A program made the translations under genes and the position numbers. A stretch of 64,000 nucleotides of DNA from a virus. Taxonomy: Duplodnaviria; Caudoviricetes. Shown here piece after piece: positions 1 to 64,000 of the stretch. A model generated the notes under the pieces. The model did no database searches. It was not told the origin of the DNA and saw only the letters and a program-made list of their open reading frames with translations. The number at the start of each line of letters is the position of its first letter. Within the stretch, counting starts at the first letter, position 1. The stretch lies in IMG/VR virus record IMGVR_UViG_3300046819_000361; one strand, given 5' to 3'.

Positions 1-244
1 GATTATCACTGGTCACAGTCATCATAGTAGCAGCATATACTAGTGAGTAATTATCATATATTTTAACCAACAATAGATGTGCTACATAATGTTCTTCTGG
101 CGTTAATTTAACCACATTGTCCGGGTCATCTTTCCCGCCCATACATCGTGGAATAATATGATGTTTCTCAAAGTATTCATTATCGAGAAACGTTCTATTT
201 TTTCCACGATGTATTAATTTTTCATATATAATTTTATAGTTCAT
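1..244 (-). CDS. HNH homing endonuclease (truncated by window edge)
   Basis: Manual translation MNYKIIYEKLIHRGKNR...FEKHHIIPRCMGGKDDPDNVVKLTPEEHYVAHLLL; HHIIP..GG..N....H motif; TATAAATA just upstream. Confidence 0.85.
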   Translation of the reverse strand, partial: MNYKIIYEKLIHRGKNRTFLDNEYFEKHHIIPRCMGGKDDPDNVVKLTPEEHYVAHLLLVKIYDNYSLVYAATMMTVTSDN

Positions 245-248
245 ATAG

Positions 249-256
249 TATTTATA
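249..256 (-). promoter_or_regulatory. T4-type late promoter TATAAATA for the HNH gene
   Basis: Exact TATAAATA ending 4 nt before the ATG. Confidence 0.7.
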
Positions 257-260
257 CTTA

Positions 261-310
261 TGAACCTACGTTCCCGGCCTGGAATGCTAATTGTATGCGG
301 TATAGATCCT
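261..310 (-). ncRNA. Bulged-helix tRNA-fragment RNA, copy 1 (apparently interrupted in its T-loop by the HNH gene)
   Basis: AGGAUC-UAUA-CCGCA 5' handle, UUCC/GGAA hairpin, then CGUAGGUUC running into the HNH promoter. Confidence 0.45.
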
Positions 311-319
311 AAAATTGTT

Positions 320-595
320 TTACTTCAATTGTGACTTTCTAAACATTCGGTCCAATTTAGTATTGATATCTTTGCAGAGTTGTTCAGATCGTTCTGCTGC
401 TTTTACTGCATTATCAACTTTTGAACTAACAGTTGATAGAGCGCGATTAGTATCTACTAATCCAGTACTCAATGTTTTTTGATTTGTAGTAATTACATCG
501 ATTTCACCTTGTAATTTGGCGATATCTGTGTTTGTTGCACATCCAGTAACCAATGCTAAAGCACCAATCATGAATAACATATTTAATTTTCTCAT
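320..595 (-). CDS. Lpp/OprI-family alanine-zipper outer-membrane lipoprotein
   Basis: Signal peptide, VTGC lipobox, coiled coil, C-terminal LDRMFRKSQLK. Confidence 0.75.
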   Translation of the reverse strand: MRKLNMLFMIGALALVTGCATNTDIAKLQGEIDVITTNQKTLSTGLVDTNRALSTVSSKVDNAVKAAERSEQLCKDINTKLDRMFRKSQLK

Positions 596-620
596 TTTAC
601 ACCTTTGTTAATTAAAATCA

Positions 621-711
621 CAGGATGATATATTGTTTCGGAGCCGGGAGATTCGAACTCCCAGAAGATACCCGCTTATCGGCTTCGGCATTTTTGTGCT
701 GTAATCACCCT
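621..711 (-). ncRNA. Bulged-helix tRNA-fragment RNA, copy 2 (T arm plus acceptor-like stem)
   Basis: AGGGUGAU-UACAGCA ... AUCAUCCUG enclosing GGGAG-UUCGAAU-CUCCC. Confidence 0.6.
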
Positions 712-721
712 TATTAATCAG

Positions 722-1135
722 TTAAGATAATCGTTCTTTTTCTGATTCCATAAAGCGTGTTCGTTTTACAAGTGATAAAACGAATTCTGACTCAGCGATT
801 GATTTGGAATCAAGATCAACTCGCAAGTTCAAGAAGTAAGAAACATCATTATGAACCAGTTTAATGGAACTATAGTCTGTTACTTCCGCAGTGAATGATT
901 TTGGAATTTGAATTACAACATCCATCAATCGTTCGAAATGTTTATCCGCATCAACAAAGTATTGTTCAACAAATGTTTTTAAGTGATGTGGTGTATTTCT
1001 TAATGTTTCGGATTTATAGTTTCTATAATTTCCGACTGAAACTGTTACCGCTTCAATAAGGTCAGTACCAGTGTATCTAGGATACTCAGGGATTAAGTTG
1101 TAAGGTTTTTTTACTTCTTGTTCAGTTACTAGCAT
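722..1135 (-). CDS. Hypothetical protein
   Basis: ORF; start moved to MLVTEQ because the longer call overlaps tRNA-Gln. Confidence 0.6.
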   Translation of the reverse strand: MLVTEQEVKKPYNLIPEYPRYTGTDLIEAVTVSVGNYRNYKSETLRNTPHHLKTFVEQYFVDADKHFERLMDVVIQIPKSFTAEVTDYSSIKLVHNDVSYFLNLRVDLDSKSIAESEFVLSLVKRTRFMESEKERLS

Positions 1136-1163
1136 TATATCATTCCGATAATAGTTAAAAAAT

Positions 1164-1237
1164 TGGCAGGGATACACGGATTCGAACCATGGATGACTGG
1201 ATCAAAACCAGTTGTGTTACCACTACACCATATCCCA
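1164..1237 (-). tRNA. tRNA-Gln(TTG)
   Basis: Cloverleaf, loop TTTTGAT, CCA encoded. Confidence 0.92.
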
Positions 1238-1247
1238 ATTGTTATTA

Positions 1248-1365
1248 CAGGTTAGCATTTTAAGTTTTCCCAATTAAACTACATTAGTGACCAACCCTAA
1301 CGCTGGGATTCGAACCCAGAACTTTCTTTTACAATAAGATTTAATAAAATTGCTGAAACTAACCT
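1248..1365 (-). ncRNA. Bulged-helix RNA, copy 3: circularly permuted tRNA-Thr(UGU)-like domain (Y RNA/YrlA-like architecture)
   Basis: AGGUUAG-UUUCAGCA handle, then anticodon arm (loop AUUGUAA), T arm, loop-closed acceptor stem, D arm, UGCUAACCUG. Confidence 0.7.
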
Positions 1366-1405
1366 ATTGGTCTTATTCGCTGGTGACTAGCCTCGAATAT
1401 TCTGT

Positions 1406-1468
1406 CAGGATACACATTTTACGGGTTTGATTAGCTGTCAAATGTATGATTGTTGCTGTAGGTATCCT
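1406..1468 (-). ncRNA. Bulged-helix RNA, copy 4 (Ser-GCU-like anticodon stem-loop)
   Basis: AGGAUACC-UACAGCA ... UUUGA-CAGCUAA-UCAAA ... GUAUCCUG. Confidence 0.6.
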
Positions 1469-1487
1469 AGAACTGTTTATGCTATGT

Positions 1488-1515
1488 ATTATACATCATT
1501 TTTATTCATTGTCAA
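1488..1515 (-). promoter_or_regulatory. Sigma70-type promoter
   Basis: TTGACA-16-TATAAT. Confidence 0.75.
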
Positions 1516-1524
1516 TATTTATTT

Positions 1525-1599
1525 TGGAGCGGGTAATGAGATTCGAACTCACGACATTCAGGTTGGCAACTTGAAGCTCTACCACTGAGCTATACCCGC
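1525..1599 (-). tRNA. tRNA-Gly(GCC)
   Basis: Cloverleaf, loop TTGCCAA, CCA. Confidence 0.93.
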
Positions 1600-1606
1600 T
1601 CAAAAT

Positions 1607-1681
1607 TGGCGGACTGTACGGAATTTGAATCCGTGATACCACCGTGACAGGGTGGCGTGATAACCGCTTCACTAACAGTCC
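1607..1681 (-). tRNA. tRNA-Asp(GTC)
   Basis: Cloverleaf, loop CTGTCAC, CCA. Confidence 0.92.
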
Positions 1682-1803
1682 AAAATTGTTGAGTATCTAA
1701 CATCATACAATACTCGGGAGACCTCTACCAGCCTCGTTTTTATTACTGCGCCTATCCGAAGATAGTGTTTCAAATGATATTAAGGTTGCCCAGCTCTAGA
1801 GTT

Positions 1804-1880
<77 letters not shown>

Positions 1881-1886
1881 ATAATT

Positions 1887-2051
1887 CTATTTAAACGGAG
1901 TTTTTTCACAGGCTAATGCATGATGATATGCTATTTTCATAGACTCATATTTTTCCGTTGCTTCGCTTAATTGTTGCTGTAATTTTAGCATATCTTGTTC
2001 TACATAATCAAGATTTCTTTTAACGATATCCGATGTTCTTTTACCTGCCAT
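1887..2051 (-). CDS. Small coiled-coil hypothetical protein (MAGKRTSD...)
   Basis: Downstream part of the track ORF; start overlaps the end of the preceding small ORF. Confidence 0.5.
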   Translation of the reverse strand: MAGKRTSDIVKRNLDYVEQDMLKLQQQLSEATEKYESMKIAYHHALACEKTPFK

Positions 2052-2184
2052 ATATAGACCTTTTAGAAATAAAAGAATCACCCCAGTCGGTAGCATGAAA
2101 TACCGCATATTTTTTAGATTTTTCACCATGTTTTTCATGGAATTTTTTAGTAGCTTCTTCGTTTACTATTGCGGTTCTTTTCAT
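2041..2184 (-). CDS. 47-aa hypothetical protein (MKRTAIVNEEATKKFHEKHG...)
   Basis: Manual translation; fills the gap and abuts genes on both sides. Confidence 0.45.
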   Translation of the reverse strand: MKRTAIVNEEATKKFHEKHGEKSKKYAVFHATDWGDSFISKRSIYGR

Positions 2185-2186
2185 AC

Positions 2187-2561
2187 TTACCTCGCAAATC
2201 CACGATTTCTCAGTAATTGTGATAATTCATATTCGAATGTACCAAAATCAGACCTTTCACGCCCATAAATTGTATCAGGAACAATAATACCAATACTAGT
2301 CAATGCATTGTCAATCGATGGTTCATTAAAAATCGCCCATGGATATTCGTTTGTTTCATTGTTTAACAAATTGGCAATGTTTGCCATCTGTTCACTAGTA
2401 CCACCATTCAATACAATTGCAGTTTTATGGTTTTCAGCCCAATCTACCAATAGTTCGTTAGTTGTACCATATTTGTTGTTGATCTCTTGCAGTGCATGCA
2501 AAGATTGTATACCGTGTTGTATAGAACTCAGGTACATGTTTGTTAAAAAATAAGCTCTCAT
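2187..2561 (-). CDS. Phage peptidyl-tRNA hydrolase II (PTH2)-like protein
   Basis: IQ.GIQ.LHA, W...HKT.IVLNGG, F.EP....LT.IGI pattern recalled for the PTH2 fold. Confidence 0.55.
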   Translation of the reverse strand: MRAYFLTNMYLSSIQHGIQSLHALQEINNKYGTTNELLVDWAENHKTAIVLNGGTSEQMANIANLLNNETNEYPWAIFNEPSIDNALTSIGIIVPDTIYGRERSDFGTFEYELSQLLRNRGFAR

Positions 2562-2634
2562 AGTTTTCCTATATGTTACTGAGTATTTATTATTTGAGGT
2601 TATCAATCATCTGGGTAGTTACCAAAACTAATTA

Positions 2635-2710
2635 GGGGTGACCGATGGGACTTGAACCCATAAAATTCTGAATCACAATCAGGGTCGTCTACCAATTCCG
2701 ACACGGCCAC
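2635..2710 (-). tRNA. tRNA-His(GTG), no encoded CCA
   Basis: Cloverleaf, loop TTGTGAT, C discriminator, 3' end reads CCT; acceptor extended by a flanking inverted repeat. Confidence 0.8.
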
Positions 2711-2728
2711 ACCTAATTAGTCTAATTT

Positions 2729-3214
2729 TATAATAAACCACACTACGGAAGGATTCGAACCTTCGGTTGCCGTCGCACTCAACACACCAGTGTACCTCAA
2801 TACGAATCGAACGTATCTTACCACCATTTATAGTGTAGTTTATTATATAATCATATAGTAAAGTGCATTAAACGAGGGAACACGAATGCTACACATCCTC
2901 CTGTCTCCGGCCCTCAAGCTTAACATCCTCCTGGCCAGTGATGTTAAGGTGACTGATTAATGCACTTTAATATAAAATTATATAGAAACACATGCTGAAG
3001 GACGAACGGCGTATTTCCATCGAAGAACTATATCTTTCTCATCGCCGTATAGCTTCCCGCACGATATAGTCTGAGTTGCGCTTCAGGATGTGTTTTTATA
3101 TAATCATATAATAAAGCATACTACACGGAATTGAACCGTCTTCATTCAAGCCCGGAGCTCAAACTGTGATCCACACAACGCTGATCAGACGCTAATATGC
3201 TTTATTATATGATT
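2729..3214 (-). ncRNA. Four tandem long-stem-closed structured RNAs (2729-2847, 2853-2974, 2979-3102, 3102-3214)
   Basis: Each has a 17-22 bp terminal inverted repeat around a GC-richer structured core; no ORFs. Confidence 0.6.
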
Positions 3215-3290
3215 TGGTAGGACCGCCGAGACTCGAACTCGAATTCCCGGATTAAAAGTCCGGTGTTCTAACCAATTGAACTACGATCCC
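3215..3290 (-). tRNA. tRNA-Lys(TTT)
   Basis: Cloverleaf, loop CTTTTAA, CCA. Confidence 0.93.
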
Positions 3291-3333
3291 AAATTTTCTT
3301 GCCTTCTTTTTCTGTTTTTGTCTTTCGTTTCAT
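3268..3333 (-). CDS. Lys-rich 21-aa mini-ORF reading into tRNA-Lys
   Basis: AGGA SD; MKRKTKTEKEGKKIWDRSSIG-TAG. Confidence 0.4.
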   Translation of the reverse strand: MKRKTKTEKEGKKIWDRSSIG

Positions 3334-3356
3334 AATTATTTCCTATGTTGTTATAG

Positions 3357-3418
3357 CAGGATACGTTTTTACTAGTTGAATTAAAAGTTCAGTGTAAATT
3401 GTTTGCTGAATGTATCCT
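3357..3418 (-). ncRNA. Bulged-helix RNA, copy 5 (Lys-UUU anticodon stem-loop)
   Basis: AGGAUACA-UUCAGCA ... UGAA-CUUUUAA-UUCA ... CGUAUCCUG. Confidence 0.65.
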
Positions 3419-3437
3419 AAAACTGTTTATGCTGTTA

Positions 3438-3465
3438 ATTATACAGCATTTTTATACGTTGTCAA
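3438..3465 (-). promoter_or_regulatory. Sigma70-type promoter
   Basis: TTGACA-16-TATAAT. Confidence 0.7.
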
Positions 3466-3778
3466 TTATTTTATCTGGATATTGTGCATCACGGCGTTCA
3501 ATTTCAGCATATGGACTGTAGCCAGGCTGTAATTCCGTGATATTAGTAAATCCATTGGTTTCTGTAATCAAACTATCATTAGAATCGATAGAACCACGAT
3601 ATTTACTACCATAACTACCTTCTAATTTACCAGTACTCGGATTAAGATCACCCCATTTAGTGTGATTACCACCGATAACTTCAATATAGTAGGTTTTACC
3701 AGTTCGGTATGAATAAACAACATGTCTACCGGTATCTTCAGTTTTTGTAAAAAATTTCTTTCGGGTTTCTTCGTCCAT
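3452..3778 (-). CDS. Conserved phage hypothetical protein
   Basis: Start MDEETRKK with AAGGA SD; longer call overlaps tRNA-Val. Confidence 0.7.
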   Translation of the reverse strand: MDEETRKKFFTKTEDTGRHVVYSYRTGKTYYIEVIGGNHTKWGDLNPSTGKLEGSYGSKYRGSIDSNDSLITETNGFTNITELQPGYSPYAEIERRDAQYPDKIIDNV

Positions 3779-3796
3779 AATAGTTTCCTTTGTGTT

Positions 3797-3870
3797 TGGT
3801 GCTTTAGAAAGGAATCGAACCTCTGTCTGCTCGGTGTAAACGAACGGCCCTACCATTAGACGACTAAAGC
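3797..3870 (-). tRNA. tRNA-Val(TAC)
   Basis: Cloverleaf, loop TTTACAC, CCA. Confidence 0.88.
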
Positions 3871-3879
3871 TATAATTGT

Positions 3880-4047
3880 TGCTTTCTTATTCCCGGCTAT
3901 CACAGAGGTTGCCACTTGTACTTCATGGTTCTCAACTTGCAGGTTCTGGCGGAACAGAATTCTCGTATTGCCAACGTGCTTTTGGTTCAAAGCATACCAC
4001 CCGTGTGTATCACCACACTTCTTATCCTCTGGGTCAGAGTATCCGTT
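3880..4047 (-). ncRNA. Candidate structured ncRNA (~165 nt)
   Basis: Non-coding, GC-elevated; CAGAGG/CCUCUG closing stem and three internal hairpins. Confidence 0.45.
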
Positions 4048-4049
4048 GA

Positions 4050-4328
4050 TTAGACGGTTCGATCTTCAAGAACTTGTTGTTCCCATTTACTTTTTAAATA
4101 GATCTTTTGACCATGCAACCAATATTCTTCTTCTGTAAAATTAGTAATAACAGCAGGGCCATGTTCATTATGATATTTCCCATCTTGGCAATAACAAGTT
4201 CTGCGGCCATCATATCTAATAATTGCTGGTCCATTTGTGTTATGCGATCTTCCATTTTTCATAAAAACTATTGTTGTATCAGATACGCTAATAGTGAGTT
4301 CAGGATTGTCTGGGTTAATATATTCCAT
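4050..4328 (-). CDS. Hypothetical protein with HNxxGPA repeats
   Basis: Two HN.(N/H)GPA(I/V)I repeats. Confidence 0.65.
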   Translation of the reverse strand: MEYINPDNPELTISVSDTTIVFMKNGRSHNTNGPAIIRYDGRRTCYCQDGKYHNEHGPAVITNFTEEEYWLHGQKIYLKSKWEQQVLEDRTV

Positions 4329-4353
4329 AATTACCAAATTGTAAAGTTAAAAT

Positions 4354-4429
4354 TGGTGCTACCGACTGGGATCGAACCAGTATAGCTGGATTTTCAGTCC
4401 AGTGCATGAACCATCACTGCCACAGTAGC
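4354..4429 (-). tRNA. tRNA-Phe(GAA)
   Basis: Cloverleaf, loop CTGAAAA, CCA. Confidence 0.9.
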
Positions 4430-4437
4430 AAAATTAT

Positions 4438-4491
4438 CAGGATACGCTTTTTCATTTTTCAAGAATGTTTTTTAATTGCTGCATGTATCCT
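4438..4491 (-). ncRNA. Bulged-helix RNA, copy 6 (Ser-UGA anticodon stem-loop)
   Basis: AGGAUACA-UGCAGCA ... CAUU-CUUGAAA-AAUG ... GCGUAUCCUG; TTGCAA-17-TATAAT promoter just upstream. Confidence 0.65.
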
Positions 4492-4514
4492 AAAACTGTG
4501 TAAATTATAACGTA

Positions 4515-5045
4515 TTATTTGAACATTTGCAAGATATTTTTCATAGCATCTGTATTACTATCCCATGTTTGTCCGCCAAATCGTCCGTATTCTATACGGT
4601 TATCAGCAGACCATTTATTATAATAATCGGACAATTCACCATTGCATTCCAATAGTGTATCACCGTAATTGATTATCATTACATTAGGATTCATGCAATC
4701 ACGAATTGAATAAACCTTCTCAAACGCTTCTTTAATACCCATGCCATGTTGTATTAGTACTAGAATAGCAGTTGCTGTACTTCTACTAACACCAGCATGA
4801 CAATGAATTAAAACTTTATCAGTATCAGTAAATGTTTTACTGAATTCTAAAATATTTTCAATATTTTGTAAAGTAGGATGTTGATATCCTTCTAATGGTA
4901 CTTCAATATCATGAAATCTTTCTACGTGATGTTCCACATCACAATCAAATACTTTGGTATTTGGATCAACAATGCTAATGACTTTAGTATGGGTTGGTAC
5001 CCATAAACTTGCTTCGTATAATCCTGATATAGTTATATCTAACAT
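4515..5045 (-). CDS. Cys-based protein tyrosine/dual-specificity phosphatase
   Basis: HCHAGVSRS (CX5R) motif. Confidence 0.88.
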   Translation of the reverse strand: MLDITISGLYEASLWVPTHTKVISIVDPNTKVFDCDVEHHVERFHDIEVPLEGYQHPTLQNIENILEFSKTFTDTDKVLIHCHAGVSRSTATAILVLIQHGMGIKEAFEKVYSIRDCMNPNVMIINYGDTLLECNGELSDYYNKWSADNRIEYGRFGGQTWDSNTDAMKNILQMFK

Positions 5046-5061
5046 TTTTTACCTCAAAAAT

Positions 5062-5113
5062 TGGCGGGGCTATAATTGCTGTTAAAATCCTTGACAGGAT
5101 TTATTTTGGCCCC
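5062..5113 (-). ncRNA. Bulged-helix RNA, copy 7 (permuted handle on a CCA-ended acceptor stem)
   Basis: GGGGC...AAUCCU-GUCA-AGGAUU-UUAACAGCA...GCCCC-G-CCA. Confidence 0.6.
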
Positions 5114-5121
5114 ATTATATT

Positions 5122-5197
5122 TGGCGACCCTACCCGGTGACGATCCGGGTTTACTATCGTGAAAGGATAGTGTTCTACCAACGTAAACTATAGGGTC
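5122..5197 (-). tRNA. tRNA-Glu(TTC)
   Basis: Cloverleaf, loop CTTTCAC, atypical T-loop ATCGTCA, CCA. Confidence 0.85.
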
Positions 5198-6024
5198 TTA
5201 TTTTTCGTATATTGGTTTCTACCCGTAATATTCCCAGGTGTTACCCGTTTTCCATTACAAGTTCTTGAACAATATACATTAATTGTTTTTAATTTTTTAT
5301 CACGTGTAAAATTTTTACCACAATGTGAACATGTGTACTCGTATAAAGGTTTATACCCATCGTATAGTGTATAATATTTTTCAGTATTATAAGTTTCTTT
5401 TACATATGTAAAAGCATATTTCAAATCATTAAATCGTAAAACATGTACATTATATCCAAAACTTTCAGCAACCTGTGTTTTTAAATCCACTGATTTTTGA
5501 TTTTCATAACCTTTTGTTTCTATTATAGTTTTATTATCCGATAAAATAAAATCAGGGTAATATTTAATACCATTTCTTTCCAAATAACCGTCAAATCTAG
5601 AAAATTTAATATTATGATCTAAATTGTATATTACCCAGCATAATTCATATGTTGATCCACAATAAATGCCATTATAATATCCTGATTTTGATCTACCAGA
5701 ACCATTTCTATATCCACCTATGTGTTTGGAACTACATTCTTTTGAACAATATTTTTTATTACTCGTTTTTATTATTCTAAAATCTGTTCCACACTCTACA
5801 CATTGTCTAATCTCACGAATAGCAAATTCTTTGCCTTTTGTAGAGGCAGGTTTAATACCTAGCTTCTTAAATGTAAGAGATGTTTTTATCTTTTGTTCTT
5901 CACTTGGTTTCCATCCAGAGTCTTTCCGTTTTCTGTTATTATATTTCGCTGAACACGATCTATTACAAAACTTTTTTGCATCTTTACTGATTAAAGTGTT
6001 TCCACATTCTAAACAATTATTCAT
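5188..6024 (-). CDS. Free-standing homing endonuclease, PD-(D/E)xK type with Zn-finger repeats
   Basis: YYPDF...IIETKG; three CxxC..CSxxC modules; TATAAATA at 6044-6051. Confidence 0.75.
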   Translation of the reverse strand: MNNCLECGNTLISKDAKKFCNRSCSAKYNNRKRKDSGWKPSEEQKIKTSLTFKKLGIKPASTKGKEFAIREIRQCVECGTDFRIIKTSNKKYCSKECSSKHIGGYRNGSGRSKSGYYNGIYCGSTYELCWVIYNLDHNIKFSRFDGYLERNGIKYYPDFILSDNKTIIETKGYENQKSVDLKTQVAESFGYNVHVLRFNDLKYAFTYVKETYNTEKYYTLYDGYKPLYEYTCSHCGKNFTRDKKLKTINVYCSRTCNGKRVTPGNITGRNQYTKNKTL

Positions 6025-6081
6025 CTGTAATCTCCATATAGAGTATTTATATGGAATTGAACTTTATTGCATTTTTTGATT

Positions 6082-6111
6082 ATAGTGTTCTAACCATTAA
6101 ACTACCAGGAT
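6082..6111 (-). pseudogene. Orphan 5' half of a tRNA-Glu-like gene
   Basis: ATCCTGG-TA-GTTTAATGGTTAGAAC-A-CTATA matches the D arm and anticodon 5' strand of the downstream tRNA-Glu; no matching 3' half. Confidence 0.65.
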
Positions 6112-6117
6112 ATAAAC

Positions 6118-6230
6118 TTTTATATAGAAACACACTCGTTTCTGAGCTTTCGGTATGTATGCCTACACTTTAGGATAGCCCCTGCGTCCAGTTGCTCAGT
6201 ATCCCTACCGTGAATGTGTTTTTATATAAA
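6118..6230 (-). ncRNA. Long-stem-closed structured RNA
   Basis: tttatatagaaacaca/tgtgtttttatataaa closing stem, same as at 2979-3102; crossing internal complementarities. Confidence 0.55.
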
Positions 6231-6231
6231 T

Positions 6232-6310
6232 TGGTCTCCGTAGCAGGATTTGAACCTGCGAATCCTCTCGATCCCAAATCGAGCGCTCTACCAAACTGAG
6301 CTATACGGAG
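6232..6310 (-). tRNA. tRNA-Pro(TGG)
   Basis: Cloverleaf, loop TTTGGGA, CCA. Confidence 0.92.
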
Positions 6311-6323
6311 ATAATTAAAATAT

Positions 6324-6416
6324 TGGTGGGTGTCCACGGATTCGAACCGCGAATGTTTACCACGAGGGACTTGATTTACAGTCAAGAGAGGCACACGCCA
6401 TAGCCTCAAGACACCC
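6324..6416 (-). tRNA. tRNA-Tyr(GTA), long D and variable arms
   Basis: Loop CTGTAAA, GAGGC/GCCTC D stem, CCA. Confidence 0.85.
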
Positions 6417-6423
6417 AATAATT

Positions 6424-6630
6424 TATAACACTCTCCCACTATGTGTTTAGACGGTTCGTAGCCGAATGAAGAGTGTATATTAAAACATACTCACTTTAAC
6501 TTGTCAAGAACCGTAATTCTTAATGCTGATCTAGTATGTTTTAATATTAAAACACACTGGTGGGTCGTTCAAATCCACTGTCTACATTCCGTAGAAATCA
6601 AATTCTACTATTCTCAATGTGTTTTAATAT
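6424..6630 (-). ncRNA. Three tandem long-stem-closed hairpin RNAs (6424-6479, 6478-6546, 6544-6630)
   Basis: Terminal inverted repeats such as tattaaaacatact/agtatgttttaata. Confidence 0.5.
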
Positions 6631-6771
6631 TTCTAGGTTTTTCCACACACCACACAAGGTGCTTCTCATCCCCTAGACCGCCCTCATTAATAGCTCATTT
6701 TTATAGTGGTGAGCAGAATCGCGTTTTCTAATAGAGACCAATATTTCATTCTCTATACCACTGTACTTCAT

Positions 6772-6800
6772 ATTATAATCTGTGTTTCTGTGTCTGTCAA
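6772..6800 (-). promoter_or_regulatory. Sigma70-type promoter of the tRNA array
   Basis: TTGACA-17-TATAAT. Confidence 0.8.
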
Positions 6801-6826
6801 CTACTTTTTTTAAGGAGTCTAAAACT

Positions 6827-6906
6827 AAAAAACCCTGAGAGTTTTCACTTTCAGGGTTCTTTGAAAAATTAACTTATAATATTAAATTATGTCTTCAAAG
6901 AACCCT
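6827..6906 (-). terminator. Intrinsic terminator with competing 13-bp antiterminator (attenuator)
   Basis: AACCCUGA/UCAGGGUU-UUUU terminator; 6894-6906 perfectly complements 6853-6865. Confidence 0.7.
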
Positions 6907-7024
6907 CACGATACTCCGGTGTGCGATCATTAATTAAACTAAATGCACACCATACAGACGCAATCGAGCCGCCTTTTAAGGTTGATTGTAGTTTAAATTG
7001 TTGATGTAATGATTGCATTTCCAT
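6887..7024 (-). CDS. Putative attenuator leader peptide (45 aa, all 20 amino acids)
   Basis: AAGGA SD; last codons form the antiterminator strand; TTGACA-17-TATAAT at 7076-7104. Confidence 0.6.
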   Translation of the reverse strand: MEMQSLHQQFKLQSTLKGGSIASVWCAFSLINDRTPEYREGSLKT

Positions 7025-7200
7025 TTGTATCAATTTTCCTTTAATTTCATCGGTTGACCCCAACTGATGAAGCGTATTATACAATTATTTAGTTTCTTTG
7101 TCAAGCACTTTTTAAAAAAGTTTTTATTTTTTTTATAATTGTATTTTTATTTAGTAAAAATTCTTATTTACTAGTCAAAATAGCTGTTTTTCAGCATATT

Positions 7201-7653
7201 TTAGTAGAGTGTTAAGAATTCTACTACATTGGTGTGAAGTTCATTATAAATTTTATCACCCCATGTTACAGCATCTTGTTCAGTAACCCTAAAATTATAG
7301 TTTTCTGGTTGAATGAACAATTTATTTGTATCATTGTATCTGCTTTTTTCAATGGTGTCAACCCATATTGTGATAGTTGGGTTAATAATTTCCCTAAATT
7401 CAGGTAATGGTGCTACCATATCTATTAGTATATAGCCATTTTCAACCTCATCAGCAAAATTTTTCATTCGTTGTGCTTGACGAAGTCTCCCATCATATGA
7501 AAAATCCCAATCATTAAATTTTTCTCTTACTTCATCGGCATTGTACCAATGAACTTGGTAATCTGCAAGTTCTAATTTCTTTTTTAGTTCATTGGCTAGG
7601 GTAGTTTTACCAGAGCCCGGTAATCCCATGATCAAAATTGTTTTTTTACTCAT
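7201..7653 (-). CDS. Adenylylsulfate-kinase-like P-loop kinase
   Basis: GLPGSGKTT, NADEVR, GRLRQA motifs. Confidence 0.8.
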   Translation of the reverse strand: MSKKTILIMGLPGSGKTTLANELKKKLELADYQVHWYNADEVREKFNDWDFSYDGRLRQAQRMKNFADEVENGYILIDMVAPLPEFREIINPTITIWVDTIEKSRYNDTNKLFIQPENYNFRVTEQDAVTWGDKIYNELHTNVVEFLTLY

Positions 7654-7752
7654 ATAATTCATCAGTTTCTGAAAAATGGCTTCAAACAAGCCTTACGAAT
7701 GTATTTAGTACCATTTGGTTGACTGTCTATTAAAAAATCAGATTTTTTTACA

Positions 7753-8331
7753 TTACAAAGATACAGGATCCAACAATACCGGTGTATCACCACGTACCAT
7801 AATGTTAGATTCTCTTAAATCTAAATCATAGACGATATTATCGCACCAATACTTCAAAAATTTGTAAATCCACGGGAATTTATTGATTGATCTCTTTTGA
7901 TGATTACTGAGTTCATGATATGATCGTCGATCAATCAAAGAATAGGCCATATCATCTATAACAACTGAAATCTTATCATATTCACCAGGTAATAACGGGT
8001 GTAGTTTCTCTAATCTCACCAGATATGTATCTGAAGTAATTTGTATTATCCCACCTTTAATTTTAGGTAGATTAGGATTGTCCTGATTGCTTAATACGTA
8101 TCTAATGAAGCACAAATAGGCATCATCACCACGAAATATCTTAAACACCCAAGAATAACCAGGATACATATATGCAGAACCATTTGAACCACTACCAAGA
8201 TGTTCAAAACCATAATGATTCATTACATCTTTCCATTGTTCGAATTGATCATCTAATTTTACATCCCTACAATCTTGCTCAAATATTTCTTTAGCTTTAA
8301 TGTATAAAGAATTTCTTTTATACCCAATCAT
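7753..8331 (-). CDS. Protein-kinase-fold protein
   Basis: LGSGSNGSAY, VFK, DLRESNIM, LLDP motifs. Confidence 0.7.
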   Translation of the reverse strand: MIGYKRNSLYIKAKEIFEQDCRDVKLDDQFEQWKDVMNHYGFEHLGSGSNGSAYMYPGYSWVFKIFRGDDAYLCFIRYVLSNQDNPNLPKIKGGIIQITSDTYLVRLEKLHPLLPGEYDKISVVIDDMAYSLIDRRSYHELSNHQKRSINKFPWIYKFLKYWCDNIVYDLDLRESNIMVRGDTPVLLDPVSL

Positions 8332-8354
8332 ATAATTCTCATGATGTATTTTAT

Positions 8355-8885
8355 AATACTAAAGGAGAACTAACGTTCTCCTGTTCTTCGCTATCGCTCA
8401 TCACATTTTTTATAATTTCTATCTTACCTATTCAACTAGATTACGATTTACTTTTGCCCCCATAAAGGGAGCAAAAAAATAATTTCAACTGAGTTGACTT
8501 CATTAGTAGAGTTACACTGGTTACAGAGGCGGTTGGCCGATACCTCGAAGTGCGTTTTTGTTTCTGTTGTCCAACGGTGGCATTAGGAAAATACTCTACC
8601 ATATTCCTAATACGTCCAGGAATTACCTGGTCATTTAGCCTTTTTATCTTTTGTTTAAACATTCGAAATTGGTTGTACGTAGGCGTATCCAATCATCATT
8701 TGCATCACAATGTGCAAGTAGTCGAATGAGTCGCTGCTTCTACTCAGCTGTTTCCCTCCATGCGAAGAACATTCCATTTCCTGGGGCACCTGTCAAACCA
8801 CCGGTGCGAGTGTATCAGAAGTGTATAGCCTGAAAAAGTGCCTGTGAAATCATATTTATCGTTGCCTAAATTTATTTGCCTAATG
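8355..8885 (-). ncRNA. Candidate large (~500 nt) structured ncRNA
   Basis: No credible ORF, at least 8 hairpins, TAGACA-17-TATAAT promoter at 8891-8919. Confidence 0.45.
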
Positions 8886-8927
8886 CAAGCATTATACACC
8901 AGCTGATCTCAAATGTCTAGTTATTTT

Positions 8928-9470
8928 TTAGAAATCTTCATCGTCATCAAAGTCTGACTCTGGGTCATCATAATACCTGTAATAACTTTCATTTTCTTTC
9001 AAAACTCTAACTTTATCTCCTAATTGAATTTGTAAAACTGTCAAATGCTCAGGTTTTAAAATCTCTGTAATGAACCATAAAGTACCACAACCGCCACCAT
9101 ATGTTCTAATGGGACCATGTTTTATTTTTGTTTGAGCTAATGCTTCGCGTAATGAATTACCATATTCTGTAATAATTCTAGAAATACCCTTTTCACGATT
9201 TTTTAATCTGGATTTATCAAACTCAGTTAGATCATCAATGATAGCGGTATTAGAATCATCAATAACCAGTAAACAATCTTTGATTTTGATGGATCCTTTT
9301 GTGTGACTGGAATCTGGTGTTTCTTTTGTACACCACCCTTTACGACAATCTACGTGATCAATATAAAATGAGTCACCTTTTGCTTTAATAATCCACATTG
9401 GGATATTAGCGTCTTCTAAATGTTTTTTATTGAAGTGGAATACCACATCATCACATGCTAATTCTATCAT
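8928..9470 (-). CDS. Hypothetical protein
   Basis: Start MIELAC with AAGGA SD; frame stays open upstream to the TAG at 9582-9584. Confidence 0.75.
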   Translation of the reverse strand: MIELACDDVVFHFNKKHLEDANIPMWIIKAKGDSFYIDHVDCRKGWCTKETPDSSHTKGSIKIKDCLLVIDDSNTAIIDDLTEFDKSRLKNREKGISRIITEYGNSLREALAQTKIKHGPIRTYGGGCGTLWFITEILKPEHLTVLQIQLGDKVRVLKENESYYRYYDDPESDFDDDEDF

Positions 9471-9497
9471 AATTTTTCCTTGAATAATTTTTGGCAT

Positions 9498-9541
9498 AAA
9501 AAAACCCAAGCCAACTTGATGGATCAAGCCGATACTTGGGT
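9498..9541 (-). terminator. Terminator within a leader (attenuator)
   Basis: ACCCAAG...CUUGGGU followed by U-run. Confidence 0.7.
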
Positions 9542-9581
9542 AAAAAAAGGAGTTTTTTAAATTGTTAAAAAGTCTTGTAAT

Positions 9582-9632
9582 CTATAACTGTTTCATAATT
9601 CTTATTATATCAAATTTTATATTGTATGTCAA
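9582..9632 (-). promoter_or_regulatory. Sigma70 promoter plus leaderless mini-ORF MKQL-amber
   Basis: TTGACA-17-TATAAT; ATG at the predicted +1. Confidence 0.55.
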
Positions 9633-9638
9633 TTACTA

Positions 9639-9850
9639 TTTATAGTAACAGTCTTGGGGTTCTAGATATTTCCTCTCAATAGGTTTCACAGCTTTTCCAT
9701 AGCTCTACCTATATTATGCACTTTTTCCTGACTGTGACAGGGAACACAGTAACTTAAGCATACTATACACAGTCTAACTGTTCTCTATGAAAACTCTCTG
9801 TTTACCCTTTGCTACGGGCGTGTTCCTTACCGTGCTGGTCTATACTATAA
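9639..9850 (-). ncRNA. Candidate ~210-nt stem-closed structured RNA
   Basis: ttatagta/tactataa closing stem, internal hairpins, non-coding. Confidence 0.4.
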
Positions 9851-9859
9851 AAATAAAAT

Positions 9860-10222
9860 TTACATCAATGATTTATATAATGAACCAGACAGTTGAAAGT
9901 TTGACTTCCAATTCCATTCATCTAACACTAATTGATTAAACGTGGTGTCATCTAACTCAATGACATCGTCGATACTTAATTCGAGCATTCTGATTGCACG
10001 AGTGTAGCTTTGTTCATATGAACTAGGAACAGATGGTAAGTTTTTAACTTTTGCAATATTGTTCAAATCGCCTGTATTGACAAGTTTTAAGTTATTTTTA
10101 GTAATGACTACCACTGCTTTTTTGAAATCTTCAACTGATTCGTTGAACTCAACAATATGTTTTTCTTTGTTTTCACGAACTACTGCGAGTAATTCTTCTC
10201 TTTTAATTTTTACTGTTTTCAT
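9860..10222 (-). CDS. Conserved phage hypothetical protein
   Basis: Start MKTVKIK; longer call overlaps the tRNA. Confidence 0.75.
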   Translation of the reverse strand: MKTVKIKREELLAVVRENKEKHIVEFNESVEDFKKAVVVITKNNLKLVNTGDLNNIAKVKNLPSVPSSYEQSYTRAIRMLELSIDDVIELDDTTFNQLVLDEWNWKSNFQLSGSLYKSLM

Positions 10223-10261
10223 AACGTTATTTTCAATGTTTCTCATATAAAATGTATTGGT

Positions 10262-10336
10262 TGGTGCACCCGATGGGATTCGAACCCATTGTCGCAAGTT
10301 TTAGAGGCTTGTGCTATACCTAGTAGCTTCGGGTGC
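10262..10336 (-). tRNA. Amber suppressor tRNA (anticodon CTA)
   Basis: Cloverleaf; CAAGC-CTCTAAA-ACTTG puts CTA at 34-36; CCA. Confidence 0.8.
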
Positions 10337-10343
10337 AAAAAAG

Positions 10344-10712
10344 TTAATCATACGAACTGGATGAGCCTGAATCACTTGAAGAACTGTAGTCATGCGAACT
10401 ATGAGAATGACTAGAGGAACTACTATGTGATGATCCATAATCATGCGAACTATATGAACTATATGAACTATGTGAGTGGTTAGCATTGTGTGAACTTGAG
10501 TCTACACTCTTTGCCGCAGCATATGAATCCCACACGTCAACTGATGCTTTGATTACGTTATCCACTGTTTCTGAATCTATATCAAGATCATGCTTTTGTG
10601 ATTTATTTCGTTTATCACTATTTGAAACATACTTCGAAGACACATTAGATTTAGTATCTACTTTCTGAATTGATTGTTTTTTAGTAAAAAAACTTTTGAT
10701 TTTTTCTAACAT
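10344..10712 (-). CDS. Hypothetical protein with Ser/His-rich tail
   Basis: ORF with AAGGA SD, low-complexity C-terminus. Confidence 0.65.
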   Translation of the reverse strand: MLEKIKSFFTKKQSIQKVDTKSNVSSKYVSNSDKRNKSQKHDLDIDSETVDNVIKASVDVWDSYAAAKSVDSSSHNANHSHSSYSSYSSHDYGSSHSSSSSHSHSSHDYSSSSDSGSSSSYD

Positions 10713-10730
10713 AATTTTCCTTATGAAAAA

Positions 10731-10750
10731 TGTGGGGAATTACCCCCACA
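10731..10750 (-). terminator. Intrinsic terminator of the ter cluster
   Basis: tgtgggg/ccccaca hairpin plus U-run. Confidence 0.6.
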
Positions 10751-10758
10751 AAAATGGA

Positions 10759-11328
10759 TTATTGATAACCGCTGACGATATCGCCTAACTCAAGACCATC
10801 GAACCCGGCTCCAATTGCCTGGAATGAGAATTGTCCATCACGTTTGAAGAATGATCCAACTTGAACGGCTGTTTCATTTTTGTAGTCAGCATCTAGATCA
10901 TAGAATGCAATTTCCTCATTGGTATCAGCATTTAAGATTTTGATACCTGCTTCAGGTACCTGACCAAAAGACTGACCACGAGATACAGCTTCATGGATGG
11001 TTACAACAATTGAAATTTCATCAACTGTTGCTGGTAACGTATTGATATCGATGAAAACCTCTTCGGTACCACCTTGACGCATATCTGGTGTTTTTGAAAC
11101 ACTTTTTTCAGGTGTCGCTTCATTGTTATAGAACACCAAATAGTCATCACCTAACAACTTCGGACCATTATCGGTTGTTTTCAAAACAAACGCTGATACA
11201 TCTAAATCATATTTTGGATTGTTATCTGGAACATTCCACCATAATACTGCCTTTACCTTTCCCATGGCAGGTTGTGATTTGGTTAGGTTGATACCTTTAT
11301 TTTCAGATTTTGCAAGATTAATTGCCAT
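10759..11328 (-). CDS. terD: TerD-family stress protein
   Basis: INLTK, DLDVSAF, VFYNN, VVTIHEA..RGQSFGQV, FQAIGAG. Confidence 0.88.
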   Translation of the reverse strand: MAINLAKSENKGINLTKSQPAMGKVKAVLWWNVPDNNPKYDLDVSAFVLKTTDNGPKLLGDDYLVFYNNEATPEKSVSKTPDMRQGGTEEVFIDINTLPATVDEISIVVTIHEAVSRGQSFGQVPEAGIKILNADTNEEIAFYDLDADYKNETAVQVGSFFKRDGQFSFQAIGAGFDGLELGDIVSGYQ

Positions 11329-11351
11329 GTTATTACCTCTTGGTAGTTTAA

Positions 11352-12359
11352 TTAAATTGATTTGTGTTTGATTGAAGAGATCAATGATGCACCAATGAAT
11401 GCAGCACCAATCAACCCTGTAATGCTTTCTGGAATTTCGTATACAGTATTTACGAACATGATGATAGCCAATCCAAATATTGCATAGAATGCACCATGCT
11501 CTAGGTAAATGAATTCATCAACAGTGCCCTTATCTACCATTAGTAATGTTAAGCTTCTTACGAATAACGCACCGATACCAAGGCCAATCATGATGATGAA
11601 AATATTGTTTGTCAATGCTAATGCACCTAATACTCCGTCGAAACTGAAGCTTGCATCTAATACTTCCAAGTAAAGAAACGATGCTAACCCGGATTTGGCT
11701 ACTGCACCTGTAACCGTGCCATCATCAGTCCCGATTACTGCTTCTAAACCATCGACAAGAATGTACGTTACTAATCCGAATACACTTGCGACCAAGAATG
11801 CTGATGCTTCTGTTTCATTATGTGTGGATCCGATGATTTTGTAAACAATATATACCAATACTAATGTAATTGCAGATTGTATTGCTTCAATTTTGCCTAA
11901 TTTAGTGAATCTTTCTTCAATTGGTTTAAGCCAATGCGTATCTTTGTCTTGATCGATGAAAAACTTTAATGCAACCATCATTAGGAATGTGCCACCGAAA
12001 CCCATGACTGAGGTATGGACTGATTCTAGCGCATGAGAATACTGTTCTGGGTCATTAACTGCTAACATGAATGATGAATATGGGTTAATTCCCAATGCAA
12101 CTGATACAATTGCTAATGGAAACACCATTCTCATACCAAATACAGCAATAGCCATACCCCAGGTAATGAAACGATGACGCCATATATCATCCATTCCTTT
12201 TAGAACTTGTGCATTCACGACGGCATTATCAAAACTCAAACTAACTTCAAGAATTGATAGAACTAACGTGATCCAGGCTGCTTCGAGCCCACCGATCAAA
12301 TATGCTAGTACGATACCGATACCAGCAATCAAAAAAGAACCTTTAAAATATTGTAACAT
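11352..12359 (-). CDS. DUF475/TerC-like integral membrane protein
   Basis: LEVSLSFDNAVVNA, YLEVLDASFSFDGV, YLEHGAFYAI. Confidence 0.88.
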   Translation of the reverse strand: MLQYFKGSFLIAGIGIVLAYLIGGLEAAWITLVLSILEVSLSFDNAVVNAQVLKGMDDIWRHRFITWGMAIAVFGMRMVFPLAIVSVALGINPYSSFMLAVNDPEQYSHALESVHTSVMGFGGTFLMMVALKFFIDQDKDTHWLKPIEERFTKLGKIEAIQSAITLVLVYIVYKIIGSTHNETEASAFLVASVFGLVTYILVDGLEAVIGTDDGTVTGAVAKSGLASFLYLEVLDASFSFDGVLGALALTNNIFIIMIGLGIGALFVRSLTLLMVDKGTVDEFIYLEHGAFYAIFGLAIIMFVNTVYEIPESITGLIGAAFIGASLISSIKHKSI

Positions 12360-12422
12360 TGGATATTACCTGTGTGTTTGTTAAAAGAAGCTTCATTCTA
12401 CCTGTAAATTCAGGTATGTCAA

Positions 12423-13103
12423 TTATTTTTTAAACTTTCCGACCCAATCAGCAAATTCTTGGCTGATAATGTCTTCATATAAGTCTTCATCACTGATACT
12501 TTCGATATCATCTATCTTCAAATAACCGGCATTTGGGTATTTTTCGCCCAAATATTCGATAAATGAGAAGTTCCCACCACCAATACCGATCAAAACCCAA
12601 TATAAATCTTTAGATTGTGATTCTACGATAACCTTTTCAGTTGCTTGTTGATCGAAATTCTCGCCATCGGTGATGAAAATAGCTAATGATGGGTCAGTTG
12701 AATTAGATTTCTTCCCAAACAACTTCCCAAATAGGCCAGTTTGTACTGGTGCGGCACTATTAACGATGTCTTTCATGACTGGTGCATACTCTGTACCACC
12801 TTCACTAATTTTTTTGACGATTTCACGGTCAACAAAGTCTTCGATGTTGCTAATATTGACTGATGGCAGCTCAAATGAATCATTATGAAATGCCCAAATG
12901 TCAATAATTTTATCTTTATCGATGTTCATACCAATTGCTAGCACTCGTTCTACCACATCTTGAACGACTTTGTTGCGATATAGGGTATTCATGGACCCAC
13001 TGCGATCAATTGCCAGTTTTACTTGGCATGGAATGTCACGGATTTGTTTTTTAGTTAGGATGATACCTACTTTTTCTGCTCTTTTAGTTAAATCAATAGC
13101 CAT
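12423..13103 (-). CDS. vWA-domain protein (Ter-associated)
   Basis: DRSGSM MIDAS, GGTEYAPVM, FITDG. Confidence 0.85.
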   Translation of the reverse strand: MAIDLTKRAEKVGIILTKKQIRDIPCQVKLAIDRSGSMNTLYRNKVVQDVVERVLAIGMNIDKDKIIDIWAFHNDSFELPSVNISNIEDFVDREIVKKISEGGTEYAPVMKDIVNSAAPVQTGLFGKLFGKKSNSTDPSLAIFITDGENFDQQATEKVIVESQSKDLYWVLIGIGGGNFSFIEYLGEKYPNAGYLKIDDIESISDEDLYEDIISQEFADWVGKFKK

Positions 13104-13132
13104 TTTTACTTATCTCGGTTGATTGTTAAAAA

Positions 13133-14272
13133 TTAATGGGTTTTTGGTCCTGCAATAGTGGTCCGTCCAGCATTAGATGAAATGGAAGCATACATGCGCT
13201 TCATTTCATCCATTCTCGATGCACTTTTAATTCTAGTTTCTTTACCAGTATTGTTTATTTGCACAATTTCTCCTAATGTACTGATTAGGTTTTGATGTAC
13301 ATGTTCTATTGTAGCATCATCTATCAATGAACGTTGGTTTAATTTTGCTGATTCAATTGAATTAGCACTAATGATGTTTGAATTGGTTTTAATTAGAGTA
13401 TTGTTTGCATCATCTACTGCTGCTGCTAATGCTGCACTTTTTCTTAATTCTTGACCATCTATATACATTCTGATTTGTCTTTTCCATAATGGAATAGTCA
13501 TAGTTTTGATATCATGGAATTTTTGGAGTAATGTTGCAGCACTATCTTCCATTTGACTAATTGAAGGTGCATTTTGAATAGCCATCATTTGAAATTTCTT
13601 CAAATAATCGATTTTCTTCTCCAATCGATCTAAATTTTTTGTACTTCTATTAACTTCTTCGGCGGCAAGGAGATCTGATGCGTTAACCCGCATTTTTTCA
13701 ATTTCTTTTGCCATTATTTGGTATGCTTCTTCTGCATCTTTGATCAAATTTTCTAATCTGTGATATTCATTCAAATTTTCACGGTATTGCACTTGCAGAC
13801 CGTTTAATTTGGCAATAATTCTGTGATTGGCTTGATCAATTTCGTCAATAATTTTGTCCATTTGTGTGGACACATCAGTGAATTCTGCTGAAAGTTGTTC
13901 ACGGACATTAATAAACTTTTCTTTGATCTTTCCAAAGAGTTTTGAAATATTTGAATCTGAATTATTGTTCGTATTCAGGTGAAATGTCTTCGCCATTGTT
14001 AGAATACTAGTTAACTGTTGTTCAACGAAGTCAACGTCAGCATCTTTGACTTCATTTAATAAAGCTTCTGATTTTTTGGCAATATCTGACATAACATCCG
14101 CCCCGTAATCGATAATCCCGGTTGGTGAATCAAATGTTGAAAGTAATTGGAGTACACGAGGATTGGATGCGCCTAAATCTGACAATTGTTTAGGTGAAAC
14201 TGGTGTAAATGACTGTTTAACTGAAACTTCAGTACCAGATGATGACACTTGAACAGGTTTAAAAGACTTCAT
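13133..14272 (-). CDS. TelA-family toxic anion resistance protein
   Basis: Long coiled coil, Q.APSI..M and TIPLWK motifs, ter context. Confidence 0.8.
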   Translation of the reverse strand: MKSFKPVQVSSSGTEVSVKQSFTPVSPKQLSDLGASNPRVLQLLSTFDSPTGIIDYGADVMSDIAKKSEALLNEVKDADVDFVEQQLTSILTMAKTFHLNTNNNSDSNISKLFGKIKEKFINVREQLSAEFTDVSTQMDKIIDEIDQANHRIIAKLNGLQVQYRENLNEYHRLENLIKDAEEAYQIMAKEIEKMRVNASDLLAAEEVNRSTKNLDRLEKKIDYLKKFQMMAIQNAPSISQMEDSAATLLQKFHDIKTMTIPLWKRQIRMYIDGQELRKSAALAAAVDDANNTLIKTNSNIISANSIESAKLNQRSLIDDATIEHVHQNLISTLGEIVQINNTGKETRIKSASRMDEMKRMYASISSNAGRTTIAGPKTH

Positions 14273-14304
14273 AATACCCTTTTGAATGTGAATGTGTAAA
14301 AAGA

Positions 14305-14326
14305 TAGTAGGGATTTCTCCCTACTA
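14305..14326 (-). terminator. Terminator after tmRNA
   Basis: TAGTAGGGA/TCCCTACTA plus U-run. Confidence 0.7.
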
Positions 14327-14846
14327 GGTATTTTTGGTTATAAGGTATTTCCTACCCCAGAATTCGCTGGTTATTAAGCAGCGATAGCATCAAAGATGCC
14401 ATCTACAGTGTAGAATTCAAATTTAGAATCGTTTGCGATTACTATGTTTATGCTGATTAGGTCAGTCATATCTCCTGTTGCCTTCTCCACTATTACACCA
14501 CGTCGAAACCAACTGTCATTCCCATCATAAAAACATAGGTACTCCCCTTTGAAGGGGCAGGGAGTTTATGGCTATGGCCCCACTCTGATACCAACCTATG
14601 TTCTTATGGTGGAAATGCCCGGGGTCGAACCGGGGTCCGCAATGCCTTTATTTTGAAGGAATAACAACAATTCTGTATATCTATACCGCACACCCTTGCG
14701 ACTTCAGCCTGTTAAGGTAGAGCTACTAAATAGAAGTCATAGAGTTCTATATGTTCGCATAGATAAGTTAAATATCTAACTATGGTTCAATAATGGCGTA
14801 CCACTCCTAATCGTTTGTACTATGTACCGGATTTAAGTTAGACTAT
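14327..14846 (-). ncRNA. ssrA: Circularly permuted (two-piece) tmRNA; tag ANDSKFEFYTVDGIFDAIAA at 14374-14436
   Basis: Acceptor piece ends GGUUCGACCCCGGGCAUUUCCACCA (14607), coding piece starts GGGAAUG (14523); G3-U70; promoter at 14853-14880; 5' boundary uncertain. Confidence 0.88.
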
Positions 14847-14883
14847 TTGCTTATTATAGCATTATATTTATATTTGTCAAGAA

Positions 14884-14955
14884 TTATTTGTTACGTTTTA
14901 CACGTGCTTTTGTTCTTGGTTGACCGGTTACTTTGTTATTTCTACTTCTAGCCAT
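14884..14955 (-). CDS. 23-aa highly basic peptide MARSRNNKVTGQPRTKARVKRNK
   Basis: GAGGT SD; own TTGACA-16-TATAAT promoter at 14987-15014. Confidence 0.55.
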   Translation of the reverse strand: MARSRNNKVTGQPRTKARVKRNK

Positions 14956-15040
14956 TTTCGGTACCTCTGTTGTTTAAGATGAGCTTATTATACATCAGCC
15001 AAACGTGATGTCAAGCATTTTTTAATAAATACTACTATTA

Positions 15041-15517
15041 ATGGAGAAGTATGTGGACATAGGTATCCCTAATTTTGATTTTTTTAGTCTGGTACAACAA
15101 GCAGGATTCCCAATAGCCCTTGCAGTAGTGTGTGGTTGGTTTATTATGCAAGCAATTCAGTTAGTTCTGAGTTCTGTAGTTAAATCAATTAAAAAAATCA
15201 TAGGTCTTATAAAATCCATGGACGGGCGAGTGAAACAGATGAATATCGATGTTTTAGACTTGGATAAACTGGTATCTAAATCACTAGAAGTCGATCCACT
15301 GCCATTAAAAGTACATCATGAAGTAGCAGCAGTTATGAATAGCCATGGTGAAAAACCGCCACCTCTACCTTCACCACCACCTCCGCCTGATGCTCCAAAA
15401 AAATCTTCAATACTTAAAAAGATTTCTGATGTGGTAGATGATGCGGTTGGAAAGGCACAAGATATTGTAGATGATGCTACTAAACTAGCAGAAAAAGTGG
15501 AGAAAATTAAAAAATGA
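15041..15517 (+). CDS. Small membrane protein (TM plus coiled coil), paralog 1
   Basis: GFPIA..GWF TM; D.RVKQMN.D..LD motif; Pro-rich linker. Confidence 0.65.
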   Translation: MEKYVDIGIPNFDFFSLVQQAGFPIALAVVCGWFIMQAIQLVLSSVVKSIKKIIGLIKSMDGRVKQMNIDVLDLDKLVSKSLEVDPLPLKVHHEVAAVMNSHGEKPPPLPSPPPPPDAPKKSSILKKISDVVDDAVGKAQDIVDDATKLAEKVEKIKK

Positions 15518-15798
15518 GCCCAGAAACAGTAAAGTTTTTTTCAGATACATTAACTCCGATACTCGGTAGTTGTGTTCTAGGTGCTTTTATCTTTACAGCA
15601 TTAAAGTTTGTATTAGGTGATATTATTACATCGGTAAAGTCATTAGCTGGTATTGTAATGGCATTAGAAAACAGGGTTAAAACCTGTTCACACGAACTTA
15701 TTAAAATCGACGTTACTATATCATCGGTATTGGGATTACGCCCAGATTTAGATAGGATTTCGAGAATGGACGGGAAGGTAGACGCTCGCCGAGACTAA
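15514..15798 (+). CDS. Small membrane protein, paralog 2
   Basis: TM; ENRVKT...IKID; ends DARRD. Confidence 0.7.
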   Translation: MSPETVKFFSDTLTPILGSCVLGAFIFTALKFVLGDIITSVKSLAGIVMALENRVKTCSHELIKIDVTISSVLGLRPDLDRISRMDGKVDARRD

Positions 15799-15834
15799 TT
15801 ATCGTAAAAACGACGCACTTGTATAAATATAGGT

Positions 15835-16452
15835 ATGAAAACAATTAATTATAGAAAAATATACGAACAACATTATGGAAAAATACCAAAAGATGAAAAC
15901 AATCGTTCATTTCAAATTCATCATATTGATGGAAATAGAAATAACAATGATATAACTAATTTATTGTGTGTTTCAATACAAGAACATTACGATATACATT
16001 ATAAACAACAAGATTGGGGTGCGTGTTACCTTATTGGAAGAAAGATGAGAATACCGGTAAGTGAATTATCTGAACTAGTTAGGAATCAACAATATGTTAG
16101 GATAGCAAATGGAACACATAATTTACTCGGAGCAAATAACCCTGTTCATGCAAGAGTAGCTAATGGAACACATAATTTCCTTAAAGAAAATAGGTCACAA
16201 GAAGTTTGGAATAAAGGGAAGACTAAAGAAACTGATTCAAGGGTTCGTAAAAATGCTGAATCCCGATCAAAAGTTAGATATAGTGAAGAAACTAAACAAG
16301 CCTTTAGAAAGCCAAAATCTGAGGCAGGGAAAATTAATATGAGATTAGGACAGTTGGGAAAAAAGTATCCTAAAATACAATGTTCTTGTTGCGGTAAAGA
16401 AATACCATCGAATGCAATGGCTTCTCATATGAGAACACATACTAGGAAATAA
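15835..16452 (+). CDS. HNH homing endonuclease (NUMOD-like tail)
   Basis: IHHIDGNRNNNDITNL...EH; WNKGKT; TATAAATA at 15822-15829. Confidence 0.88.
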   Translation: MKTINYRKIYEQHYGKIPKDENNRSFQIHHIDGNRNNNDITNLLCVSIQEHYDIHYKQQDWGACYLIGRKMRIPVSELSELVRNQQYVRIANGTHNLLGANNPVHARVANGTHNFLKENRSQEVWNKGKTKETDSRVRKNAESRSKVRYSEETKQAFRKPKSEAGKINMRLGQLGKKYPKIQCSCCGKEIPSNAMASHMRTHTRK

Positions 16453-16456
16453 TTAG

Positions 16457-16735
16457 ATGGATATAACACAAATTGCTGATTTGATAAACCGATATGGATT
16501 TCCGATTATTGCGGCTGGGTATATGCTTCGGATGGTGAAATATGTGTGGTCATTCACTATTGATGAAATTAATCCTGTATTGGGGGAAGCAAGTAAAGAA
16601 TTAATTACATTAATTGATCGTATTAGATTACTTGATAATGATTTATTGCGACTTACAGCGAAGTTAAATACAGTATTGCAAATGCGTGAAAATGCACAAA
16701 AGCAACAAACAAGGGGTAGTAATGAGAGTAAGTGA
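16457..16735 (+). CDS. Small membrane protein, paralog 3
   Basis: YGFPIIAA TM; LIDRIRLLDNDLLRL. Confidence 0.7.
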   Translation: MDITQIADLINRYGFPIIAAGYMLRMVKYVWSFTIDEINPVLGEASKELITLIDRIRLLDNDLLRLTAKLNTVLQMRENAQKQQTRGSNESK

Positions 16736-17012
16736 ATTTATAAATGAAGATTGGCAAAAAGTAAATAAAAAAGACAATACGGATGGTATGAGTCAAAAAG
16801 CAGTTAATTCTTATAAACGGGAAAATCCTGGTTCTAAATTAAAAACAGCAGTTACTACTAAACCTAGTGAGATTAAGAAAGGAAGTAAAGATGCCAATCG
16901 AAGAAAAAGTTTTTGTGCAAGATCAAATGGACAAAAAAAGATGCATAACATAGATTGTTCAAGCACACCTGATAAGCCAATATGTAAAGCTCGTAAACGA
17001 TGGAATTGTTAA
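16722..17012 (+). CDS. Basic hypothetical protein, probably head-associated
   Basis: MRVSEFINED start; RRKSFCAR and RKRWNC motifs. Confidence 0.7.
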   Translation: MRVSEFINEDWQKVNKKDNTDGMSQKAVNSYKRENPGSKLKTAVTTKPSEIKKGSKDANRRKSFCARSNGQKKMHNIDCSSTPDKPICKARKRWNC

Positions 17013-17021
17013 GGAAACAAA

Positions 17022-17576
17022 ATGGGAATTGAAGATTTAGGATTAAAAGCAGCGAGGAAAGCTGAAGAAAAGCAAATATCCTCTGCTGGGGATAAAATCA
17101 AAAGTAGAGCTGGACTAGTAATTAATATTTTTGCTGCATTATTAGCTGCTAATACATATATCAGCGGAACATTGAACAGTACTATAATGAATAACACTAT
17201 TAAAGCTAATGATTTATGGAACTTTTATCAAGCAAAAAGTATGAAACAAACCATGTATGAATTAGCAGCATCAGATGCTGACACGCCTGAACTTTCTAAA
17301 AAGTTTTTAGATAAGGCTGCCAGTTATGAAAGTGATCCAACCACACGTGAAGGAAAACAGGAGTTATTAGAAGATGCCAAAGCTTTGGAAGAAGCACGTG
17401 ATGTTGCTAAAACAAAAACACCTTGGATTTCTTATGCGAGTTCAGCATATCAATTAGCCATTGTATTATTGTCAACCAGTATATTATCAGCTAACATCTA
17501 TTTGTTTTTTGGAAGTTTTATTGTGGCCGCCAGTGGTCTTGGACTAATGTTACAAGGAATATTTTTGTGGTGGTAA
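17022..17576 (+). CDS. DUF4337-like membrane protein
   Basis: ANDLWNFYQAKSMK motif, three TM segments. Confidence 0.7.
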   Translation: MGIEDLGLKAARKAEEKQISSAGDKIKSRAGLVINIFAALLAANTYISGTLNSTIMNNTIKANDLWNFYQAKSMKQTMYELAASDADTPELSKKFLDKAASYESDPTTREGKQELLEDAKALEEARDVAKTKTPWISYASSAYQLAIVLLSTSILSANIYLFFGSFIVAASGLGLMLQGIFLWW

Positions 17577-17629
17577 GAATTGCCGTAGGACCGTGACTCT
17601 GTTACGAAGGCGATAGGTATCTACTACCT

Positions 17630-17660
17630 TTGGAACGCTGATTCGCTACCAGCGTTCCAA
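17630..17660. terminator. Hairpin between convergent genes
   Basis: ttggaacgctg/cagcgttccaa 11-bp stem. Confidence 0.55.
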
Positions 17661-17671
17661 GAAGTGTAGTA

Positions 17672-19741
17672 TTACTTACTAGTGGCAACAAATGTGCCAT
17701 CCCAATCTTCTGGTAATGAATTACTGTTTTTGTATTCAGCAATACGATCAATCATCATTTCATAATAATGATCCATGTCACCATCAAACTCACATAATAA
17801 TTGTTTACACATTTCAGAAGCCACATCCCAATGTTTGCTTCGATAGGTATTTAACATTTGGTTGTGGTAAGATAATGCTGGATAATAATAATCATCATGA
17901 TTAAAATCATCCAAATGGCTTAACACAGTAAAAATGTGTACTCCTTCTTTCTTACCTTTTACCGCGATTTTATCAAGTTCGATTATAAAGTATTCGTCTT
18001 TGATATAGTCTGCTGTCTTCGTGCCCAGAACGATTTTGACGCCGTATGGCTTGCTTTGGCCTTCAAGACGTGAAGCGAGGTTAACCCCATCTCCAAGGCA
18101 AGTATAATCAAAGCGCTGATTGCTACCCATATTACCAACAACGACAGTATCAGTGTTAATACCAAGTCCCATACCGAATGCAGGTACCCCCTCTTTCTCG
18201 ATCTCATCATTAAACTCCTTTAAGTTAATTAACATTTGTAATGCTGTTTTTACAGCATGTTTTGCATGATCGGGGTCATCTAGTGGGGCATTCCAAAACG
18301 CCATTTGAGCATCGCCGATATATTTGTCTAATGTTCCATCGTTTTCAATGATTTTTGCGGTCATAGCAGTCATATAACGGTTCATTATTTGTGTCAATCC
18401 TTGTACATTTTTACCATAATGTTCTGAAATAGATGTGAATCCACGTACATCTGTAAACATAATTGAAAGTTCACGTGACTCACCGCCTAATGTTAATAAT
18501 TCAGGATTTTTCTGTAATTTTTCTACTAAAGCAGGGCTTAAATAAGTGCCAAATTGTTTTTTAATTTGTTGCTTTTGAAAGAATTCACTGAGGAATTTAA
18601 CACCGTAAGCATGTAAACCAACCAACACTATACCACTTACGAAAGCAGTTATGTCAAACAGATACAAATATGTTAAAAATACATAGTGACTGGCGAATAC
18701 GGCACCAACTGACAGTGCAATTATTGATGCTAGCCCAATATAAATCCATCTAGTGAGGAATAACAATATAGTACCAGTTATTAATAATACTAATACCTCC
18801 ACGCCATCTGCATAATCAGGGCGTTGGATAACAACCCCATTCATCATTGTTCCTATTACTGCTGCTTGTGCTTCATGTGGAAAGATAGCACCATTGGCAG
18901 TTGGTATTGGGTTACCAATCCCTGCTGCGGTTGGTCCAACAATGACGATCCCACCAATAAAATCGTAATCATCTGTGATAGTATTTAAACCTTTGTTGAT
19001 AGACTTCTGACTCCAATCAATCCAGATACGGCCTAAATTATCAGTAGTGATCGGTCCAAATTTAGGAATTCTCAGTTTTTCAACGCCATTTTCATTTAGT
19101 TTGATTTGGAATGTAGTATCACCAGCCGCAACCCGTAACGTTTCTAAACCTAACGATGGGTATAACTTATCCTTAACTGAAACCACTAATGGCATTCTAC
19201 GATTAACCCCGTCTATTTCTGGTAAGGTATTAACTGTGCCAACGCCTGCTGCTTCATCATTCAATATTTCAATATTTGAAATGATACCTGGGTATTGAAT
19301 TATTCTATCAAGGAAATCTGGGCCTAATACAGCCGCACCTGGTACTCTTGGGGTATTTTTAGTAAAATCAGCTGGTATGCTTGGTAAAATAACCAAGTTA
19401 TTTTTTAATGTATTAGATAATACTTTATCCCCGCCCTGACGGTCAGGTTCTGGCATCAAAACGTTAAAAACGACCAACCCAGCGTTATGCTTATATAGAT
19501 CTTCGATTATTTGAGCATATATATCGCGTTTAAATGGCCATTGTCCATACTTATCTAATGAGTTTTCATCGATATTAATAGTATAAATTGGATTATTTGT
19601 GATAGGTTTTGCTGAAATAAGCGTGTCAAAATATCGTAATCTAACACTTTCCACAAATTCTGGATCAGAAATTCGAACACTTAATATTACAATCAATGTT
19701 AATAATGCCGTCCAAGGGTTTAATAATATTTTTTTAATCAT
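17672..19741 (-). CDS. CHASE2-domain class III adenylate/guanylate cyclase
   Basis: GQWPFKR CHASE2, three TMs, FTDVRGFT, DKYIGDA, GDGVNLASRLEG. Confidence 0.93.
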   Translation of the reverse strand: MIKKILLNPWTALLTLIVILSVRISDPEFVESVRLRYFDTLISAKPITNNPIYTINIDENSLDKYGQWPFKRDIYAQIIEDLYKHNAGLVVFNVLMPEPDRQGGDKVLSNTLKNNLVILPSIPADFTKNTPRVPGAAVLGPDFLDRIIQYPGIISNIEILNDEAAGVGTVNTLPEIDGVNRRMPLVVSVKDKLYPSLGLETLRVAAGDTTFQIKLNENGVEKLRIPKFGPITTDNLGRIWIDWSQKSINKGLNTITDDYDFIGGIVIVGPTAAGIGNPIPTANGAIFPHEAQAAVIGTMMNGVVIQRPDYADGVEVLVLLITGTILLFLTRWIYIGLASIIALSVGAVFASHYVFLTYLYLFDITAFVSGIVLVGLHAYGVKFLSEFFQKQQIKKQFGTYLSPALVEKLQKNPELLTLGGESRELSIMFTDVRGFTSISEHYGKNVQGLTQIMNRYMTAMTAKIIENDGTLDKYIGDAQMAFWNAPLDDPDHAKHAVKTALQMLINLKEFNDEIEKEGVPAFGMGLGINTDTVVVGNMGSNQRFDYTCLGDGVNLASRLEGQSKPYGVKIVLGTKTADYIKDEYFIIELDKIAVKGKKEGVHIFTVLSHLDDFNHDDYYYPALSYHNQMLNTYRSKHWDVASEMCKQLLCEFDGDMDHYYEMMIDRIAEYKNSNSLPEDWDGTFVATSK

Positions 19742-20607
19742 AACATATTTTCTATATAGTTTACAATGTGGTCTGCGACATTAACATTACAATATTGGTT
19801 AAATCCGCTAAATCCTGGGTTTGAATTTGCTTCACACACAACAAATCCTTCTTTTGTAAAAAGCAAATCAATACCGGCTATGTCTAATCCTAGCACATCT
19901 GCTGTGTCAATTGCAATCTCTTCTATTTCTGGGGTAACTTCGTATTTCTCGCCAGTCCCACCATTTGATATATTGGCTCTAAAGTCATTTTTTGGTGCGG
20001 TTCTTTTCATTGCGCCCAGAACTTTGCCACCAACCACAAACACTCTTAAATCCTCACCTGGGCGATCACCAATATACTCTTGTGCAATTAATGTTTTTTC
20101 ATTATGAAGTGCATCTACGAATTCGATAATTCTAGTATATTCGAGCTCGGATTGACATAGGTATACCCCTTCACCAAAACTACCAACTACTACTTTGATT
20201 ACACAAGGAAATCCAATTGTAGTGGCCACTAAATTATTTGTTATTGGAAACTTGACCACCATTGTGGTTGGTACTGGGATATTATTGCGGCTTAATATTT
20301 CACTAGTTTGAAATTTATCCTGGACTATATTAATACTTTCACTTGAATTAATGCATGGAATATTGGCTAATTCGAAGTATCTGATAACCGATAGTTCTGA
20401 ACGGGTAATACCAGCACCCAATCTTACTAACACTATTTTTGGTAGATCGAATTTAATTCCTTGATAATAAATACCGTCATTGATTACAATATCAAATAAA
20501 TTAAAATTACAGACTTTTACAGTTATATTCTTATCCACAAAACTCTCTAATAATTTTAGAGTTTCAAAATCGTGGGTTGCGTGTTTAGTTAGTATTAAAA
20601 CTGACAT
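19738..20607 (-). CDS. rimK: RimK-family ATP-grasp ligase
   Basis: DKFQT, GSFGEGV, QEYI, DLRVFVVGG, FRANISNGG, EANSNPG. Confidence 0.85.
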   Translation of the reverse strand: MSVLILTKHATHDFETLKLLESFVDKNITVKVCNFNLFDIVINDGIYYQGIKFDLPKIVLVRLGAGITRSELSVIRYFELANIPCINSSESINIVQDKFQTSEILSRNNIPVPTTMVVKFPITNNLVATTIGFPCVIKVVVGSFGEGVYLCQSELEYTRIIEFVDALHNEKTLIAQEYIGDRPGEDLRVFVVGGKVLGAMKRTAPKNDFRANISNGGTGEKYEVTPEIEEIAIDTADVLGLDIAGIDLLFTKEGFVVCEANSNPGFSGFNQYCNVNVADHIVNYIENML

Positions 20608-20642
20608 GGGTTTCCTATATATTAAACTGTATTTATTTAGAA

Positions 20643-21752
20643 TTATTGCTGAACTGAAATTTTAGCACATCCTCCTAGTGTCGCACAATTGAAATTTATA
20701 GAATATGACTGATTGGTATTGCCGCTTTGTGAAAGACTGAGATCAGTTGGCTGCCCTGATATTATGATCTTGGCCATATGATTTCCTGATCCTTGTTGTA
20801 ATGTATCTACGTTTTTATTATTGCCATTCAATTCAATTTCAAGGTAATGATTTCCGTTATCTTTTTGTTGAGATAATAATGAGTTATTATCACCATTAAT
20901 TTTAGAAAATATTCCCTTATCTCCGCCCGAACTGAGTTGTAATATAGAAGCGTTGTTATTATTGCCTAAAATAATTAATTCTGTGTAATTCGTACCAGAT
21001 ATTGATGACAAAGTTTCGTCAATATTAACAGTATTATTAGATCCAACACCATAGTAATTAACAAAATTATTTTTAGACCCAGATTGAGTAATTGTTATTG
21101 TATTTAAATCACCAATTTGCTCGATATAAACCTGTGTATCAGATGTTGCTCGGTTTATAAATGATTGGACATTTGCGGCATTTACCGTATTTGTATTGAA
21201 TTGAAATGATGACCCGCCACAGCACAATGGTGGTACAAAATAGCTAGGAGAGGTAGCTAAATTGTTAGTAGGTACAACTACTATTCCGGACCCAACATCC
21301 CAATTTAGTTGAATAACTGCACCCCCTCCATTCTCATACCACCACACATCTATAGTGTACACTTGTCCTGAAGTCAGCGTAATACTCCCAGAACCATTAA
21401 AATTTGCTGGTCCTTGTTCAATCCAATTGTTAATAACAGTGGTGTTATTGATTGACATATAGAATCCATCATCACTTCTGTTATAGAAAGTTATTGTTTT
21501 ATTGCCTGACGGACCTGGCCATAAAATGTTTCCTGTAAAATGAACTAGTACACCATCTGTGCGTCCTGAATCCATGACTACACCACTGCCCCAATTATAA
21601 TTTAATGATGGGACTATACCGGATGATAGAATGGTTCTATTGGTTGTTCTGGTAGGTGTTGCGCCTCCTGCGGCATACGCAACATATTCGAGGCCGAGTA
21701 CTCCATCTGCTAATACACGAAATGATATCAAAAACAATAATATATATTTCAT
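20643..21752 (-). CDS. Secreted PA14-domain protein with curlin-like repeats
   Basis: SDDG and YENGGGA PA14 motifs; Q.G..N repeats. Confidence 0.8.
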   Translation of the reverse strand: MKYILLFLISFRVLADGVLGLEYVAYAAGGATPTRTTNRTILSSGIVPSLNYNWGSGVVMDSGRTDGVLVHFTGNILWPGPSGNKTITFYNRSDDGFYMSINNTTVINNWIEQGPANFNGSGSITLTSGQVYTIDVWWYENGGGAVIQLNWDVGSGIVVVPTNNLATSPSYFVPPLCCGGSSFQFNTNTVNAANVQSFINRATSDTQVYIEQIGDLNTITITQSGSKNNFVNYYGVGSNNTVNIDETLSSISGTNYTELIILGNNNNASILQLSSGGDKGIFSKINGDNNSLLSQQKDNGNHYLEIELNGNNKNVDTLQQGSGNHMAKIIISGQPTDLSLSQSGNTNQSYSINFNCATLGGCAKISVQQ

Positions 21753-22846
21753 TTTATTTGTATTACTCCAGTATTTTGTGTAATAGTCACTATATTTCCA
21801 CCTGGGCTACCATCACCTATAATGGTTGATGCTGATACACTATTTTGAATAATATTAATTGTAGTATTAGAATTAAATCCTTGTGTTTTTATTTCAGAAT
21901 AATGTTCAAACGGTGCAATTCGAAAAGCTGTCCCTTTGCCACGATCTCTGATATCATCATTATTTTTATCCCACGCAACGCATATACTTGTAACCGCATT
22001 ACACCCTAATTTACCAGCAGCTGCCATCATTGCTAGAATCCTTGCTTGTTCAATTTCCTCGCCGCTTTTTGAAACTTGAATTGCAACCCTACGTGCGGCT
22101 TCGGCTTCTATTTCTTCTAATTCCTTATCTCTTGGGGATTTCATTACTTCTTTCATAACTCTCTGTACTTCTAATGGTTTTACGATAATCAGATTATTGG
22201 TTATTTTCGACTCAATTATATTAATTGATGTAGCCGGGGTTGGTGAGATGGTTGCACTTTGTACAAATGTAGCTTGAAATGCTTCGTCAAGAATTACTTT
22301 TCCAGCCAATGTTTCTACTTCAATTTTCCCTACTTTGCAGGTATTTTCAGCTAATTCGTATTTTTTGATATCTTTTTCATCCTTGCAGCTCGGGACTAAA
22401 ACGATTAAACTTTGTCCAGATTCATCAACTGTCATAGTGAAATCAGTTCCCCTAACCGCAATTGTGGCAGCTGGCGTTTTAATATTTACTTGTTGTGGGT
22501 TATTTTTTGCAATTTGACCTGATGCATATCTTACTGTACCCATACCAACTTTTAATGCTAGTTTACTTGCATCGCTAGCTTTTGGATCGAAAACAAAATC
22601 ATCAATTAAAAGCCGACTATTTTCTGTAACTTTTACTTTAGTATCGTCTTTGAATGTTATATTACTGGTACAACTGCCAGTAATATAAACATCCATACTT
22701 TCTATAATAACACCTTTATCCCCAGGAATATTCTTTTTATTTCTTTCAATTTTACACCCATTGCTCGTGGCATCGGTTACTGTCCCTATACCAGCATAAG
22801 CAACTTGTGATGATAATAACAAAATTATTACCGGAATTATATGCAT
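21749..22846 (-). CDS. FecR-domain protein
   Basis: TPAATIAVRGTDF motif, signal peptide. Confidence 0.8.
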   Translation of the reverse strand: MHIIPVIILLLSSQVAYAGIGTVTDATSNGCKIERNKKNIPGDKGVIIESMDVYITGSCTSNITFKDDTKVKVTENSRLLIDDFVFDPKASDASKLALKVGMGTVRYASGQIAKNNPQQVNIKTPAATIAVRGTDFTMTVDESGQSLIVLVPSCKDEKDIKKYELAENTCKVGKIEVETLAGKVILDEAFQATFVQSATISPTPATSINIIESKITNNLIIVKPLEVQRVMKEVMKSPRDKELEEIEAEAARRVAIQVSKSGEEIEQARILAMMAAAGKLGCNAVTSICVAWDKNNDDIRDRGKGTAFRIAPFEHYSEIKTQGFNSNTTINIIQNSVSASTIIGDGSPGGNIVTITQNTGVIQIK

Positions 22847-22848
22847 AA

Positions 22849-23646
22849 CTATCTTGCTATAGCGGCTTGTGCATTTACTATTGTACTTGAGCTAGATCTA
22901 ACCGTGATTGTATTATTATCACCTGATGTCTTGATATCAATAGTAGTGTCATTCGTTCCTTGTTGTTGAGTGGTGATAGCATTAAAATTACCAACAATTA
23001 CTTCTTTTAAATTGTGACCAATAGCCCCAGCGACATCACTTTGCTCGACGTTTAACAAATTACTATTTCCCGTGATGCTTATATCAGACACACCATTAGT
23101 ACTTAAAAGATTTTCTGTGACCTGATTACTATTGCCCGTAATTCCTAAAGTACTAGAAATATAATTGCCTATGATATTTTGGATAACTGAGTTTGAATTG
23201 CCAGTAATAGTTTCGGTGATAACAACATGATGATTATCTGTATGATTGGTATCACCGATCACTAATCTATTATTGTTATCATTCCCAGTAACAGTATTTG
23301 AATAGCGATTGTTACTTCCTCTGATGATATATTGTGCCCAGTTGTTATTCCCGTGTTGTGTCATTGACAGTGTATTGCTGCCACCATTGATAGTGGCATA
23401 ATTAGATGCACTTGGTGCATCTGGTACATTTGTAACCACATTTGTATTGGCATCAGTTGTGATAGTTCCAGATATACCTCCTATATTATTGGTGCCGCCT
23501 ACCTGTTCGATTGTAATAACATTAGTATTGCCTAATTGTTCCATGAACACATTATTGGGACCAGTTGCAGTGCCGGTTGCTAATAATAATGATGAAAAAG
23601 ATACCATTAATGATGCTATTAAATAATTAATTATTTTTCGTTTCAT
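22849..23646 (-). CDS. Curlin-repeat (CsgA/CsgB-like) protein
   Basis: Signal peptide; many Q/I.G..N repeats. Confidence 0.75.
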   Translation of the reverse strand: MKRKIINYLIASLMVSFSSLLLATGTATGPNNVFMEQLGNTNVITIEQVGGTNNIGGISGTITTDANTNVVTNVPDAPSASNYATINGGSNTLSMTQHGNNNWAQYIIRGSNNRYSNTVTGNDNNNRLVIGDTNHTDNHHVVITETITGNSNSVIQNIIGNYISSTLGITGNSNQVTENLLSTNGVSDISITGNSNLLNVEQSDVAGAIGHNLKEVIVGNFNAITTQQQGTNDTTIDIKTSGDNNTITVRSSSSTIVNAQAAIAR

Positions 23647-24461
23647 TTCCTTTGCTCCATTGTTGATTTAAACGCCCAGTGACCTTTACGAGCGCCTTCA
23701 CGAACTGTATCTACAACTGCGGCTTGGATAGCTTTATTAGTTGCTCTATTAATACTTTCGTTTATGCTACCACCTATTTCTGCTTCTAATGCTTTGGTGT
23801 CGGCGGCAATGAATCTCAATACACCAAATTTATCCATATAACTTAACACTGTTTTTGTTACGGTGACCGATGTTAAAATCTCGCCTGATGTAACTGATAC
23901 AGTCCGCAGACTCACAGTAACTGTGTCACTTTGATATTGTGTTTCGCCTCCGATTCCAAAAATCCGAACCCCAGCACCCCCTGTCAACGTATTGGAATCA
24001 TAACCGACAATTGCCCCTTCTGCTATAACCCCTGCGAATAACATAGCTGGTAATGCTTGTGCATCTTTACCTTGGAATTGCTCACGAGCTTGCCTAATCA
24101 TCTGTCGTTCTTTGATCAAGTTATCCAACCCAACTCGTTCAACCACTGTGAACCATCTAGCATCACCCACATCTTGTAATGCTTTAATCAAGTAGTTCTC
24201 AGCACCTTGCGTGACCGCAGAACTTAAACTGGCAATATTTGGCATTGATTTTCTTTGACCAGTTTTATCAGTAAACCCGTAAACTGCGATGGGGATAGAT
24301 CCAGATGATGGTGGATCTAATTTGTTTTCATCTTTTAATAAAAAAATACTTTGCTCGATAATCGGATTGTCAAATTGTTCACCTGTGATAAATTTGTTTA
24401 TAGCACTGCTGGTAGCACACCCTTGTAATAATATCATTGATAAAATAATAATTTTGTTCAT
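23643..24461 (-). CDS. csgG: Curli secretion channel CsgG
   Basis: LQGC lipobox; F.DKTGQRK, SSAVTQGA, WF.VVER.GLDNLIKERQ. Confidence 0.9.
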   Translation of the reverse strand: MNKIIILSMILLQGCATSSAINKFITGEQFDNPIIEQSIFLLKDENKLDPPSSGSIPIAVYGFTDKTGQRKSMPNIASLSSAVTQGAENYLIKALQDVGDARWFTVVERVGLDNLIKERQMIRQAREQFQGKDAQALPAMLFAGVIAEGAIVGYDSNTLTGGAGVRIFGIGGETQYQSDTVTVSLRTVSVTSGEILTSVTVTKTVLSYMDKFGVLRFIAADTKALEAEIGGSINESINRATNKAIQAAVVDTVREGARKGHWAFKSTMEQRK

Positions 24462-24463
24462 AA

Positions 24464-24943
24464 TTAGAAATAAAATGACCCAGATGGTACTTTCATTGAT
24501 GTGGATTGAGATGGGTTTGAGTTATTAGTGATATTAATAATAATCAATCCTTGATCCAATCCAGCGCCTAAACTCCAAGTGACACTATTGCCGCCTAAAT
24601 CTGGCATTGTTCCGCATACTGCTCCTGGTGTGGTGCATGTTGATCCTTCACTAAACATAGAGTCAGTTAATTGTTTAGCTAATTGTGAGTAAATTCTAGA
24701 TTCTAAATTTGCTAAAAATTTAGCTTGTGGAGTATTTTGAGCATCAGATAATATCTTTGTACGTAATGCATCCGCAGCAGCTTTATTTTTATCAGATGCT
24801 TGCGTTTCTAATTGATTTAGTGTTAACGCATGTGAGCTAAATCCAATGCCACTAAATGCTGGACTATTAAACGTGTGCTGTAATTCGGATGAATTTACAG
24901 ATAATGCTACAATTAATAATGAAAAACCTAGTACTTTGGTCAT
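24464..24943 (-). CDS. csgF: CsgF-like curli assembly protein
   Basis: F.SPAFSG N-terminus; LESRIYSQLAKQL; adjacent to csgG. Confidence 0.75.
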   Translation of the reverse strand: MTKVLGFSLLIVALSVNSSELQHTFNSPAFSGIGFSSHALTLNQLETQASDKNKAAADALRTKILSDAQNTPQAKFLANLESRIYSQLAKQLTDSMFSEGSTCTTPGAVCGTMPDLGGNSVTWSLGAGLDQGLIIINITNNSNPSQSTSMKVPSGSFYF

Positions 24944-24997
24944 GAATGTACCCCCTTATCGTATTTAAATAAAGGAATGCCAAAATAATACTAGAAG

Positions 24998-25669
24998 TTA
25001 ATCTATTGGAAACAAACACTGTGTTACATAGATAGATGCTTGATCTTCTGTCAGACCTAAATTCATTAGAACTTTGGGATTGTGTGGGTTAAGCCGTTGA
25101 TTTTCAATATAAAACCTATGTTTATCTGAAATATCAAGAACTGTGTGATTGGTATCTTTTAATGATATAAGATATGTTAGCAGGGTGGATGAAATGGTAG
25201 ACACTATTTGAGATATCTCAGAATCTAGTTGAATATTACCAGCGGCAATTATCGATTCTGAGAAAATACGTTTACCCCAATCTGGTAATTCTCTTTTTTT
25301 ATTCCATGATAATTTATTTGATTCTTCGTCAAACCAAGATGATAATGGGTGATTACTAATGACGGGGCTAAAATCATGAAAACACCCAGTTATTTTATTT
25401 CTACCGGCAAACACATCAAACCCAAAAATTGGTGCAGGGTTATGATAATGTGGATAAATGCAGCAATGCATCATCCATAACCCACGAGTATCCATTGTAT
25501 CAATAACATTGATATGTGCTTTTCTATATAAATCAGAAACCCAGGTGGTATTACACCAACCTGGGTTATTGAATTGCTCAATTGATGAAGCAGAAATTTT
25601 TCCTGATTCATCGAGCTGGTGTGTGAATAACTGCTGAATGCTATTTAACGAATCCAGCAGTTTATTCAT
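24998..25669 (-). CDS. Ferredoxin-dependent bilin reductase (PcyA/PcyX-like)
   Basis: LWMMHCCIYP, PIFGFD, FHDFSP, RELPDWG..IFS, Q.LNPH. Confidence 0.8.
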   Translation of the reverse strand: MNKLLDSLNSIQQLFTHQLDESGKISASSIEQFNNPGWCNTTWVSDLYRKAHINVIDTMDTRGLWMMHCCIYPHYHNPAPIFGFDVFAGRNKITGCFHDFSPVISNHPLSSWFDEESNKLSWNKKRELPDWGKRIFSESIIAAGNIQLDSEISQIVSTISSTLLTYLISLKDTNHTVLDISDKHRFYIENQRLNPHNPKVLMNLGLTEDQASIYVTQCLFPID

Positions 25670-26198
25670 GTAACGCCTTCATGATTTTTATTGCCCATTC
25701 AAACGCAACTCTAGCCTCATCACCTAAATCATCTGTCATTTCTGCTCTAATTGCATTTCTTAATCCGTCTACGTCATCAAACTGGTAGAATTTTCCAGAA
25801 CCAGGTGTTGTTTTTGCGATGTATTGCCCACCGTATAAATCCCCCGTGTGACGAACATATAAATGTGCTTTTATTAAATGTCTACGTGTCGGATCATTCA
25901 ATAAATCTACTACATATTGATTATAAGCCATCGTTTCTGGTAAAAACGCATAATGTGTATTGACATCACGCAATTCAATAAAATCTTGGTAAATTCCAGG
26001 TAAACGTTCAATACCTGGTAAGTTATCAAAAAACCCTAATATTTTACACCCAAATTCTACAGGTCCGTATGCAGCCATCATCTGATATAGATAATTTGTA
26101 TACAATTCTTGTGAAATTTTACCGGTTAATAGTAATTTTGCAAAAGATGTTTTTTCAGCTTCCGTGTGCAAATCTTTGGTGATCTCTTTTAAACTCAT
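25662..26198 (-). CDS. Heme oxygenase
   Basis: LKE.T..LH..AE, HLYVRHTGDLYGGQ. Confidence 0.88.
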   Translation of the reverse strand: MSLKEITKDLHTEAEKTSFAKLLLTGKISQELYTNYLYQMMAAYGPVEFGCKILGFFDNLPGIERLPGIYQDFIELRDVNTHYAFLPETMAYNQYVVDLLNDPTRRHLIKAHLYVRHTGDLYGGQYIAKTTPGSGKFYQFDDVDGLRNAIRAEMTDDLGDEARVAFEWAIKIMKALHE

Positions 26199-26498
26199 TT
26201 ATTCCTCTGCGATAGTTATTTGTAATGGGAACCCATTTTCACGGGCCATTTTAGTTGCTTCTACCGATTTAGTTTCTGCAATTTCGAAATCATAAAAACC
26301 AGCAATACCAGAACCACTTTCGTGTACTTGCATAGTAACAGTGGTTGCTGAATGGATTGTGTGATTAAAGATTTCAATCAACATTGCAATTACAAAATCA
26401 ATAGGTGTGTGATCGTCATTAAGCACAACGACTTTCCATCGTTTTGGTTCGGTAACTTTGACTGCAACATTTTCTTTGATTTTAATATCAGTAGACAT
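26199..26498 (-). CDS. clpS: ClpS N-end-rule adaptor
   Basis: VVLNDDHTPIDFV, VHESG, AETK, FPL. Confidence 0.9.
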   Translation of the reverse strand: MSTDIKIKENVAVKVTEPKRWKVVVLNDDHTPIDFVIAMLIEIFNHTIHSATTVTMQVHESGSGIAGFYDFEIAETKSVEATKMARENGFPLQITIAEE

Positions 26499-26542
26499 AT
26501 TTTAATTCCAGATAAGGTGGGGGAGGAAACTCCCCCTGGTTA

Positions 26543-26980
26543 TTATTTAATTTCGATTTTTCTTGGTTGTAACGTTTCAGGGATTATACGCTCAATTTTA
26601 ATTTTAAGCAACCCATCTTTTACCTCTGCTTCTCGAACTTCCATGAATTCTGCTAACGCATAAGTCTGTTCAAAATCACGTGATGCTAACCCACGGTGTA
26701 AATATTCCCAATCAGCTGATTCTACTTTATCACTGTGTGTTCCAGTAATTTTAAGAATATTTGATCCAGCTGAATGTGAACTATCAATCATAACAGAGAT
26801 ATCGTCTTTTGTAAAGCCTGATACTGCTAATTCGATACCATAGTTCAAATCATCATATTTTATAATATTATGTGGAGGATAACTTCCAGTATTGAAATTT
26901 ACACGTGAATTAAACAGGCTATCAAAGCCAATTAAAGTTTTAGCTAACACTGATGCGTCTATTGGTCTTAATGTTGTCAT
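26543..26980 (-). CDS. Small heat-shock protein (IbpA/Hsp20)
   Basis: YPPHNI, YLHRGLASRDF, DGLLKI. Confidence 0.92.
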   Translation of the reverse strand: MTTLRPIDASVLAKTLIGFDSLFNSRVNFNTGSYPPHNIIKYDDLNYGIELAVSGFTKDDISVMIDSSHSAGSNILKITGTHSDKVESADWEYLHRGLASRDFEQTYALAEFMEVREAEVKDGLLKIKIERIIPETLQPRKIEIK

Positions 26981-27040
26981 GCTTGTCTCCTTATTTAAGC
27001 AAGAAGCTCATAACACCCAATTTGGCATGTTATGAGCATA
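26981..27040 (-). promoter_or_regulatory. ROSE-like RNA thermometer
   Basis: Hairpin then UUCUUGCU..AAGGAGA anti-SD pairing. Confidence 0.6.
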
Positions 27041-27054
27041 TATCACACTTGTGA

Positions 27055-28947
27055 TTAAACCTCTTTGAATTCCGCATTCATGGAATCATCACCGCCTTCG
27101 GTTGTTGACGGATTATTTGCTTGTTCAGCTTCTTGTTTTTTTGCAAAAACCGGAGTGGCTGCTTCAAACAATTTTTGTATCGATTGTTGAATTTCTTCGA
27201 CATTATCGCCGCTATTGGCTTTTTCAAGATTTTCGACAGCTGATTGAAATGCTGATTTTTCTTCATCAGTTAATTGATCTTTTACTTCATCAAAGTCTTT
27301 TTGCAAAGAGTGACGTTGTGATTCTGCTTGATTACGTGCTTCAATCAACTCTTTTTGTTTTTTATCTGCATCGGCATTTTCTTCAGCATCTTTCACCATA
27401 CGTTGAATTTCTTCCTCGGTTAATCCTGAATCCGATTTAATGGTGATGTTATTCTTCTTACCAGTGCCCTTATCCGCTGCTGAAATGTGCATAATACCAT
27501 TTGCATCAATATCAAAAGTTACTTCGATTTGTGGAATACCGCGTGGTGCAGGTGGAATCCCATCTAAATTAAATTCACCCAACTGTTTGTTATATCTATA
27601 TAAATCACGTTCACCTTGCCCAACTTTAATAGTTACGGCTGGCTGGTTATCATCCGCTGTTGAGAATGTTTGACTCGCTTTAGTTGGGATTGTAGTATTC
27701 TTTTGAATCAATTTGGTAAAAACCCCACCCATTGTTTCAATACCAAGTGACAACGGTGTTACATCTAGTAACAATACATCGGTTTTATCACCTGCTAATA
27801 CTGCGCCTTGAATTGCTGCACCGGCTGCCACTGCTTCGTCTGGATTGATATCTTTACGTGGTGTTTTGCCGAACAATTTTTCAACTGCTTCCTGTACTTT
27901 TGGCATTCTAGTTTGACCGCCAACGAGAATTACTTCATCGATATCACTATTACTAACGCCTGCATCTTTTAATGCGATTAAACATGGTTGTAATGATCGT
28001 TGAATCAAATCATCAACAATTGATTCAAATTTTGCACGAGTTAATTTAACGTTTAAGTGTTTTGGACCAGATGCGTCTGCAGTGATATATGGTAGATTTA
28101 CATCGGTTTGTTCTGATGATGACAGCTCAATTTTAGCTTTTTCAGCACTTTCTTTCAATCGTTGTAAAGCTAATGTATCATTTTTCAAGTTGATACCGGA
28201 ATCTTTTTCAAACTCAGTGACTAAAAATTCCATTAAGCGTTGATCAAAATCTTCACCACCTAAAAATGTATCACCATTGGTTGATAATACTTCAATTTGT
28301 TTCTCACCATCGATATTTGCAATCTCGATAATTGAAATATCAAATGTACCACCGCCAAGATCATAAACAGCTACTTTGCGATCTTTATTATCGGCTTTAT
28401 CAACACCGTATGCTAAAGCAGCGGCTGTTGGCTCGTTGATAATACGTAACACTTCAAGACCAGCAATTCTGCCAGCGTCTTTGGTAGCTTGTCGTTGCGA
28501 ATCGTTAAAGTACGCTGGGACTGTAATTACCGCTTGTGATACTTCATGTCCGAGGTAATCTTCTGCAGTTTTCTTCATTTTACGAAGAACCTCTGCTGAA
28601 ATTTGTGGAGGAGCTAATCGCTCACCATTTGCTTCAACCCAAGCGTCGCCATTTTCGGCTTTGATGATTGAATACGGCATTAAGTCGATGTCTTTTTGTA
28701 CTGCTTCTTCTTCGAATTTTCTTCCGATCAATCGTTTTGCAGCATAAATTGTATTTTTTGGATTTGTGACAGATTGGCGTTTTGCTGCAGCACCGACTAA
28801 TACTTCATTATCAGTATATGCAATAATTGACGGGGTTGTGCGAGTGCCTTCTGAATTTTCGATAACTTTGGCAGATCCATTTTCAAGAATTGCCACACAA
28901 GAATTTGTGGTACCCAAATCGATACCGATGATTGATGTTTTACTCAT
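27055..28947 (-). CDS. dnaK: Chaperone DnaK (Hsp70)
   Basis: [35 protein letters not shown]. Confidence 0.97.
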
Positions 28948-29006
28948 TGTTAAGTTCTCCTATTGTTAAGCAAGAATAAGGGTAGACCCATATGGCATCT
29001 ACTCAT
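28948..29006 (-). promoter_or_regulatory. ROSE-like RNA thermometer
   Basis: GUAGA/UCUAC hairpin then UUCUUGCU..AGGAGA. Confidence 0.55.
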
Positions 29007-29042
29007 TTATTTATCATATTATACATATGAATTACTTTTTTG

Positions 29043-32000
29043 TCAAGCAATTTTTAATACCGGCATTGGAATATACTGCAGATACTTTTTACTATTGCTT
29101 GCATTCACTGTTTTTACATTCGCCACTAGTTTAATGATTTCATCTGATTCGAGATAATTTTTCATTACTAGCGCATTCTCCTCAGAATCTAACTTAAGGC
29201 AATTAACACTGCCACTTAAATGAGTGCCTGGTTCTGCGATTATTAGTTTACCGAGTTTTCCTGTGGATTCAGTTGAATTGAATACAACCCGCCAGAAATT
29301 GGATGTGTCATCATTAATTCTGTTTATCAGGTCTTCATCGTTAGTGTATCTTATTTTCCCGGTAGTAACAACCATTTTGTACTTCCCATTATCTAATAGT
29401 TCAGATTCAAATTGATTTCTATCAAGTGACCCTGGTTGGACTCTCATAATCGAACCAATATTATTGGCTGGTACTTCATATGAATGATTATAAAATTTAT
29501 CATTAACGTCTGAAACGGTAGTTGATCTATCAAAATAAAATGCACATGGATTAGAGGATATATTTGTGAAGTATTCTTTACATGAATCTATTTCATATAA
29601 TCCTTTTTCAATATACTCTTTTTTGGATTTACTAGAATAGGTTTTCCCACCATATGGCATAATAGATACAACAAAGGTATCTGCGATAGTTAATGCCAAT
29701 TGTGTGCATTTTTTTGCAAGATTATCACCTTGGCCTCGGTGTTTATAGCCATCTCTGCTTGTATCATCTGCGTTGAATGGTGGGTTAGTTAGAATTACAT
29801 TGACCTGTTCTATAGTTGGGGCATTGATAAAATCATAGTTAGTGATATTTTTTTCTGGAATATTTAAACTCAACTTTTGATTCATAACACAGAAAAATTC
29901 ATGCCACTCACCATCGATATCATTGTAAAACACTTTGGTTGGATCGATATCTTGCCCAAATTCCTTTGCAATTTTGAATAATTCTAGTAAAAACCCGCCT
30001 CTTCCAGCACATGGGTCATAAAATGATAGCTCATTTAATGACAGCCCATTAGCAATCAATTTGGAAAGTGTATTAGTTATAACTTCTCTGATTAAATCGT
30101 TTGATTCGGCTATAAAACTAATTTCTGATCTATGTATTGGATCTTCAAATAATTCTAGAAGTTTTTCACTATCATGTTTGCTATCATTTAATTTCTGAAT
30201 CCATCTATTGGTATATGCAATATCAATTTCTGAATTATCTGACATCACAATTGGGAAATACTCAACGCCTTTCCCAACAAATTTCAAGATTTGATGATTA
30301 TTAGACTGTAATGCTTCTTCAACTAAATCTACACATTCTTTTACTGTTTGGGTATTATGGATAAATGCAAAAAGACGACATTTTGCAACAAATTTTAACT
30401 TCATATTGTTCCAATTAAGTTTTCGATCATTAGGTGAATCAAATGGAATTCCTTGTTGAATACATGCAGTTTCTCGTTGCTTATTCTTTGCATCTGGGTT
30501 TCCATTATCCACTAACTGCTCAACTTGACCCTCCGCTGATACTGCATTATGAAATTTATATTCAAAATCTACAGGTGCATCGGTAATTTTAATACATTGA
30601 TTAACACCATACGCACCTTTTGCACTACACTGTTCAATTATTTCAGCAAAATTTGGAATATCAATAGCCGTCCATTCGCCATTTCTGGCAGTGAAATAAT
30701 TATAATTCGCGATGATTTCATCAATAATATGACGAGTACTTGCATCTTTATCCCGATCAATAGCTAATTTTTCTTCAATATTAACCATGATTGCCATTGA
30801 TGCTTCCAAATCGCCGATGAATACGCCGCAATTGGTCTTGCCATCACTAACTCTGCCAATCCTACCAGTAGCTTGTTCAAAAAATTTGATACTATCACCG
30901 AGATTGCGAAGAAATACGAATGTTCCTAATTCTGGGATATTAGCACCAGTGCAATCTCTGATACATGTCAAGGTTAATGTACTACCTACTGACTCTGCAA
31001 TATCATTTTTACGTTGTCCCAAGTTATCTTCATACGCATCAAAAATGGTACCTTGAAAAACCCCATGGTATATTAAAAGAGATTTTAATGCACTGATATA
31101 TACTTTAGCACTGGCTGATTTACTACCAGTTGGTAATGCTACCATGATATGTTGTTTGGCTTTTTCACATAATTCTGGTGCATTGAAGATACTCAAGCGA
31201 TCACCATTTTCATCAAACGCATTACTCCCAAACATTCTGGTAAATAGCCATAAAATTGTTTTTTCATATTTGAACTTGTTTGATTTCGCACTAAACGTGA
31301 ATAGTTTTTGCCAGGTAAAACCTTCATTATCAGATTGCCAATTATCATCAGTTTTAAGACGTGCTGTAATTTCTTTTACATCAATGCCATAAAAATTGAA
31401 ATCTGGGTAGTTTATGAAATCACTATTGGGATTTATTCGTTTGTCTTTATACAAATCGTTGCGTGTGAATAAAGAGTATTCGGCACTAGTGAAATGTTCA
31501 GCAGCTGTTTTTCCATAGATAAAATCATAAGGAGTACCAGTAACAAATAATTTGAAACATTCTGGAAATGCACTATTTAATTGTTTCCACATTATATTAT
31601 TGGAGTTACTTAACATTTGATGTGCTTCGCCTATACTAAACGTGCCAATGCGTTCAGACAATCCTGAGTACCTAGAATGTAACAAACTACCCGATTTTTT
31701 TGCAATATCATGATAACTTCCAAATAATACTGGTACTATACCATCGTCATGATAATTCGGAATATCTGATATATTATCAATAATGGTGGCTTTTGCTCGA
31801 ACCATTTGTCGGGTTGCATAATTACAGTTATTGATGTAAGAATCATACCATTGTCGTGTTAAATAAATTTTTATTAATGAAAAGTCGATAAATCCGTAAT
31901 TACCTACATTGATGCCTGATACCGATGATAATTCATTGAGTAATTCACTTATAGTGCTAGGAATTGTAGCTACAGCCACATTCACTTTATCATTTGCAAA

Positions 32001-32666
32001 ATTTTTAATCTTGTGGATTTGGATTAATAATGCTAACGTTGACGTTTCCTTTCCAGCACCGGTTGCTGCTGCTAACAGATGTTTATCAGTATTAATTATT
32101 TTGTCAAAACTATCCACTAGATAATCACGTGCAGTGTATGTTTTTAATGTGGGTGTATATAATCCATTTTTGATCATTTCATGCGCTATATCCCACTCAA
32201 TGACTATATCAGTTCTCCAATTTGGATTTGAAGTAATATATGATTCTGGTACTGGGTGTAATTCTAAACTACGGCCTGCCATGTCATTGATGTAATACTT
32301 TTTCTTAATTGGCATTAAGTCTCGAATTTCATTATCATAACCTTTTCTGCAATTAATGTCGTCGTCTTGGATATTTGGATCGTAGTTTGGATCAACTGAA
32401 ATTGCATGTTCAGTCATATCCCACACACCTAATAAGTTCTTTTCTACAGTTAAACTACCTCTACACTTACCAACCGATTCGTCGAGTGCGTATTTGATAA
32501 CCTCATCGCGTGTAAATCCACGGTGATCTCCGTATTTAACGAAGACTTCATCATCTATTTTGATAATTAGTGCATAAGTCCATAATTTTTTTAGACCTGT
32601 AGATAATACGTATTGTTTAATTTTTGCTTGTTTCATTGCCTCTTCCGTGTGCCTTAATCTTTCCAT
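29043..32666 (-). CDS. SF2 helicase-like plus N6-adenine methyltransferase fusion (type ISP/IIG R-M-like)
   Basis: AATGAGKET, IGEAH, VTGTP, QATGRIGR; DPCAGRGGF, NPPF. Confidence 0.78.
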   Translation of the reverse strand: MERLRHTEEAMKQAKIKQYVLSTGLKKLWTYALIIKIDDEVFVKYGDHRGFTRDEVIKYALDESVGKCRGSLTVEKNLLGVWDMTEHAISVDPNYDPNIQDDDINCRKGYDNEIRDLMPIKKKYYINDMAGRSLELHPVPESYITSNPNWRTDIVIEWDIAHEMIKNGLYTPTLKTYTARDYLVDSFDKIINTDKHLLAAATGAGKETSTLALLIQIHKIKNFANDKVNVAVATIPSTISELLNELSSVSGINVGNYGFIDFSLIKIYLTRQWYDSYINNCNYATRQMVRAKATIIDNISDIPNYHDDGIVPVLFGSYHDIAKKSGSLLHSRYSGLSERIGTFSIGEAHQMLSNSNNIMWKQLNSAFPECFKLFVTGTPYDFIYGKTAAEHFTSAEYSLFTRNDLYKDKRINPNSDFINYPDFNFYGIDVKEITARLKTDDNWQSDNEGFTWQKLFTFSAKSNKFKYEKTILWLFTRMFGSNAFDENGDRLSIFNAPELCEKAKQHIMVALPTGSKSASAKVYISALKSLLIYHGVFQGTIFDAYEDNLGQRKNDIAESVGSTLTLTCIRDCTGANIPELGTFVFLRNLGDSIKFFEQATGRIGRVSDGKTNCGVFIGDLEASMAIMVNIEEKLAIDRDKDASTRHIIDEIIANYNYFTARNGEWTAIDIPNFAEIIEQCSAKGAYGVNQCIKITDAPVDFEYKFHNAVSAEGQVEQLVDNGNPDAKNKQRETACIQQGIPFDSPNDRKLNWNNMKLKFVAKCRLFAFIHNTQTVKECVDLVEEALQSNNHQILKFVGKGVEYFPIVMSDNSEIDIAYTNRWIQKLNDSKHDSEKLLELFEDPIHRSEISFIAESNDLIREVITNTLSKLIANGLSLNELSFYDPCAGRGGFLLELFKIAKEFGQDIDPTKVFYNDIDGEWHEFFCVMNQKLSLNIPEKNITNYDFINAPTIEQVNVILTNPPFNADDTSRDGYKHRGQGDNLAKKCTQLALTIADTFVVSIMPYGGKTYSSKSKKEYIEKGLYEIDSCKEYFTNISSNPCAFYFDRSTTVSDVNDKFYNHSYEVPANNIGSIMRVQPGSLDRNQFESELLDNGKYKMVVTTGKIRYTNDEDLINRINDDTSNFWRVVFNSTESTGKLGKLIIAEPGTHLSGSVNCLKLDSEENALVMKNYLESDEIIKLVANVKTVNASNSKKYLQYIPMPVLKIA

Positions 32667-32724
32667 AAATCGGAATCCATTTCCGATGAGCCTATTTTAT
32701 AACATGAAATTTATTTTGTCAACT

Positions 32725-32750
32725 AAAAGGGGGAATTAAATTCCCCCTTT
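32725..32750. terminator. Bidirectional intrinsic terminator
   Basis: aaaagggggaatt/aattccccctttt. Confidence 0.7.
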
Positions 32751-32752
32751 TG

Positions 32753-32983
32753 TTATCTTTTTTTAGGTAATGCTTCTTTTTGAAGTTTTTTCTTTAATCG
32801 TGCCTTTGCTGCGCCTTTAGCCCGTTTGCGTTCAGTAGTTGGTTTCTCGTAATATTCTTTGGCACGTAGGTCTTCTAATTTGCCTGATTCTTCTACTTTC
32901 TTTTTAAATTTGCGAAGAGCCTGGTTGATATTATCGGTTTCCTTTATAATAACGCCTGTTCTAGTCTTCCTGTTGATCATCAT
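32753..32983 (-). CDS. rpsU: Ribosomal protein bS21
   Basis: ALRKFKKKVE..G, YYEKPTTERKR. Confidence 0.88.
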   Translation of the reverse strand: MMINRKTRTGVIIKETDNINQALRKFKKKVEESGKLEDLRAKEYYEKPTTERKRAKGAAKARLKKKLQKEALPKKR

Positions 32984-33389
32984 AATCGTCATCTTCTCCT
33001 TCATTGATGTCATTGTTTAATTCTTCTGCTACCCAATCCAAGTTATAAATCCTATTTTTTGAAATTAAGTTATATGGTGTTAGTTCATCCGATGTAATAT
33101 AAAAAACATTTGGTTGTGCTAACAAATACGAAACAAAGGATTTTGTCAATTGATTACAGGTATCAACGTCGATAATTATTACATCAACGATATGTGCTAC
33201 ACTTAATAACCAATCAATATCTGATTCATCTTGTTCATAAATAAACACATTTAAATCATCAATACTGTTGCTCAGGATAGATTGGAATTGCTGTTTAACG
33301 TGCATCGATGGACTTACCAACAAGTAGCTTACGTTAATATTGAAAATTTTATCTGGTGGGGTAACTATTGTAATTCTACCTAAATTCAT
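32961..33389 (-). CDS. Hypothetical protein
   Basis: ORF with SD, acidic tail. Confidence 0.7.
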   Translation of the reverse strand: MNLGRITIVTPPDKIFNINVSYLLVSPSMHVKQQFQSILSNSIDDLNVFIYEQDESDIDWLLSVAHIVDVIIIDVDTCNQLTKSFVSYLLAQPNVFYITSDELTPYNLISKNRIYNLDWVAEELNNDINEGEDDDYDDQQED

Positions 33390-33461
33390 TTTACCTTCTA
33401 TAGAAAATTATCACTAGAAGTTAATTCTAGTGATGTATTAATTGTATTTATATCGCCAACA

Positions 33462-33920
33462 CTATTTCATTAAACTTAATGAAACTTTTTCGACACCGCC
33501 TATATTTAATGCCACTGCTGCGCCTTTTGAAAGATCCATGATTCTATTTTTAAACCACGGACCCCTATCTGTTATTCTAACAACTACTGATTTATTATTT
33601 TTCAGATTGGTCACCTTTACTTTACTTTGTAATGGATAGGTACGGTGTGCTGCTGTCATTGCATATTGGTTATAAATTTCACCGGATGCCGTAGGTCTGC
33701 CATGGAATTTACTTCCATAGAAAGATGCTAATCCAATGTTTTTAGAAGGTTTTTTAACCTGAACTTTCTTATTCTTGACTGCTGTCTTTTTCACAGCTTT
33801 TTTCACAGAGGTGTGATTAACTTTTTTAGCAGTAGATTGGTGAGCAATGTGCCCTTTTGCTTCTACTGCAGACGAACATAAACTAATCATTAAGATTAGT
33901 GATAAAAGTGAATATTTCAT
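33462..33920 (-). CDS. rlpA: RlpA-family lytic transglycosylase (DPBB)
   Basis: GLASFYG, TASGE, TAAHRT, DRGP, DLS; start MKYSLL with GGAGA SD. Confidence 0.88.
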   Translation of the reverse strand: MKYSLLSLILMISLCSSAVEAKGHIAHQSTAKKVNHTSVKKAVKKTAVKNKKVQVKKPSKNIGLASFYGSKFHGRPTASGEIYNQYAMTAAHRTYPLQSKVKVTNLKNNKSVVVRITDRGPWFKNRIMDLSKGAAVALNIGGVEKVSLSLMK

Positions 33921-33929
33921 TTTTTCTCC

Positions 33930-34150
33930 TTTCACTTGGTGTATCCTACAATAGCGATACATTACATTAAGGGAGATAACTGCCAAGGATTTAAACCCTG
34001 TGTCACTGGCGTTTTCTCCATCAGTCATAATATCTGTCACATATTATGCCTTTGGCGAGTATGGCTTCCCGACGTTCGGGTTTCTTATTGGCCAAGACTC
34101 GCGGGATTGATACAACTTAAATTCAACCCAACTATCTTATTTCGTTAGAA
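33930..34150 (-). promoter_or_regulatory. Structured 5' leader of rlpA
   Basis: Multiple stems (GCGAGU/ACUCGC, CCCGA/UCGGG, CAUAAUAU/AUAUUAUG, GGAGA/UCUCC). Confidence 0.45.
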
Positions 34151-34217
34151 ACTTAATTTTGATACTATGTATTTAGCTTTAACTTGCTAGTCATTTTACT
34201 ATTATTGCATACAAATG

Positions 34218-34436
34218 TCAACCCCATGCAATAGTGAACTCATCGATTTTTGTGAGTTGATCTGGTTCAAATTTATCAGAACTGAATTTTAACATGGCAA
34301 TAAGGGTAGACATTTCCGAATCAGATGTTTCAACGGATTGGATAGATACCCAATTACTATTAAATTTTAAGTATTTGGGCATCTGATCAACCAATTCCAC
34401 ATCAAGTTCGAATGGAGTGTTTATTAAGAGTTTCAT
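34218..34436 (-). CDS. Hypothetical protein
   Basis: ORF only. Confidence 0.5.
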   Translation of the reverse strand: MKLLINTPFELDVELVDQMPKYLKFNSNWVSIQSVETSDSEMSTLIAMLKFSSDKFEPDQLTKIDEFTIAWG

Positions 34437-34484
34437 ATGAATTCCATCTATGATAAAGTATTTACCTTATTCATAGATTGAATT

Positions 34485-34856
34485 TTATACTACTTTATGC
34501 ACGATAAATGCGGTTTTCACACCGTTAAACTGTAATGTTCTTGGGTCAAACGTTAACTTAAGGACATGGTAGTTTGCTCTTAATCGTTGTTTGATAGAAT
34601 CAAAGATTTCTTTGGATGATTTTGATCTGCCAGACAATTGGTCGGCCAGTCGCTTCACATCTTCTTTGTATAACAAGATTGATGAATTGTCATTTACATT
34701 TGCATCAAGTTGTGCAAACAGCTCATTGATTTTTTCAGATCTCTTATCGCTTTCTAACCGGAATTCGTTATCAGTGTATTGAATGCCAGCTGTTTTTCCT
34801 TTGTTGAGGTTGATTGGAGTTACTAATACTACTGGTAATGACGCTATTTTAGCCAT
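34485..34856 (-). CDS. Hypothetical protein
   Basis: Start MAKIAS with AGGA SD; longer call overlaps the PAAR gene. Confidence 0.6.
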   Translation of the reverse strand: MAKIASLPVVLVTPINLNKGKTAGIQYTDNEFRLESDKRSEKINELFAQLDANVNDNSSILLYKEDVKRLADQLSGRSKSSKEIFDSIKQRLRANYHVLKLTFDPRTLQFNGVKTAFIVHKVV

Positions 34857-34911
34857 GGTTTTTCCTGTAAAATAAAAAGAAAGGCTACTATAACCTAAAA
34901 TTGAATAAATG

Positions 34912-35202
34912 TCAATTAGCGAATACAGTTGGACTACCGGTTTCTGCGTAAGTTGGTTCCCACGTACCATGACCTGTTGTTGCATCTCCTTTTCTATGGA
35001 CTGGTTTATTATTGATGAACACTGATGATGACCCATCTTTTGCAACATCACCGCATGTTAATGTATCACCTACTCTGACTGCTGATTCGTTATTTACAAA
35101 TACATTAGGGCTACCAATTGCGTAAAACGTTTTGTGATATGGCGCACCTGGTCCAGAATGACCATGATGATTGTCAACATTTTTTCTTACAATTTCTGGC
35201 AT
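34912..35202 (-). CDS. PAAR-repeat spike-tip protein (gp5.4-like)
   Basis: GSPNVFVNN..AVRVGD, CGD, GSSSVFINNKPVHRKGD. Confidence 0.88.
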   Translation of the reverse strand: MPEIVRKNVDNHHGHSGPGAPYHKTFYAIGSPNVFVNNESAVRVGDTLTCGDVAKDGSSSVFINNKPVHRKGDATTGHGTWEPTYAETGSPTVFAN

Positions 35203-35705
35203 AATTTATCCAATTCTGTTTTGTAGTTATCGAAAGAAGTGTTTATCGCTTCTTCTGTTTCGGCGTTTTGAATTTCTAAAGTATATTGATTAGACAAATC
35301 TCTAACTGCGTTGATAAATGTTCGCATTGTTTGGTACTCTGTTGAGTCTTTACCGTAATCTGCTTCGATGTTTAGTTGTCGATAGATTGGGTAAGTTGTG
35401 TCAATGTTATGATATGCATATTCGTTGATTGATTGTTTTTTTTCAAGTTTAAAATTATTGAATAGATACTCAGAAAAAACCCAAGATTCGTCTTCTAATG
35501 AGAAAATAAAAAACCGATTTGTTTTAAGAGGTAGTTTATAAATATTATCATTTTTATAATAGGAATTGATTAACTTATCAGTATTATCCACTTCTACATC
35601 TACAAAAAACCCAAAATAAGAGTTTTTAGATGTTGTGGGGTAATTTGTTTGATTATAGGAAATTATTATTCCGGTATTTTTGTCTATTTCTATTTGATAT
35701 TTCAT
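35187..35705 (-). CDS. Tail fibre assembly-like protein
   Basis: Position after fibre genes; YP.YRQLN motif. Confidence 0.5.
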   Translation of the reverse strand: MKYQIEIDKNTGIIISYNQTNYPTTSKNSYFGFFVDVEVDNTDKLINSYYKNDNIYKLPLKTNRFFIFSLEDESWVFSEYLFNNFKLEKKQSINEYAYHNIDTTYPIYRQLNIEADYGKDSTEYQTMRTFINAVRDLSNQYTLEIQNAETEEAINTSFDNYKTELDKLCQKL

Positions 35706-36613
35706 ATTACTTTTATAAATTGATATGTTCCAGTATTAACAGGTGGTACGTCGCTATCAGATGTATACCCAGATTCATAATACTGTATATAAGGACCTGA
35801 GTATGCTGAATTTGGTATTCCATTTATATCCAATAAATCGATATATCCAGTGGTCAATGAAGTCCAAACGACTGCATTAGTAAAATGGTGATGTATTGTA
35901 GAATTCGTTCTTTTTTTCCGGCCAAAATACTTTAAATTAGAAGCATCGATAAACATCGATGTGCCAACCGATGAAAAACTAGATAAGTCAAAACTAGCCG
36001 CTGCATAATTGGTGTAAGTGCTTGATATAATTGATACTGTTGTAGGAATTCTCAACGAAGATGTATAACACATTTGTCCATCATTATTATATACATTTAA
36101 ACCATGACCAGATGTTACATCTGGTAAATGATCGACCACTGAGCATATAATAAACTCTATTTGTATGTTTAAATTTTCATAGTACATTGTAGTTGTCAGG
36201 TTCGCCCAATCACTGTTTATTGTCCTCCTTCCAAGAAGAGCTGAGGGTTTAGGAGTATGTAGTTTTGCTATTAGTAAATAACATTTGTATCCATTAACAT
36301 ACTGGGGAGAGCTGAGAACATCTAGTGCACCATTCCAACGGACTGGCCAATCTTGTGGGCAATATGCAGTAATAGCAACAGATGGATCTGGTGTTACAGG
36401 TCTAATAAATAACTGATGTCCAAGTGGGACATTAAGAACAGCAACACCTGATTCTGTCTTGGATGTACCATAAAATCCACCACTAGCACCATATATATAG
36501 TTAAATTGGGAGTTGGTGTTCACTACCCCTCTAGAAACAATTTGATATGTTTTGTAGTTACTGGAAATCTGAATATTATTGAAATCGTTTACTATATTTA
36601 ATCCATATTCCAT
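35702..36613 (-). CDS. Tail-tip accessory protein
   Basis: YGL.I.N and HGLNVYN..G repeats typical of genes after J-like tail tips. Confidence 0.55.
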   Translation of the reverse strand: MEYGLNIVNDFNNIQISSNYKTYQIVSRGVVNTNSQFNYIYGASGGFYGTSKTESGVAVLNVPLGHQLFIRPVTPDPSVAITAYCPQDWPVRWNGALDVLSSPQYVNGYKCYLLIAKLHTPKPSALLGRRTINSDWANLTTTMYYENLNIQIEFIICSVVDHLPDVTSGHGLNVYNNDGQMCYTSSLRIPTTVSIISSTYTNYAAASFDLSSFSSVGTSMFIDASNLKYFGRKKRTNSTIHHHFTNAVVWTSLTTGYIDLLDINGIPNSAYSGPYIQYYESGYTSDSDVPPVNTGTYQFIKVI

Positions 36614-36614
36614 A

Positions 36615-36977
36615 TCAATACCTACAGATGTAGAATGTTGGGTCTGCCCCGATGTTATATATATACTCTATATATGTATATAGCGAATAATCATATGTAT
36701 ATGGTATTGTCCATAATACTGCGGTTATATAACCATTATAAATTTTATATTTAATATTTCCATTTGTATTACATATATGGAAGGTTCCATCTGCTAATAT
36801 ATAATCAATTGGGATAGTCAGTGTAAGAGGTGGTGGGTATGTATAAGGAGCAACTGAAAATGGTTGTGTACTTACATACGAACTTATACTATACACACCA
36901 TAAAGATTTGCGTGCCTGCTACTAAAATCAATCTCCACATTCCCACTACTATCAAAAACCTGTAATCCGTATGCCAC
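36615..36977 (-). CDS. Tail-tip accessory protein
   Basis: MAYGLQVFDSSG N-terminus. Confidence 0.55.
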   Translation of the reverse strand: MAYGLQVFDSSGNVEIDFSSRHANLYGVYSISSYVSTQPFSVAPYTYPPPLTLTIPIDYILADGTFHICNTNGNIKYKIYNGYITAVLWTIPYTYDYSLYTYIEYIYNIGADPTFYICRY

Positions 36978-36978
36978 A

Positions 36979-39552
36979 TCAAGCTCCTAAATTACCAAGT
37001 TTTACACGAAGTACGCCATTGCTATCAAATACTTTAATAACCTCAGCGTCCATTTCCATTCTGGCTCCAGAAGCAGCACTTTTAGCACTAAAATTAGCTT
37101 TACCAACTAAAGCAATACTACCAATCTGTGCAGAACCTATGGCTGCATTATCAATAAATGTAGTTGCATTGCCTGAGGTTATTTTATTCAACGTTGCAAA
37201 AGCACCTTGATTCTTAATACTAGCGGCATCAATTAAAGCATCTGCATAATCCTGTGTTACATTCTGAGGGGCAGAAGTAACAATATCAATTGCCCAACCT
37301 GTTTCCCACAGATTTCGTGCAAAGTTTGAATATCCAGCAACAAAATCCTTAACCATTACTTTTGGATAACTCCAGGAGCTGGTAGGTTCGCCGATATAGA
37401 TACAACATTTGTCAAGTGCGGAGTCATAACCAAATCTGACTCTGTTGTCTGCAGCTGTTGAACCAATTAAATTAGCTTCTGTGTTGTACCAAGCTCCTGC
37501 GCCATAATTATAACCAGCCAAGTTCAGACTAAAAGATTTATCAGAACTGTAGGTATAAACGTTCACCGCGAATTTCATCATGGTATTAGTGAAACCTAGG
37601 GGTAGTATAATTCTGATCATACCTGTGACAGCGTTTTGATTATTGTTAAAACTAGCCCCGACAGGACGAGCAACAAATAAAGTATTGTTCTCTTCTATGA
37701 CGTTTGACACTCTTGCGTCATTGTAGTTAGTTACATCCGCATAATCAGCAGGTCTTTTACCATCATTATTTTGTACATCAGACCATTTTTGCTGTGCATT
37801 TAGTAACGCAGAATAGCCAAGATTATCAAACAATTTACTTTCTGTGCCATCCACAACTTCAACAACAGGATAGCCAAATACTTGTGTCTCACCTGCTGTT
37901 GTGCAATAATATTGATAAGCACGAGTGCCTGTGTATTCAACATCACTTGCCCAACAATAATTCCATCTTTCAGCGATCAGTTCACCTGTGGTCAAATCGA
38001 ATATACCTGAACCAACATTGGTGTTCCCCGTACTTCCAGCCGGAAACACATAACCAACCAACAAATACCAACGGTTTGCCACTAAACCAGGTCTCTCTCC
38101 GTAAACAAAATAAGGGTTACTATTTTTATTACCTGTGTTTAAATCACAAACTGTATCTCCAAGAATACCCCAATAATACCTGCCAGTATTCCCTCCGGTT
38201 ATTTTGACGGGAACCGCAAATCTATATGATTTATTTTTATCGACTTTAAACCAATTTTTACCGGCATTTGCATCAGGATACCAACCACCGTCGGCAGCAT
38301 TGTCACCGTTAGATGTACATTTCCACACAGGGACACGAGTACCTGTTTGATTTGTGTCATACACTATGGAATTTTCTGAAGCAGCTCCATTCAAAGTCCA
38401 AGGAGGGGTTTGTCCCACAACCCACGTATCTATTTGTAAATTATTGAACATCAAGTCATTACTGGGCTGTCCTGAGATATTAGTGCCCCAAGTGGCACCA
38501 ACGGTAGCACCAGCCGCCGCAGATGATTTTTCTAATCTAACTATTGTATAATCATCCGTGTAGGTTTGACTATTATTAGTTACTGTAACTGTGACTTTTG
38601 CTGATTTTGAAGTTCCAAAATGTGTAGCAGATATCGTTTGTGATGATGTGCCACTATTAGAAGGTGCAGTTTGAAATCCAGAAAATGTCCAAGAATAAAT
38701 TGGGCTAGTCATATTGATAATATTTGCTGTGAAAATAATATCAGCCTGTCCAGCATCTATTGTGCCATCGGTTGCAGTAAATGAAACTTCACGGTTAGAT
38801 GTGATAGAAACAGTAGAGCCTAATCCAGATTGGCCATCCGTGCCTGCTTTAGATTTACTAAATGTTTGTGATTTGACAATTGTAAAGGCAGTATTACTAG
38901 CAGATTTGCCAGTTATGGTATATGTAATACTAGAGGTATCAATATTATTAGCCACGCCTGAATGATCACCTACTGTTAAATAAGTACCAGAATCAGTTAA
39001 AGATCCTCTTGTTATATTAGTAGCAGTGGATGTAACAGTCCATGTTCCAGCAGAGGTGCCAACCCCGTCATATGATAATTGGGTTGCGCCTTCGTACACA
39101 TAAACATTAGTACCAGACCCAGTGTACGAACCTACTACTCCGGTAGAGGTTGCTGGAAATGTAAATGATTCGTTTGATAATATCGCTGAAATCCCATTAG
39201 TGCCATTCGTTCCATTAGTGCCATTAACAACAAACAGTACCGGAGTCCCCCATGTTCCACCAGTACTAGATGTATTGGGTGGTATTATACTAAATGTATA
39301 AGTTGCAGCCCATGTTGGCGTAGTGGTAGATGTTGGAATTGACGCTGACCAGATTGTAGCACCGGTGGATGGGTTAGTTGCTGGATTTGGATCAGTTGGT
39401 ACGGTTAACACTTGTGTGCTAAAATTATAAGAACCCCCTGATGGTGTGTCTGGTTGACCAACTTGTTGAGCATAAACTGTGGCAGTATAAAAACTGCCAC
39501 CATCATTGACATCAACTATTGTAATTTCGCCACTTGAAACTTTTGTTGCCAT
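36979..39552 (-). CDS. Tail fibre/host-specificity protein
   Basis: Thr/Gly-rich Ig-like regions; ends FDSNGVLRVKLGNL. Confidence 0.75.
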   Translation of the reverse strand: MATKVSSGEITIVDVNDGGSFYTATVYAQQVGQPDTPSGGSYNFSTQVLTVPTDPNPATNPSTGATIWSASIPTSTTTPTWAATYTFSIIPPNTSSTGGTWGTPVLFVVNGTNGTNGTNGISAILSNESFTFPATSTGVVGSYTGSGTNVYVYEGATQLSYDGVGTSAGTWTVTSTATNITRGSLTDSGTYLTVGDHSGVANNIDTSSITYTITGKSASNTAFTIVKSQTFSKSKAGTDGQSGLGSTVSITSNREVSFTATDGTIDAGQADIIFTANIINMTSPIYSWTFSGFQTAPSNSGTSSQTISATHFGTSKSAKVTVTVTNNSQTYTDDYTIVRLEKSSAAAGATVGATWGTNISGQPSNDLMFNNLQIDTWVVGQTPPWTLNGAASENSIVYDTNQTGTRVPVWKCTSNGDNAADGGWYPDANAGKNWFKVDKNKSYRFAVPVKITGGNTGRYYWGILGDTVCDLNTGNKNSNPYFVYGERPGLVANRWYLLVGYVFPAGSTGNTNVGSGIFDLTTGELIAERWNYCWASDVEYTGTRAYQYYCTTAGETQVFGYPVVEVVDGTESKLFDNLGYSALLNAQQKWSDVQNNDGKRPADYADVTNYNDARVSNVIEENNTLFVARPVGASFNNNQNAVTGMIRIILPLGFTNTMMKFAVNVYTYSSDKSFSLNLAGYNYGAGAWYNTEANLIGSTAADNRVRFGYDSALDKCCIYIGEPTSSWSYPKVMVKDFVAGYSNFARNLWETGWAIDIVTSAPQNVTQDYADALIDAASIKNQGAFATLNKITSGNATTFIDNAAIGSAQIGSIALVGKANFSAKSAASGARMEMDAEVIKVFDSNGVLRVKLGNLGA

Positions 39553-39560
39553 GTATATCC

Positions 39561-41033
39561 TTATGGTCTGTTTGCATCCACGGTGATTCTGGATTTGAAA
39601 TCTACTTCGTCACCTGACAAAGTTATCGAAGCACCTGCGGAAGTTGTTCTAGTACCACCTGTGACACAGCCGTATAATTTACCACCACTAAATGTTGTAG
39701 TAGATGACGGCGCTGGGAAATTAGTGAAACTTAACCATGATGAATTTGTAGATGGGGTTCTGATAGTGACGGCATTAGTGGTACTAGATGCAACTTCATA
39801 AAAATAAGCACTACCATCTGCTGCTACACATTTAATAATATCACCAGCTGCAAAAGCATAAGATGTACCAGAATAGCTAATTACAGCAGAGTTGCCTGGT
39901 GTTGCAACACCGGTGATTGGTGCGCCACCTGCGGTTGATATTTTGCTAGTATCAATAAAAGCGCCACGTTTACCATTTTTATCCCAAAAATACCAAGTAA
40001 AAGACCATCCAGTTAATGTTACAGCAGAATCGCCATACCAAACTGATGGTGTTAAATTGGTGCTGCCTTTACCATTCTGTAATTTGTCACCTGAATCAGA
40101 ATTGATAGTACAGGTATACGGATCAGATACATCATAAATTGTAAAATAAGTTGAATAAGTTTTAGAATCAGAGTCAGTGACATCAACTCGATATATACCA
40201 ATTTTAGTAACTGCATTTTCATTAATTACTAACGTATTATAGGTTGTAGATGCACCAGCAGCTGGGATATTTACGTTTAACTCCGCTAAAGATCCAGTAG
40301 GAATGGTAGGTGATGCAACTGTTTTAAAGCCATATTCTGTGCCAACGTTAGCTAGTGTAGCATCAATCAAGGTACTACCGTTATTTTCGTACCACTTATA
40401 AGTAATCCCAGATGTATCAACCACCCCACCTGCGCGAATAAGGTCAACCGAAATGGCAGTATTTGATTTAGATGCGGTTGTTGATTTTTCAATACTATTG
40501 GATCCACGTGTCATAATATAAACAGCATTAGTACCAGTTTTCACTGTATTCAATGTGATACTGCATGTGATATGTGTAGTTAATGTGGTACGTGCATCAT
40601 AGTAATCTGCATCGAAAAACACAGTAAATGTGCCAACGGTATCTAGTAAATTAGCACCGAGTACAAAAGTGGATGAAGTGGTAGCACCGGCTGCACCGTG
40701 TGTGATTGTAAATGGGGCATTAACGACAACATATGAATTATTAACAAAACTGGTTGAGGTCGAAGCAGTAGTTAATGCGGCACCACCTTGAGTAAGTGCA
40801 AATTGTTTATTGGTTAATGCAGCCCATACTTCTGCTGTAGTTAATCCAGAAATACTAATTACTGGAGTAATCGTAAGTGCAGAAGAAGAATAGTTTGGAG
40901 TAAATGAAAGTGTACTTTCATCTTTTGTAAAAATTTGTTGAGTCCCACCACTTGAAGATAAGTATGCAGCAATAGAACGTGCATCGTTATTATCTACAAT
41001 GGTAATTTGACCAGTTGAAACTAATGTTGCCAT
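39561..41033 (-). CDS. Tail fibre-associated protein
   Basis: STGQITIVD.ND N-terminus shared with neighbour; Ig-like YKWY/WYFW. Confidence 0.7.
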   Translation of the reverse strand: MATLVSTGQITIVDNNDARSIAAYLSSSGGTQQIFTKDESTLSFTPNYSSSALTITPVISISGLTTAEVWAALTNKQFALTQGGAALTTASTSTSFVNNSYVVVNAPFTITHGAAGATTSSTFVLGANLLDTVGTFTVFFDADYYDARTTLTTHITCSITLNTVKTGTNAVYIMTRGSNSIEKSTTASKSNTAISVDLIRAGGVVDTSGITYKWYENNGSTLIDATLANVGTEYGFKTVASPTIPTGSLAELNVNIPAAGASTTYNTLVINENAVTKIGIYRVDVTDSDSKTYSTYFTIYDVSDPYTCTINSDSGDKLQNGKGSTNLTPSVWYGDSAVTLTGWSFTWYFWDKNGKRGAFIDTSKISTAGGAPITGVATPGNSAVISYSGTSYAFAAGDIIKCVAADGSAYFYEVASSTTNAVTIRTPSTNSSWLSFTNFPAPSSTTTFSGGKLYGCVTGGTRTTSAGASITLSGDEVDFKSRITVDANRP

Positions 41034-41056
41034 GTATATATGTCCTCTATTTTTAT

Positions 41057-44000
41057 TTAGGTTGGATTCACAATGTCACAGAAAAAACTTGCTTGTGAAT
41101 TTACGTCATCTATATTTATGAAAATTTGCTTGTATCCGCTACTATATGCGGCATTCCAAGTTTCATCATCATTTGGAATTTCTTTTGGAATAACTGAAAC
41201 ACGCCGCCATCTAAACCAACTAGCAGGAGTAATTTCTGTTACATCAACGCCATTTAAAAATAAATGTGCTTTTAACGTTGATGTTTTTGATTGGCCAACC
41301 CGAAATTCTGTGCCATTTGTTGATTCAATAATCAACAAATAAGCCTCGCCATTTTTGCCATTAAATACTACATTAATAGTCTGTGAATCTAATAAAACCG
41401 CCCCGGATATAACACTTTGATTGTACAATTTTACAGTAACACTGGATGCATTCGAATTACTTGGTAACGTTAAGACATAGGGCGATGTTGATACATCAAT
41501 TGCAGTGGTTGCTTCAACCCCATTATTTGGAGTAACTGTAATCCATCCGTAATATGATGTTGTATATGCAGCATTATCCGTCATTTTTCCGTAAATGGTA
41601 ATTGGCGTGTAGTTACCTTCACTAACTGCATCTGCTGCACTTTTGACAATAACGGCGGCATCGGTTTCTATGGAATATGATGGAGGAATAACTGCAGTTG
41701 TGCCAGCCTTTGATTTACTAAATGATTGATTGGTGATGATTGAAAAATCGTCCCCATTCATTCGTTTACCAATAATAGTATATGTTATTGATGCACTATT
41801 AATATTAGCAGCCATGCCAGAATGATACCCAACCGTGACATAATCACCAGAATCAATTAAACTACCAACTGTTATGTTTGTTGATATTGTTTCAACCCGC
41901 CATGTGCCAGCGGTGGTACCAGTTCCGTCGTATTCTAACTTAATGGTCCCTTCAAAAACTGTTAGTGATGTTCCAGAATCAATATAAGATTCAGTTGGTA
42001 CTGTACCATCTGAATAAGCTGATAGTGTGTGAGATTGATTAGGATTTATTACACTAATAGCATCCAGTGATTTAGAGCCAGATGTAGTCCAAAATGAATT
42101 AGATTGCGCCGGTAATATAGGTAAAATATGATTGGATAGGTTTGAATTATGATTAGCCGTACATATCCAACTATAACCAGCATTGTCGGTGACAATATCC
42201 CCAACTGAATAATTATGTGATGGTTCCCAGAAGCCAACATATACATTTCTGGTGGCATTACTTTGTGGTTTACCAGTGCCATATATATAATCCCATGCGG
42301 CACCACCGCTTGCCATTGTTACATTACCATCACTATCTTTAATAATAATAGAATTAAAGATAGCAGTACCGCTTTTATCAATACGCCAACCTGAAAATGT
42401 TCCACTATCAGAATAGTTTTCAGATTGGATATATTCGCCAATATGAGCATTAGTTATTGAAGCATTCTGGATATACGCACTATCCATGTAAATACCAGGA
42501 TCAATTAACACACCATTAATGGTAGTTGGTGTGGTTTGTACAACGAATGGTACGATTGGGTTGAATAAATCCCACGAAATGCCATTATATAAATAGGTAT
42601 GTTTGGTAGTCGAATTGAACCAAGTATCGCCGTTGTTAGGTGATACTGGAGTGGTTGGTGATGAAAATGTAGTCGGTGCCGAAATCCAAAATGTGTCGGC
42701 ATTAACACCAAACGCCGATTCTGTTGCAGATGATGCCAATCCAAACCCAGAAATCCTACCATTAACATCAACTTTTAATGTATATTGTGCATATAAACTA
42801 CTAATGTCTTCGGAAACGGTAGTGAACTTTTGCTCAATAGTTGCATCGGTGTTATCAACACCATTCAATCTGGAACTAATCTGTGTGACTAAATCTGCCA
42901 TATCTGCATTAGTTAACGCAAGAGTAGTAATCTGTGAACTATTGGATTCTGATGTTGTTACTAGTTGATTGAGTGTGCTAGAATAATTTGCAGTAGTGGT
43001 ATTAATGGACGTAATAGCTGATTGCATGTTATCAACTTTGGTCAGCATTTGTCCAAGGGATTCAGCTTGGGTTGCAGAAGCAGTATTAAGACTTGATATA
43101 CTAGATTCAGCGTTAGCAGTTCTTGATAACAGACTTGTAAATGTCTGTGCTTGTCCGGCTACTGTAGTATTAAGACTTGATATACTAGATTCAGCGTTAG
43201 TTGTTCTTGTTAATAAATTATTTAATGTTTGCGCTTGTTCTGCAGTGGTAGTACTAACATCAGTAATTGCAGATTCATTTGTACCAACCCTGGTCAACAG
43301 TTGAGACAATTCTGTGGCTTGTGCTTGGGTTACTTGTGAAAGATTAACTATTGATGATGACATATTCCCAACATTCACCCCCAATGTTGATAAATCACTC
43401 GCAATTGCGGTATCTCCTGCTATTCGGGCAGTACTTTCATTAGATACAAATGCTTCGGCGGTAAACCCAGAATTATTGAAATTGTTTAATCTTGTTGCGA
43501 CTGTTGTAATATCAGAAGCTAATGCAGTAGTCGCGGTAGTTCTTGATATTGATTCTTGTTCAATAGCACTAGCATTGCCAGCAAGGGATGAATGTATGGT
43601 TGTTATATCAGACGCTAATGATTCATAGCTGTTTTGTCTAATTAATTTTTCTGCATCAATCGCTGCTCTTCTATTAGTTGCTTCATTTAATATTTCAGTT
43701 GCGCGAGTTTGTGATTCTTCAAGTAATGAATCAGATAATGTGGCATATGTATTAACCAGTGAGGTGACATTATCTGCTACTATTTTTATGCGAGATGCAA
43801 CACTATTTGCTAATGTATAATCGCCATCAATTAAATTAATTCGATCATGTAAATCTTTATACAAATGTGTTTCGGTTATCTTGCCCGATAATAGTGCTAG
43901 AATATTTTCAGGTGTTAGCTCATTAGACCCAGTTGACCCAGATGCACCACTAGCACCGCTAGCACCGCTAGCTCCCCCAGATCCAGATCCACCACCTGAT

Positions 44001-44167
44001 CCACTACCAGAGCCAACTGGTAACCCACCATAAGTAGCGCCATCGCCAACGAATATTTGTTTTAATGTGGTATCATAGATTATTTCGCCTGCCAATGGGC
44101 AAAATGCTAGTCTATCAGTAGTTGGACCACGTCTGAGTAAAATGCTTCCTTTAGAATTAGTTGTCAT
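41057..44167 (-). CDS. Tail fibre with coiled-coil shaft and DUF1983/J-like domain
   Basis: ILLRRG..GEIIYDT..FVGDG anchor; heptad repeats; YTLKVDVNGRISGFGL. Confidence 0.78.
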   Translation of the reverse strand: MTTNSKGSILLRRGPTTDRLAFCPLAGEIIYDTTLKQIFVGDGATYGGLPVGSGSGSGGGSGSGGASGASGASGASGSTGSNELTPENILALLSGKITETHLYKDLHDRINLIDGDYTLANSVASRIKIVADNVTSLVNTYATLSDSLLEESQTRATEILNEATNRRAAIDAEKLIRQNSYESLASDITTIHSSLAGNASAIEQESISRTTATTALASDITTVATRLNNFNNSGFTAEAFVSNESTARIAGDTAIASDLSTLGVNVGNMSSSIVNLSQVTQAQATELSQLLTRVGTNESAITDVSTTTAEQAQTLNNLLTRTTNAESSISSLNTTVAGQAQTFTSLLSRTANAESSISSLNTASATQAESLGQMLTKVDNMQSAITSINTTTANYSSTLNQLVTTSESNSSQITTLALTNADMADLVTQISSRLNGVDNTDATIEQKFTTVSEDISSLYAQYTLKVDVNGRISGFGLASSATESAFGVNADTFWISAPTTFSSPTTPVSPNNGDTWFNSTTKHTYLYNGISWDLFNPIVPFVVQTTPTTINGVLIDPGIYMDSAYIQNASITNAHIGEYIQSENYSDSGTFSGWRIDKSGTAIFNSIIIKDSDGNVTMASGGAAWDYIYGTGKPQSNATRNVYVGFWEPSHNYSVGDIVTDNAGYSWICTANHNSNLSNHILPILPAQSNSFWTTSGSKSLDAISVINPNQSHTLSAYSDGTVPTESYIDSGTSLTVFEGTIKLEYDGTGTTAGTWRVETISTNITVGSLIDSGDYVTVGYHSGMAANINSASITYTIIGKRMNGDDFSIITNQSFSKSKAGTTAVIPPSYSIETDAAVIVKSAADAVSEGNYTPITIYGKMTDNAAYTTSYYGWITVTPNNGVEATTAIDVSTSPYVLTLPSNSNASSVTVKLYNQSVISGAVLLDSQTINVVFNGKNGEAYLLIIESTNGTEFRVGQSKTSTLKAHLFLNGVDVTEITPASWFRWRRVSVIPKEIPNDDETWNAAYSSGYKQIFINIDDVNSQASFFCDIVNPT
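43083..43200. repeat. 35-bp exact direct repeat (84-bp period) in the coiled-coil shaft
   Basis: agtattaagacttgatatactagattcagcgttag twice (NAESSISSLNT). Confidence 0.75.
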
Positions 44168-44414
44168 AGAATACCGTCACTATATCTTCAGGGCCATAAA
44201 TTTTAGATGGATAGTAGGATGCAGTTCCGGCGAGCGGGATTTCACCCCCATCATGTAAAATTTCTGTTGGTAGTCCTTGAGTAAAATCGCCTCCATCCAT
44301 ACTTTGAACTATGGCAGATTCATATAGTACTTTTATTGGACCAGCATCCAATCCAGATGTGGTGAAAAGATTGTTTTTGTCGAAAGGTGCACCTGCTAAT
44401 ATTTTATAACCCAT
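44157..44414 (-). CDS. Hypothetical protein
   Basis: ORF with ATAAATA just upstream. Confidence 0.55.
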   Translation of the reverse strand: MGYKILAGAPFDKNNLFTTSGLDAGPIKVLYESAIVQSMDGGDFTQGLPTEILHDGGEIPLAGTASYYPSKIYGPEDIVTVFYDN

Positions 44415-44477
44415 GACTTATTTATCAGAAATATTGAGTACATTATTTCTGAATTAGGTATTAGCAGGTGCTTGTGA

Positions 44478-44765
44478 TTAAACGATGATACCAGTTGTTG
44501 ATTTGGTATATTGAGAAGCTGATTCTTTATCTGAAGGTTCAAGAACAACGATAGTTGATCTAGCCAACTTGATATCCCTATCGGGATCTACTGTGAATAA
44601 ATATGGGACCATGCCAATTCCATTATGACCACTTGCTAATACTTTTGGTTTTGAAACTTTGATGAAATCATTACGTTCTTCAACTAATGATGCAATCAAT
44701 TCCTCGCCGGAGGTTAATTTTACGGTGACTACTTCACCAGGTGAAACGCCTTTATCTATAATCAT
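44478..44765 (-). CDS. Conserved phage Sm-like hypothetical protein
   Basis: VKLTSGEELIA motif. Confidence 0.65.
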   Translation of the reverse strand: MIIDKGVSPGEVVTVKLTSGEELIASLVEERNDFIKVSKPKVLASGHNGIGMVPYLFTVDPDRDIKLARSTIVVLEPSDKESASQYTKSTTGIIV

Positions 44766-45064
44766 ACTGCTTCCTGTAAATATTGTCTTAATTCTGTGAA
44801 CCCGCCGATATAATTGCCATCGACGAAAATTTGTGGAACGGCTCGTGCGGTGGGGACGGCTTCGAGCAAATCTTCACGAGTCCATCTATCACCTGAAATG
44901 TTACGTTCTTCATATTCATAACCTTTCATTCGTAATAATGCTTTTGCTTGATCACAGAATGTGCATTGATCCTTTGACCAAACAATTGCTACATTTTTTG
45001 AATATGGCTTTGTTAAAAATCCTTCAGCATTGACCACATAATCTGCTGGAACTTGATCTGACAT
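44762..45064 (-). CDS. Glutaredoxin
   Basis: CTFC, VPQIF, IGGFTEL. Confidence 0.9.
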   Translation of the reverse strand: MSDQVPADYVVNAEGFLTKPYSKNVAIVWSKDQCTFCDQAKALLRMKGYEYEERNISGDRWTREDLLEAVPTARAVPQIFVDGNYIGGFTELRQYLQEAV

Positions 45065-45065
45065 T

Positions 45066-45233
45066 TTATGCTCTCTCTACTTCTACAATAACATTACTAC
45101 CGACTAATTCTTGAACAATTGATTCAACAGTTGATTCAAACTCTTCTCCAATTAGCGATTCTTTTAACGCATCATCATTTTTTACCAATTTGCTTAATTT
45201 AATTACTACTACTTCTTCTTGAACTTGTGCCAT
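45066..45233 (-). CDS. 55-aa hypothetical protein (MAQVQEEVVVIKLSKLVK...)
   Basis: Manual translation; AAGGA SD; upstream TTGACA/TATAAT promoter. Confidence 0.65.
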   Translation of the reverse strand: MAQVQEEVVVIKLSKLVKNDDALKESLIGEEFESTVESIVQELVGSNVIVEVERA

Positions 45234-45302
45234 TTTTATTTCCTTATATTTGTGTTGTGTGAAGTACTATTATACATCATACTTCACACGTTGTCAAATC
45301 TA

Positions 45303-45854
45303 TTATGCGTTTTTGAACGCATTTACTTTTGCTTTAATTCGGTCTAATTTGGATGGTTTAGCCTCCAAATAATTAACAGAAATATCCCTGAACTTCACCA
45401 TTTCTTCACGATCTATACGTTGTCGTTCTAGATTACGTTCTTCAACAGAGCCGTGGTGATGTGGCATAGGCCGTAGCTCAGGTTTTGGACTACCTGCTAT
45501 ACTACAAACCGGTGCATTAATTTTGGTGATTGTATATTCACGTATGTTTTTCGCTAATGATTTTGAAATCGATCTAGGTTTATCAAAAAAATCAGCTACT
45601 GCAAACATAAATTTTACAGTTCTACAATTATATTTGTCTTCAACTGCATTGATATGCCCAGTAATAGCTTTCATTTCAACGGCCCATTTATCAAGGTCTC
45701 GATCCTTCATTGCTTCGTATTTTTTAACTTCCGCTTGTTCTTTTAAAAGTTGTGCTTCTAGCAACGGTTTATGATGTTCTTTAAGATCGGGATCTTTTAA
45801 TTTTTCTTCTAACTTTTTAACTTTGTCTTTTGCTTTTTCTAACAAATAACTCAT
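45303..45854 (-). CDS. Hypothetical protein
   Basis: ORF with GAGG SD. Confidence 0.6.
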   Translation of the reverse strand: MSYLLEKAKDKVKKLEEKLKDPDLKEHHKPLLEAQLLKEQAEVKKYEAMKDRDLDKWAVEMKAITGHINAVEDKYNCRTVKFMFAVADFFDKPRSISKSLAKNIREYTITKINAPVCSIAGSPKPELRPMPHHHGSVEERNLERQRIDREEMVKFRDISVNYLEAKPSKLDRIKAKVNAFKNA

Positions 45855-45862
45855 AATATACC

Positions 45863-46975
45863 TCAAATGTTTGGTAGTTCATCATAATTTAATTCGCTGC
45901 TCATCACACCAATTACATAACTAATCGATTCGCTTTCTTGTAAAGCGGTTTGTTTTTTACTAGGATCAGTATGACGTGTAAACCATGGTATTGGAGTGGT
46001 TTTTGGTGCAGTTCCTTGGTACTTAATACCAATTTCTTTTAATGAACCAACTGCTGTGTAATCGACAAAATCTTTTAAGATATTGGCATTTAACCCGATC
46101 ACTGGTCCTTTCATAAACAAGTAATCTGCCCAAGATTTTTCTTCTCTGATCACTGATTCGTAGATACCATATACTTCACGTTCTAACCGTACTTTAGCTG
46201 CTGCAAATCTTGGATCATCTTTAACTAATTGATTAATAATATAAGCAGTCCAGTCTTTGTGTAATAATTCATCTTGTAAAATTAATGAAATTATATTACC
46301 ATTTCCGATGAATAGTTTATTCTCTACCATGGCTAAACTAGTAGCAAATGATACCATAAATCGGAAAGCTTCTAATGCATAACTAGCATGTAAAGCCAAC
46401 CAAATGTGATCTATATGTGCTTCTTCGTTGTAGAGGAAGTTAACAGTATCTTTTACTTCTGCTAGGCAGTTATATTTGTGAAGTTTGTCATAATATTTAC
46501 CAACACTAGATGCCATGTCGATAATTTCTTTTGTGTCATGAATGGTATTGAATACTTCTTTTGGCACATTGTAAATATTTCTAATAATATGGCTATAACT
46601 GCGGCTATGAATGTTTGTTTCAAAAAACCCCCAATTATACATTAATGCTTCGACTTCTGGAACCGAGCATACTGGTGTGAACACTTGGGTTGGCCCACGT
46701 CCCTGTAAACTGTCTAATGCAGTTTGTCTTAATACATTGCTAGTGAAAATATGTTTAACAGCATCACTTGCATCTTTGAAATCATTGGCATCTTTACTCA
46801 ATGAAATTTCTTCTGGTACCCAAAAGAAACCACGAGCAGTTTGTTCAAATTTTTGAATTTTGGGATATCGGACTTCTTCAAACCGTTGAATAGTTACTGG
46901 CCCTGATGGGTCAAGGAACATTTTACGATTTAAATAATCTGTTTGTGTTTTTAAGTTATATTGTTGTTCTGACAT
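45863..46975 (-). CDS. nrdB: Ribonucleotide reductase class Ia beta subunit
   Basis: FFWVPEE, QTALDSLQGR, ETNIHSRSY, EAFRF, DELLH. Confidence 0.95.
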   Translation of the reverse strand: MSEQQYNLKTQTDYLNRKMFLDPSGPVTIQRFEEVRYPKIQKFEQTARGFFWVPEEISLSKDANDFKDASDAVKHIFTSNVLRQTALDSLQGRGPTQVFTPVCSVPEVEALMYNWGFFETNIHSRSYSHIIRNIYNVPKEVFNTIHDTKEIIDMASSVGKYYDKLHKYNCLAEVKDTVNFLYNEEAHIDHIWLALHASYALEAFRFMVSFATSLAMVENKLFIGNGNIISLILQDELLHKDWTAYIINQLVKDDPRFAAAKVRLEREVYGIYESVIREEKSWADYLFMKGPVIGLNANILKDFVDYTAVGSLKEIGIKYQGTAPKTTPIPWFTRHTDPSKKQTALQESESISYVIGVMSSELNYDELPNI

Positions 46976-46984
46976 TCCTTGTCC

Positions 46985-47131
46985 TTATTCGTCTGGTAAT
47001 CTTCTTTCGTGATAAATTACTAATGCATCTTCTAGTAATTCGATTTGTTTTTCAATCCTCCATTTTACTAGAGGATCGGTTTCTGTTTCTAATTTTTGTT
47101 TTAGATGTTCTATATCAGGTATTTTGTTCAT
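46985..47131 (-). CDS. Small hypothetical protein
   Basis: ORF from MNKIPD. Confidence 0.45.
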   Translation of the reverse strand: MNKIPDIEHLKQKLETETDPLVKWRIEKQIELLEDALVIYHERRLPDE

Positions 47132-47405
47132 CGATATAAGCTTGCAACCCTTCATTAAAAATATTTCCACCATTTGTAGCCATATACCCGGTTACTGAAC
47201 TATGGTCTTCAAATTTAATAATCCATTTTTTATTTAATTTACTAAATCTAAAAACAAATAATTTAGAACCTAATTCGGTCATTGGGATCTTCTTTCCATA
47301 TCTAACTTTAAATCCAAAACTTCTTGTATCAGACAACGGATAAAAATTAAATCCATTATGTAGTTTATTTCCTTCTTTTAAAATGTGAATCATATTATTC
47401 TCCAT
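47115..47405 (-). CDS. Hypothetical protein
   Basis: ORF coupled to the nrdA stop. Confidence 0.5.
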   Translation of the reverse strand: MENNMIHILKEGNKLHNGFNFYPLSDTRSFGFKVRYGKKIPMTELGSKLFVFRFSKLNKKWIIKFEDHSSVTGYMATNGGNIFNEGLQAYIDEQNT

Positions 47406-48364
47406 TATAATTTGCAAGATTCGCAATCTGCTTCACCTTCATCAATACCGCTTGGTAAATCAACTTCATCTTCTGCTTTTGAACCAGCTTTATCTATAAG
47501 TGAGTAATAAAAGGTTTTTAGTCCCCATTTATGTCCTAACATCAAATTTTTCGCAATTAATGTTCCTGGTACTTTTCTATCTGGAAAGTGTTTAGGCGAA
47601 TAAAAAGTATTCACTGAGATTGCTTGATCGACATATGCTGCTAAAACAGATGCAGTTTTTAAGTAACCTATGCAATCAGTCTGGTCCCATAGTAACTGAT
47701 ATTTATTTTTCAGTTTATGGTATTCTGGAACTACTTGCGTTAATGATGCAGCTTTTGATTCTTTGGTTTGAATTAACTGCATTGGCATTTCAATTCCATT
47801 TGTGCTATTGATAACAACAGAACTGGATTCAACTGGTGCGATAGCCATTTGTGTGGCATTTCTAACTCCATATTGTTTCATACTAGCTCGTAAGGTTTCC
47901 CAGTCTAATTCTGGTGTGAAATCAGTTAACTCATTAACACCCTCTGCACGTAATTCCCATGGGAATATACCTTGGCCGTATCTCGTTAAATGACTATGCT
48001 CACACGCACCGCGTTCTTTTGCTAATTCAACACTGGATTCGGTGGTATAATATGCTAGATGTTCAATCCAACTTTTTACTTCTGATAGCATATCTGGATC
48101 ACCGTATTTGAATCCACGTTTAGCAGCCCAGTATGCAAGATTTGTAATACCAATTCCTAGCGGTCTAATTTCATCATTAGATAATTTAGATTGGATTGAT
48201 AAGAAGTCTTGGTAATCCAAAATATTGTTAAGACTGCGGTGTAGAATACGACACGCCCTACGCATATCTTCTGGGTTTCTGAAAGCCCCCCAGTTGATAC
48301 TTCCAAGTGTGCATAAACTGATTTTTGGCACAGCACGGGTGCATTCTTTTTTAATTATTTTCAT
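47405..48364 (-). CDS. nrdA: NrdA C-terminal fragment (split nrdA, part b)
   Basis: ISLCTLGSIN, RPLGIG, APVESSS, KTFYY, CESCKL; own AAGGA SD. Confidence 0.9.
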   Translation of the reverse strand: MKIIKKECTRAVPKISLCTLGSINWGAFRNPEDMRRACRILHRSLNNILDYQDFLSIQSKLSNDEIRPLGIGITNLAYWAAKRGFKYGDPDMLSEVKSWIEHLAYYTTESSVELAKERGACEHSHLTRYGQGIFPWELRAEGVNELTDFTPELDWETLRASMKQYGVRNATQMAIAPVESSSVVINSTNGIEMPMQLIQTKESKAASLTQVVPEYHKLKNKYQLLWDQTDCIGYLKTASVLAAYVDQAISVNTFYSPKHFPDRKVPGTLIAKNLMLGHKWGLKTFYYSLIDKAGSKAEDEVDLPSGIDEGEADCESCKL

Positions 48365-48374
48365 TAATTATTCC

Positions 48375-49151
48375 TTAATTATTCCTTAATAATTTTCCGT
48401 ATTTTATTAAAATATATCTACTTTTTCCAGTACTAATAGATGCATCGACTAGTGAATTATAAATAATGCCATCAAATTCTATTTTTGGCAACGCTTTCAA
48501 TCTCTTTGCAGTTTTAACAGATTCACTATTAATTTTATTTTTTTCTTCTGATGTCAGATATCGATATGTGGCATATTCGTAAGGTACATTTCTAATATTT
48601 GTAAGTTTTTTACATTTATAGCCATGGTGATGACCACGCTTTCCTCTAGCAACAGCACTCATAGTTGATGGATTTAATGAATGTGTTTTACAAAAATCTA
48701 ACATATTCCTTACTATAAGTGTGTCCCCGTCTGGTGTTATAATCTCCCAGGTATCTATTGATAAATTGGCTTTTTGGTTGCAGGTTAGGGTGCTTCCTTT
48801 GTTCCAAGCTTTGCGAGTTCCAGTTTCAAATGCAATTTTATGTGCTTTGCTAATTTTATGACCAGACCCAGTATTCCCACCACCCGCTGATGGTGAAATG
48901 TTATAGTAAGTTTTACTATTAGCACAATCACGGGCGGTTAGATAAAATTGTTCTCGAATAAACAATTGTTCTTCGGATTGTACATATTCAACTATAACCC
49001 GGGTGAATATATCCATTCCATATTTTCTAACCGCATTTAAAAATCTATAACCACTGCCGGTATATCCATCGTCTATAGTTCCTTTATGTGACCCCAAATA
49101 TTTCATACCATTTACATTATTAGTCCATTCGTAAATAAACCCAATATACAT
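48375..49151 (-). CDS. GIY-YIG homing endonuclease inserted in nrdA
   Basis: GFIY..YLGSH, Y.GSG, RE, YYN; AAGGAG SD; CATAAATA upstream. Confidence 0.88.
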   Translation of the reverse strand: MYIGFIYEWTNNVNGMKYLGSHKGTIDDGYTGSGYRFLNAVRKYGMDIFTRVIVEYVQSEEQLFIREQFYLTARDCANSKTYYNISPSAGGGNTGSGHKISKAHKIAFETGTRKAWNKGSTLTCNQKANLSIDTWEIITPDGDTLIVRNMLDFCKTHSLNPSTMSAVARGKRGHHHGYKCKKLTNIRNVPYEYATYRYLTSEEKNKINSESVKTAKRLKALPKIEFDGIIYNSLVDASISTGKSRYILIKYGKLLRNN

Positions 49152-49202
49152 TATACATTCTCCTTTTATAATATATTTATGTACATTAGGTTATGTTAAC
49201 TA

Positions 49203-50732
49203 TTACATTAGTAAATCTTTAATATCATCATCTTCGGTTAGTTCTCTAACTTTTTTCTTATCACCGTTAGCTAACAGAACTTTATGCTGTCCTGGTAATA
49301 CCACATCAACGCCATTATCCAATGTTAATTTAAACTCACCTTCATCGTTTAATGACTTAAATGGAACTGAAGGCAACACTATCTCTGCACATAAATTTGA
49401 TTGATATACTGGGTGAATGTTAGTATCAAACGGCCCTTGATTTTGGACATTATCAACATACATTAGGTAAATACGCCCGGTATCAGTGCGTTCTTTAAGT
49501 AATCCACCTTTGAATACTTCTTCTGCTGAAATAACTTTTTTTCTTAAATCTTTGCGTTTTTCGTATTTTACGTATAATTCTTCAAATTGTGCATTATTTC
49601 TATAGAATGCTTCGTACAATTCTGGAACTTCATTTGGATCAAAGAATGTGATATTTTCTTTAGCTTTGAATCGTCTCCAAAATAGCGCCGATAATACAAC
49701 CCCATAGTCCATATGTCTAACACGGGTTTCTTCTGTGCCTTGGTTATTTTTTAATACAATCAAATCATCAAATTGATAGTGCCAGATTGGGAAATATACT
49801 GTACAAGACGCATTTCTGATACCACCTTGGCTACAGCTTTTCAGATCACCAAACCATTTTTTTAAGAATGGAATCATGCCGGTATGCATGATTTCTCCAC
49901 CTCTGATAGGAGAACCTAACGGACGTAATCTACCAACTTCTAATCCGATGCCAGCACGTTTGCTAGCATATTTGGCCATCATTTCTCCAGAGGCGAATAT
50001 ACTATCAAGATCGTCGTCGCTGCGTATAAGAACGCAACTGCTAAATTGTTTTGTGGGGGTTCCGAGGCCAGCGAGAACAGGAGTAGCCAAAGTAAAAAGG
50101 CCATCAGATGCGGCATTGTAATATTCCTTTATGTATTTCATTCTAGCAGAATTTGGTTCTTCTTTATGGAAGACAGTAGCTGCCGCAACCATGTATCGTA
50201 TTTGAGGTGTTTCAAATACTTCTTTTGTTGAACGATTTCTGATCAGATATTTTTCAATCAACTGCTCAATTGCAGCATATGAATATTGCTCATCTTTGTC
50301 ATGATCAATAAACGAGTCCATTTTATTCCAATCATCTTCACTGTACCATGATAATAATTCAGGTGTATAAAGACCAATTGCTATATTGTTTTGCACAATT
50401 GAATAGAGGCTCGGTGGGTTGTATTGTCCGTATACATCTTTGCGAAGCATAGATAACCGTTGTTTACCGGCTACAAATTGATAGTTAGTGTGACCAATAT
50501 CAGGATTAGCTTCAACATCAATAAGATCAACGATTGCACGTAATGTTATTTCATCGATTTCTTTGGTTGTGATACCATCATAATAGTGTGGCTGACTCTT
50601 GATTTCAATCATTGATTGACTGACATCTGCTATTCCCGCGCATACTTTAGCGATTTGGGACTGCCATTTTTCAATGGTCAATGGCTCTCTTTGGCCATTT
50701 CTTTTTATTACTGTAATTTTGTTCATATCCAT
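49203..50732 (-). CDS. nrdA: NrdA N-terminal fragment (split nrdA, part a) with intein-like tail
   Basis: ATP cone VIKRNG, QFSSCVL, SQGGIR, QSNLCAEI, then a 43-aa non-NrdA tail. Confidence 0.92.
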   Translation of the reverse strand: MDMNKITVIKRNGQREPLTIEKWQSQIAKVCAGIADVSQSMIEIKSQPHYYDGITTKEIDEITLRAIVDLIDVEANPDIGHTNYQFVAGKQRLSMLRKDVYGQYNPPSLYSIVQNNIAIGLYTPELLSWYSEDDWNKMDSFIDHDKDEQYSYAAIEQLIEKYLIRNRSTKEVFETPQIRYMVAAATVFHKEEPNSARMKYIKEYYNAASDGLFTLATPVLAGLGTPTKQFSSCVLIRSDDDLDSIFASGEMMAKYASKRAGIGLEVGRLRPLGSPIRGGEIMHTGMIPFLKKWFGDLKSCSQGGIRNASCTVYFPIWHYQFDDLIVLKNNQGTEETRVRHMDYGVVLSALFWRRFKAKENITFFDPNEVPELYEAFYRNNAQFEELYVKYEKRKDLRKKVISAEEVFKGGLLKERTDTGRIYLMYVDNVQNQGPFDTNIHPVYQSNLCAEIVLPSVPFKSLNDEGEFKLTLDNGVDVVLPGQHKVLLANGDKKKVRELTEDDDIKDLLM

Positions 50733-50904
50733 ATGTTGTTACTCTCGCTTATCTGTCTACTTAAATCCGTTTAGGTAGTATTTATTGATGATAAGCAAGA
50801 TGTTAAAAAATTGATAAGTTATTGAAAATTAAGGATTATTAATTAACTTATCACCTAATACAGAGTATTATACACTACAATTGGTGATAAGTCTAGTAAA
50901 ATTT

Positions 50905-53448
50905 TTACTGAATCGATGATTTATACGTAAACGAGAAGATACCAATATCGTCTAGTAGACTGTTTGTATAATAGATACCGATGGCGGATTGACCACCTGA
51001 AAATGCTGCTGTAAAATCAAGCCAACCAAGAAAATCCTCATTTCCTACGTAATCATATTCATCTGACGAATGGATTTGTGAATTGGCTATATCAGCAATT
51101 ACTGTGATAATGCCTTTTCTTGTAAACTCTCCTACTGTACTGGAGTATACATATTCTATTTCGTGAATAATTGATCGTTGTTGAACACCCTCGATTGACA
51201 CGGATGATGGTAGATTAAACAATTTTCTACTAGTCAATGTATATATCAATGGTAGAGCTATAGTTTCATCTACCTCGTACAGACCCTTGCCACTAAATTC
51301 AGGTACATAAGTTGATCTGATTGGTAATGAATAATAATCCCAGCGGTCAGATTTGATATTTCTAATTATATTGCCAAAATTATCAGAATAAATTTGAGGA
51401 ATAAGGACCCCATCATTATCACCAACATTCGCTAGGATGATATTATCGATTATGTTTTTTACACCAGTCTTAATCCAAATTGCTTGTTTTATAATATTAG
51501 AAAATTTTAAATTGCTAATTAATGTATTTCTAGCGCCATATTCTTTTCCTACAATTGATGGATTGGAAAATTCACCAAAGACCATGCCATAAGTACCAGA
51601 TGAAATAGTACCATCAACAAATTTATTATTATCGATATCGTAATCGGAGTAAACACCATAACCAAAATTATTAATAATTATATTTTTGAATAAGTTATTA
51701 GTAGTGGTAACACTCTCACTTACAGCCGCCATTGAAATACCATAATTGGTGGTTCTTGTGCCAGAACTCCATGTACTAGACAATGCGATATTTTCAAATA
51801 TACTATCTTTTACTGCATCTAATTGTAACCCATCTGACACATTATCTAACACGCTAATAGATAAATTTTTGAATATAATATTTTTCGGTTGATTTAATGA
51901 TGTGGTATTCTCAATAGAATTAGGTGATCCAGGACGTGATAATTCATTTACAAATTTAACAACAGCGGTGTCTTGAACCATTGTTAAAACAAATTCGCCA
52001 TTAGTTACATCATCTGTAGCAACGTTATTTAATATTAAACTTTCAGAATCAATGACGTCTACGACAATAGTGCCGGGTGAGATTGATGGCCCTGATACTA
52101 TTGCACCAATCATATATTCTGCTGCACTAATAGTAGATATTGTAAAACTATTATAGTTTGCATTTCCTGTAATGTGTCTATCTCTGTTAAATTTTAAAAT
52201 GGTTTTATCAATACCAGCACCTACTATTGTTGCATAACTGGGAACATATAATGTATTGGAGATATTATATGTTCCAGGTGGTATTTCAAGGATAGATCTA
52301 AATTCTGGATTAGCTGATGCCAAACTCCCGGCTGCTGGTAATATGATATCAAAAATTTGCGGATCGGTTTCTGTGCTAGAAGATGGATTATCCATTGTAA
52401 TACTAATACCTGGTATTACTGATAAAATAACGGTATCAACTGGAATTCCTGGGCCACCTATTTCTGCTCCAACATACGAATAACTAGCACTAGCAGTATT
52501 GATTGTATAACTTCCTGGCGCTGATACAGCATTGATTGTAATAACGGGTGGAACATTCAGAAATAATTGATTAATAGCATTTTGTAAGCTAACAGTGTCG
52601 TCAACTATGCCATTCCCATATGTGCCAAAATCGGCAGTATTCACTCTATCATCCAAGCGAGACTGTATGGTTCGTAAAGCAGTATACTTGACCGGCACTG
52701 ATGGACCAGTTACCGATATTGCCCGTAACAAAAAGTCAACACTTCTAGTGTTCAAATTTACTGTTTGATCAGATATAATGTTGGAATTATTTGAAATAGT
52801 TACAGAAGAACTCCCGATTTCAGTTACCACTGAATTATTCAGGATACCGGTGCCATATATCTCCATTCCAACCACAAATTTATCTATATTTTGTGTGATA
52901 TTTGTTATTATATTTGATCCTGGATGAACAGTTCCTGTAAATGTAAAACCTGTTCTGATATTATCCAATCCTAATGCGTTAGTTGGTACCGTAAATTGTG
53001 ATCCATACGATATCCCATAACCAATCGATGTAATGTTTACAGTTACGACCGCGCCATTAAATACCGTGATAGTTGCGGTTGGTAATGATATTGGCCGATC
53101 ACCATATGTAACCCACTCTAATTCAACATTATTGTAAGTACCATCTGTATAATCAGTGCCAGGTGCTACGATTTCGACTCTTTGTATTGATCCACTTGCT
53201 TTATAGATATAATCTAAATTGCCAAGTAAATTAGCTGATTCGCCTTTTAAATTTGGTACATCAAGTTCAGTTAACAATCGAGTGTTGCCAACATGTGGTG
53301 CACCTTCGGCAACAGAGCCATTGCCAATATATAATTCTTGGGAATCAATCGCCCACCCTAATTCACCACTTGCTAATTGTGGTAATCCAGTGCCACTGAA
53401 TTTTCTTCCGCGACGCTGTTGTATTCTTGAAATGGAAACTATTGCCAT
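50905..53448 (-). CDS. Virion structural protein with pectate-lyase-like beta-helix
   Basis: ISRIQQRRG..LPQLASGELGW N-terminus; DFG..GNG..DDT, IPPGTY. Confidence 0.7.
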   Translation of the reverse strand: MAIVSISRIQQRRGRKFSGTGLPQLASGELGWAIDSQELYIGNGSVAEGAPHVGNTRLLTELDVPNLKGESANLLGNLDYIYKASGSIQRVEIVAPGTDYTDGTYNNVELEWVTYGDRPISLPTATITVFNGAVVTVNITSIGYGISYGSQFTVPTNALGLDNIRTGFTFTGTVHPGSNIITNITQNIDKFVVGMEIYGTGILNNSVVTEIGSSSVTISNNSNIISDQTVNLNTRSVDFLLRAISVTGPSVPVKYTALRTIQSRLDDRVNTADFGTYGNGIVDDTVSLQNAINQLFLNVPPVITINAVSAPGSYTINTASASYSYVGAEIGGPGIPVDTVILSVIPGISITMDNPSSSTETDPQIFDIILPAAGSLASANPEFRSILEIPPGTYNISNTLYVPSYATIVGAGIDKTILKFNRDRHITGNANYNSFTISTISAAEYMIGAIVSGPSISPGTIVVDVIDSESLILNNVATDDVTNGEFVLTMVQDTAVVKFVNELSRPGSPNSIENTTSLNQPKNIIFKNLSISVLDNVSDGLQLDAVKDSIFENIALSSTWSSGTRTTNYGISMAAVSESVTTTNNLFKNIIINNFGYGVYSDYDIDNNKFVDGTISSGTYGMVFGEFSNPSIVGKEYGARNTLISNLKFSNIIKQAIWIKTGVKNIIDNIILANVGDNDGVLIPQIYSDNFGNIIRNIKSDRWDYYSLPIRSTYVPEFSGKGLYEVDETIALPLIYTLTSRKLFNLPSSVSIEGVQQRSIIHEIEYVYSSTVGEFTRKGIITVIADIANSQIHSSDEYDYVGNEDFLGWLDFTAAFSGGQSAIGIYYTNSLLDDIGIFSFTYKSSIQ

Positions 53449-53505
53449 AAATAAATCCTCTTTAGTATTATTTATGCAATACTTGGTGTCTAAAAGGTAT
53501 TGAGT

Positions 53506-54222
53506 TTAAATATTAGAAAAATATTGATCAACCCGATCCCACCATTTATTCTCCCAATAAGGAAAATCTTCGCTTGATAAAATGAATTCTTGATATTGTG
53601 GTTCACCCCAACTGCCTGGTTTTATTTCATCAGGTTTTACACACATCAGAATTACACCTTTTTTAATATTAGTTCCATGAATTTTATTATGTGCGATACT
53701 ATACGCAGTTAATTGCAAAAAGTAATCTTCTATATATTCTAGTTTTTTTGGTTTGTTGGTTTGTTTGTAATCAAAAATTGATTCAGAATTTTTATGTATG
53801 CCTACTGCATCTGCAGTCCCTGCATACAGACCTGGGTAATATAATCCTACTTCTGAACCCCAAATTTCATTGATATTGATTAATCCCTGATTTATGATAG
53901 TTGACGCCATTAAATGACTTTGTTTACTATACGGATTAGTACCGGGGGTTGATAATTGACCGGTCATGACAAAATCTTCAAGGTACTTGTGCATTCGTGT
54001 ACCCCTTCCAGCAGATTCGAGTGTTATTTCTTGTGCTTTCTTATCACCAACAGACTTTCGCCATGCTTGCAATGCAGCTACTTTTTCTACTGGTTTAGTT
54101 GAATCTAGGATAGTAGTTACTGATGGGACTTTTGATCCGTCTGGGCAAACATAAAGACGTTTGCCTTCGACGGATTCTCTATCGATTTGTGTATAATTGA
54201 ATCTTTCTTGTAATAATTTCAT
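53506..54222 (-). CDS. PD-(D/E)xK exonuclease (Cas4/MGME1-like)
   Basis: PSVTTIL, RGTRMH, YAGTAD, DYKQ, QLTAY. Confidence 0.85.
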   Translation of the reverse strand: MKLLQERFNYTQIDRESVEGKRLYVCPDGSKVPSVTTILDSTKPVEKVAALQAWRKSVGDKKAQEITLESAGRGTRMHKYLEDFVMTGQLSTPGTNPYSKQSHLMASTIINQGLININEIWGSEVGLYYPGLYAGTADAVGIHKNSESIFDYKQTNKPKKLEYIEDYFLQLTAYSIAHNKIHGTNIKKGVILMCVKPDEIKPGSWGEPQYQEFILSSEDFPYWENKWWDRVDQYFSNI

Positions 54223-54259
54223 ACTGTATTATATGATAATAATTAAAGAATGTCAACTT

Positions 54260-54628
54260 TTATTTTGATTTTAACGCATGCATTGCAGTTTGTTTGACGG
54301 TAGCATGACTTGGATCAATTGGTTGTTGTCCGGTATTACCACTGCTATTAGGCATAGTTGTTGCATTTCTTGGATCAAAAATTACACCAGAATCATCAAC
54401 TCTGCCAGCTTTATTGTCAATCATGTTTTGCAGGGTTGGTGTACTATCTAGTAATTTAGTAAACGCATCATAATCAGGTATCATGGGTGCGCCTGAATTT
54501 GCATCAGTTAATGTTCTATTGATGGCATCCCATGTTAATGTAACTGGTTTACCGGTTCTATCAGCATTTGCACGAGCCGCCCAAAATAACTCTGCTAGCG
54601 GCTCAATTGATTCACATAACTGATTTAC
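54260..54628 (-). CDS. -1 frame extension of the upstream gene (or separate gene from ATG 54484)
   Basis: Frame is open from the A9G slippery run for 48 codons before the first ATG. Confidence 0.55.
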   Translation of the reverse strand, partial: VNQLCESIEPLAELFWAARANADRTGKPVTLTWDAINRTLTDANSGAPMIPDYDAFTKLLDSTPTLQNMIDNKAGRVDDSGVIFDPRNATTMPNSSGNTGQQPIDPSHATVKQTAMHALKSK

Positions 54629-55566
54629 TTTTTTTTTGAGCTTAACAATAACCCTAGTTTACGGCTATACTCAACACTTTCTCTTTTCAGTCTACCTGCT
54701 TCTGCAGCTGGTTGTGGTAATTCCTCGCCTTCTGGTGCAGGGGGTAATCCGCCTTCTTCACCTGGGATTTGTGGTGGTTCTTCACCTAACCCTGAAGCCA
54801 CCGCTGACCCCGGTGTGCCACCGCCCATGGTTTCTGCTTGTTCACCTGAAACGATAGCCAATCCATTTGATAATCCTTCACGAGCTGACACCAATGCACT
54901 ATATAAGCCTTCTAATGCACCACCTACCACTTCACTGAATTGTTGTGATACATCACTGCCTTGTTCTCTACGAATGGCATCTAACAATTCTAATAATTGG
55001 TCTGCTTTCATGGCAGCTGTATCTTCAATCCAGTTAGTAATTTTACTAACCATATCTTTGGTTGATAAGATGTTTTCAGCTTTTTGTTCTTCGCCTTCTA
55101 ATAAAACCCAACTAGCTTGTGCTTCATTAAGATCATAGCGTAATGATAATTCAGCCGATAATTCTTCTCTATCTGATTCACCCAATTTCATACGTTTGAT
55201 AGCATTGTTGATCCAACTTTCTGGAACTGACATGTTTTGTGCTCTATGGCGGATTGCTGTATACATAGCTTGTTCACTCACTTGTCTTGTTTCAACTGGT
55301 TCTTCAACCGATTCTGATCTTTCAAAGATTTCTTGGTTGATAACATCCAATAACGCTTTTGTTTTTTGATATGATTCATTTTCTAAAATAGAATCATAGC
55401 TTTCTGATAATTCAAATTGACTGATATCAGTTCTTAATTTATTACGTGCGTCTTCTAATTGCACGTCACTAAACTGCTCTAATTTTAATTTATAACCAAA
55501 TGTTTTACTTAAACTTTCGTTAAGTTTTTTGCTGGTTACCGGTTGTGATAAATCTTTAATTTGCAT
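54625..55566 (-). CDS. Acidic helical protein, probable prohead core/scaffold
   Basis: Glu-rich, repeated L.ES motifs, Pro/Glu tail; ends in A AAA AAA AAG TAA. Confidence 0.6.
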   Translation of the reverse strand: MQIKDLSQPVTSKKLNESLSKTFGYKLKLEQFSDVQLEDARNKLRTDISQFELSESYDSILENESYQKTKALLDVINQEIFERSESVEEPVETRQVSEQAMYTAIRHRAQNMSVPESWINNAIKRMKLGESDREELSAELSLRYDLNEAQASWVLLEGEEQKAENILSTKDMVSKITNWIEDTAAMKADQLLELLDAIRREQGSDVSQQFSEVVGGALEGLYSALVSAREGLSNGLAIVSGEQAETMGGGTPGSAVASGLGEEPPQIPGEEGGLPPAPEGEELPQPAAEAGRLKRESVEYSRKLGLLLSSKKK

Positions 55567-55598
55567 GTTAGGTTCCTTAAACATATTTTATAATGTAT

Positions 55599-56036
55599 TT
55601 ATACAAAAGTATTCTTAAATAGTTTAGAAATTCTGTTTTTGTAAAGCGATGCTCTATAATCACATTCTTCTAGTTTGGTTAGTAGTATTGGGTATTGTTC
55701 ATTATTTGATGATTTTATGTAATTCTTTGAGATCATAAAATCAGTATAGTTAGACCAATAACTATTATCTAACTCTTTAATTTCAGAACATTTGCTGAAA
55801 AATCTATGATGATATGCATTAGCAGCCATCAATGCACAGCTTTTCAAATGATATTGATTAATCAAATCTTTATTGCTGGTATTGTAAACTCCCCAATTTT
55901 GATTGGGTAATTGTCTAACCAAAAAGTTTTTATATAACAATGACCCATTTGGGAGTATATTTATTGGCAATTTTTGTTGTAATTCTGCATCAAAATAGGA
56001 TGCTAAATCTTTAATTGTATTTGTTGATTTCTTCAT
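55599..56036 (-). CDS. Hypothetical protein
   Basis: ORF in operon. Confidence 0.65.
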   Translation of the reverse strand: MKKSTNTIKDLASYFDAELQQKLPINILPNGSLLYKNFLVRQLPNQNWGVYNTSNKDLINQYHLKSCALMAANAYHHRFFSKCSEIKELDNSYWSNYTDFMISKNYIKSSNNEQYPILLTKLEECDYRASLYKNRISKLFKNTFV

Positions 56037-56226
56037 TGGCTATAACAACTGGATTTTCAAATCCTCTTTTTATTACTAGATTTTTTCTTATCATATATTC
56101 CAATTTTACTCTATCGTGACTATTGAATGAAGATAATAATCTGGGTGATTTAATTTTTTTTAAAATATCAGCTTCTTCATTTGTTATCCAAATATCAATT
56201 GGATTAATTAAATCACAAATTCGCAT
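56011..56226 (-). CDS. Hypothetical protein
   Basis: ORF from MRICDL. Confidence 0.6.
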   Translation of the reverse strand: MRICDLINPIDIWITNEEADILKKIKSPRLLSSFNSHDRVKLEYMIRKNLVIKRGFENPVVIANEEINKYN

Positions 56227-56227
56227 A

Positions 56228-57334
56228 TTATTTAATTCCGGCAATAGTTAACATTTTATATAATAGATCAGATTCAGCCAGTTTTTTATTATTACTCATT
56301 GCTGATCTAGCACTTCTTTCAAACTCTTTATCAGTGATATCTGTAATAAAATCATCACCTTTATCACCACCAACTTTACGATTGTGTCTGCCTTTTTTAA
56401 TTAAATCTTTGTTAAGTTCATCCTCCATCGATTCCGATGTAGTTTGATCTCCCATAGTTACAACAGAGCCTGGCTTAATTGATGCTGGGTCCATTGATGG
56501 TGCTTTAAGCTGTCCGGGATGTTCTTGGTCGGGTGTTAAGGTTTTAGCATCTATTTGTTGGCCGTTTGATAATTCAGCTTTATCGCCACTGATTCCTTTG
56601 ACTGTGATGGCGTTATCTTCGCCTAGAATATCTTTGATTTTCATTTGTTCTCCAAGGCTGAGTTCAGCACTTTGTAATTTGTCTATATGTTTGAATAATT
56701 TATCTAATTGCCCACGCGAACGAAGCAATTTATATGCTAAATTTTCAACTGATTGTTCACCGCCTTGCTCAAGCCCAGCTTTACGTAATCTACGTATGTC
56801 ATCTAATGTATCTTGTGCAGATGCGATATCATTCGATTTTAATACTTTGATAATTCTGGAAGAATAGTTACGTGCTTTGTTTTTAATTTCTTGTGGACTT
56901 GCATTTGGTTCTTCTCTGGAAGGTTTAACTAACCATTTATTATCCAAAATGCTATAAATGCCAGCAGAATAGTGATGTTGTTTACTATCCTGTACATATA
57001 CTTCAACTGGGATACTTTTAATTTTTAAATCATACTTGAAATTATAATTGTTTTTCTTTGAATTGAAGTAATCTTCTAATTCTGGATTATCAATATCAAC
57101 TATTAAGTGAAGATCAATATCTGACACATTTGAATAATTAAAACTGGCATTTGACCCACTGATGGTTATATCTCGTAATTTTAAATTTTTGACTTTTAAC
57201 GTTTCTAAAAAATTTCTCGCAATCATCAGTAATTTATGACGTACTTCTGGTCGTAAATCTGTATCTTTCCATAGTACTGGATTTAATATGTCATTGATTG
57301 TGAATGATGGAGTTGATTTTTCTGAGATGTGCAT
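56228..57334 (-). CDS. Pol-beta-superfamily nucleotidyltransferase-like protein with C-terminal extension
   Basis: ISGSNASFNY...SDIDLHLIVD, VEVYVQD. Confidence 0.65.
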   Translation of the reverse strand: MHISEKSTPSFTINDILNPVLWKDTDLRPEVRHKLLMIARNFLETLKVKNLKLRDITISGSNASFNYSNVSDIDLHLIVDIDNPELEDYFNSKKNNYNFKYDLKIKSIPVEVYVQDSKQHHYSAGIYSILDNKWLVKPSREEPNASPQEIKNKARNYSSRIIKVLKSNDIASAQDTLDDIRRLRKAGLEQGGEQSVENLAYKLLRSRGQLDKLFKHIDKLQSAELSLGEQMKIKDILGEDNAITVKGISGDKAELSNGQQIDAKTLTPDQEHPGQLKAPSMDPASIKPGSVVTMGDQTTSESMEDELNKDLIKKGRHNRKVGGDKGDDFITDITDKEFERSARSAMSNNKKLAESDLLYKMLTIAGIK

Positions 57335-57335
57335 A

Positions 57336-57575
57336 TTAAAATTTCATTATAATGGTGACAACAGTTGATAATAAACCAGCGATAATTGTTGCAGTAGCCC
57401 CAATGATTACTTTGCTCATACTTGATTTGCTTTCTTCAATTTTTTCAAATAAGGTTTCAACTTTTGTTTCAATTACTTGCAAACGTGATTCTAAATTTTG
57501 GTATCTTAATGCACATAATTCTACGTGGCTTTCTAAATTTTCTTTCTCAATATCAGTTGGTTTTAATGTTGTCAT
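57336..57575 (-). CDS. Coiled-coil protein with C-terminal TM
   Basis: LESHVELCALRY; hydrophobic tail. Confidence 0.7.
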   Translation of the reverse strand: MTTLKPTDIEKENLESHVELCALRYQNLESRLQVIETKVETLFEKIEESKSSMSKVIIGATATIIAGLLSTVVTIIMKF

Positions 57576-57614
57576 CGAATTCTCCGTTGACCCTGCTCAA
57601 GGGTATAGGTGTAT

Positions 57615-58019
57615 TTATAGAATTTTACTGAAAACAATATTCTTACCTGGTCCATCAGTAACAAATACTGCATATTTTTGCTCTAGTAATTCGTCCAACC
57701 CATTGATATATGGGACCAATTCAAAATCATCTTTTAAAAACCCAATTGGATCACCATCTTTTTCGTATACGCCATCACGTTCGGATTCAAAATCAAAACG
57801 CCATACTCTGATGATTTCATCAGTATCAAACCCCACTAATCTTCCTTTAGTTTCTGTAATTATTGGACTATTCAAAAACATAATATTGGATCGTATACCT
57901 AATGTTTGAATAATTGTGTTAAAATTCTGTTCCTTCCATCGGGCTGATTCCTTTCCAATTTCTGCTCGATATTGACCGGTATGTGTAATGTCTACAAGAG
58001 TATATAATTTATAATTCAT
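57615..58019 (-). CDS. Conserved phage hypothetical protein
   Basis: YTLVDITHTG, QNFNT..QTLGIRSN. Confidence 0.7.
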   Translation of the reverse strand: MNYKLYTLVDITHTGQYRAEIGKESARWKEQNFNTIIQTLGIRSNIMFLNSPIITETKGRLVGFDTDEIIRVWRFDFESERDGVYEKDGDPIGFLKDDFELVPYINGLDELLEQKYAVFVTDGPGKNIVFSKIL

Positions 58020-58036
58020 GTTGTATTTACCATGCA

Positions 58037-58066
58037 TAAAAAAAGCCCACAAATTTGTGGGCTTTA
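58037..58066 (-). terminator. Intrinsic terminator
   Basis: AAAGCCCACA/UGUGGGCUUUUUUU. Confidence 0.75.
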
Positions 58067-58091
58067 TATGTACTAAAGTGAAAGTTATTGC

Positions 58092-58541
58092 TTAAGAGAA
58101 AGCAATAGAAGCACCAGTCCAAACACCTTCGGTGATAGCAACAGCGCCGTCGTATTTGTCTGCACTGTCAACACCTTTGATAGCTGCCAAGATTGCAGCT
58201 TCTGCATCACCCCATGTTGGAGGAACAGTTACTTCATTTGTATTGACATCTGAATCATTTGCAGTATTATCAGCAATCAATGCAACGAATGCAGTTGAGC
58301 TAGGCGCATAAATTGCATAGATTTCGGCATTTAATTGTAATGCACGTACTGCAGCTGAATAATAACTATTAGAATCGGTATAAGCACCAGTTGCACCAGA
58401 TTGTTTTGTCAAATCTTTGTCATTGCTGCCACTGTTGGTAATAGTTACAGAAATAGTACGTAATTTACGTGTACCGAATTGTGTGCTTGGGCTAGTTTTT
58501 ACGTAGTTAGCAGCTACGATTGTATTTAATAATGAAGGCAT
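58092..58541 (-). CDS. Probable virion structural protein
   Basis: AGGAGA SD, Ala/Thr-rich, own terminator. Confidence 0.6.
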   Translation of the reverse strand: MPSLLNTIVAANYVKTSPSTQFGTRKLRTISVTITNSGSNDKDLTKQSGATGAYTDSNSYYSAAVRALQLNAEIYAIYAPSSTAFVALIADNTANDSDVNTNEVTVPPTWGDAEAAILAAIKGVDSADKYDGAVAITEGVWTGASIAFS

Positions 58542-58628
58542 AATCTTTCTCCTTGTATGCTTTTCACCCACCACTCCGTGGGTTTGTAATATTATTTATC
58601 TTTTTGCTAAAAAATGTGGTTTAAATGG

Positions 58629-58880
58629 TTACTTGTTAGAGTTACTTAATTTTTTAATTCCACGTTTAAATTTGCTATTATCACCAGATTTTATACTATT
58701 AATAAAACGCCTCTCTAAATCGATGGCAGTTTCTGGATCATAATTTTCTCTAATTAATTCAAGTATATTGATAGCACTTTGAATAATGTTTGAGCCACGA
58801 CTTTCTATAACTAAATTTGTATCTCTACTAATGCCAATTTGACTTAATTCTTCAAGAATTGAACGTGTTGATTTTTTCAT
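58629..58880 (-). CDS. Conserved phage hypothetical protein
   Basis: MKKSTRSILEEL; ERRFINSIK. Confidence 0.7.
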   Translation of the reverse strand: MKKSTRSILEELSQIGISRDTNLVIESRGSNIIQSAINILELIRENYDPETAIDLERRFINSIKSGDNSKFKRGIKKLSNSNK

Positions 58881-58989
58881 AACCTGTTTCCATATATTGT
58901 ATTTATGGACATTGTGTTAAATTGGTTGACTTTTTTCAAAAGTGTGGTATAATTCATTTCTCATATAACAGACATACACTGGAGAACTT

Positions 58990-59214
58990 ATGTCAACAAT
59001 CACAAACAAACTTCCACAAGCTGGTAAAACTGGCTACGATATTAGATCTGATATTTTAATGATGGCCAAAGAATTGGCTATTAAGGAATTTGATGCTGAA
59101 TTTAAGTATTGGGAAATTCAGCAACAAGGAATGGAACACAAGCCAGAATTCCCATCTATAGATAAAATTCTTGAAATTGCCAATCGAATGAATGAGTTTG
59201 TGGGCAAGAAATGA
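58990..59214 (+). CDS. Hypothetical protein (solitary plus-strand early gene)
   Basis: TTGACT-16-TATAAT promoter, GGAGA SD. Confidence 0.7.
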   Translation: MSTITNKLPQAGKTGYDIRSDILMMAKELAIKEFDAEFKYWEIQQQGMEHKPEFPSIDKILEIANRMNEFVGKK

Positions 59215-59219
59215 TGTTG

Positions 59220-59243
59220 AAAAGGGCTCTCGAGAGCCCTTTT
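59220..59243. terminator. Bidirectional terminator
   Basis: aaaagggctctc/gagagccctttt. Confidence 0.75.
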
Positions 59244-59651
59244 CTATTCTATTGATTCAAAGCCAAAAAATTCTGGATGTAATTTGCCCCATCTACGCAT
59301 GGATACAGCTGCCCGAGAATTTGCTTCATTTTCCTGTGGGCTACCGTCTTTGCCACTGTCATTAGTTAGCTCACCTTTAAGGTCTTGTATATAGTGGATT
59401 AGTTCATGTGTGAGAGTTCTCATGACATCTTGTATGTGACGATTGGATATCATAACGTTGATACTTTTGTCTGCTGGTCTATATCCACCGAATGAACTAT
59501 TTTTTACACTATAATCACTATTTTTTATTAAATGAATAGTTGGTAGTTCGTCTAATTCTAAATCAGTTTTTAAAAAACTTAAAAATTCTTTAAGTAGTTT
59601 TTCTGCTTGATTGTGTGATAGACTTTCGGTTAGTATTTCTCGTATTTTCAT
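59244..59651 (-). CDS. Zincin-like metallopeptidase-domain protein
   Basis: RTLTHELIH..Q, ENEAN. Confidence 0.7.
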   Translation of the reverse strand: MKIREILTESLSHNQAEKLLKEFLSFLKTDLELDELPTIHLIKNSDYSVKNSSFGGYRPADKSINVMISNRHIQDVMRTLTHELIHYIQDLKGELTNDSGKDGSPQENEANSRAAVSMRRWGKLHPEFFGFESIE

Positions 59652-59669
59652 TTGATATCCTGATAACTA

Positions 59670-59990
59670 TTATTTAGCAATCTGAGCCCGTGCTTGTTCT
59701 GCTAATAATTCTGAAACCTTTGCATTTAATGCAACGTTATCCCAGGTATTTTTAATAGCGTCATATGAAGAACCCTCCCAAACTACTAACATGCGTTGTG
59801 AAATACCACGGTTAGTTGTAGTTCCATCTGGCATTTCTTCTATTTGGAATGGTCCCATTTCTACTTCAACTTTGATTGTTTTTTCTTTGATATCTTCATG
59901 AATTGCAGTAATCAAAAATTCACTAGATGAGATATTTTCTGATAAAATGATTTCACCTGTGAAAGATTGAATATTAGTTAGATCTGTCAT
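59670..59990 (-). CDS. Hypothetical protein
   Basis: ORF with AGGA SD. Confidence 0.65.
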   Translation of the reverse strand: MTDLTNIQSFTGEIILSENISSSEFLITAIHEDIKEKTIKVEVEMGPFQIEEMPDGTTTNRGISQRMLVVWEGSSYDAIKNTWDNVALNAKVSELLAEQARAQIAK

Positions 59991-60077
59991 AATAATTCCT
60001 ATAATTGTTTGTTATGGTATTTATCCAATAAGCTAACAGCCTAATTCCAAAGTAACTAGGCTGTTGGGTATTAGGTT

Positions 60078-63000
60078 TTAATTATTTTCCAATTTTTCAA
60101 CTCTTTCAATTAATTCTTTCAATGCTTGAATTACCAATGCGACAAGTTTATCATAATATACAGTCAAATATTTTTCATCAATTGGTGCTGGGACTACAAT
60201 TTCTGGAAGTACTGCTTGTACTTCTTGTGCAGAAACACCTACTTCTCGTTTAACACTATAACCTAATTGTTGGGCGATTTCATTTGCTTCATAATAAAAC
60301 CCATTTAAATTCTTTATTTTTTCAATAGCATCTTCAATGTTTCCTAATTTAGTTTTCAAGCGTTCATCGGAATAATATGCTGTGATATTATTAGTAGCCC
60401 TAATTTCACCGGTGGTAGCTGATGCAGCAGTTCCAATACCAAGTGAATTTAATTGTACGTTGGACGCAGTTGTATAAGATGTTCCAGCAGGTCCAGTGGC
60501 ACCATTAGTTCCATTAGTTCCAGCAGGTCCAGTGGCACCATTAGTTCCATTAGTTCCAGCAGGTCCAGTGGCACCATTAGTTCCATTAGTTCCATTAGTT
60601 CCATTAGTTCCAGCAGGTCCAGTGGCACCATTAGTTCCATTAGTTCCATTAGTTCCAGCAGGTCCAGTGGCACCATTAGTTCCATTAGTTCCAGCAGGTC
60701 CAGTAGCACCACCAACACCAGCCGCCCAAGATACGGTAGATCCATTTGTCGATAAATATTTTCCATTTTGGCCAGAAACCGATGGTATACCAACTGCTTG
60801 TGTCACCCCATCTGGGAATCTTACACCGGTAGTAGTTTCAATAGTCCCATTTACTAATAATTTTGAACTGTTGACATTGGTGGTAGAGCCAATTAATACA
60901 TTACCAGAAGCATCAATTCTTAATTTTTCAGTGGGTGCCGCACCATTACTAGTTAAAAATGCTAGATAATTCGATGTATTACCACCTGAAACTATTTGTG
61001 CATATCTATTATCACTATAATCAACCGATCCGGTAATAAAAGTTAATGCAGATAATGGTGTGCCAGTTCCATTTCTATTTTGGATTATTGTGTTAGTCAC
61101 TCCATCAACATCACGTCTGATATGAACTGCACCAGCTATAGTTGAACCTATTGTTCCAATTCCTAATGTGCCTGTATAGATAGATAAAGTACCATTGCCA
61201 GCAGTCCCATTACCGGAAGTGGCCATAATTCTTGTATCATAATCTACTGTTGTAGCACCACTATTGAAATCAAGATAAGGAGATGAAGCAGTATTATCTA
61301 ATCTACCTAATGTAATACTACCACCACTATCAGTGCCGATACCAACTCTACTTGTAGCACCCCAAATTGCAGTTGAGCCAAATATATTAGTTGTAGTAGT
61401 ACCAGTACTACTGCCAATATTAATACCAGTTGTTGAACCACTTACGCCACCTGTGCCAATAGCAATATTTTTAGTTGCACCGCTAATAGTAGCACCAGTA
61501 TCAATATTAAGTGTATGGGTAGCAGTTGATTGACCAATTTGAATTAATCCAGTTTGACCTGTACCACCTAAAGTTAATGTACCTGTACTAGCTGCTGTTC
61601 CCAAAGAAGTTGTAGTTGTAGTTGCACCAACTAACGATATTGTATTAGATGCAGTTAATGTACTAATAAATGATGCACCAGCTGCAACTGACAATGAAGA
61701 TTGTAATGCAACAGGGTTATAAAAATAAGCATTGCCTCTACCAATTAATTCATTATTAAATATAGTTTTAGGATCAACTATAACATGATTACCGATAACT
61801 TTTAATGCATTAGTATTTGTTGTAAATTGATATACTCTATCAGCACTATTATCAATTAATAAGGCAATATTATTACTAATATCAATATAGATATCACTGA
61901 TATTACCAATATTAACACCACCTGCTGCAGCAATTAATCTACTATCATAGACCGCAGTTGTTATATTCCATGGTGTAGATAAATTATATTGTAATATTGC
62001 ATCTGCAACTAAACCAACAATATACATTTTAGTGCCATCGCTATTAAATTCAATACCGTTTGGTGCAGTTTCTTGAGTAGCAACTGAGAATGTATAAGTA
62101 GGAGTTGTAGCAGTAGTTGTTAAATCCCATGGTGTAGATAATGCGAATTGATAAACAGTATTATTAGTATCTCCAATAAGATGCATTTTAGTGCCATCTG
62201 GACTAAATTCTAACCCAGCTGGAACTGTATCTTGAGTAAATGTATATGAAGTTACATAACTAGCAGTAGAAATATTCCATGCAGTTGATAAATTAAACTG
62301 TTGAACTGTATCAGTAGTTGAATCATTAACAATATAAAAAGCTGTGCCATCTGGTTTAAAGAATAACGAATGTGGTGTTCCAGCAGTTGTAGTTACACTA
62401 AATGATAATCCTGAATAAACAGCAGTAGAAACATCGAATGCAGTAGATAAAGTATATTGATAGACTGTATCATTGGTTGATCCAATAATATACATTTTAG
62501 TGCCATCTGTTGACATACTTAATCCTAATGCATTGGTTTCTTGTCCAGTAATAGAAATACTATTAACATATCCCCATCCTTCAACACCACTAGTTTTAGT
62601 TAAGATTTCTTGCGTGTTAGATATTTTAAAATTACCATCTACTTCTAATTTAACACTTGGACTTGTTGTTCCTATACCAACATTACCAGTTCCTTTTGGT
62701 GTCAATAATATATTGATATTAGTATCAGACCCTTGAGCGGATAAAACCGGACTATTTCCTGTTGCAGATCCAGTTATTTGAACATAATTAACAGCAGATG
62801 TGGTATGCGATATTCTAAATTGCTCGTCTGATACATTAGATGACGTATAAAATCTAACGCTACCTCCACCCGTTGCATATAGACCAAAATTTGCCGAACC
62901 CATTGCTCCTAATTTTTGAATATTATTCGAATTGTCGCGAGAAAATAAGGTATATTGGCCCGTTGTTGTTGCATCGTCAAATTGTACCTGAGTATTAGAA

Positions 63001-64000
63001 CTTGACCCAGTTTTTATCTTAACTGAACCCGTGCCTTTAGCTGCAATATTAAAATCAATATTCGAATCACTACCCTGTGCAGATATAGTAGGACCAGAAC
63101 CAGTCGCTGCTCCAGTAACGTTAACATAATTAACAGCAGATGTGGTATGCGATACCCTTAATTGACTATTACTGCCAGCACCCCCCGTTCCAAAATTATG
63201 AACTCCCGTACCTTTAGTAACGAAGTTAAAAGTTACATTTGTATCAGAACCAGTCGCTAATAAAGTTGGCCAATTAGTAGTTGATGCGCCATTCGCTTGA
63301 ATATAGTTAACAGCAGAATCAACATTAGCCACCGAAAATTGAGTGTTAGAATTTGCCCCAGTTTTAAAATTAACAGAACCAGTGCCTTTGGTAATCAAAT
63401 CCAACCCAATATTAGTGTCCGAACCAGCAACAGAATAACTAGGAGAAGATCCTGCAACTGCACCAGTCATTTGAACCCAGTTAACTGATGATGTAGTATT
63501 AGTAAATTTAGCTTGTCTAACTGCTCCACCGTTAGTAAGTATATCTACCGATTCACTACCCTTTGAGAATATATTCATTCTAATATTCGAATCACTACCC
63601 TGTGCCGAAAAAGCAACTGGGTTATTAGTTGCAGATCCTGTTGTTTGAATGTAATTTACAGCAGAGGCTGTATGAGATACTTTAAATTGCGTATATCCAC
63701 CAAGCGTACCGATATTTACACTACCAGTACCACCAGTATGAATTTGTGCATCACTTGTTGCGTGAGAAGAACGTAAAATGGCGGTATTATTATTGGTTCC
63801 CATTGCTTGCCAGTAAGCTGTAGGAACATTTCCAGTATCAACTATGCGGAACGCTTCTCCTCCAGAAACATTGAAAGATAATGAATTACCAAGAGATTGT
63901 ATTTTTGTCGCGCTACCAATAGTTGCGTATGCAGCAGCACCAGAACCCCCACCACCAGAAAACGTTACGGTTGGTTGTTCGATATAACCGGAACCAGCAT
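60078..64000 (-). CDS. Long tail fibre with propeller-like repeats, collagen segment and S74 intramolecular chaperone (5' end beyond window)
   Basis: Frame open to window end; ~60-aa SAVNY..G repeats; DGTKMY repeats; YYSDERLK...GVSAQEV. Confidence 0.85.
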   Translation of the reverse strand, partial: AGSGYIEQPTVTFSGGGGSGAAAYATIGSATKIQSLGNSLSFNVSGGEAFRIVDTGNVPTAYWQAMGTNNNTAILRSSHATSDAQIHTGGTGSVNIGTLGGYTQFKVSHTASAVNYIQTTGSATNNPVAFSAQGSDSNIRMNIFSKGSESVDILTNGGAVRQAKFTNTTSSVNWVQMTGAVAGSSPSYSVAGSDTNIGLDLITKGTGSVNFKTGANSNTQFSVANVDSAVNYIQANGASTTNWPTLLATGSDTNVTFNFVTKGTGVHNFGTGGAGSNSQLRVSHTTSAVNYVNVTGAATGSGPTISAQGSDSNIDFNIAAKGTGSVKIKTGSSSNTQVQFDDATTTGQYTLFSRDNSNNIQKLGAMGSANFGLYATGGGSVRFYTSSNVSDEQFRISHTTSAVNYVQITGSATGNSPVLSAQGSDTNINILLTPKGTGNVGIGTTSPSVKLEVDGNFKISNTQEILTKTSGVEGWGYVNSISITGQETNALGLSMSTDGTKMYIIGSTNDTVYQYTLSTAFDVSTAVYSGLSFSVTTTAGTPHSLFFKPDGTAFYIVNDSTTDTVQQFNLSTAWNISTASYVTSYTFTQDTVPAGLEFSPDGTKMHLIGDTNNTVYQFALSTPWDLTTTATTPTYTFSVATQETAPNGIEFNSDGTKMYIVGLVADAILQYNLSTPWNITTAVYDSRLIAAAGGVNIGNISDIYIDISNNIALLIDNSADRVYQFTTNTNALKVIGNHVIVDPKTIFNNELIGRGNAYFYNPVALQSSLSVAAGASFISTLTASNTISLVGATTTTTSLGTAASTGTLTLGGTGQTGLIQIGQSTATHTLNIDTGATISGATKNIAIGTGGVSGSTTGINIGSSTGTTTTNIFGSTAIWGATSRVGIGTDSGGSITLGRLDNTASSPYLDFNSGATTVDYDTRIMATSGNGTAGNGTLSIYTGTLGIGTIGSTIAGAVHIRRDVDGVTNTIIQNRNGTGTPLSALTFITGSVDYSDNRYAQIVSGGNTSNYLAFLTSNGAAPTEKLRIDASGNVLIGSTTNVNSSKLLVNGTIETTTGVRFPDGVTQAVGIPSVSGQNGKYLSTNGSTVSWAAGVGGATGPAGTNGTNGATGPAGTNGTNGTNGATGPAGTNGTNGTNGTNGATGPAGTNGTNGATGPAGTNGTNGATGPAGTSYTTASNVQLNSLGIGTAASATTGEIRATNNITAYYSDERLKTKLGNIEDAIEKIKNLNGFYYEANEIAQQLGYSVKREVGVSAQEVQAVLPEIVVPAPIDEKYLTVYYDKLVALVIQALKELIERVEKLENN
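60481..60710. repeat. Collagen-like tandem repeat GATGPA(GTN)n
   Basis: Repeated gttccagcaggtccagtggcaccatta with variable gttccatta units. Confidence 0.9.

Follow-up and report, generated by a model that had tools for sequence, protein, structure and literature searches.

Handle elements in the tRNA region of the phage

We analyzed a stretch of 64,000 nucleotides (64 kb; hereafter the window) from the genome of a virus of the Caudoviricetes. All the genes in the region described here are on the minus strand, and five complete elements of a common build lie on the same strand at positions 621-711, 1248-1365, 1406-1468, 3357-3418 and 4438-4491. The build comprises a 7-bp closing helix (AGGAU.. 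on the 5' side, ..AUCCU followed by G on the 3' side), three bases and an unpaired CAGCAA; we refer to this part as the handle and to the remainder as the cargo. A scan of the 64 kb with the pattern AG[GA]N4, 2 to 4 nt, CNGCA and a matching N4'YCUG returned exactly these five elements, all between 621 and 4491. No further copies were found elsewhere in the window by a covariance model (CM), the remaining matches all having E values above 0.7.

Three of the elements are short-form handle RNAs, designated A (1406-1468, with a leader to 1476), B (3357-3418) and C (4438-4491), with the helix AGGAUAC/GUAUCCU+G. Their cargo is a hairpin with a 7-nt loop on a stem of 4-5 bp, and the loops are CAGCUAA in A, where the hairpin is anticodon-arm-like, CUUUUAA (Lys-UUU-like) in B and CUUGAAA (Ser-UGA-like) in C. 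The ortholog of A in a related genome, G002, has the canonical loop CUGCUAA. The CM scores of A, B and C, which were all in the training set, were 48.7, 54 and 53.7 bits, respectively. The leader ACAGUUYUAGGAUAC has three occurrences, found only at these three RNAs. Directly upstream of them are two predicted sigma-70 consensus promoters with 12/12 matches, at 1488-1515 (TTGACA-16-TATAAT; ahead of A, then the 1248-1365 element, then tRNA-Gln) and 3438-3465 (ahead of B, then tRNA-Lys), and a promoter-like site with 10/12 matches at 4504-4532 (TTGCAA-17-TATAAT; ahead of C, then tRNA-Phe), in agreement with a preliminary description of this DNA that had given three copies a common leader and their own sigma-70 promoters. 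The gene for tRNA-Lys(UUU) follows B after 67 nt, and that for tRNA-Phe follows C after 8 nt.

The other two complete elements carry larger parts of a tRNA. The element at 621-711, located between an ORF stop and the Shine-Dalgarno sequence of a lipoprotein gene, has the helix AGGGUGAU/AUCAUCCU+G, which includes one G-U pair, followed by UA-CAGCAC, and its cargo resembles the 'top half' of a tRNA (acceptor-like stem plus T arm). Its CM score was low (13.2 bits, E = 0.85); orthologs exist in the relatives G007 (22422-22512) and G002 (2444-2535), and the cargo there ends in ..CCGCCA. The element at 1248-1365 (helix AGGUUAG/CUAACCU+G) is a long form with a permuted, closed-acceptor tRNA-like domain, which contains a hairpin with the loop AUUGUAA, a T arm, a closed acceptor-like stem and a D arm. 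It was outside the training set and scored 36.9 bits (CM R1, E = 3e-6), and a comparison of the window with G002 shows covariation in its T stem and its acceptor-like stem; it was not called as a tRNA by ARAGORN or the Rfam tRNA model. The cargo as first described, namely three anticodon-like 7-nt loops, the T arm in 621-711 and permuted tRNA parts in 1248-1365, was found in full.

Seven elements with a terminal-helix handle had been proposed originally; five are complete, one is partial, and in the last the helix is not terminal. The partial copy (262-310, minus strand; AGGAUCU-AUA-CCGCA, then the start of a T arm) is the 5' part of a long form, identical to the first 49 nt of a complete 113-nt element in G007 (21998-22110) except for CCGCA in place of CAGCA. 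It ends at GGUUC in the T loop, where it is broken (GGUUC|GAAUCC) by a homing-endonuclease ORF, the remainder being off the window. This ORF (2-244, minus strand; Pfam PF01844 HNH, E = 3e-5) is represented by its N-terminal 81 aa and runs off the window, and it is absent from the corresponding site in G007 and G002. The copy at 5062-5113 (minus strand), 8 nt after tRNA-Glu, is a CCA-ending minihelix (GGGGC/GCCCC+GCCA; z of -1.97) with an internal handle hairpin, in which the order of the handle module is reversed (..AAAUCCUG-UCA-AGGAUUU-UAA-CAGCAA..). A nearly identical ortholog is present in G007/L057, and further reversed-order modules were found in tRNA-like contexts at two other loci (L030 and L056).

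The handle defines a widespread RNA family

The consensus of the handle is a 7-bp helix (5' AGGAUNN, 3' NNAUCCU) followed by an unpaired G, with three bases (NUN) and a single-stranded CAGCAA after the helix on the 5' side; the usual flanks are UUUU upstream and UU downstream. The sequence TAGGAUAC-NNN-CAGCAA occurred in more than 120 viral contigs, and the 3' helix strand was also present in 75 of the 120 viral loci fetched. Of 1943 CAGCAA sites, 571 were matched, in the correct register, by a perfect 7-bp partner followed by G; shifted registers gave 148 and 97. The length of the helix is exactly 7 bp, with 8th and 9th pairs in just 38% of cells.

For an independent set, bacterial and archaeal contigs were identified by way of the protein described below and then searched with the CM. 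All 244 of 244 helix cells paired in this set, with double changes at all seven pairs, and the covariation score was reached by none of 500 shuffles. All 35 of 35 CM matches were on the same strand as the protein gene; this strict strand bias, together with the G-U pairs, points to a handle that acts as RNA. The conservation of CAGCA and the covariation of the helix are in favour of the earlier proposal, and a single RNA family, in which one conserved handle is combined with exchangeable cargo derived from tRNA, is supported. No description of the CAGCAA-handle family was found in Rfam or in the literature searched.

The handle is linked to a gene for a Ro60-like protein

A DUF2828/DUF7788 gene accompanies the handle in relatives of the phage and in other phages, as well as in contigs from bacteria and from two giant-virus MAGs, and the handle usually lies directly ahead of it. 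Starting from the protein, a same-strand, perfectly paired handle was found within 400 nt upstream in 67 of 71 viral loci, most of these handles ending 11-16 nt ahead of the start codon of the DUF2828 gene. Starting from the RNA, DUF2828 was detected above the Pfam cut-off in 32 of the 41 records that contain a true element and in none of 41 control records with a chance 17-mer match. Tandem arrays in the two giant-virus MAGs lie ~140 nt from a DUF2828 ORF. Much of this co-occurrence could be due to common descent of a single phage tRNA island and not to function; however, the linkage persists down to ~35-40% protein identity and in contigs labelled as several phyla. Among distant homologs (~33% identity, mostly Lachnospiraceae), no handle was found by the strict pattern, and the CM gave one match only (L254, 34.5 bits).

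The AF2 model of a DUF2828 protein (pLDDT 91, pTM 0.90) has the fold of Ro60. The top 13 matches in a Foldseek search of the PDB were all Ro60/TROVE structures (E = 4e-9 to 3e-6, 518-558 columns aligned), the best being Ro60 of Thermus phage phiLo (9KOP), and full-length matches were to Ro60 only. Searching the PDB with a sequence profile of the protein family gave no match, so the link to Ro60 is one of fold only.

No Ro60-like gene is present within the 64-kb window, as noted in the preliminary description. The window aligns colinearly with the genome of G007, at 84-96% identity except for two stretches of 71-79%, and G007 has a Ro60-like gene on the same strand at 13176-14585, ~7.5 kb past the left edge of the window, with 14 more handle RNAs between the window-equivalent region and this gene. 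Judging from such relatives, the Ro60-like gene of the present phage most probably lies ~7.5 kb outside the left edge.

Comparison with known RNAs

The handle RNAs resemble YrlA (RF02553; Chen et al. 2014, PMC4201824) in that the 5' and 3' ends pair to give a stem that binds protein (here predicted), the body is tRNA-like with a T arm, a D arm and a loop-closed acceptor-like stem, and the genes are near, and on the same strand as, the gene for a ring plus vWA protein of Ro60 fold. One long form, from the relative L020, reached 48.9 bits with the YrlA model by virtue of its T and D arms, below the Rfam threshold of 69 bits, and the model gave no match in the window at E ≤ 1. The handle of YrlA is GNCGAA(N)G, as opposed to AGGAU..NUN-CAGCAA here, and the CAGCAA handle is without the GNCGAA/CGAA motif that known Y RNAs of bacteria and phages contain. 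In addition, the partner here belongs to Pfam DUF2828/DUF7788 and not to TROVE, being Ro60 by fold at 12-18% identity; there are ~20 RNAs per genome compared to 1-3, and many carry just an anticodon-arm mimic or no cargo. On neither the Rfam score nor the motif do the handle RNAs qualify as YrlA.

Ro60 of Thermus phage phiLo binds two Y-like RNAs (Yrl1/Yrl2) encoded just upstream of its gene (PMC12135203; PDB 9KOP, 9L5Y), an arrangement similar to that of the DUF2828 gene, which also has partner RNAs (here predicted) directly upstream. The phiLo RNAs, however, contain a CGAA motif, are built as stem-bulge-stem and lack tRNA-like cargo. For phiLo, experiments established the binding as well as a RYPER-like complex with host PNPase (PMC12135203), whereas the CAGCAA-handle RNAs are known here from sequence and a protein model.

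The overall build is also that of the Class I RNAs of dictyostelid amoebae (RF01414; Kjellin et al. 2021, PMC7919456), which have a conserved single-stranded motif ending in CAGCAA beside the 5' strand, a variable remainder and a 3' end of CUG(U). The Rfam consensus GaUcuC-CUUA-CAGCAA...GagAuC-UG aligns with GGAUAC-AUG-CAGCAA...GUAUCC-UG, and handle RNAs scored 23-30 bits on RF01414 (B, 23.1; C, 29.2), below the gathering score, which is 41.5. Class I RNAs are reported to be restricted to Dictyostelia, with a DUSE promoter and one known direct binder, the RRM protein Rnp1A (PMC7919456). No tRNA-like cargo has been described for them, and we regard this as a resemblance, not an established homology.

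Interpretation and proposed role

Cargo loops in homologs were enriched for anticodon-like loops, as anticipated in the preliminary description: 78 of 200 short forms had 7-nt loops, and 56 of 200 had loops fitting YU-NNN-R-N, compared with 0.75 in shuffles. A few anticodons dominate (UUU 13, UGA 12, UGU 8, GCU 4). Such loops, the copies in a tRNA island behind strong promoters and a window without a Ro-like gene would also suit free-standing tRNA decoys without a Ro-like protein, serving as sponges for host anticodon nucleases or tRNA-modifying enzymes, with the handle only stabilising or marking the ends. We consider this unlikely, since minimal elements of 41-45 nt without cargo lie directly upstream of the DUF2828 gene, canonical loops are restricted to the 56 short forms above, and the conservation of the handle and its tight linkage to the protein would be left without explanation.

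The handle might instead signal cleavage or ligation (as a BHB-like element or a site for RNase P/E/III) for maturing neighbouring tRNAs or mRNAs, or for rearranging permuted tRNA genes into working tRNAs. The start of 140 of 326 elements 1-7 nt past a CCA, the permuted order of tRNA arms in the long forms and the reversed-order modules within CCA-ending tRNA-like RNAs are in line with this. Permuted and split tRNA genes are known from Cyanidioschyzon and Nanoarchaeum, and likewise have circularly permuted tRNA arms and a helix formed from the transcript ends. However, the handle RNAs are without a BHB motif, the acceptor stems of the long forms are loop-closed and without CCA, and the family has short and cargo-less members in which there is nothing to mature. 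Moreover, it is linked to a Ro60-like protein and not to a splicing endonuclease, neither this enzyme nor a ligase being seen within the window; G007 also has ordinary genes for tRNA-Thr, Ser and Lys, and G002 does not retain the anticodon-like loop found in the long form. A processing signal, including permuted or split tRNA precursors, is improbable.

Purely cis-acting leaders, that is, attenuators or translational operators that control the ORFs or tRNAs downstream of them, perhaps through a bound host factor and with no role in trans, would be consistent with the Shine-Dalgarno sequences adjoining 621-711 (lipoprotein gene), 5062-5113 (phosphatase gene) and the copy preceding DUF2828 in relatives. 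This is very doubtful, as many of the copies stand ahead of tRNAs or further handle RNAs and not of ORFs, tandem arrays reach up to 10 units, no copy has a U-tract terminator, and the tRNA-like cargo would be purposeless. DNA-level repeats, such as a selfish miniature element or recombination site spreading in tRNA islands, might be suggested by the multiple copies, the nearby homing endonuclease genes and the HNH insertion in one copy, yet they are highly improbable and already disfavoured by the strictly one-stranded orientation relative to transcription, by G-U pairs that are mismatches on the opposite strand and by compensatory changes that preserve pairing despite sequence drift.

In the reading that we prefer, and hold as a whole to be likely, the seven window elements encode small structured RNAs that belong to a single widespread family and would be Y-RNA-like partners of a phage Ro60-like protein with tRNA-like pieces as cargo. 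The handle, which adjoins the gene for a protein modelled with the Ro60 fold, is probably a docking site of the Ro60/Y-RNA type, as was first supposed, for a phage-encoded ring protein of the DUF2828 plus DUF7788/vWA type, which would make the handle RNAs functional analogues of Y RNAs. From the strong promoters we infer handle RNA-tRNA co-transcripts that would then be separated by tRNA processing. In relatives, one handle copy adjoins the Shine-Dalgarno sequence of the Ro60-like gene, which suggests that the protein may repress its own translation. The variable part would display anticodon-arm mimics of the Lys-UUU, Ser-UGA and Ser-GCU types, an acceptor/T-arm 'top half', whole closed-acceptor tRNA-like domains and a CCA minihelix. 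Titration of anticodon nucleases or recruitment of repair enzymes by these RNAs is pure conjecture; more generally, as decoys or adaptors, their tRNA-derived modules may deliver tRNA-binding factors to the ring or act as competitors of real tRNAs for these factors.

The handle elements of the window

All genes in the first 6.5 kb of the window lie on the minus strand. The preliminary description reported seven small RNAs here, in which a shared bulged terminal helix carries different tRNA parts. We scanned the whole 64 kb for a generic form of this handle (AG[GA]N4, a 2-4 nt gap, CNGCA and, at most 220 nt on, a pairing N4'YCUG), and the observation was confirmed. Exactly five elements were recovered, at 4438-4491, 3357-3418, 1406-1468, 1248-1365 and 621-711, and the remaining two, 262-310 and 5062-5113, belong to the set with qualifications. 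A 7-bp helix beginning A-G-R, with an unpaired G after the 3' strand, was present in five copies; 5062-5113 shows the helix in reversed order, and 262-310 has only the 5' helix strand within the window. On the 3' side of the 5' strand, a 3-nt spacer leads into an unpaired CNGCA(A) motif, which reads CAGCAA in five copies, CCGCA in 262-310, and CAGCAC in 621-711, where it is preceded by an 8-bp helix and a 2-nt spacer. A covariance model trained on 72 short forms detected no further handle copy in the window; it scored 1248-1365, which lay outside the training set, at 36.9 bits and 621-711 at just 13.2 bits.

The cargo, i.e. the variable tRNA-derived part, was also recovered as first described, with anticodon-arm-like hairpins, a T arm and a permuted tRNA-like domain at the respective elements. 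The three short forms (1406-1468, 3357-3418 and 4438-4491) present stems of 4-5 bp with the 7-nt loops CAGCUAA, CUUUUAA and CUUGAAA, respectively. The cargo of 621-711 consists of an acceptor-like stem and a T arm, and that of the long form 1248-1365 of a T arm, an acceptor-like stem closed by a loop, a D arm and an additional hairpin. Reading this hairpin as Thr-UGU is weak, as the loop is non-canonical, with 6 nt, in the ortholog of the related phage G002. The three short forms do share one promoter-proximal leader: ACAGUUYUAGGAUAC has three occurrences and none elsewhere, and directly upstream of these leader copies lie one 10/12 site and two sigma-70 promoters that match the consensus at 12/12 positions, the only perfect ones in the region. 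The promoters thus define three transcription units, in which 1406-1468 is followed by the long form and tRNA-Gln, 3357-3418 by tRNA-Lys(UUU) and 4438-4491 by tRNA-Phe.

Two elements departed from their first description. The copy at 262-310 is indeed partial in the window, but it is not decayed: the close relative G007 has the complete element, of 113 nt, and the window copy equals its first 49 nt. An HNH homing-endonuclease ORF (PF01844; 2-244, minus strand), which runs off the left end of the window, splits it inside the T loop, GGUUC/GAAUCC, and the interrupted RNA is intact in both G007 and G002. The supposed CCA acceptor stem at 5062-5113 does end in CCA, but the handle modules lie in reversed order inside this minihelix (3' strand, 3-nt loop, 5' strand, UAA, CAGCAA), all enclosed by GGGGC/GCCCC+GCCA. 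Its G007 ortholog is near-identical, and further reversed-order cases were found within tRNA-like RNAs. The minihelix abuts the Shine-Dalgarno sequence of a dual-specificity (Cys-based) phosphatase ORF (DSP-type; 4515-5045, minus strand; PF00782, E 1e-11) located between it and 4438-4491. This phosphatase gene adjoins two handle elements, which gives weak context for function.

ARAGORN and Rfam called 12 tRNAs in the window, including Gln, Gly, Asp, Ile, His, Lys, Val, Phe, Glu, Pro and Tyr. A permuted beta-type (two-piece) tmRNA was found at 14338-14720 on the minus strand (RF04321, 124.6 bits; RF01850, 97.8 bits), and one was also found in the relative L079. A megablast search of window positions 1-7000 against the named phages of INPHARED returned tRNA matches only and no close relative.

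A widespread family with a conserved handle and optional cargo

In IMG/VR, exact matches to the 17-mer TAGGAUAC-NNN-CAGCAA were found in at least 120 contigs, and a matching 3' strand lay downstream in 75 of the 120 matches listed. The family has no entry in Rfam 15, and no description of it was found in the literature searched. Its members are of four kinds: short forms (45-66 nt), long forms whose tRNA-like domain is permuted, minimal forms without cargo, and tandem arrays. The arrays, found in jumbo and giant-virus MAG contigs, comprise 3-10 near-identical units of 52-76 nt (L015, L034, L037, L040, L051, L062, L063, L066 and L094), and their helices contain G-U pairs (AGGAUAC with GUAUUCU).

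Conservation of the CAGCA motif and covariation of the helix, on which the preliminary description depended, were both observed. Among 1943 CAGCAA sites taken regardless of pairing, 571 had, in the correct register, a partner strand that pairs at all 7 bp and is followed by G, compared with 148 and 97 in shifted-register controls. The helix is exactly 7 bp long, eighth and ninth pairs forming in just 38% of cells. Within the helix, positions 2 and 5 never vary, 1, 3 and 4 alternate between two pair types, and 6-7 are free; C11, G13, C14 and A15 are invariant across the family. These position-wise helix statistics came from elements selected for pairing, and the pair count was therefore repeated on an independent set, obtained by a covariance-model search of bacterial and archaeal contigs retrieved via the protein described below. 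This search yielded 35 hits (E<=0.01, 518 kb, both strands), all 35 on the strand of the protein gene. All 244 cells paired, with both-sided changes at 7/7 pairs, in an alignment that is model-fitted and thus biased toward the model; shuffles and slid registers came nowhere near this pairing. The A3 upstream-region alignment (MAFFT) was misaligned by 3 columns and was therefore left out of the pair counts. The unselected flanks are conserved as well (U at -4 to -1 in 65-85% of members; +1, 83%; +2, 74%), and 140 of 326 members start 1-7 nt past a CCA.

The tRNA character of the cargo extends to the homologs. A 7-nt loop was present in the best hairpin of 78 of 200 distinct short forms (15.7 in shuffles), and 56 of these 78, or 56 of the 200, showed the anticodon-loop pattern YU-NNN-R-N, compared with 0.75 in shuffles; these counts include orthologs and are thus not independent events. 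The dominant anticodons, UUU, UGA, UGU and GCU, are of the same kinds as in the window. About 61 short forms have loops of 9-10 nt and the minimal forms have no hairpin at all, which shows that the cargo is optional and the handle is the core of the family.

Linkage to a DUF2828 protein with a predicted Ro60 fold

The absence of a Ro60/TROVE-type gene from the window, as first reported, was upheld: neither Pfam searches of the large ORFs nor tblastn with a relative's protein found a DUF2828/DUF7788 gene. The gene was detected in four of five related records, with the Pfam architecture DUF2828 + DUF7788, and it is present in the relatives G002, G003, G005, G006 and G007. The nearest record, G001, lacks it too but does not include the tRNA region, and it is uninformative on this point. 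The relative G007 aligns colinearly with the window, at 84-96% identity (71-79% in two stretches), window position 262 corresponding to G007 position 22062. Its DUF2828 gene (13176-14585) lies on the same strand, about 7.5 kb past the window's left edge, and 14 additional handle RNAs lie between this gene and the window-equivalent edge. For the window's own phage, we infer a Ro60-like partner from these relatives.

The neighborhood of this gene in G007 gives weak context for function. A YqeY-like (GatB-C-like) protein is encoded just downstream of the Ro60-like gene, followed by a GIY-YIG endonuclease, a coiled-coil ORF and an AAA_33/KTI12-like P-loop kinase; the YqeY-like and kinase genes lie at 2502-2942 and 377-847, respectively, on the minus strand of L212 (G007 10001-23300). 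Three GIY-YIG homing endonuclease genes break up the G007 island.

The linkage of handle and protein was strong in both directions. Among 71 viral loci retrieved via the protein, 67 had a perfectly paired, same-strand handle within 400 nt upstream. Most of these handles end 11-16 nt before the DUF2828 start codon, so that the 3' strand abuts the Shine-Dalgarno sequence. Conversely, co-occurrence with DUF2828, which had been proposed as a check, was found in 32 of 41 records with true elements (above the Pfam cut-off; most of these records are fragments, 1-26% complete) and in 0 of 41 control records with chance 17-mer matches. In the giant-virus MAG contigs L015 and L063, a DUF2828 ORF of divergent orientation is located about 140 nt from the array. 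One to four handles also precede homologs of ~35-55% identity in contigs with non-viral labels (Chloroflexota, Gammaproteobacteria, Verrucomicrobiales, Spirochaetia, Izemoplasmatales and a Woesearchaeota MAG), some of which may be phage DNA. For distant homologs (~33% identity, mostly Lachnospiraceae), the strict pattern found no handles and the covariance model gave one hit (L254, 34.5 bits).

The DUF2828/DUF7788 family comprises 6124 clusters at 50% identity. It has also been reported from eukaryotes in Pfam-based papers, and a full-text literature search for DUF2828 found no functional paper. The AlphaFold2 model built from a 73-sequence alignment had a pLDDT of 91.3 and a pTM of 0.90. Its 13 best fold matches in the PDB were all Ro60/TROVE proteins, from Thermus phage phiLo, Xenopus, human and Deinococcus (518-558 alignment columns, E 4e-9 to 3e-6, TM 0.40-0.62), with vWA domains far behind. 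No PDB match was obtained with the protein alignment as a sequence profile; the predicted link to Ro60 is therefore one of fold only.

Comparison with known RNA classes

Ro60/Y-RNA particles, each with one to four RNAs, are known from animals, some bacteria and a few phages. In a Y RNA the two ends pair into a stem, to which known Ro60 proteins bind mainly via the 5' strand, and the remaining part of the RNA recruits a partner such as PNPase (PMC4201824). The Ro60 of phage phiLo has two Y-like RNAs as ligands, both encoded immediately before its gene, and assembles with host PNPase (PMC12135203); a jumbo-phage survey mentions some phages with a ROT/TROVE protein and a tRNA-like partner and nothing more on the topic (PMC7824862). 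We compared the handle elements with the Rfam Y RNA models, and the likeness held in part. A YrlA-like tRNA-like domain, with a T arm, a D arm, a closed acceptor-like stem and a stem formed by the ends, is found in 1248-1365 and in the full-length ortholog of 262-310, but is absent from the three short forms and from 5062-5113. YrlA (RF02553; gathering threshold 69 bits) gave no hits at E<=1 in window positions 1-7000, and its best scores in relatives were 48.9 and 36.5 bits, the former via the T and D arms only. The hallmark of YrlA is GNCGAA(N0-1)G / CGAA near the 5' end, a putative Rsr contact (PMC4201824, PMC12135203). GNCGAA occurs in none of the seven window elements, and the conserved motif of the handle family is NUN-CAGCAA. 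The handle elements would thus resemble YrlA-type Y RNAs in how they work, but fall outside YrlA itself by score and motif. Evidence for a Ro60-type protein partner consists of genomic linkage and the modelled fold of the DUF2828 protein.

Dictyostelium Class I RNAs have a build like that of the short forms. These RNAs are 42-65 nt long, with a terminal stem having a conserved 5' G and 3' CUG(U), and a conserved motif adjacent to the stem with C6, C9, A10 and A11 (PMC7919456). The window short forms share this build (54-63 nt, invariant G2 and C..CAA, 3' CCUG); a U after CCUG is found in 83% of the handle family but in none of the three window short copies. The Class I model (RF01414, gathering threshold 41.5 bits) scored 29.2 bits for 4438-4490, 23.1 bits for 3357-3417 and 28-30 bits in relatives, all below threshold. 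Class I genes have a DUSE promoter about 60 nt upstream and reside in dictyostelid genomes, whereas the handle RNAs have sigma-70 promoters in a phage with tRNAs and a tmRNA, which rules out the DUSE/dictyostelid feature. Homology of the short forms to Class I RNAs is possible. That the handle RNAs of phages, giant-virus contigs and bacteria and the dictyostelid Class I RNAs form one ancient class, with the Ro60-fold DUF2828 protein as shared partner, seems to us unlikely.

The elements are also distinct from tRNAs, as neither ARAGORN nor Rfam (RF00005) called a tRNA or cloverleaf in any of the seven. Unlike a working permuted tRNA, the long forms have a loop-closed acceptor and no CCA; 5062-5113 is the sole element ending in GCCA, but it lacks D, anticodon and T arms. 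Neither the elements nor the arrays matched a ribozyme, CRISPR, Drum, GOLLD or Y-RNA family in Rfam, at gathering or at E-value thresholds. For the tandem arrays of 64-76 nt, CRISPR was rejected, as entire units are near-identical and unique spacers are absent. A self-cleaving ribozyme found no support among the Rfam ribozyme models.

Other features of the window

Four further structured RNA-like units lie at 2733-3204 on the minus strand, between tRNA-Lys and tRNA-His (~3116-3204, 3003-3092, 2858-2968 and 2733-2842), and UAUAAU-like boxes flank each of them. T-arm-like hairpins occur in two of the four, and for two the fold is much better than that of shuffles (z -3.05 and -2.64); none has a CAGCAA handle or an ARAGORN or Rfam call. 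An intergenic stretch of ~170 nt between an ORF and tRNA-Val (3880-4049, minus strand) appears richer in G+C than its surroundings, with no Rfam match and a fold not above shuffles (z +0.67). A Polynucleobacter-1 RNA motif (RF01718, 64.6 bits; threshold 37) was found in this phage genome at 8657-8812, minus strand. The tRNA at 10262-10336 (minus strand), labeled 'Pyl' by ARAGORN, has the anticodon CUA and is of the amber-suppressor type, and TAG recoding is therefore possible in this phage. Two regions on the minus strand, 11352-14272 and 17672-28947, encode proteins unusual for a phage: a TerC/DUF475 membrane protein, a vWA-TerF-like protein, TelA, a CHASE2-adenylate/guanylate cyclase, PA14- and FecR-domain proteins and a full-length Hsp70/DnaK.

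Proposed function and significance

Comparative evidence supports the preliminary reading of these elements as protein-tethered, modular tRNA-like RNAs; the Ro60-like partner of this particular phage is the part drawn from relatives. The handle RNAs and DUF2828 are probably a variation on the Ro60/Y-RNA theme. By analogy with known particles, the 5' strand AGGAU together with NUN-CAGCAA would be the docking site of the DUF2828 ring, and the variable tRNA-derived modules the part that meets other factors. These modules may be decoys for anticodon nucleases, adaptors to enzymes of repair or modification, or gates of the ring. The protein may also regulate its own expression, as one handle copy abuts the Shine-Dalgarno sequence of its gene.

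A very large protein family without functional annotation is paired here with an RNA family of its own, which has a compact and easily recognized handle. In phages, the number of handle RNAs has grown to ~20 per genome, and each copy displays another tRNA part. For Dictyostelium Class I RNAs, an RNA class that has been an orphan for 20 years, the similarity provides a concrete hypothesis. If a shared ancient class were true, DUF2828 and its handle RNA would be a second Ro/Y-RNA branch across viruses, bacteria and eukaryotes, the unexplained Class I RNAs would gain a candidate protein partner, and the phage branch would have diversified into a tRNA-mimic library aimed at tRNA-targeting conflict systems. 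If binding is confirmed, an annotation would become available for a huge DUF family and for the hundreds of intergenic RNAs within phage tRNA islands that are so far unexplained, the handle would be a natural modular scaffold that displays RNA modules on a protein ring, and it could be tested what part these islands play in the conflict over tRNA cleavage and repair.

Follow-up and report, generated by a model that had tools for sequence, protein, structure and literature searches.

Small folded RNA cassettes closed by A/U-rich helices within the tRNA operons of a giant phage and its relatives

Results

Eight tRNA-linked units in the window

The window (the whole stretch of 64,000 nt that was analysed, from a giant phage of lake water) carries eight abutting units, U1–U8, at the positions where the original prediction had placed them. 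All lie on the minus strand, which is the tRNA-sense strand. The units, their tRNA neighbours and two further features discussed below are as follows.

2635-2710, within 2627..2721, minus strand: tRNA-His, the downstream neighbour of U1
2729..2847, minus strand: U1, a cassette of 119 nt, closed by an 18-bp helix and bearing two T-loop hairpins
2853..2974, minus strand: U2, a cassette of 122 nt; its closing helix has 17 bp with one U·C mismatch, and its core has two hairpins
2979..3102, minus strand: U3, a 124-nt cassette with an interrupted 22-bp closing helix that includes an A·C mismatch
3102..3214, minus strand: U4, a 113-nt cassette with a 22-bp closing helix, starting directly 3′ of the tRNA-Lys CCA
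3215..3290, minus strand: tRNA-Lys(UUU), whose CCA abuts U4
6118..6230, minus strand: U5, a 113-nt cassette with an 18-bp closing helix, starting 2 nt past tRNA-Pro
6232..6416, minus strand: tRNA-Tyr (6324-6416) and tRNA-Pro (6232-6310), with U6 upstream and U5 downstream
6424..6479, minus strand: U6, a hairpin unit of 56 nt, helix ~11 bp, with 7 nt between its end and tRNA-Tyr downstream
6477..6547, minus strand: U7, a 71-nt cassette with a 15-bp helix, arms AUAUUAAAACAUACU / AGUAUGUUUUAAUAU
6543..6631, minus strand: U8, an 89-nt cassette with a 17-bp helix, arms AUAUUAAAACACAUUG / CAGUGUGUUUUAAUAU
7753..8331, minus strand: T7 gp0.7-like protein kinase gene by one PHROG match (phrog_15752, E 9.8e-9), upstream of the head of the tRNA operon
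14517..14617, minus strand: the circularly permuted tmRNA has its intervening hairpin here, a helix of 23 bp that starts at the CCA end and stops at the mature 5′ G

The tRNA-His gene begins 18 nt downstream of the end of U1 and sits inside a leader-trailer helix of its own of ~10 bp, and the U8–U6 run has no tRNA ahead of it. In relatives, U5 ends 7–8 nt ahead of tRNA-Glu, a site that is occupied in the window by an inserted HNH endonuclease gene. The A·C mismatch in the closing helix is common to U3 and U5, and a central AAUAUU is common to U7 and U8.

Closing stems of related sequence, which had been put at roughly 8–22 bp, are real and span 11–22 bp in all eight units, and the proposed arm consensus UAUAWWAAA.CA / UG.UUUWWUAUA is borne out. 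When the 64-kb window was scanned, the helices scoring at least 30 were those of U1–U5, U7 and U8 together with the tmRNA stem; that of U6 scored <22. Whole units gave folding z-scores of −2.2 to −5.7 and cores folded alone were no more stable than shuffled sequences (z −1.55 to +0.80), so folding energy backs the closing helices only. T-loop hairpins, predicted for some cores, are found twice in U1, once in U4 and nowhere else among the eight units; the second hairpin of U1 lies 2 nt, and that of U4 one nucleotide, ahead of the 3′ arm, the T-arms of both units adjoining the closing helix. The similar stem reported inside the tmRNA gene was recovered as the 23-bp helix at 14517-14617, and tmRNA hairpins of the same design also occur in the relatives L009, L016, L045 and L048. 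The stem reported at 9639-9850, by comparison, is a chance-level 14-bp A/U stem (z −0.78) with a homolog in no relative. The double pseudoknots suggested for U3 and U5 were likewise not supported: each depends on isolated complementarities of 6 bp, and chance alone would give ~1.5 of these per 113-nt RNA (by our estimate); the orthologs carry no informative variation.

Shared arms and unrelated cores across the family

The arm sequence of U7 and U8 was found in 44 IMG/VR contigs and at least 120 metagenome contigs, and a search of 185,579 prokaryote genomes returned one chance match only. The 108 distinct units collected fall into 62 unrelated core clusters, which agrees with the claim of unrelated cores inside a shared stem; these unit statistics come from loci fetched by the arm pattern and characterise the family rather than how common it is. 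Closing helices have a median length of 17 bp (16–18 bp in 78 of the 108 units), or ~19–21 bp when the CC:GG and N73 pairs are included. A terminal helix of at least 12 bp is present in 68 of 228 distinct inter-tRNA spacers of 46–150 nt, compared with 0 after shuffling.

Placement is flush with tRNA ends. The helix starts exactly at the A of the CCA in 52 of the 56 units that have a nearby upstream tRNA, and in 41 of these 52 the 3′ flank pairs with the CC. Downstream, a tRNA follows within 18 nt in 60 of 108 units, with its +1 reached in 22 of those. The canonical helix in relatives runs from the last A of the upstream CCA to the +1 of the next tRNA or a few nucleotides short of it, and the CC and the discriminator base often pair with a GG(U) beyond the 3′ arm. 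Units of the window are less canonical than those of relatives; no GG comes after the 3′ arm in U4 or U5, so the CCA is not clamped.

Arms of like kind and the same core family recur between differing tRNA pairs (Glu-Tyr, Glu-Leu, Pro-Ser and Arg-Ser). Arms are conserved across divergent phages: between phages with a neighbouring protein of only ~63% identity, the arms are identical and the cores unrelated. The arms of U7 surround unrelated cores in L009, L016 and many metagenome contigs, and those of U8 recur 3′ of tRNA-Lys in L009 around a different core, the U8 core itself having no match across the fetched loci. Cassettes also occur in tandem, 4–7 per run, with no intervening tRNA.

Pairing at the RNA level and covariation in the cores

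Closing-helix pairs across the family comprise 1706 Watson-Crick, 103 G·U and 3 A·C, and the ratio of G·U to A·C indicates that pairing is selected in RNA rather than in DNA. The A-rich arm is always 5′, a fixed strand asymmetry, and all 240 core-family matches are in the sense orientation, with 0 inverted. The shared stem of the original prediction is therefore a conserved RNA-level feature of the tRNA-sense strand, and the units are sense-strand RNA cassettes within tRNA operons.

Core covariation among relatives, to which the original prediction had pointed as one of its tests, was found as compensatory pairs in three families (A5, A8 and A9), and family A5 additionally retains an invariant unpaired motif, GUAAG.UGGC. 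Among the window's own cores, only U2 varies enough for a pairing test; across four lineages, 10 transitions at its predicted pairs retain pairing as G·U and 0 break it, and one transversion breaks a pair. Changes in U1 break as many predicted inner pairs as they retain. Over the 108 cores, T-loop hairpins occur in 6 (0.2 in shuffled sequences) and GNRA hairpins in 22 (10 in shuffled sequences).

Gain and loss among relatives

Cassettes are gained and lost among closely related phages. U1 is missing from L001/L002 with a clean boundary, and U3 is present only in the window and L003. The U3 indel coincides exactly with the unit boundary and has AUU on either side, in one clean comparison of an empty and a filled site that fits a target-site duplication or equally microhomology. 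U4 has orthologs in every close relative at 99–100% identity. Of the window units, only U6 has an ortholog that can be recognised in L009, a distant relative (79% identity). Because U1 and U3 come and go among near-identical phages, and because 59% of inter-tRNA spacers are ≤20 nt, the cassettes are optional. One unit of L043 is a 37-bp perfect hairpin and nothing else. A T-arm adjoins the 3′ arm at L009:7727-7831 and in L045, as in U1 and U4, and some true tRNAs of relatives are enclosed by leader-trailer helices of 17–21 bp.

Comparison with known RNA and DNA elements

Cores and whole units matched no family at gathering score in Rfam 15, and at E values up to 10 only sub-threshold noise appeared (for example miRNA and plastid UTR models) together with an 18-nt tRNA T-arm match in U1. 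Over 19 related loci, tRNA, tmRNA, GOLLD and one group I intron were among the matches listed. With no core matching any Rfam family, the sponge, aptamer or ribozyme roles once proposed are unsupported.

Several assignments were rejected. Neither ARAGORN nor RF00005 finds a cloverleaf in the units. Integron attC sites are a poor fit, as the arms do not match the R″/R′ core sites RYYYAAC / GTTRRRY and no ORF separates the abutting units. A MITE or other transposon with terminal inverted repeats disagrees with the 0 inverted against 240 same-sense core matches and with the flush position between tRNA ends. Y RNAs carry a Ro-binding motif, GNCGAA(N0-1)G or CGAA, in the 5′ strand or a bulge of the terminal stem (PMC4201824, PMC12135203); GNCGAA(N)G is in none of the eight units (CGAA was sought by eye only), and its two matches on the minus strand below position 11000 are both outside them. 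The YrlA module, a D-arm and a T-arm flanking a loop-closed acceptor, was rejected because the units have neither a D-arm nor a closed acceptor and give no YrlA match. YrlA also lies within ~4 kb of the Ro60 gene on the same strand, and the units are 10–14 kb from where the Ro60-fold gene of the closest relatives maps.

A gp0.7-like kinase gene and the question of RNase III

The product of 7753-8331 is 45% identical to its L013 ortholog, which bears the precomputed label PF27024 Phage_T7_kinase. A Pfam search of the product gave no match, and its assignment as a kinase hangs on the single PHROG match; the family description of phrog_15752 mentions stimulation of RNase III. Five partial relatives, with genomes 25–58% complete, yielded no phage RNase III gene. 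RNase III sites call for a duplex spanning about two helical turns beside the processed RNA. Helix length, ~19–21 bp family-wide with CC:GG and N73 and 11–22 bp in the window, is compatible with RNase III at its short end, making cleavage of the clamp by this enzyme a plausible prediction. The flush junctions point equally to RNase P plus an endonuclease acting at 3′ ends.

Discussion

Overall, the original observation is partly confirmed and its interpretation partly supported. The reading we favour, with a probability of about 0.58, is that the cassettes are clamp-closed folded domains within polycistronic tRNA transcripts that are excised along with tRNA processing. In relatives the stem fits exactly between a CCA and the 5′ end of the following tRNA, and this arrangement reads most naturally as excision when the operon is processed; the cassettes are probably cut out in this way. 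We infer excision, the enzymes, the stability of the product and any function in trans along the following lines. Each cassette would fold independently through an A/U-rich helix whose 5′ strand is rich in A (UAUUAAAACA...) and whose 3′ strand is rich in U (...UGUUUUAAUA). Since the helix reaches both tRNA ends, it could work as a clamp by which the two cut sites are marked and presented. RNase P acting at the downstream tRNA would free the 3′ end of the cassette, and an endonuclease at or in the clamp would free the upstream CCA end; RNase III on the ~19–21 bp duplex is the preferred candidate, with RNase E at the AUAUU base as an alternative. In tandem runs such as U4-U3-U2-U1, the internal junctions would require an enzyme that cuts the duplex or the linker. 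The product would be a small hairpin-closed RNA expected to resist exonucleases, and the cores would be folded domains of many kinds, with GNRA or T-loop hairpins in some of them, and selection would retain each one. Counting against the proposal, a paired leader is expected from E. coli RNase P to impede that enzyme.

The clamp alone might matter instead, as punctuation or insulation for tRNA-operon processing like the RNase III sites of rRNA operons and T7 early RNA, with cores as passengers that fold merely to avoid mispairing with neighbouring tRNAs. Arms are far better conserved than cores, the cores alone are not unusually stable, the L043 unit is purely a hairpin and the tmRNA segment has a clamp with no apparent cargo role, all of which suit such a view. 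We nevertheless consider it unlikely, for the many junctions of ≤20 nt imply that processing does not require a hairpin, tandem runs have no tRNA between their cassettes, and core families last across many phages with compensatory changes, invariant unpaired motifs such as that of A5 and an excess of GNRA and T-loop hairpins. Quite unlikely, in our estimate, is that the units are selfish DNA-level mini-cassettes, MITE-like or shuffled by recombination, with arms that would be terminal inverted repeats or sites of recombination and would carry cargo from one tRNA junction to another. In near-identical phages, indels the size of a unit coincide exactly with the boundaries, with AUU on both sides of U3, one arm and core family can lie between different tRNA pairs, and homing-endonuclease genes are inserted in the very arrays; yet no core is inverted, G·U far outnumbers A·C, the strand asymmetry is fixed and the units sit exactly against RNA processing sites. 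Cassettes could still be shuffled by homologous recombination within their arms or the flanking tRNA genes, as a side effect and not as their purpose.

A partnership with a phage Ro60-fold protein, for which the closing helix would be the Ro handle of a Y-RNA-like molecule, is very unlikely, even though five of seven partial relatives encode a DUF2828/DUF7788 protein whose model (pLDDT 91) matches Ro60 over its full length (1YVR, E 7e-9; phage phiLo Ro60, 9L5Y). The gene shares the strand of the tRNA array and sits at its downstream end, mapping in the closest relatives ~8 kb past the left edge of the window, and the units have the size of Y RNAs (80–130 nt), pair their 5′ and 3′ ends in a stem and sometimes include a T-arm (PMC4201824). 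The missing motif, the missing YrlA order of D-arm, closed acceptor and T-arm, the missing Rfam match and the distance to the Ro gene all speak against it. Least credible, and barely tenable, are decayed or rearranged tRNA genes with lengthened acceptor stems: the units are tRNA-sized and sit in tRNA slots, T-arms adjoin the 3′ arm in U1, U4, L009:7727-7831 and L045, and real tRNAs of relatives can lie inside comparable helices, but 102 of 108 cores lack a T-loop hairpin, the tRNA model covers just 18 nt of U1, and core families have covarying folds and GNRA loops of their own.

The closest precedent is the species 1 and 2 RNAs of T4 (rnaC and rnaD), for which we know of no function. These small stable RNAs of 139 and 119 nt similarly lie head-to-tail and co-oriented directly past tRNA-Arg in a phage tRNA cluster, rnaD starting 1 nt past the tRNA. 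Co-oriented units of 100–140 nt that abut a tRNA 3′ end are likewise found here, with U4 directly after tRNA-Lys and U5 2 nt after tRNA-Pro, and rnaC, like U1 and U4, has a T-arm adjoining the stem of its 5′ and 3′ ends. However, blastn of the units against rnaC and rnaD gave T-arm matches only (15–33 nt, mostly 15–25) and the folds differ; the T4 terminal stems are short and acceptor-like rather than a conserved 14–22 bp A/U clamp, and T4 has two fixed RNAs where more than 60 interchangeable cores occur here.

Other systems share parts of the design. As Lalaouna and colleagues are said to have described in 2015, the E. coli 3′ETS-leuZ and the internal spacers of metZWV persist as by-products of tRNA-operon processing and act in trans as sponges of sRNAs. 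Functional tRNA-operon spacers are a topic covered in PMC6191717. The cassettes would be similar by-products, their persistence being a prediction, but the E. coli spacers are host-encoded, single-stranded Hfq-bound pairing sites without a closing clamp. In MHV68 TMERs and plant tRNA-snoRNA dicistrons, a hairpin or small RNA joined to a tRNA-like 3′ end is released by tRNA-processing enzymes; these are eukaryotic, depend on RNase Z and Pol III, and are unrelated in sequence. Y RNAs (YrlA, phiLo Yrl1/2) resemble the units in their 80–130 nt length, a terminal stem around a variable module, a T-arm in some units and a Ro60-fold protein in relatives of this phage, and differ in having the GNCGAA/CGAA motif, the YrlA arm order and an adjoining Ro gene. 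RNase III hairpins of rRNA operons and T7 early RNA also bracket a structured RNA with a long leader-trailer duplex, and the gp0.7-like kinase gene fits this parallel through its family description of RNase III stimulation; unlike them, the cassettes have helices at the short end of the range and junctions fixed by tRNA ends, and their cleavage is putative.

A further parallel is within the phage itself. Intervening segments of two-piece tmRNAs are excised (PMC3985003), and such a segment is also a hairpin that extends the acceptor helix, set between the CCA-bearing 3′ end and the 5′ end that RNase P generates; in this phage its arms are similar in composition to those of the cassettes. Unlike the cassettes, it is internal to one tRNA-like domain instead of separating two tRNAs, and its interior is a simple loop. 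The units described here are real: they are uncatalogued small folded RNAs of a lake-water giant phage and of well over 100 related contigs.

Helix-closed units of the window

Folding of the minus strand, the sense strand of the tRNAs, bore out the eight units of the original prediction, each closed by a long A/U-rich helix formed by a 5′ arm and a 3′ arm. We refer to this helix as the clamp, to the interior of the unit as the core and to the unit as a cassette.

Units of the window and their closing helices
2729–2847 (−), U1, 18 bp
2853–2974 (−), U2, 17 bp, including a single U·C mismatch
2979–3102 (−), U3, 22 bp, interrupted
3102–3214 (−), U4, 22 bp
6118–6230 (−), U5, 18 bp
6424–6479 (−), U6, ~11 bp
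6477–6547 (−), U7, 15 bp
6543–6631 (−), U8, 17 bp

The whole units gave folding z-scores of −2.2 to −5.7, and the cores without their arms did not exceed shuffled sequence in stability (z of −1.55 to +0.80). In a helix scan of the 64-kb window, the helices that reached a score of at least 30 were those of U1–U5, U7, U8 and a stem of the tmRNA gene (14517–14617), with U6 at <22; it also showed tRNA-His (2627–2721) to be enclosed by a leader–trailer helix of its own. The tmRNA stem had likewise been foreseen, and the intervening hairpin of the permuted tmRNA shares the clamp design both here and in four relatives. A further stem claimed at 9639–9850 (region analysed, 9633–9856) proved to be a chance-level 14-bp A/U stem (z of −0.78) with no homolog in any relative, and the pseudoknots proposed for U3 and U5 reduced to single 6-bp complementarities of about chance frequency, their orthologs being too similar to be informative. 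T-loop hairpins, which had been described in some cores, are present in U1 (two) and U4 (one) and in no other unit of the window. The Rfam scan proposed for the units was run on the window and 19 related loci; no family matched any unit of the window or, among the matches listed for the related loci, any core.

The arms of the window units vary (for example UAUAUAAAAACAC, UAUAAUAAAC and UAUAUUAAAG), and these units are less canonical than the form found in relatives, with U4 and U5 beginning no more than 2 nt from a CCA that is left unclamped. At the head of the operon, U8, U7 and U6 precede tRNA-Tyr, and several relatives keep this order.

The same array was found in four IMG/VR contigs and several metagenome contigs, among which units are gained and lost as whole cassettes. 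U3 is absent from three lineages, with the breakpoint located exactly at the unit boundary and AUU on both sides, and U1 is absent from one lineage. In relatives, U5 stops 7–8 nt before tRNA-Glu. Genes of the homing-endonuclease type (HNH, DUF559) are inserted between cassettes and tRNAs at junctions for which sister phages have just a few nucleotides.

Endonuclease genes at cassette junctions
5188–6024 (−), HNH endonuclease gene inserted between U5 and tRNA-Glu
L013:8806–9438, DUF559 endonuclease gene between tRNA-Lys and U4 in a related contig

Spread and anatomy of the clamp

Homologs (~63% identity) of the neighbouring open reading frame at 2187–2606 led to divergent arrays, in which the arms of U7 and U8 recur letter for letter around cores that are unrelated in sequence and length. 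A search with the arm pattern ATATTAAAACAYA-N40-70-TRTGTTTTAATAT matched 44 IMG/VR contigs and at least 120 metagenome contigs. Among 185,579 prokaryote genomes the pattern gave one match, without tRNAs nearby, which was judged to reflect chance, and a host origin of the arms was rejected. The loci fetched by the arm pattern contain 108 distinct units of 64–128 nt with 62 unrelated core clusters. Further arm variants occur (UAUAAAAACA, UAUGAAAACA, UAUUGAAG and others). Tandem runs of five to seven clamp-closed units with no intervening tRNA, carrying other arm variants (UCAUUUUGAAGUAU..., UCAUAUUCAAAUGC...), were seen in two related contigs (L027:9466–10525, with seven units, and L053:11591–12457).

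Canonical units start exactly at the terminal A of the upstream CCA in 52 of the 56 cases with a nearby upstream tRNA. GG(U) comes after the 3′ arm and in 41 of these 52 is base-paired to the CC of the CCA, often with the discriminator base as well, and this pairing is kept even where no tRNA directly follows. The helix therefore clamps the CCA end. A downstream tRNA lies within 18 nt of 60 of the 108 units and starts at +1 in 22 of those 60; the 3′ strand of the helix serves as leader to the tRNA that follows and ends in ...AAUAU before +1. The helices vary little in length, with 16–18 bp in 78 of 108 units (~19–21 bp when the CCA pairs are counted). The first 14 nt after the CCA have the consensus U-A-U-(U/A)-A-A-A-A-C-A-(C/U)-A-(U/C)-U, and the A-rich strand is the 5′ strand in every case.

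Some genuine tRNAs of relatives (Pro, Asn, Cys and Gly) were also seen within perfect leader–trailer helices of 17–21 bp that extend the acceptor stem; the tRNA-Pro of contig L009 apparently lacks an encoded CCA.

tRNAs enclosed by leader–trailer helices
Window 2627–2721 (tRNA-His)
L009:8543–8641
L013:16339–16429
L013:19215–19309
L016:18058–18159

Selection on pairing and structure of the cores

Read in the tRNA sense, the closing helices comprise 1706 Watson–Crick, 103 G·U and 3 A·C pairs, and a single degenerate arm pair occurs as C-G (68), U-A (20), U-G (18) and C·A (2). Core-family matches were in the same orientation in 240 cases and inverted in none. Pairing is therefore selected in the sense-strand RNA, given that G·U pairs far outnumber A·C pairs and that no core is inverted.

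The original prediction turned in part on covariation of the cores across related phages, and compensatory pairs are present in two families of related cores, A5 and A9, with a similar but weaker pattern in a third, A8. In A5 (14 sequences), pairs 17–59 and 18–58 at the inner end of the clamp and pair 24–38 in a core hairpin (CG in 11, UA in 3) are compensatory; also characteristic of the family are a GNRA hairpin and an unpaired GUAAG.UGGC that does not vary. In A9, which has a GUAA/GCAA loop, pairs 25–53 and 30–46 are compensatory. Ten transitions in predicted pairs of U2 all retain pairing as G·U and none breaks a pair (P ~0.001 by our own calculation, if half were expected to break pairs), while one transversion does break a pair. 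The inner pairs of U1 received no support from variation. T-loop hairpins were found in 6 of the 108 cores versus 0.2 after shuffling, and GNRA hairpins in 22 versus 10. Since 59% of the spacers between tRNAs of these arrays do not exceed 20 nt, the cassettes are optional cargo that is not needed for processing.

The tRNA operon and its neighbours

The window derives from an uncultured giant phage and codes for DnaK, ribonucleotide reductase and a circularly permuted tmRNA. Its 12 tRNAs all lie on the minus strand within the first 10.4 kb. Known phage records matched the window in the tRNAs alone, and no cultured relative was found.

Other features of the window and of related tRNA-array contigs
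3871–4049 (−), non-coding stretch of 179 nt downstream of tRNA-Val, kept in close relatives
4515–5045 (−), dual-specificity (Cys) phosphatase, in or beside the tRNA operon
7201–7689 (−), small P-loop kinase, APS-kinase/KTI12-like, also a weak polynucleotide-kinase match
7753–8331 (−), T7 gp0.7-like protein kinase gene (PHROG family whose description records RNase III stimulation)
8657–8812 (−), Polynucleobacter-1 RNA, 64.6 bits, just upstream of the array
10262–10336 (−), amber-suppressor tRNA, anticodon CUA, just upstream of the array
L045:8466–8886 (−), GOLLD RNA, 196 bits
L023:4941–5132 (+), group I intron, 60.5 bits
L060:856–2268 (−), DUF2828/DUF7788 protein, 470 aa, ~8 kb past the window's left edge by synteny

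The stretch at 3871–4049 is probably another structured RNA; its 3′ half has 75–80% identity in five distant contigs (L167, L158, L128, L124 and L040). Some tRNA–tRNA spacers, such as Leu(UAA)–Ser(GCU) and Ser(GCU)–Asn, hold a family of mini-ORFs of ~45–80 codons with a ribosome-binding site and ATG (AGGAGA...ATG...; L047, L164, L085, L136 and others). Spacers of ~95 nt ending ...GGTTCGATCCCAG...CTCCACCA, for example Leu(UAG)–Ser(UGA), in L136, L052, L085 and L164 look like complete class II tRNAs missed by ARAGORN.

Discussion

Clamp-closed RNA cassettes in phage tRNA operons are a real and widespread class that is uncatalogued in Rfam. The original prediction, in which a common processing stem would release a varied set of RNAs, is partly supported; the clamp-closed class exists and its cores are diverse, and release itself stays a prediction.

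Since T4, small stable RNAs have been familiar components of the tRNA clusters of phages, and to our knowledge their purpose has never been explained. The closest precedent is T4 rnaC/rnaD, in which rnaD (119 nt) and rnaC (139 nt) lie head-to-tail after tRNA-Arg and the T-arm of rnaC adjoins the terminal stem. Homology between the units and these RNAs is limited to the T-arm, and T4 has neither a conserved clamp nor the variety of cores. In E. coli, tRNA spacers acting as sRNA sponges show that by-products of processing can be functional.

Several other identities of the units were weighed. Selection on pairing at the RNA level, with G·U pairs far more numerous than A·C pairs, and the fixed orientation of the cores weaken the reading as a transposon-like element; the cassettes may still be shuffled by recombination in the arms or in flanking tRNA genes. 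Integron attC sites, CRISPR arrays and the T4 late promoter (TATAAATA) were rejected on direct reading of the arm sequences; pairing of the arms spans the cores, with inner pairs peculiar to each unit, and does not take place inside a repeat. Y RNAs were considered because close relatives encode the DUF2828/DUF7788 protein, whose gene is present in five of seven partial relatives, on the same strand as the tRNA array and at its downstream end. The protein sequence matched nothing among PDB chains or in Pfam TROVE. Its model (pLDDT of 91 with a 62-sequence alignment, 46 from the single sequence) matches Ro60 along the full length (1YVR, 2I91 and 9L5Y from Thermus phage phiLo). The units have neither the GNCGAA/CGAA Ro-site motif nor the arm order of YrlA and are 10–14 kb from the Ro60-fold gene, and the Y-RNA identity was rejected.

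The most likely mechanism, judged from the geometry, is release by the tRNA-end machinery. RNase P acting at the downstream tRNA would generate the 3′ end of the cassette, and an endonuclease acting at or in the clamp would yield the upstream CCA end and divide tandem cassettes from one another. A reasonable candidate for the clamp-cutting enzyme, on a weak case, is RNase III: the clamp extends over about two helical turns, there are analogous cases in rRNA operons and T7 early RNA, and a T7 gp0.7-like kinase gene is present whose family description cites RNase III stimulation. This kinase matched no family in a local Pfam copy, and a search of five relatives (genomes 25–58% complete) yielded no phage gene for RNase III. 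Alternatively, RNase E may cut at the AUAUU base. The two kinases and the phosphatase might jointly control RNases or heal RNA ends.

At roughly one chance in five, we suggest that the cassettes form a fast-turning library of small structured RNAs delivered via tRNA processing, in which the clamp ensures release and stability and the cores are decoys or inhibitors of host factors or clients of the phage Ro60-fold protein. Such host factors would be, for example, tRNA-targeting defence nucleases or RNA quality control. If true, this would account for the at least 62 core classes, for cassette gain and loss between near-identical phages and for the occurrence of T-loop and GNRA modules.

In a large clade of giant freshwater phages, all uncultured, tRNA-cluster RNAs have become a modular system, in which a single conserved clamp, tied to the CCA and to the 5′ end of the next tRNA, carries dozens of unrelated, individually conserved folds. 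If released as predicted, the cassettes would be a natural counterpart to engineered tRNA-flanked RNA expression and a rich reservoir of new classes of structured RNA. They would also provide a defined sequence set for asking which non-tRNA RNAs phages need in infection, and whether these RNAs act in partnership with a Ro60-like protein or against host defences.

What the first reader, a model, noticed from the sequence alone, without database searches (positions are those of the whole stretch)
5062..5113. 52-nt minihelix ending in CCA built on the permuted handle
Seen: GGGGC...GCCCC-G-CCA acceptor-like stem enclosing the same handle with its strands swapped (AAUCCU-GUCA-AGGAUU-UUAACAGCA). The motif surviving permutation argues it is a structural protein-binding site, not a DNA repeat. 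Inference: an RNase P-processable, possibly chargeable or CCA-end decoy RNA.
Basis: partly seen in the sequence, partly recalled or inferred. Interest (0 to 1): 0.7.

Follow-up and report, generated by a model that had tools for sequence, protein, structure and literature searches.

The report
CCA-ended mini-tRNA on phage handle
In the tRNA gene row of an uncultured giant lake phage, a conserved 52-base hairpin keeps only a tRNA's open CCA end. It is joined to the constant "handle" of the phage's small-RNA family. It is real and under selection, but whether it is made as a free RNA, and what it does, is untested.

Summary

- **Handle match.** The hairpin module has every constant feature of the phage's roughly 30 "handle" RNAs, but the chain ends sit in the other helix.
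- **Single copy.** There is one copy per genome, found as four sequence variants on ten related contigs.
- **Fixed position.** It always lies 6-8 nt after a tRNA's CCA, and that tRNA differs between relatives. It always lies 16 nt before a dual-specificity phosphatase gene.
- **Selection.** All variation falls in the linkers, the loop and the end pairs of the hairpin. There is one compensatory pair and one strand-specific G.U.
- **Flanks.** U at -1, G1, G73-CCA and an A-UUUU trailer copy those of the array's real tRNAs.

Best reading (about 0.45): tRNA-processing enzymes release it as a non-decoding RNA that shows a tRNA 3' end on the handle. The main rival (about 0.3) is a cis leader of the phosphatase mRNA. 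Charging is unsupported.

The same scan has noted CCA minihelices in other phages' tRNA arrays. The fusion to this handle and the link to a phosphatase gene are the new parts here. No RNA ends were mapped.

The parts
5122..5197 (-). Upstream tRNA-Glu(UUC), ending G-CCA. Its T loop (AUCGUCA) is non-canonical.
   Evidence: ARAGORN. No Rfam tRNA hit even at E<=10. Relatives carry two other tRNA-Glu alleles or a tRNA-Asp in this slot.
5114..5121 (-). AU-rich 8-nt spacer AAUAUAAU, with U at -1 of the minihelix.
   Evidence: The spacer is 6 nt in L004 and L028 (ATTAAT, ATTTAT), and all variants end in U.
5109..5113 (-). 5' strand of the acceptor-like stem, GGGGC.
   Evidence: Invariant in all 4 variants and pairs with 5066-5070.
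5103..5108 (-). A-rich 5' linker, CAAAAU.
   Evidence: Variable in sequence and length: 6 nt in type 1, 9-10 nt in type 2.
5096..5102 (-). Handle strand AAAUCCU, equivalent to the 3' strand of canonical copies.
   Evidence: Pairs 7/7 with 5085-5091. One U-A to A-U flip and one G.U occur among the variants.
5092..5095 (-). Loop GUCA. Its G corresponds to the constant G that follows CCU in canonical copies.
   Evidence: The loop is GUCA, GUUG or GUCG, and G and U are invariant. Nearly all canonical copies have G after the 3' strand.
5085..5091 (-). Handle strand AGGAUUU, equivalent to the 5' strand of canonical copies.
   Evidence: An identical AGGATTTTAACAGCAA heads a canonical-order copy in another phage, at L059:2351.
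5076..5084 (-). 3-nt spacer UAA plus CAGCAA, the family's constant unpaired motif.
   Evidence: Invariant in all 4 variants, with the same spacing as in about 30 canonical copies.
5071..5075 (-). 3' linker UUAUA.
   Evidence: Variable: UUAUA, UUUAU, CCAUA or CUAUA.
5066..5070 (-). 3' strand of the acceptor-like stem, GCCCC.
   Evidence: Invariant.
5062..5065 (-). Discriminator-like G plus encoded CCA.
   Evidence: Invariant in the 4 variants. 11 of the window's 12 tRNAs also encode CCA.
5046..5061 (-). 16-nt leader AUUUUUGAGGUAAAAA, which is both a tRNA-type A-UUUU trailer and a Shine-Dalgarno sequence.
   Evidence: The length is 16 nt in L028 as well, although 5 of the 16 bases differ. The trailers of tRNA-Asp, Gln and Phe begin AUUUU.
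4515..5045 (-). Dual-specificity (Cys) phosphatase gene, 176 aa (P0001), always the gene immediately downstream.
   Evidence: Pfam DSPc at 1.1e-11. HCxAGxSRS-type motif. Linkage seen on ten contigs.

Best explanation
The element is a gene-like RNA module that sits in a tRNA slot of the phage's co-transcribed tRNA array.

Its shape is a tRNA reduced to two parts. One is an open acceptor-like end: a 5-bp G-C stem, G73 and an encoded CCA. The other is the family's handle, a 7-bp [A/U]GG..CC[U/A] helix plus UAA-CAGCAA, closed by a tetraloop where a tRNA would carry its anticodon stem.

I infer the following steps.
1. It has no conserved promoter of its own, so it is transcribed with the neighbouring tRNAs.
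2. RNase P cuts between U(-1) and G1.
3. The 3' end is made as for the neighbouring tRNAs: a cut in the A-UUUU trailer, then trimming back to CCA.
4. The product is a 52-56-nt non-decoding RNA. It shows a free tRNA-type 3' end while bound by whatever factor recognises the handle.

Its likely job is to serve as a tRNA 3'-end mimic, either substrate or decoy, inside the handle-RNA system. It is functionally tied to the phosphatase gene it always precedes. The same cuts would also define the 5' end of the phosphatase mRNA.

Shown: the structure, conservation, linkage and flank signals. Inferred: transcription, the cuts, the binding and the function.
For: 1. Structure. Two helices are recovered by single-sequence folds (z from -2.1 to -2.9), by the context fold and by RNAalifold. 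All 48 pair cells form standard pairs, against 29-63% when partners are slid. There is one both-sided change (U-A to A-U). One G.U pair fits only the minus-strand RNA.

2. Selection. L004 and L028 differ at 22-28% of third codon positions in the adjacent gene. Their minihelices differ by only 3 substitutions and 1 gap column in 56 (binomial P = 0.003). All changes lie in the linkers, the loop and the end pairs of the hairpin. GGGGC, GCCCC-GCCA, the five central hairpin pairs and UAACAGCAA are invariant.

3. Handle identity. All five constant features of the canonical family are present. A canonical-order copy in another phage starts with the identical 16-mer.

4. tRNA-slot grammar.
- It lies 6-8 nt after a tRNA's CCA, within the 6-21-nt range of tRNA-tRNA gaps in these arrays.
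- It has U at -1, as do 9 of 12 tRNAs.
- CCA is followed by A, as in 11 of 12 tRNAs.
- The AUUUU trailer matches those of tRNA-Asp, Gln and Phe.
- tRNA-Val is followed 18 nt later by an ORF start, the same junction design as here.

5. No conserved promoter or terminator.

6. The model finds one copy per genome.

7. Precedent. M. smegmatis YrlA is cut by RNase P in its acceptor-like stem and gains CCA in vivo (PMC4201824).
Against: - No expression data exist, and no RNA ends were mapped.
- The closing stem has 5 bp, not 7. There is no T arm or 12-bp coaxial stack. [quoted passage not shown]
- The closing stem and GCCA never vary, so they give no covariation evidence. Only four variants are known.
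- The strict link and fixed 16-nt distance to the phosphatase start codon fit a cis-acting leader equally well.
- The 56%-identity clade (L030) and an 89-kb relative (G004) keep canonical copies, but no minihelix was found in the DNA available.
- L034-36 are natural deletion variants without it.
- The handle-binding protein is not identified. A TROVE search of three related fragments found nothing.
Confidence: 0.45

Rival explanations
1. Cis-acting leader of the phosphatase mRNA. After RNase P or RNase E separates it from the upstream tRNA, the minihelix stays on the message. It acts as a flush 5' stem-loop that protects the mRNA. Its handle acts as an operator. The protein that binds the roughly 20 handle RNAs would also bind this leader and set phosphatase translation or stability. 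This is a titration feedback, like ribosomal-protein or ThrRS operators that mimic the natural RNA ligand.
For: - The element always lies 16 nt before the phosphatase ATG, even though 5 of 16 leader bases differ in L028.
- The upstream tRNA changes (three tRNA-Glu alleles, or tRNA-Asp) while the minihelix-gene pair stays together.
- No conserved promoter lies between the tRNA and the gene, so the mRNA must come from a processed polycistron.
- Closing the handle with a loop is what is needed to embed it in a leader.
- GCCA can be explained as an RNase P recognition element alone (established knowledge: RCCA pairs with the P15 loop of bacterial RNase P RNA).
Against: - Another ORF in the same array follows a plain tRNA by 18 nt without any minihelix, so a message here does not need one.
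- The A-UUUU trailer right after CCA is the same as behind real tRNAs, which suggests a cut there.
- Distant phosphatase homologues in tRNA arrays (L030, L048) have no such leader.
- Window and L004 share a 97.7% identical gene but carry different minihelix alleles, so leader and gene do not co-evolve tightly.
Confidence: 0.3
2. Pure processing punctuation. The element is a minimal RNase P substrate whose only role is to cut the tRNA-Glu trailer and free the downstream message. The handle-like hairpin merely props up the stem.
For: - The U(-1)/G1/G73-CCA context.
- Its position between a tRNA and an ORF.
- Earlier notes of this scan read some phage minihelices this way (unchecked).
Against: - Punctuation does not explain the invariance of the 15-nt block GGAUUUUAACAGCAA, nor its identity to the family handle.
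- tRNA-Glu's own 3' end already provides a processing site. The tRNA-Val/ORF junction works without a minihelix.
Confidence: 0.12
3. Decaying remnant of a tRNA gene, or a DNA-level by-product of recombination and homing-endonuclease activity in a mosaic array, with no RNA function.
For: - An HNH-type homing endonuclease gene (5188-6024) abuts tRNA-Glu.
- The region is mosaic, with tRNA alleles and minihelix alleles reassorted in L038 and L043.
Against: - Purifying selection relative to synonymous sites.
- A compensatory pair and a strand-specific G.U.
- The element is present whether or not the HNH gene is there (L001, L004, L028).
- Of 151 tRNAs called in all fetched loci, only one starts with GGGG. 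It is a tRNA-Ala ending GCTCC-A-CCA, not GCCCC-G-CCA.
Confidence: 0.05
4. Intrinsic terminator or attenuator at the end of the tRNA-Tyr/Pro/Glu transcription unit, or a promoter.
For: - A G-C stem followed by a U run (GCCCC-GCCAA-UUUUU).
- A promoter-like TCGTCA-18-TATAAT on the minus strand ending at 5114, and TATAAT/TTGACA hexamers on the plus strand.
Against: - The terminator scan finds nothing here. The U run starts 5 nt after the stem, and the stem encloses 38 nt.
- The downstream gene has no conserved promoter of its own, so termination would silence it.
- The plus-strand hexamers are in the wrong order.
- Both the plus- and minus-strand hexamers are lost in L001, L004 and L028.
Confidence: 0.04

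Closest known systems
RNase P-cleaved, CCA-tailed form of Mycobacterium smegmatis YrlA (a bacterial Y RNA; Chen et al. 2014, PMC4201824)
   Same: A non-decoding tRNA mimic. One end is a protein-binding helix and the other is an open acceptor-like stem ending in CCA. It is recognised by tRNA-processing enzymes.
   Different: - YrlA is transcribed with its ends in the Ro-binding helix and is opened afterwards into two pieces. Here the gene itself is in tRNA order, in one piece, with CCA encoded.
- There are no T or D arms here.
- Rfam gives no Y-RNA or YrlA match at E<=10.
- No Ro60/TROVE gene was confirmed.
This phage clade's own CAGCA-handle small RNAs
   Same: A 7-bp [A/U]GG..CC[U/A] stem, a 3-nt spacer, CAGCAA, G after the 3' strand, and A-rich linkers on both sides.
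   Different: - The chain ends lie in the cargo helix, not in the handle.
- There is no promoter of its own; several canonical copies have TTGACA/TATAAT.
- The cargo is a bare 5-bp stem plus GCCA.
Synthetic acceptor minihelices and model hairpin substrates of bacterial RNase P, aminoacyl-tRNA synthetases and CCA-adding enzyme (own knowledge: McClain, Guerrier-Takada and Altman 1987; Francklyn and Schimmel 1989; Kirsebom-lab hairpins)
   Same: A hairpin with G1-C72, a purine at position 73 and CCA, with U at -1.
   Different: - This one is natural, genome-encoded and conserved.
- The stem is only 5 bp, followed by a large internal loop instead of a stacked T arm.
- No enzyme assay has been done.
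Phage T4 RNAC and RNAD (species 1 and 2 RNAs) of the T4 tRNA cluster
   Same: Small stable non-tRNA RNAs encoded among phage tRNA genes, with function still unknown (PMC9697503). Their maturation by tRNA-processing enzymes is from my own knowledge.
   Different: They are longer RNAs. There is no detectable sequence similarity (no phage GenBank match to the element), no handle motif, and no known link to a phosphatase gene.
Dictyostelium Class I RNAs (Rfam RF01414; Kjellin et al. 2021, PMC7919456)
   Same: The architecture matches the handle: a short terminal stem starting with G, then ..ACAGCAA.., an A-rich variable body, and a 3' stem followed by UG. Two canonical copies score 29.2 and 23.1 bits.
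   Different: - The scores are below the gathering cut-off of 41.5 bits.
- The minihelix itself does not match, because its strands are swapped.
- Class I RNAs are eukaryotic, cytoplasmic and bound by an RRM protein. Homology is unproven and may be chance or convergence.
CCA-ended minihelices in tRNA arrays of other uncultured phages
   Same: A non-decoding acceptor-stem hairpin with discriminator and encoded CCA, occupying a tRNA slot.
   Different: Going by their summaries, those lack the CAGCA handle and the fixed coupling to a phosphatase gene. I did not re-examine them.

Membership tests
CAGCA-handle small-RNA family of this phage clade | 7-bp helix with [A/U]GG on one strand and CC[U/A] on the other | tested here: met
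   AGGAUUU/AAAUCCU in type 1 and UGGAUUU/[A/G]AAUCCA in type 2.
CAGCA-handle small-RNA family of this phage clade | 3-nt spacer, then unpaired CAGCA followed by A | tested here: met
   UAA-CAGCAA, invariant in 4 variants.
CAGCA-handle small-RNA family of this phage clade | G directly after the CC[U/A] strand | tested here: met
   It is the first loop base (GUCA, GUUG, GUCG). Nearly all canonical copies have G there.
CAGCA-handle small-RNA family of this phage clade | RNA termini lie in the handle helix (5' strand first, 3' strand last) | tested here: not met
   The strand order is reversed and the helix is closed by a 4-nt loop.
CAGCA-handle small-RNA family of this phage clade | Own sigma-70-type promoter just upstream (seen for several copies) | tested here: not met
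   The only hexamer match in the window (TCGTCA-18-TATAAT) is lost in L004 and L028.
tRNA (Rfam RF00005) | Cloverleaf with D, anticodon and T arms and a 7-nt anticodon loop | tested here: not met
   No ARAGORN call. No Rfam hit at E<=10. It has a single inner hairpin with a 4-nt loop.
tRNA (Rfam RF00005) | Acceptor end: G1-C72, discriminator, CCA; U at -1; tRNA-type trailer | tested here: met
   The stem is 5 bp, not 7.
Bacterial Y RNA / YrlA | Match to the family model (a Ro60-binding helix with a conserved motif plus T- and D-arm mimics) | tested here: not met
   No Rfam Y-RNA or YrlA match.
Bacterial Y RNA / YrlA | Ro60/TROVE protein encoded nearby and bound to the RNA | tested here: inconclusive
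The TROVE profile found nothing in three related fragments, each 16-26% complete. The window's own genome is not held.
Intrinsic terminator | G+C stem with a short loop, followed within 0-2 nt by a U run | tested here: not met
   No hit at this site. The U run starts 5 nt after the stem.
RNase P minihelix-type substrate | U(-1), G1-C72 and 3' RCCA | tested here: met
   Sequence only.
RNase P minihelix-type substrate | Actual cleavage at -1/+1 | not testable with these tools
   This needs an enzyme assay or end mapping.
Dictyostelium Class I RNA (RF01414) | Score at or above the 41.5-bit gathering cut-off | tested here: not met
   The minihelix gives no hit. Canonical copies score 29.2 and 23.1 bits.

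The most novel reading that the evidence does not exclude
The phage makes a free, CCA-ended acceptor mimic held by the handle-binding protein. This RNA intercepts host enzymes that attack or modify tRNA 3' ends, such as CCA-pyrophosphorylating toxSAS enzymes, MenT-type nucleotidyltransferases or acceptor-stem nucleases. The cysteine phosphatase encoded 16 nt downstream then cleans the modified ends. Together they would form an RNA-decoy-plus-repair counter-defence module, completing a family that displays each part of a tRNA (anticodon loops, the elbow and the 3' end) on one scaffold.
Probability: 0.1. Interest if true: 0.85.

Novelty: new variant of a known kind. Interest (0 to 1): 0.55.

Why it matters
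Phage tRNA arrays are usually read as codon-usage or anti-defence spare parts. This array holds a conserved RNA that keeps only the tRNA's chemically reactive end and joins it to a protein-binding handle shared by about 20 other tRNA-part mimics.

If the RNA is made as predicted, it would be a natural one-piece counterpart of the processed mycobacterial Y RNA. It would also be a defined small ligand for finding the handle-binding protein, and a way to test whether phages use acceptor-end decoys or substrates.

The fixed coupling to a phosphatase gene suggests an enzyme-RNA pair that can be tested directly. If it proves to be only a leader or a processing signal, it still shows how ORFs are expressed from inside a tRNA operon.

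Tried and rejected
- **Known RNA families.** Rfam (gathering cut-offs, and E<=10) and ARAGORN give nothing for the element.
- **The 9-mer as the repeat.** UUAACAGCA is not the repeat unit. Its other exact copies lie inside ORFs.
- **Plus-strand promoter.** The TATAAT and TTGACA hexamers are in the wrong order and are not conserved.
- **Minus-strand promoter.** TCGTCA-18-TATAAT is not conserved.
- **Terminator.** No hit.
- **tRNA remnant.** No clade tRNA has this acceptor stem.
- **GenBank phages.** Only the tRNAs match, or there are chance hits.
- **IMG/VR pattern scans.** Only the same three contig lineages turned up, plus chance hits.
- **Metagenome scan.** My pattern set the gap at 25-45 nt, so it could not match the 52-nt type 1 (gap 24). 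It added one contig, L043.
- **Genome-contig scan.** Chance hits only.
- **Model R1.** No second copy in the window, in 18 loci or in four virus records.
- **TROVE profile.** No hit in G001-G003.
- **Phosphatase search in G001 and G004.** No hit.
- **Own assembly.** Not held.
- **L030 fold.** A fold of the L030 region upstream of its phosphatase homologue was not better than shuffles (z = -0.4).
- **Phosphatase sequence.** The hits to solved structures are generic dual-specificity phosphatases, which say nothing about an RNA substrate.

Full report
**What is there**

On the minus strand, 5113 to 5062 reads GGGGC-CAAAAU-AAAUCCU-GUCA-AGGAUUU-UAA-CAGCAA-UUAUA-GCCCC-G-CCA. It lies 8 nt after the CCA of tRNA-Glu(UUC) (5197-5122). 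It lies 16 nt before the ATG of a 176-aa dual-specificity phosphatase gene (4515-5045; Pfam DSPc, 1.1e-11). All neighbouring tRNAs and genes are on the same strand. Earlier notes of this scan describe the genome as an uncultured giant freshwater phage. The window also holds 12 tRNA genes, a permuted tmRNA and a Polynucleobacter-1 RNA.

**Is the structure more than chance?**

The 52-mer folds into a 5-bp closing stem and a 7-bp inner hairpin (MFE -15.2 kcal/mol, z = -2.6). The same helices appear in three ways:
- in the folds of three other variants (z from -2.1 to -2.9);
- in a 181-nt context fold, next to a clean tRNA-Glu cloverleaf;
- as the RNAalifold consensus.

**The handle**

AGG-N7-CAGCA occurs 7 times in the window against 1.16 expected, and none of 100 shuffles reached 7. 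Six of the seven are on the minus strand inside the tRNA array. In the window and related loci, about 30 canonical copies read [A/U]GGNNNN-NNN-CAGCA-A ... NNNNCC[U/A]-G. Their 7-bp stem is perfect and covaries: AGGAUAC/GUAUCCU, AGGUUAG/CUAACCU, AGGAUGC/GCAUCCU, UGGAUCA/UGAUCCA and others.

The element has the same stem type, the G after CCU, the 3-nt spacer, CAGCAA and A-rich linkers. Its two strands come in the opposite order and are joined by a loop. A canonical-order copy in another phage (L059:2351) starts with the identical 16-mer AGGAUUUUAACAGCAA and carries a T arm, a capped acceptor stem and a D arm.

Read in tRNA terms, the handle sits where the anticodon stem would be and CAGCA where the variable loop would be. 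The element is then the native tRNA gene order (acceptor 5' strand, handle hairpin, acceptor 3' strand, CCA). The YrlA-like copies are the rotated ones.

**Relatives**

Pattern scans and look-ups of phosphatase homologues found the element on ten related contigs, in four sequence variants:
- type 1: the window, and L001 (the same in L002);
- type 2: L004 (the same in L037, L038 and L043), and L028 (the same in L029).

A covariance model built from the four variants finds exactly one copy per genome and no paralogue.

All variation lies in the two linkers, the loop and the end pairs of the hairpin. GGGGC, GCCCC-GCCA, the five central hairpin pairs and UAACAGCAA are invariant. The loop-closing pair flips from U-A to A-U between the types. 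L028 has a G.U pair, which works only in minus-strand RNA.

L004 and L028 differ at 22-28% of third codon positions in the phosphatase gene. Their minihelices differ by only 3 substitutions and one gap column of 56 (binomial P = 0.003). That is purifying selection.

The window and L004 show the reverse. Their phosphatase genes are 97.7% identical, yet they carry different minihelix types (8 substitutions plus a 4-nt indel). The variable 5' half therefore moves by recombination.

The upstream tRNA is also reassorted:
- tRNA-Glu allele A in the window and L038;
- allele B in L001 and L043;
- allele C in L004;
- tRNA-Asp in L028.

An HNH-type homing endonuclease gene (5188-6024) sits next to tRNA-Glu in the window and L038. 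It probably drives this mosaicism.

**What it travels with**

The element always comes directly after some tRNA and always 16 nt before the phosphatase ATG. This holds even in L028, where 5 of the 16 leader bases differ.

Phosphatase homologues at 56% identity or less (L030, L032, L045-L048) lack it, although some of them also sit in tRNA arrays. L034-36 are deletion variants. A 217-nt stretch replaces about 1.9 kb holding tRNA-Tyr, tRNA-Pro, the HNH gene, tRNA-Glu, the minihelix and the first 137 nt of the phosphatase gene.

L030 keeps at least nine canonical handles in 20 kb. G004 keeps a canonical copy in 89 kb. Neither shows a minihelix in the DNA available. The element is thus specific to one clade and is not needed by the canonical copies. 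These records are fragments, so absence is not proven.

**How it probably works**

No promoter or terminator is conserved at the site. It must therefore be transcribed with the tRNAs.

Its flanks copy those of the array's tRNAs:
- U at -1 (9 of 12 tRNAs);
- G1 paired with C72;
- an encoded CCA (11 of 12);
- A directly after CCA (11 of 12);
- an AUUUU trailer, as behind tRNA-Asp, Gln and Phe.

It sits at a tRNA-like distance from the preceding tRNA. tRNA-Val is followed 18 nt later by an ORF start, so "CCA-ended structure, 16-18-nt leader, ATG" is a repeated design here.

From established knowledge of bacterial RNase P (U-1, G1-C72, and RCCA pairing with the P15 loop), and of RNase E plus exonuclease trimming of CCA-encoding precursors, I infer that these enzymes release a 52-56-nt RNA. 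A published precedent exists. M. smegmatis YrlA is cut by RNase P in its acceptor-like stem and receives CCA in vivo (PMC4201824).

I rate this reading at about 0.45. The RNA would be a handle-bound mimic of a tRNA 3' end, functionally tied to the phosphatase.

**Rivals**

- *Cis leader (about 0.3).* The minihelix stays on the phosphatase mRNA as a protective 5' stem-loop and an operator for the handle-binding protein. The strict linkage and fixed spacing favour this. The tRNA-type trailer, the tRNA-Val/ORF junction that has no minihelix, and the reassortment of minihelix alleles against the gene argue against it.
- *Pure punctuation (about 0.12).* This does not explain the invariant handle block.
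- *tRNA remnant or DNA-level by-product (about 0.05).* Selection, the compensatory and G.U pairs, and the lack of any clade tRNA with this acceptor stem argue against it.
- *Terminator or promoter (about 0.04).* These fail the scans and the conservation test.

**Charging**

Nothing supports charging. The stem has 5 bp, there is no T arm, and the G73 plus G-C pairs are not diagnostic. This is not testable here.

**Comparison with known things**

No Rfam family, GenBank phage or other collection holds a look-alike. The nearest published analogues are:
- the processed M. smegmatis YrlA;
- synthetic minihelix substrates;
- T4 RNAC and RNAD, whose function is still unknown.

The handle's architecture resembles Dictyostelium Class I RNAs. 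Two canonical copies score 29.2 and 23.1 bits against RF01414, below the 41.5-bit cut-off. This is a lead only.

This scan has already noted CCA-ended minihelices in the tRNA arrays of several other phages (unchecked). The general kind is therefore recurrent. Three things are particular here:
- the fusion to the CAGCA handle;
- the native-order topology within a family of rotated tRNA mimics;
- the fixed coupling to a phosphatase gene.

**Verdict**

I class it as a new variant of a known kind, with interest 0.55.

Noticed in passing
window 4438-4490 and 3357-3417 (minus strand): Two short canonical handle RNAs give sub-threshold matches to Rfam RF01414, the Dictyostelium Class I RNA family (29.2 and 23.1 bits; cut-off 41.5). 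They share its layout: a terminal stem, ..CAGCAA.., an A-rich body, and a 3' stem followed by UG.
   Followed up: partly
window 5122-5197 (minus strand); L001:7045-7119; L004:2849-2922: The tRNA-Glu(UUC) slot holds three very different alleles in phages whose flanking phosphatase genes are 96-98% identical. The window's allele has an odd T loop (AUCGUCA) and gets no Rfam tRNA hit even at E<=10, although ARAGORN calls it.
   Followed up: partly
window 5188-6024 (minus strand): A 278-aa zinc-ribbon protein matches the PHROG HNH endonuclease families and is inserted between tRNA-Pro and tRNA-Glu. Its ORF overlaps tRNA-Glu by 10 nt. L001 and L004 instead have a roughly 120-nt spacer rich in GAAA-loop hairpins.
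   Followed up: partly
L030:9704-9782: In the 56%-identity relative, a 79-nt tRNA-shaped RNA lies about 220 nt upstream of the phosphatase homologue. It has a G3.U70 pair, A73, an encoded CCA and a T-arm-like hairpin, but only a 3-nt 'anticodon' loop. Neither ARAGORN nor Rfam calls it (fold z = -2.8).
   Followed up: partly
window 4515-5045; L030:10001-10531; L048:390-920: This DSP-type phosphatase family (HCxAGxSRS motif) turns up repeatedly inside or beside tRNA arrays of different uncultured phages, which hints at a tRNA-related substrate.
   Followed up: partly
window 7201-7689 (minus strand): A 162-aa P-loop kinase (APS-kinase/KTI12-like; PHROG 'kinase') is encoded next to the head of the tRNA array. 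Together with the phosphatase it could form a split RNA end-healing pair.
   Followed up: no
window 10759-14272 (minus strand): A phage-borne Ter-type cluster (TerD, TerC/DUF475, a TerF-like vWA protein and TelA) lies between the suppressor-type tRNA(CUA) at 10262-10336 and the permuted tmRNA at 14338-14720.
   Followed up: no
window 2635-2710 (minus strand): tRNA-His is the only one of the 12 tRNAs whose ARAGORN call does not end in CCA. Its sequence ends ...UCGGUCA-C-CCC and is followed by U.
   Followed up: no
L034:1410-1627, compared with window 6779-4908: Three contigs from different samples carry a natural variant. A 217-nt stretch replaces about 1.9 kb (tRNA-Tyr, tRNA-Pro, the HNH gene, tRNA-Glu, the minihelix and the phosphatase 5' end), giving the phosphatase a new N-terminus right behind the array-head attenuator.
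   Followed up: partly
L059:2476-2560: Next to the canonical handle copy there is a tRNA-like sequence with an apparent insert after the anticodon-stem region. It may be an intron-containing or disrupted tRNA. ARAGORN does not call it.
   Followed up: no
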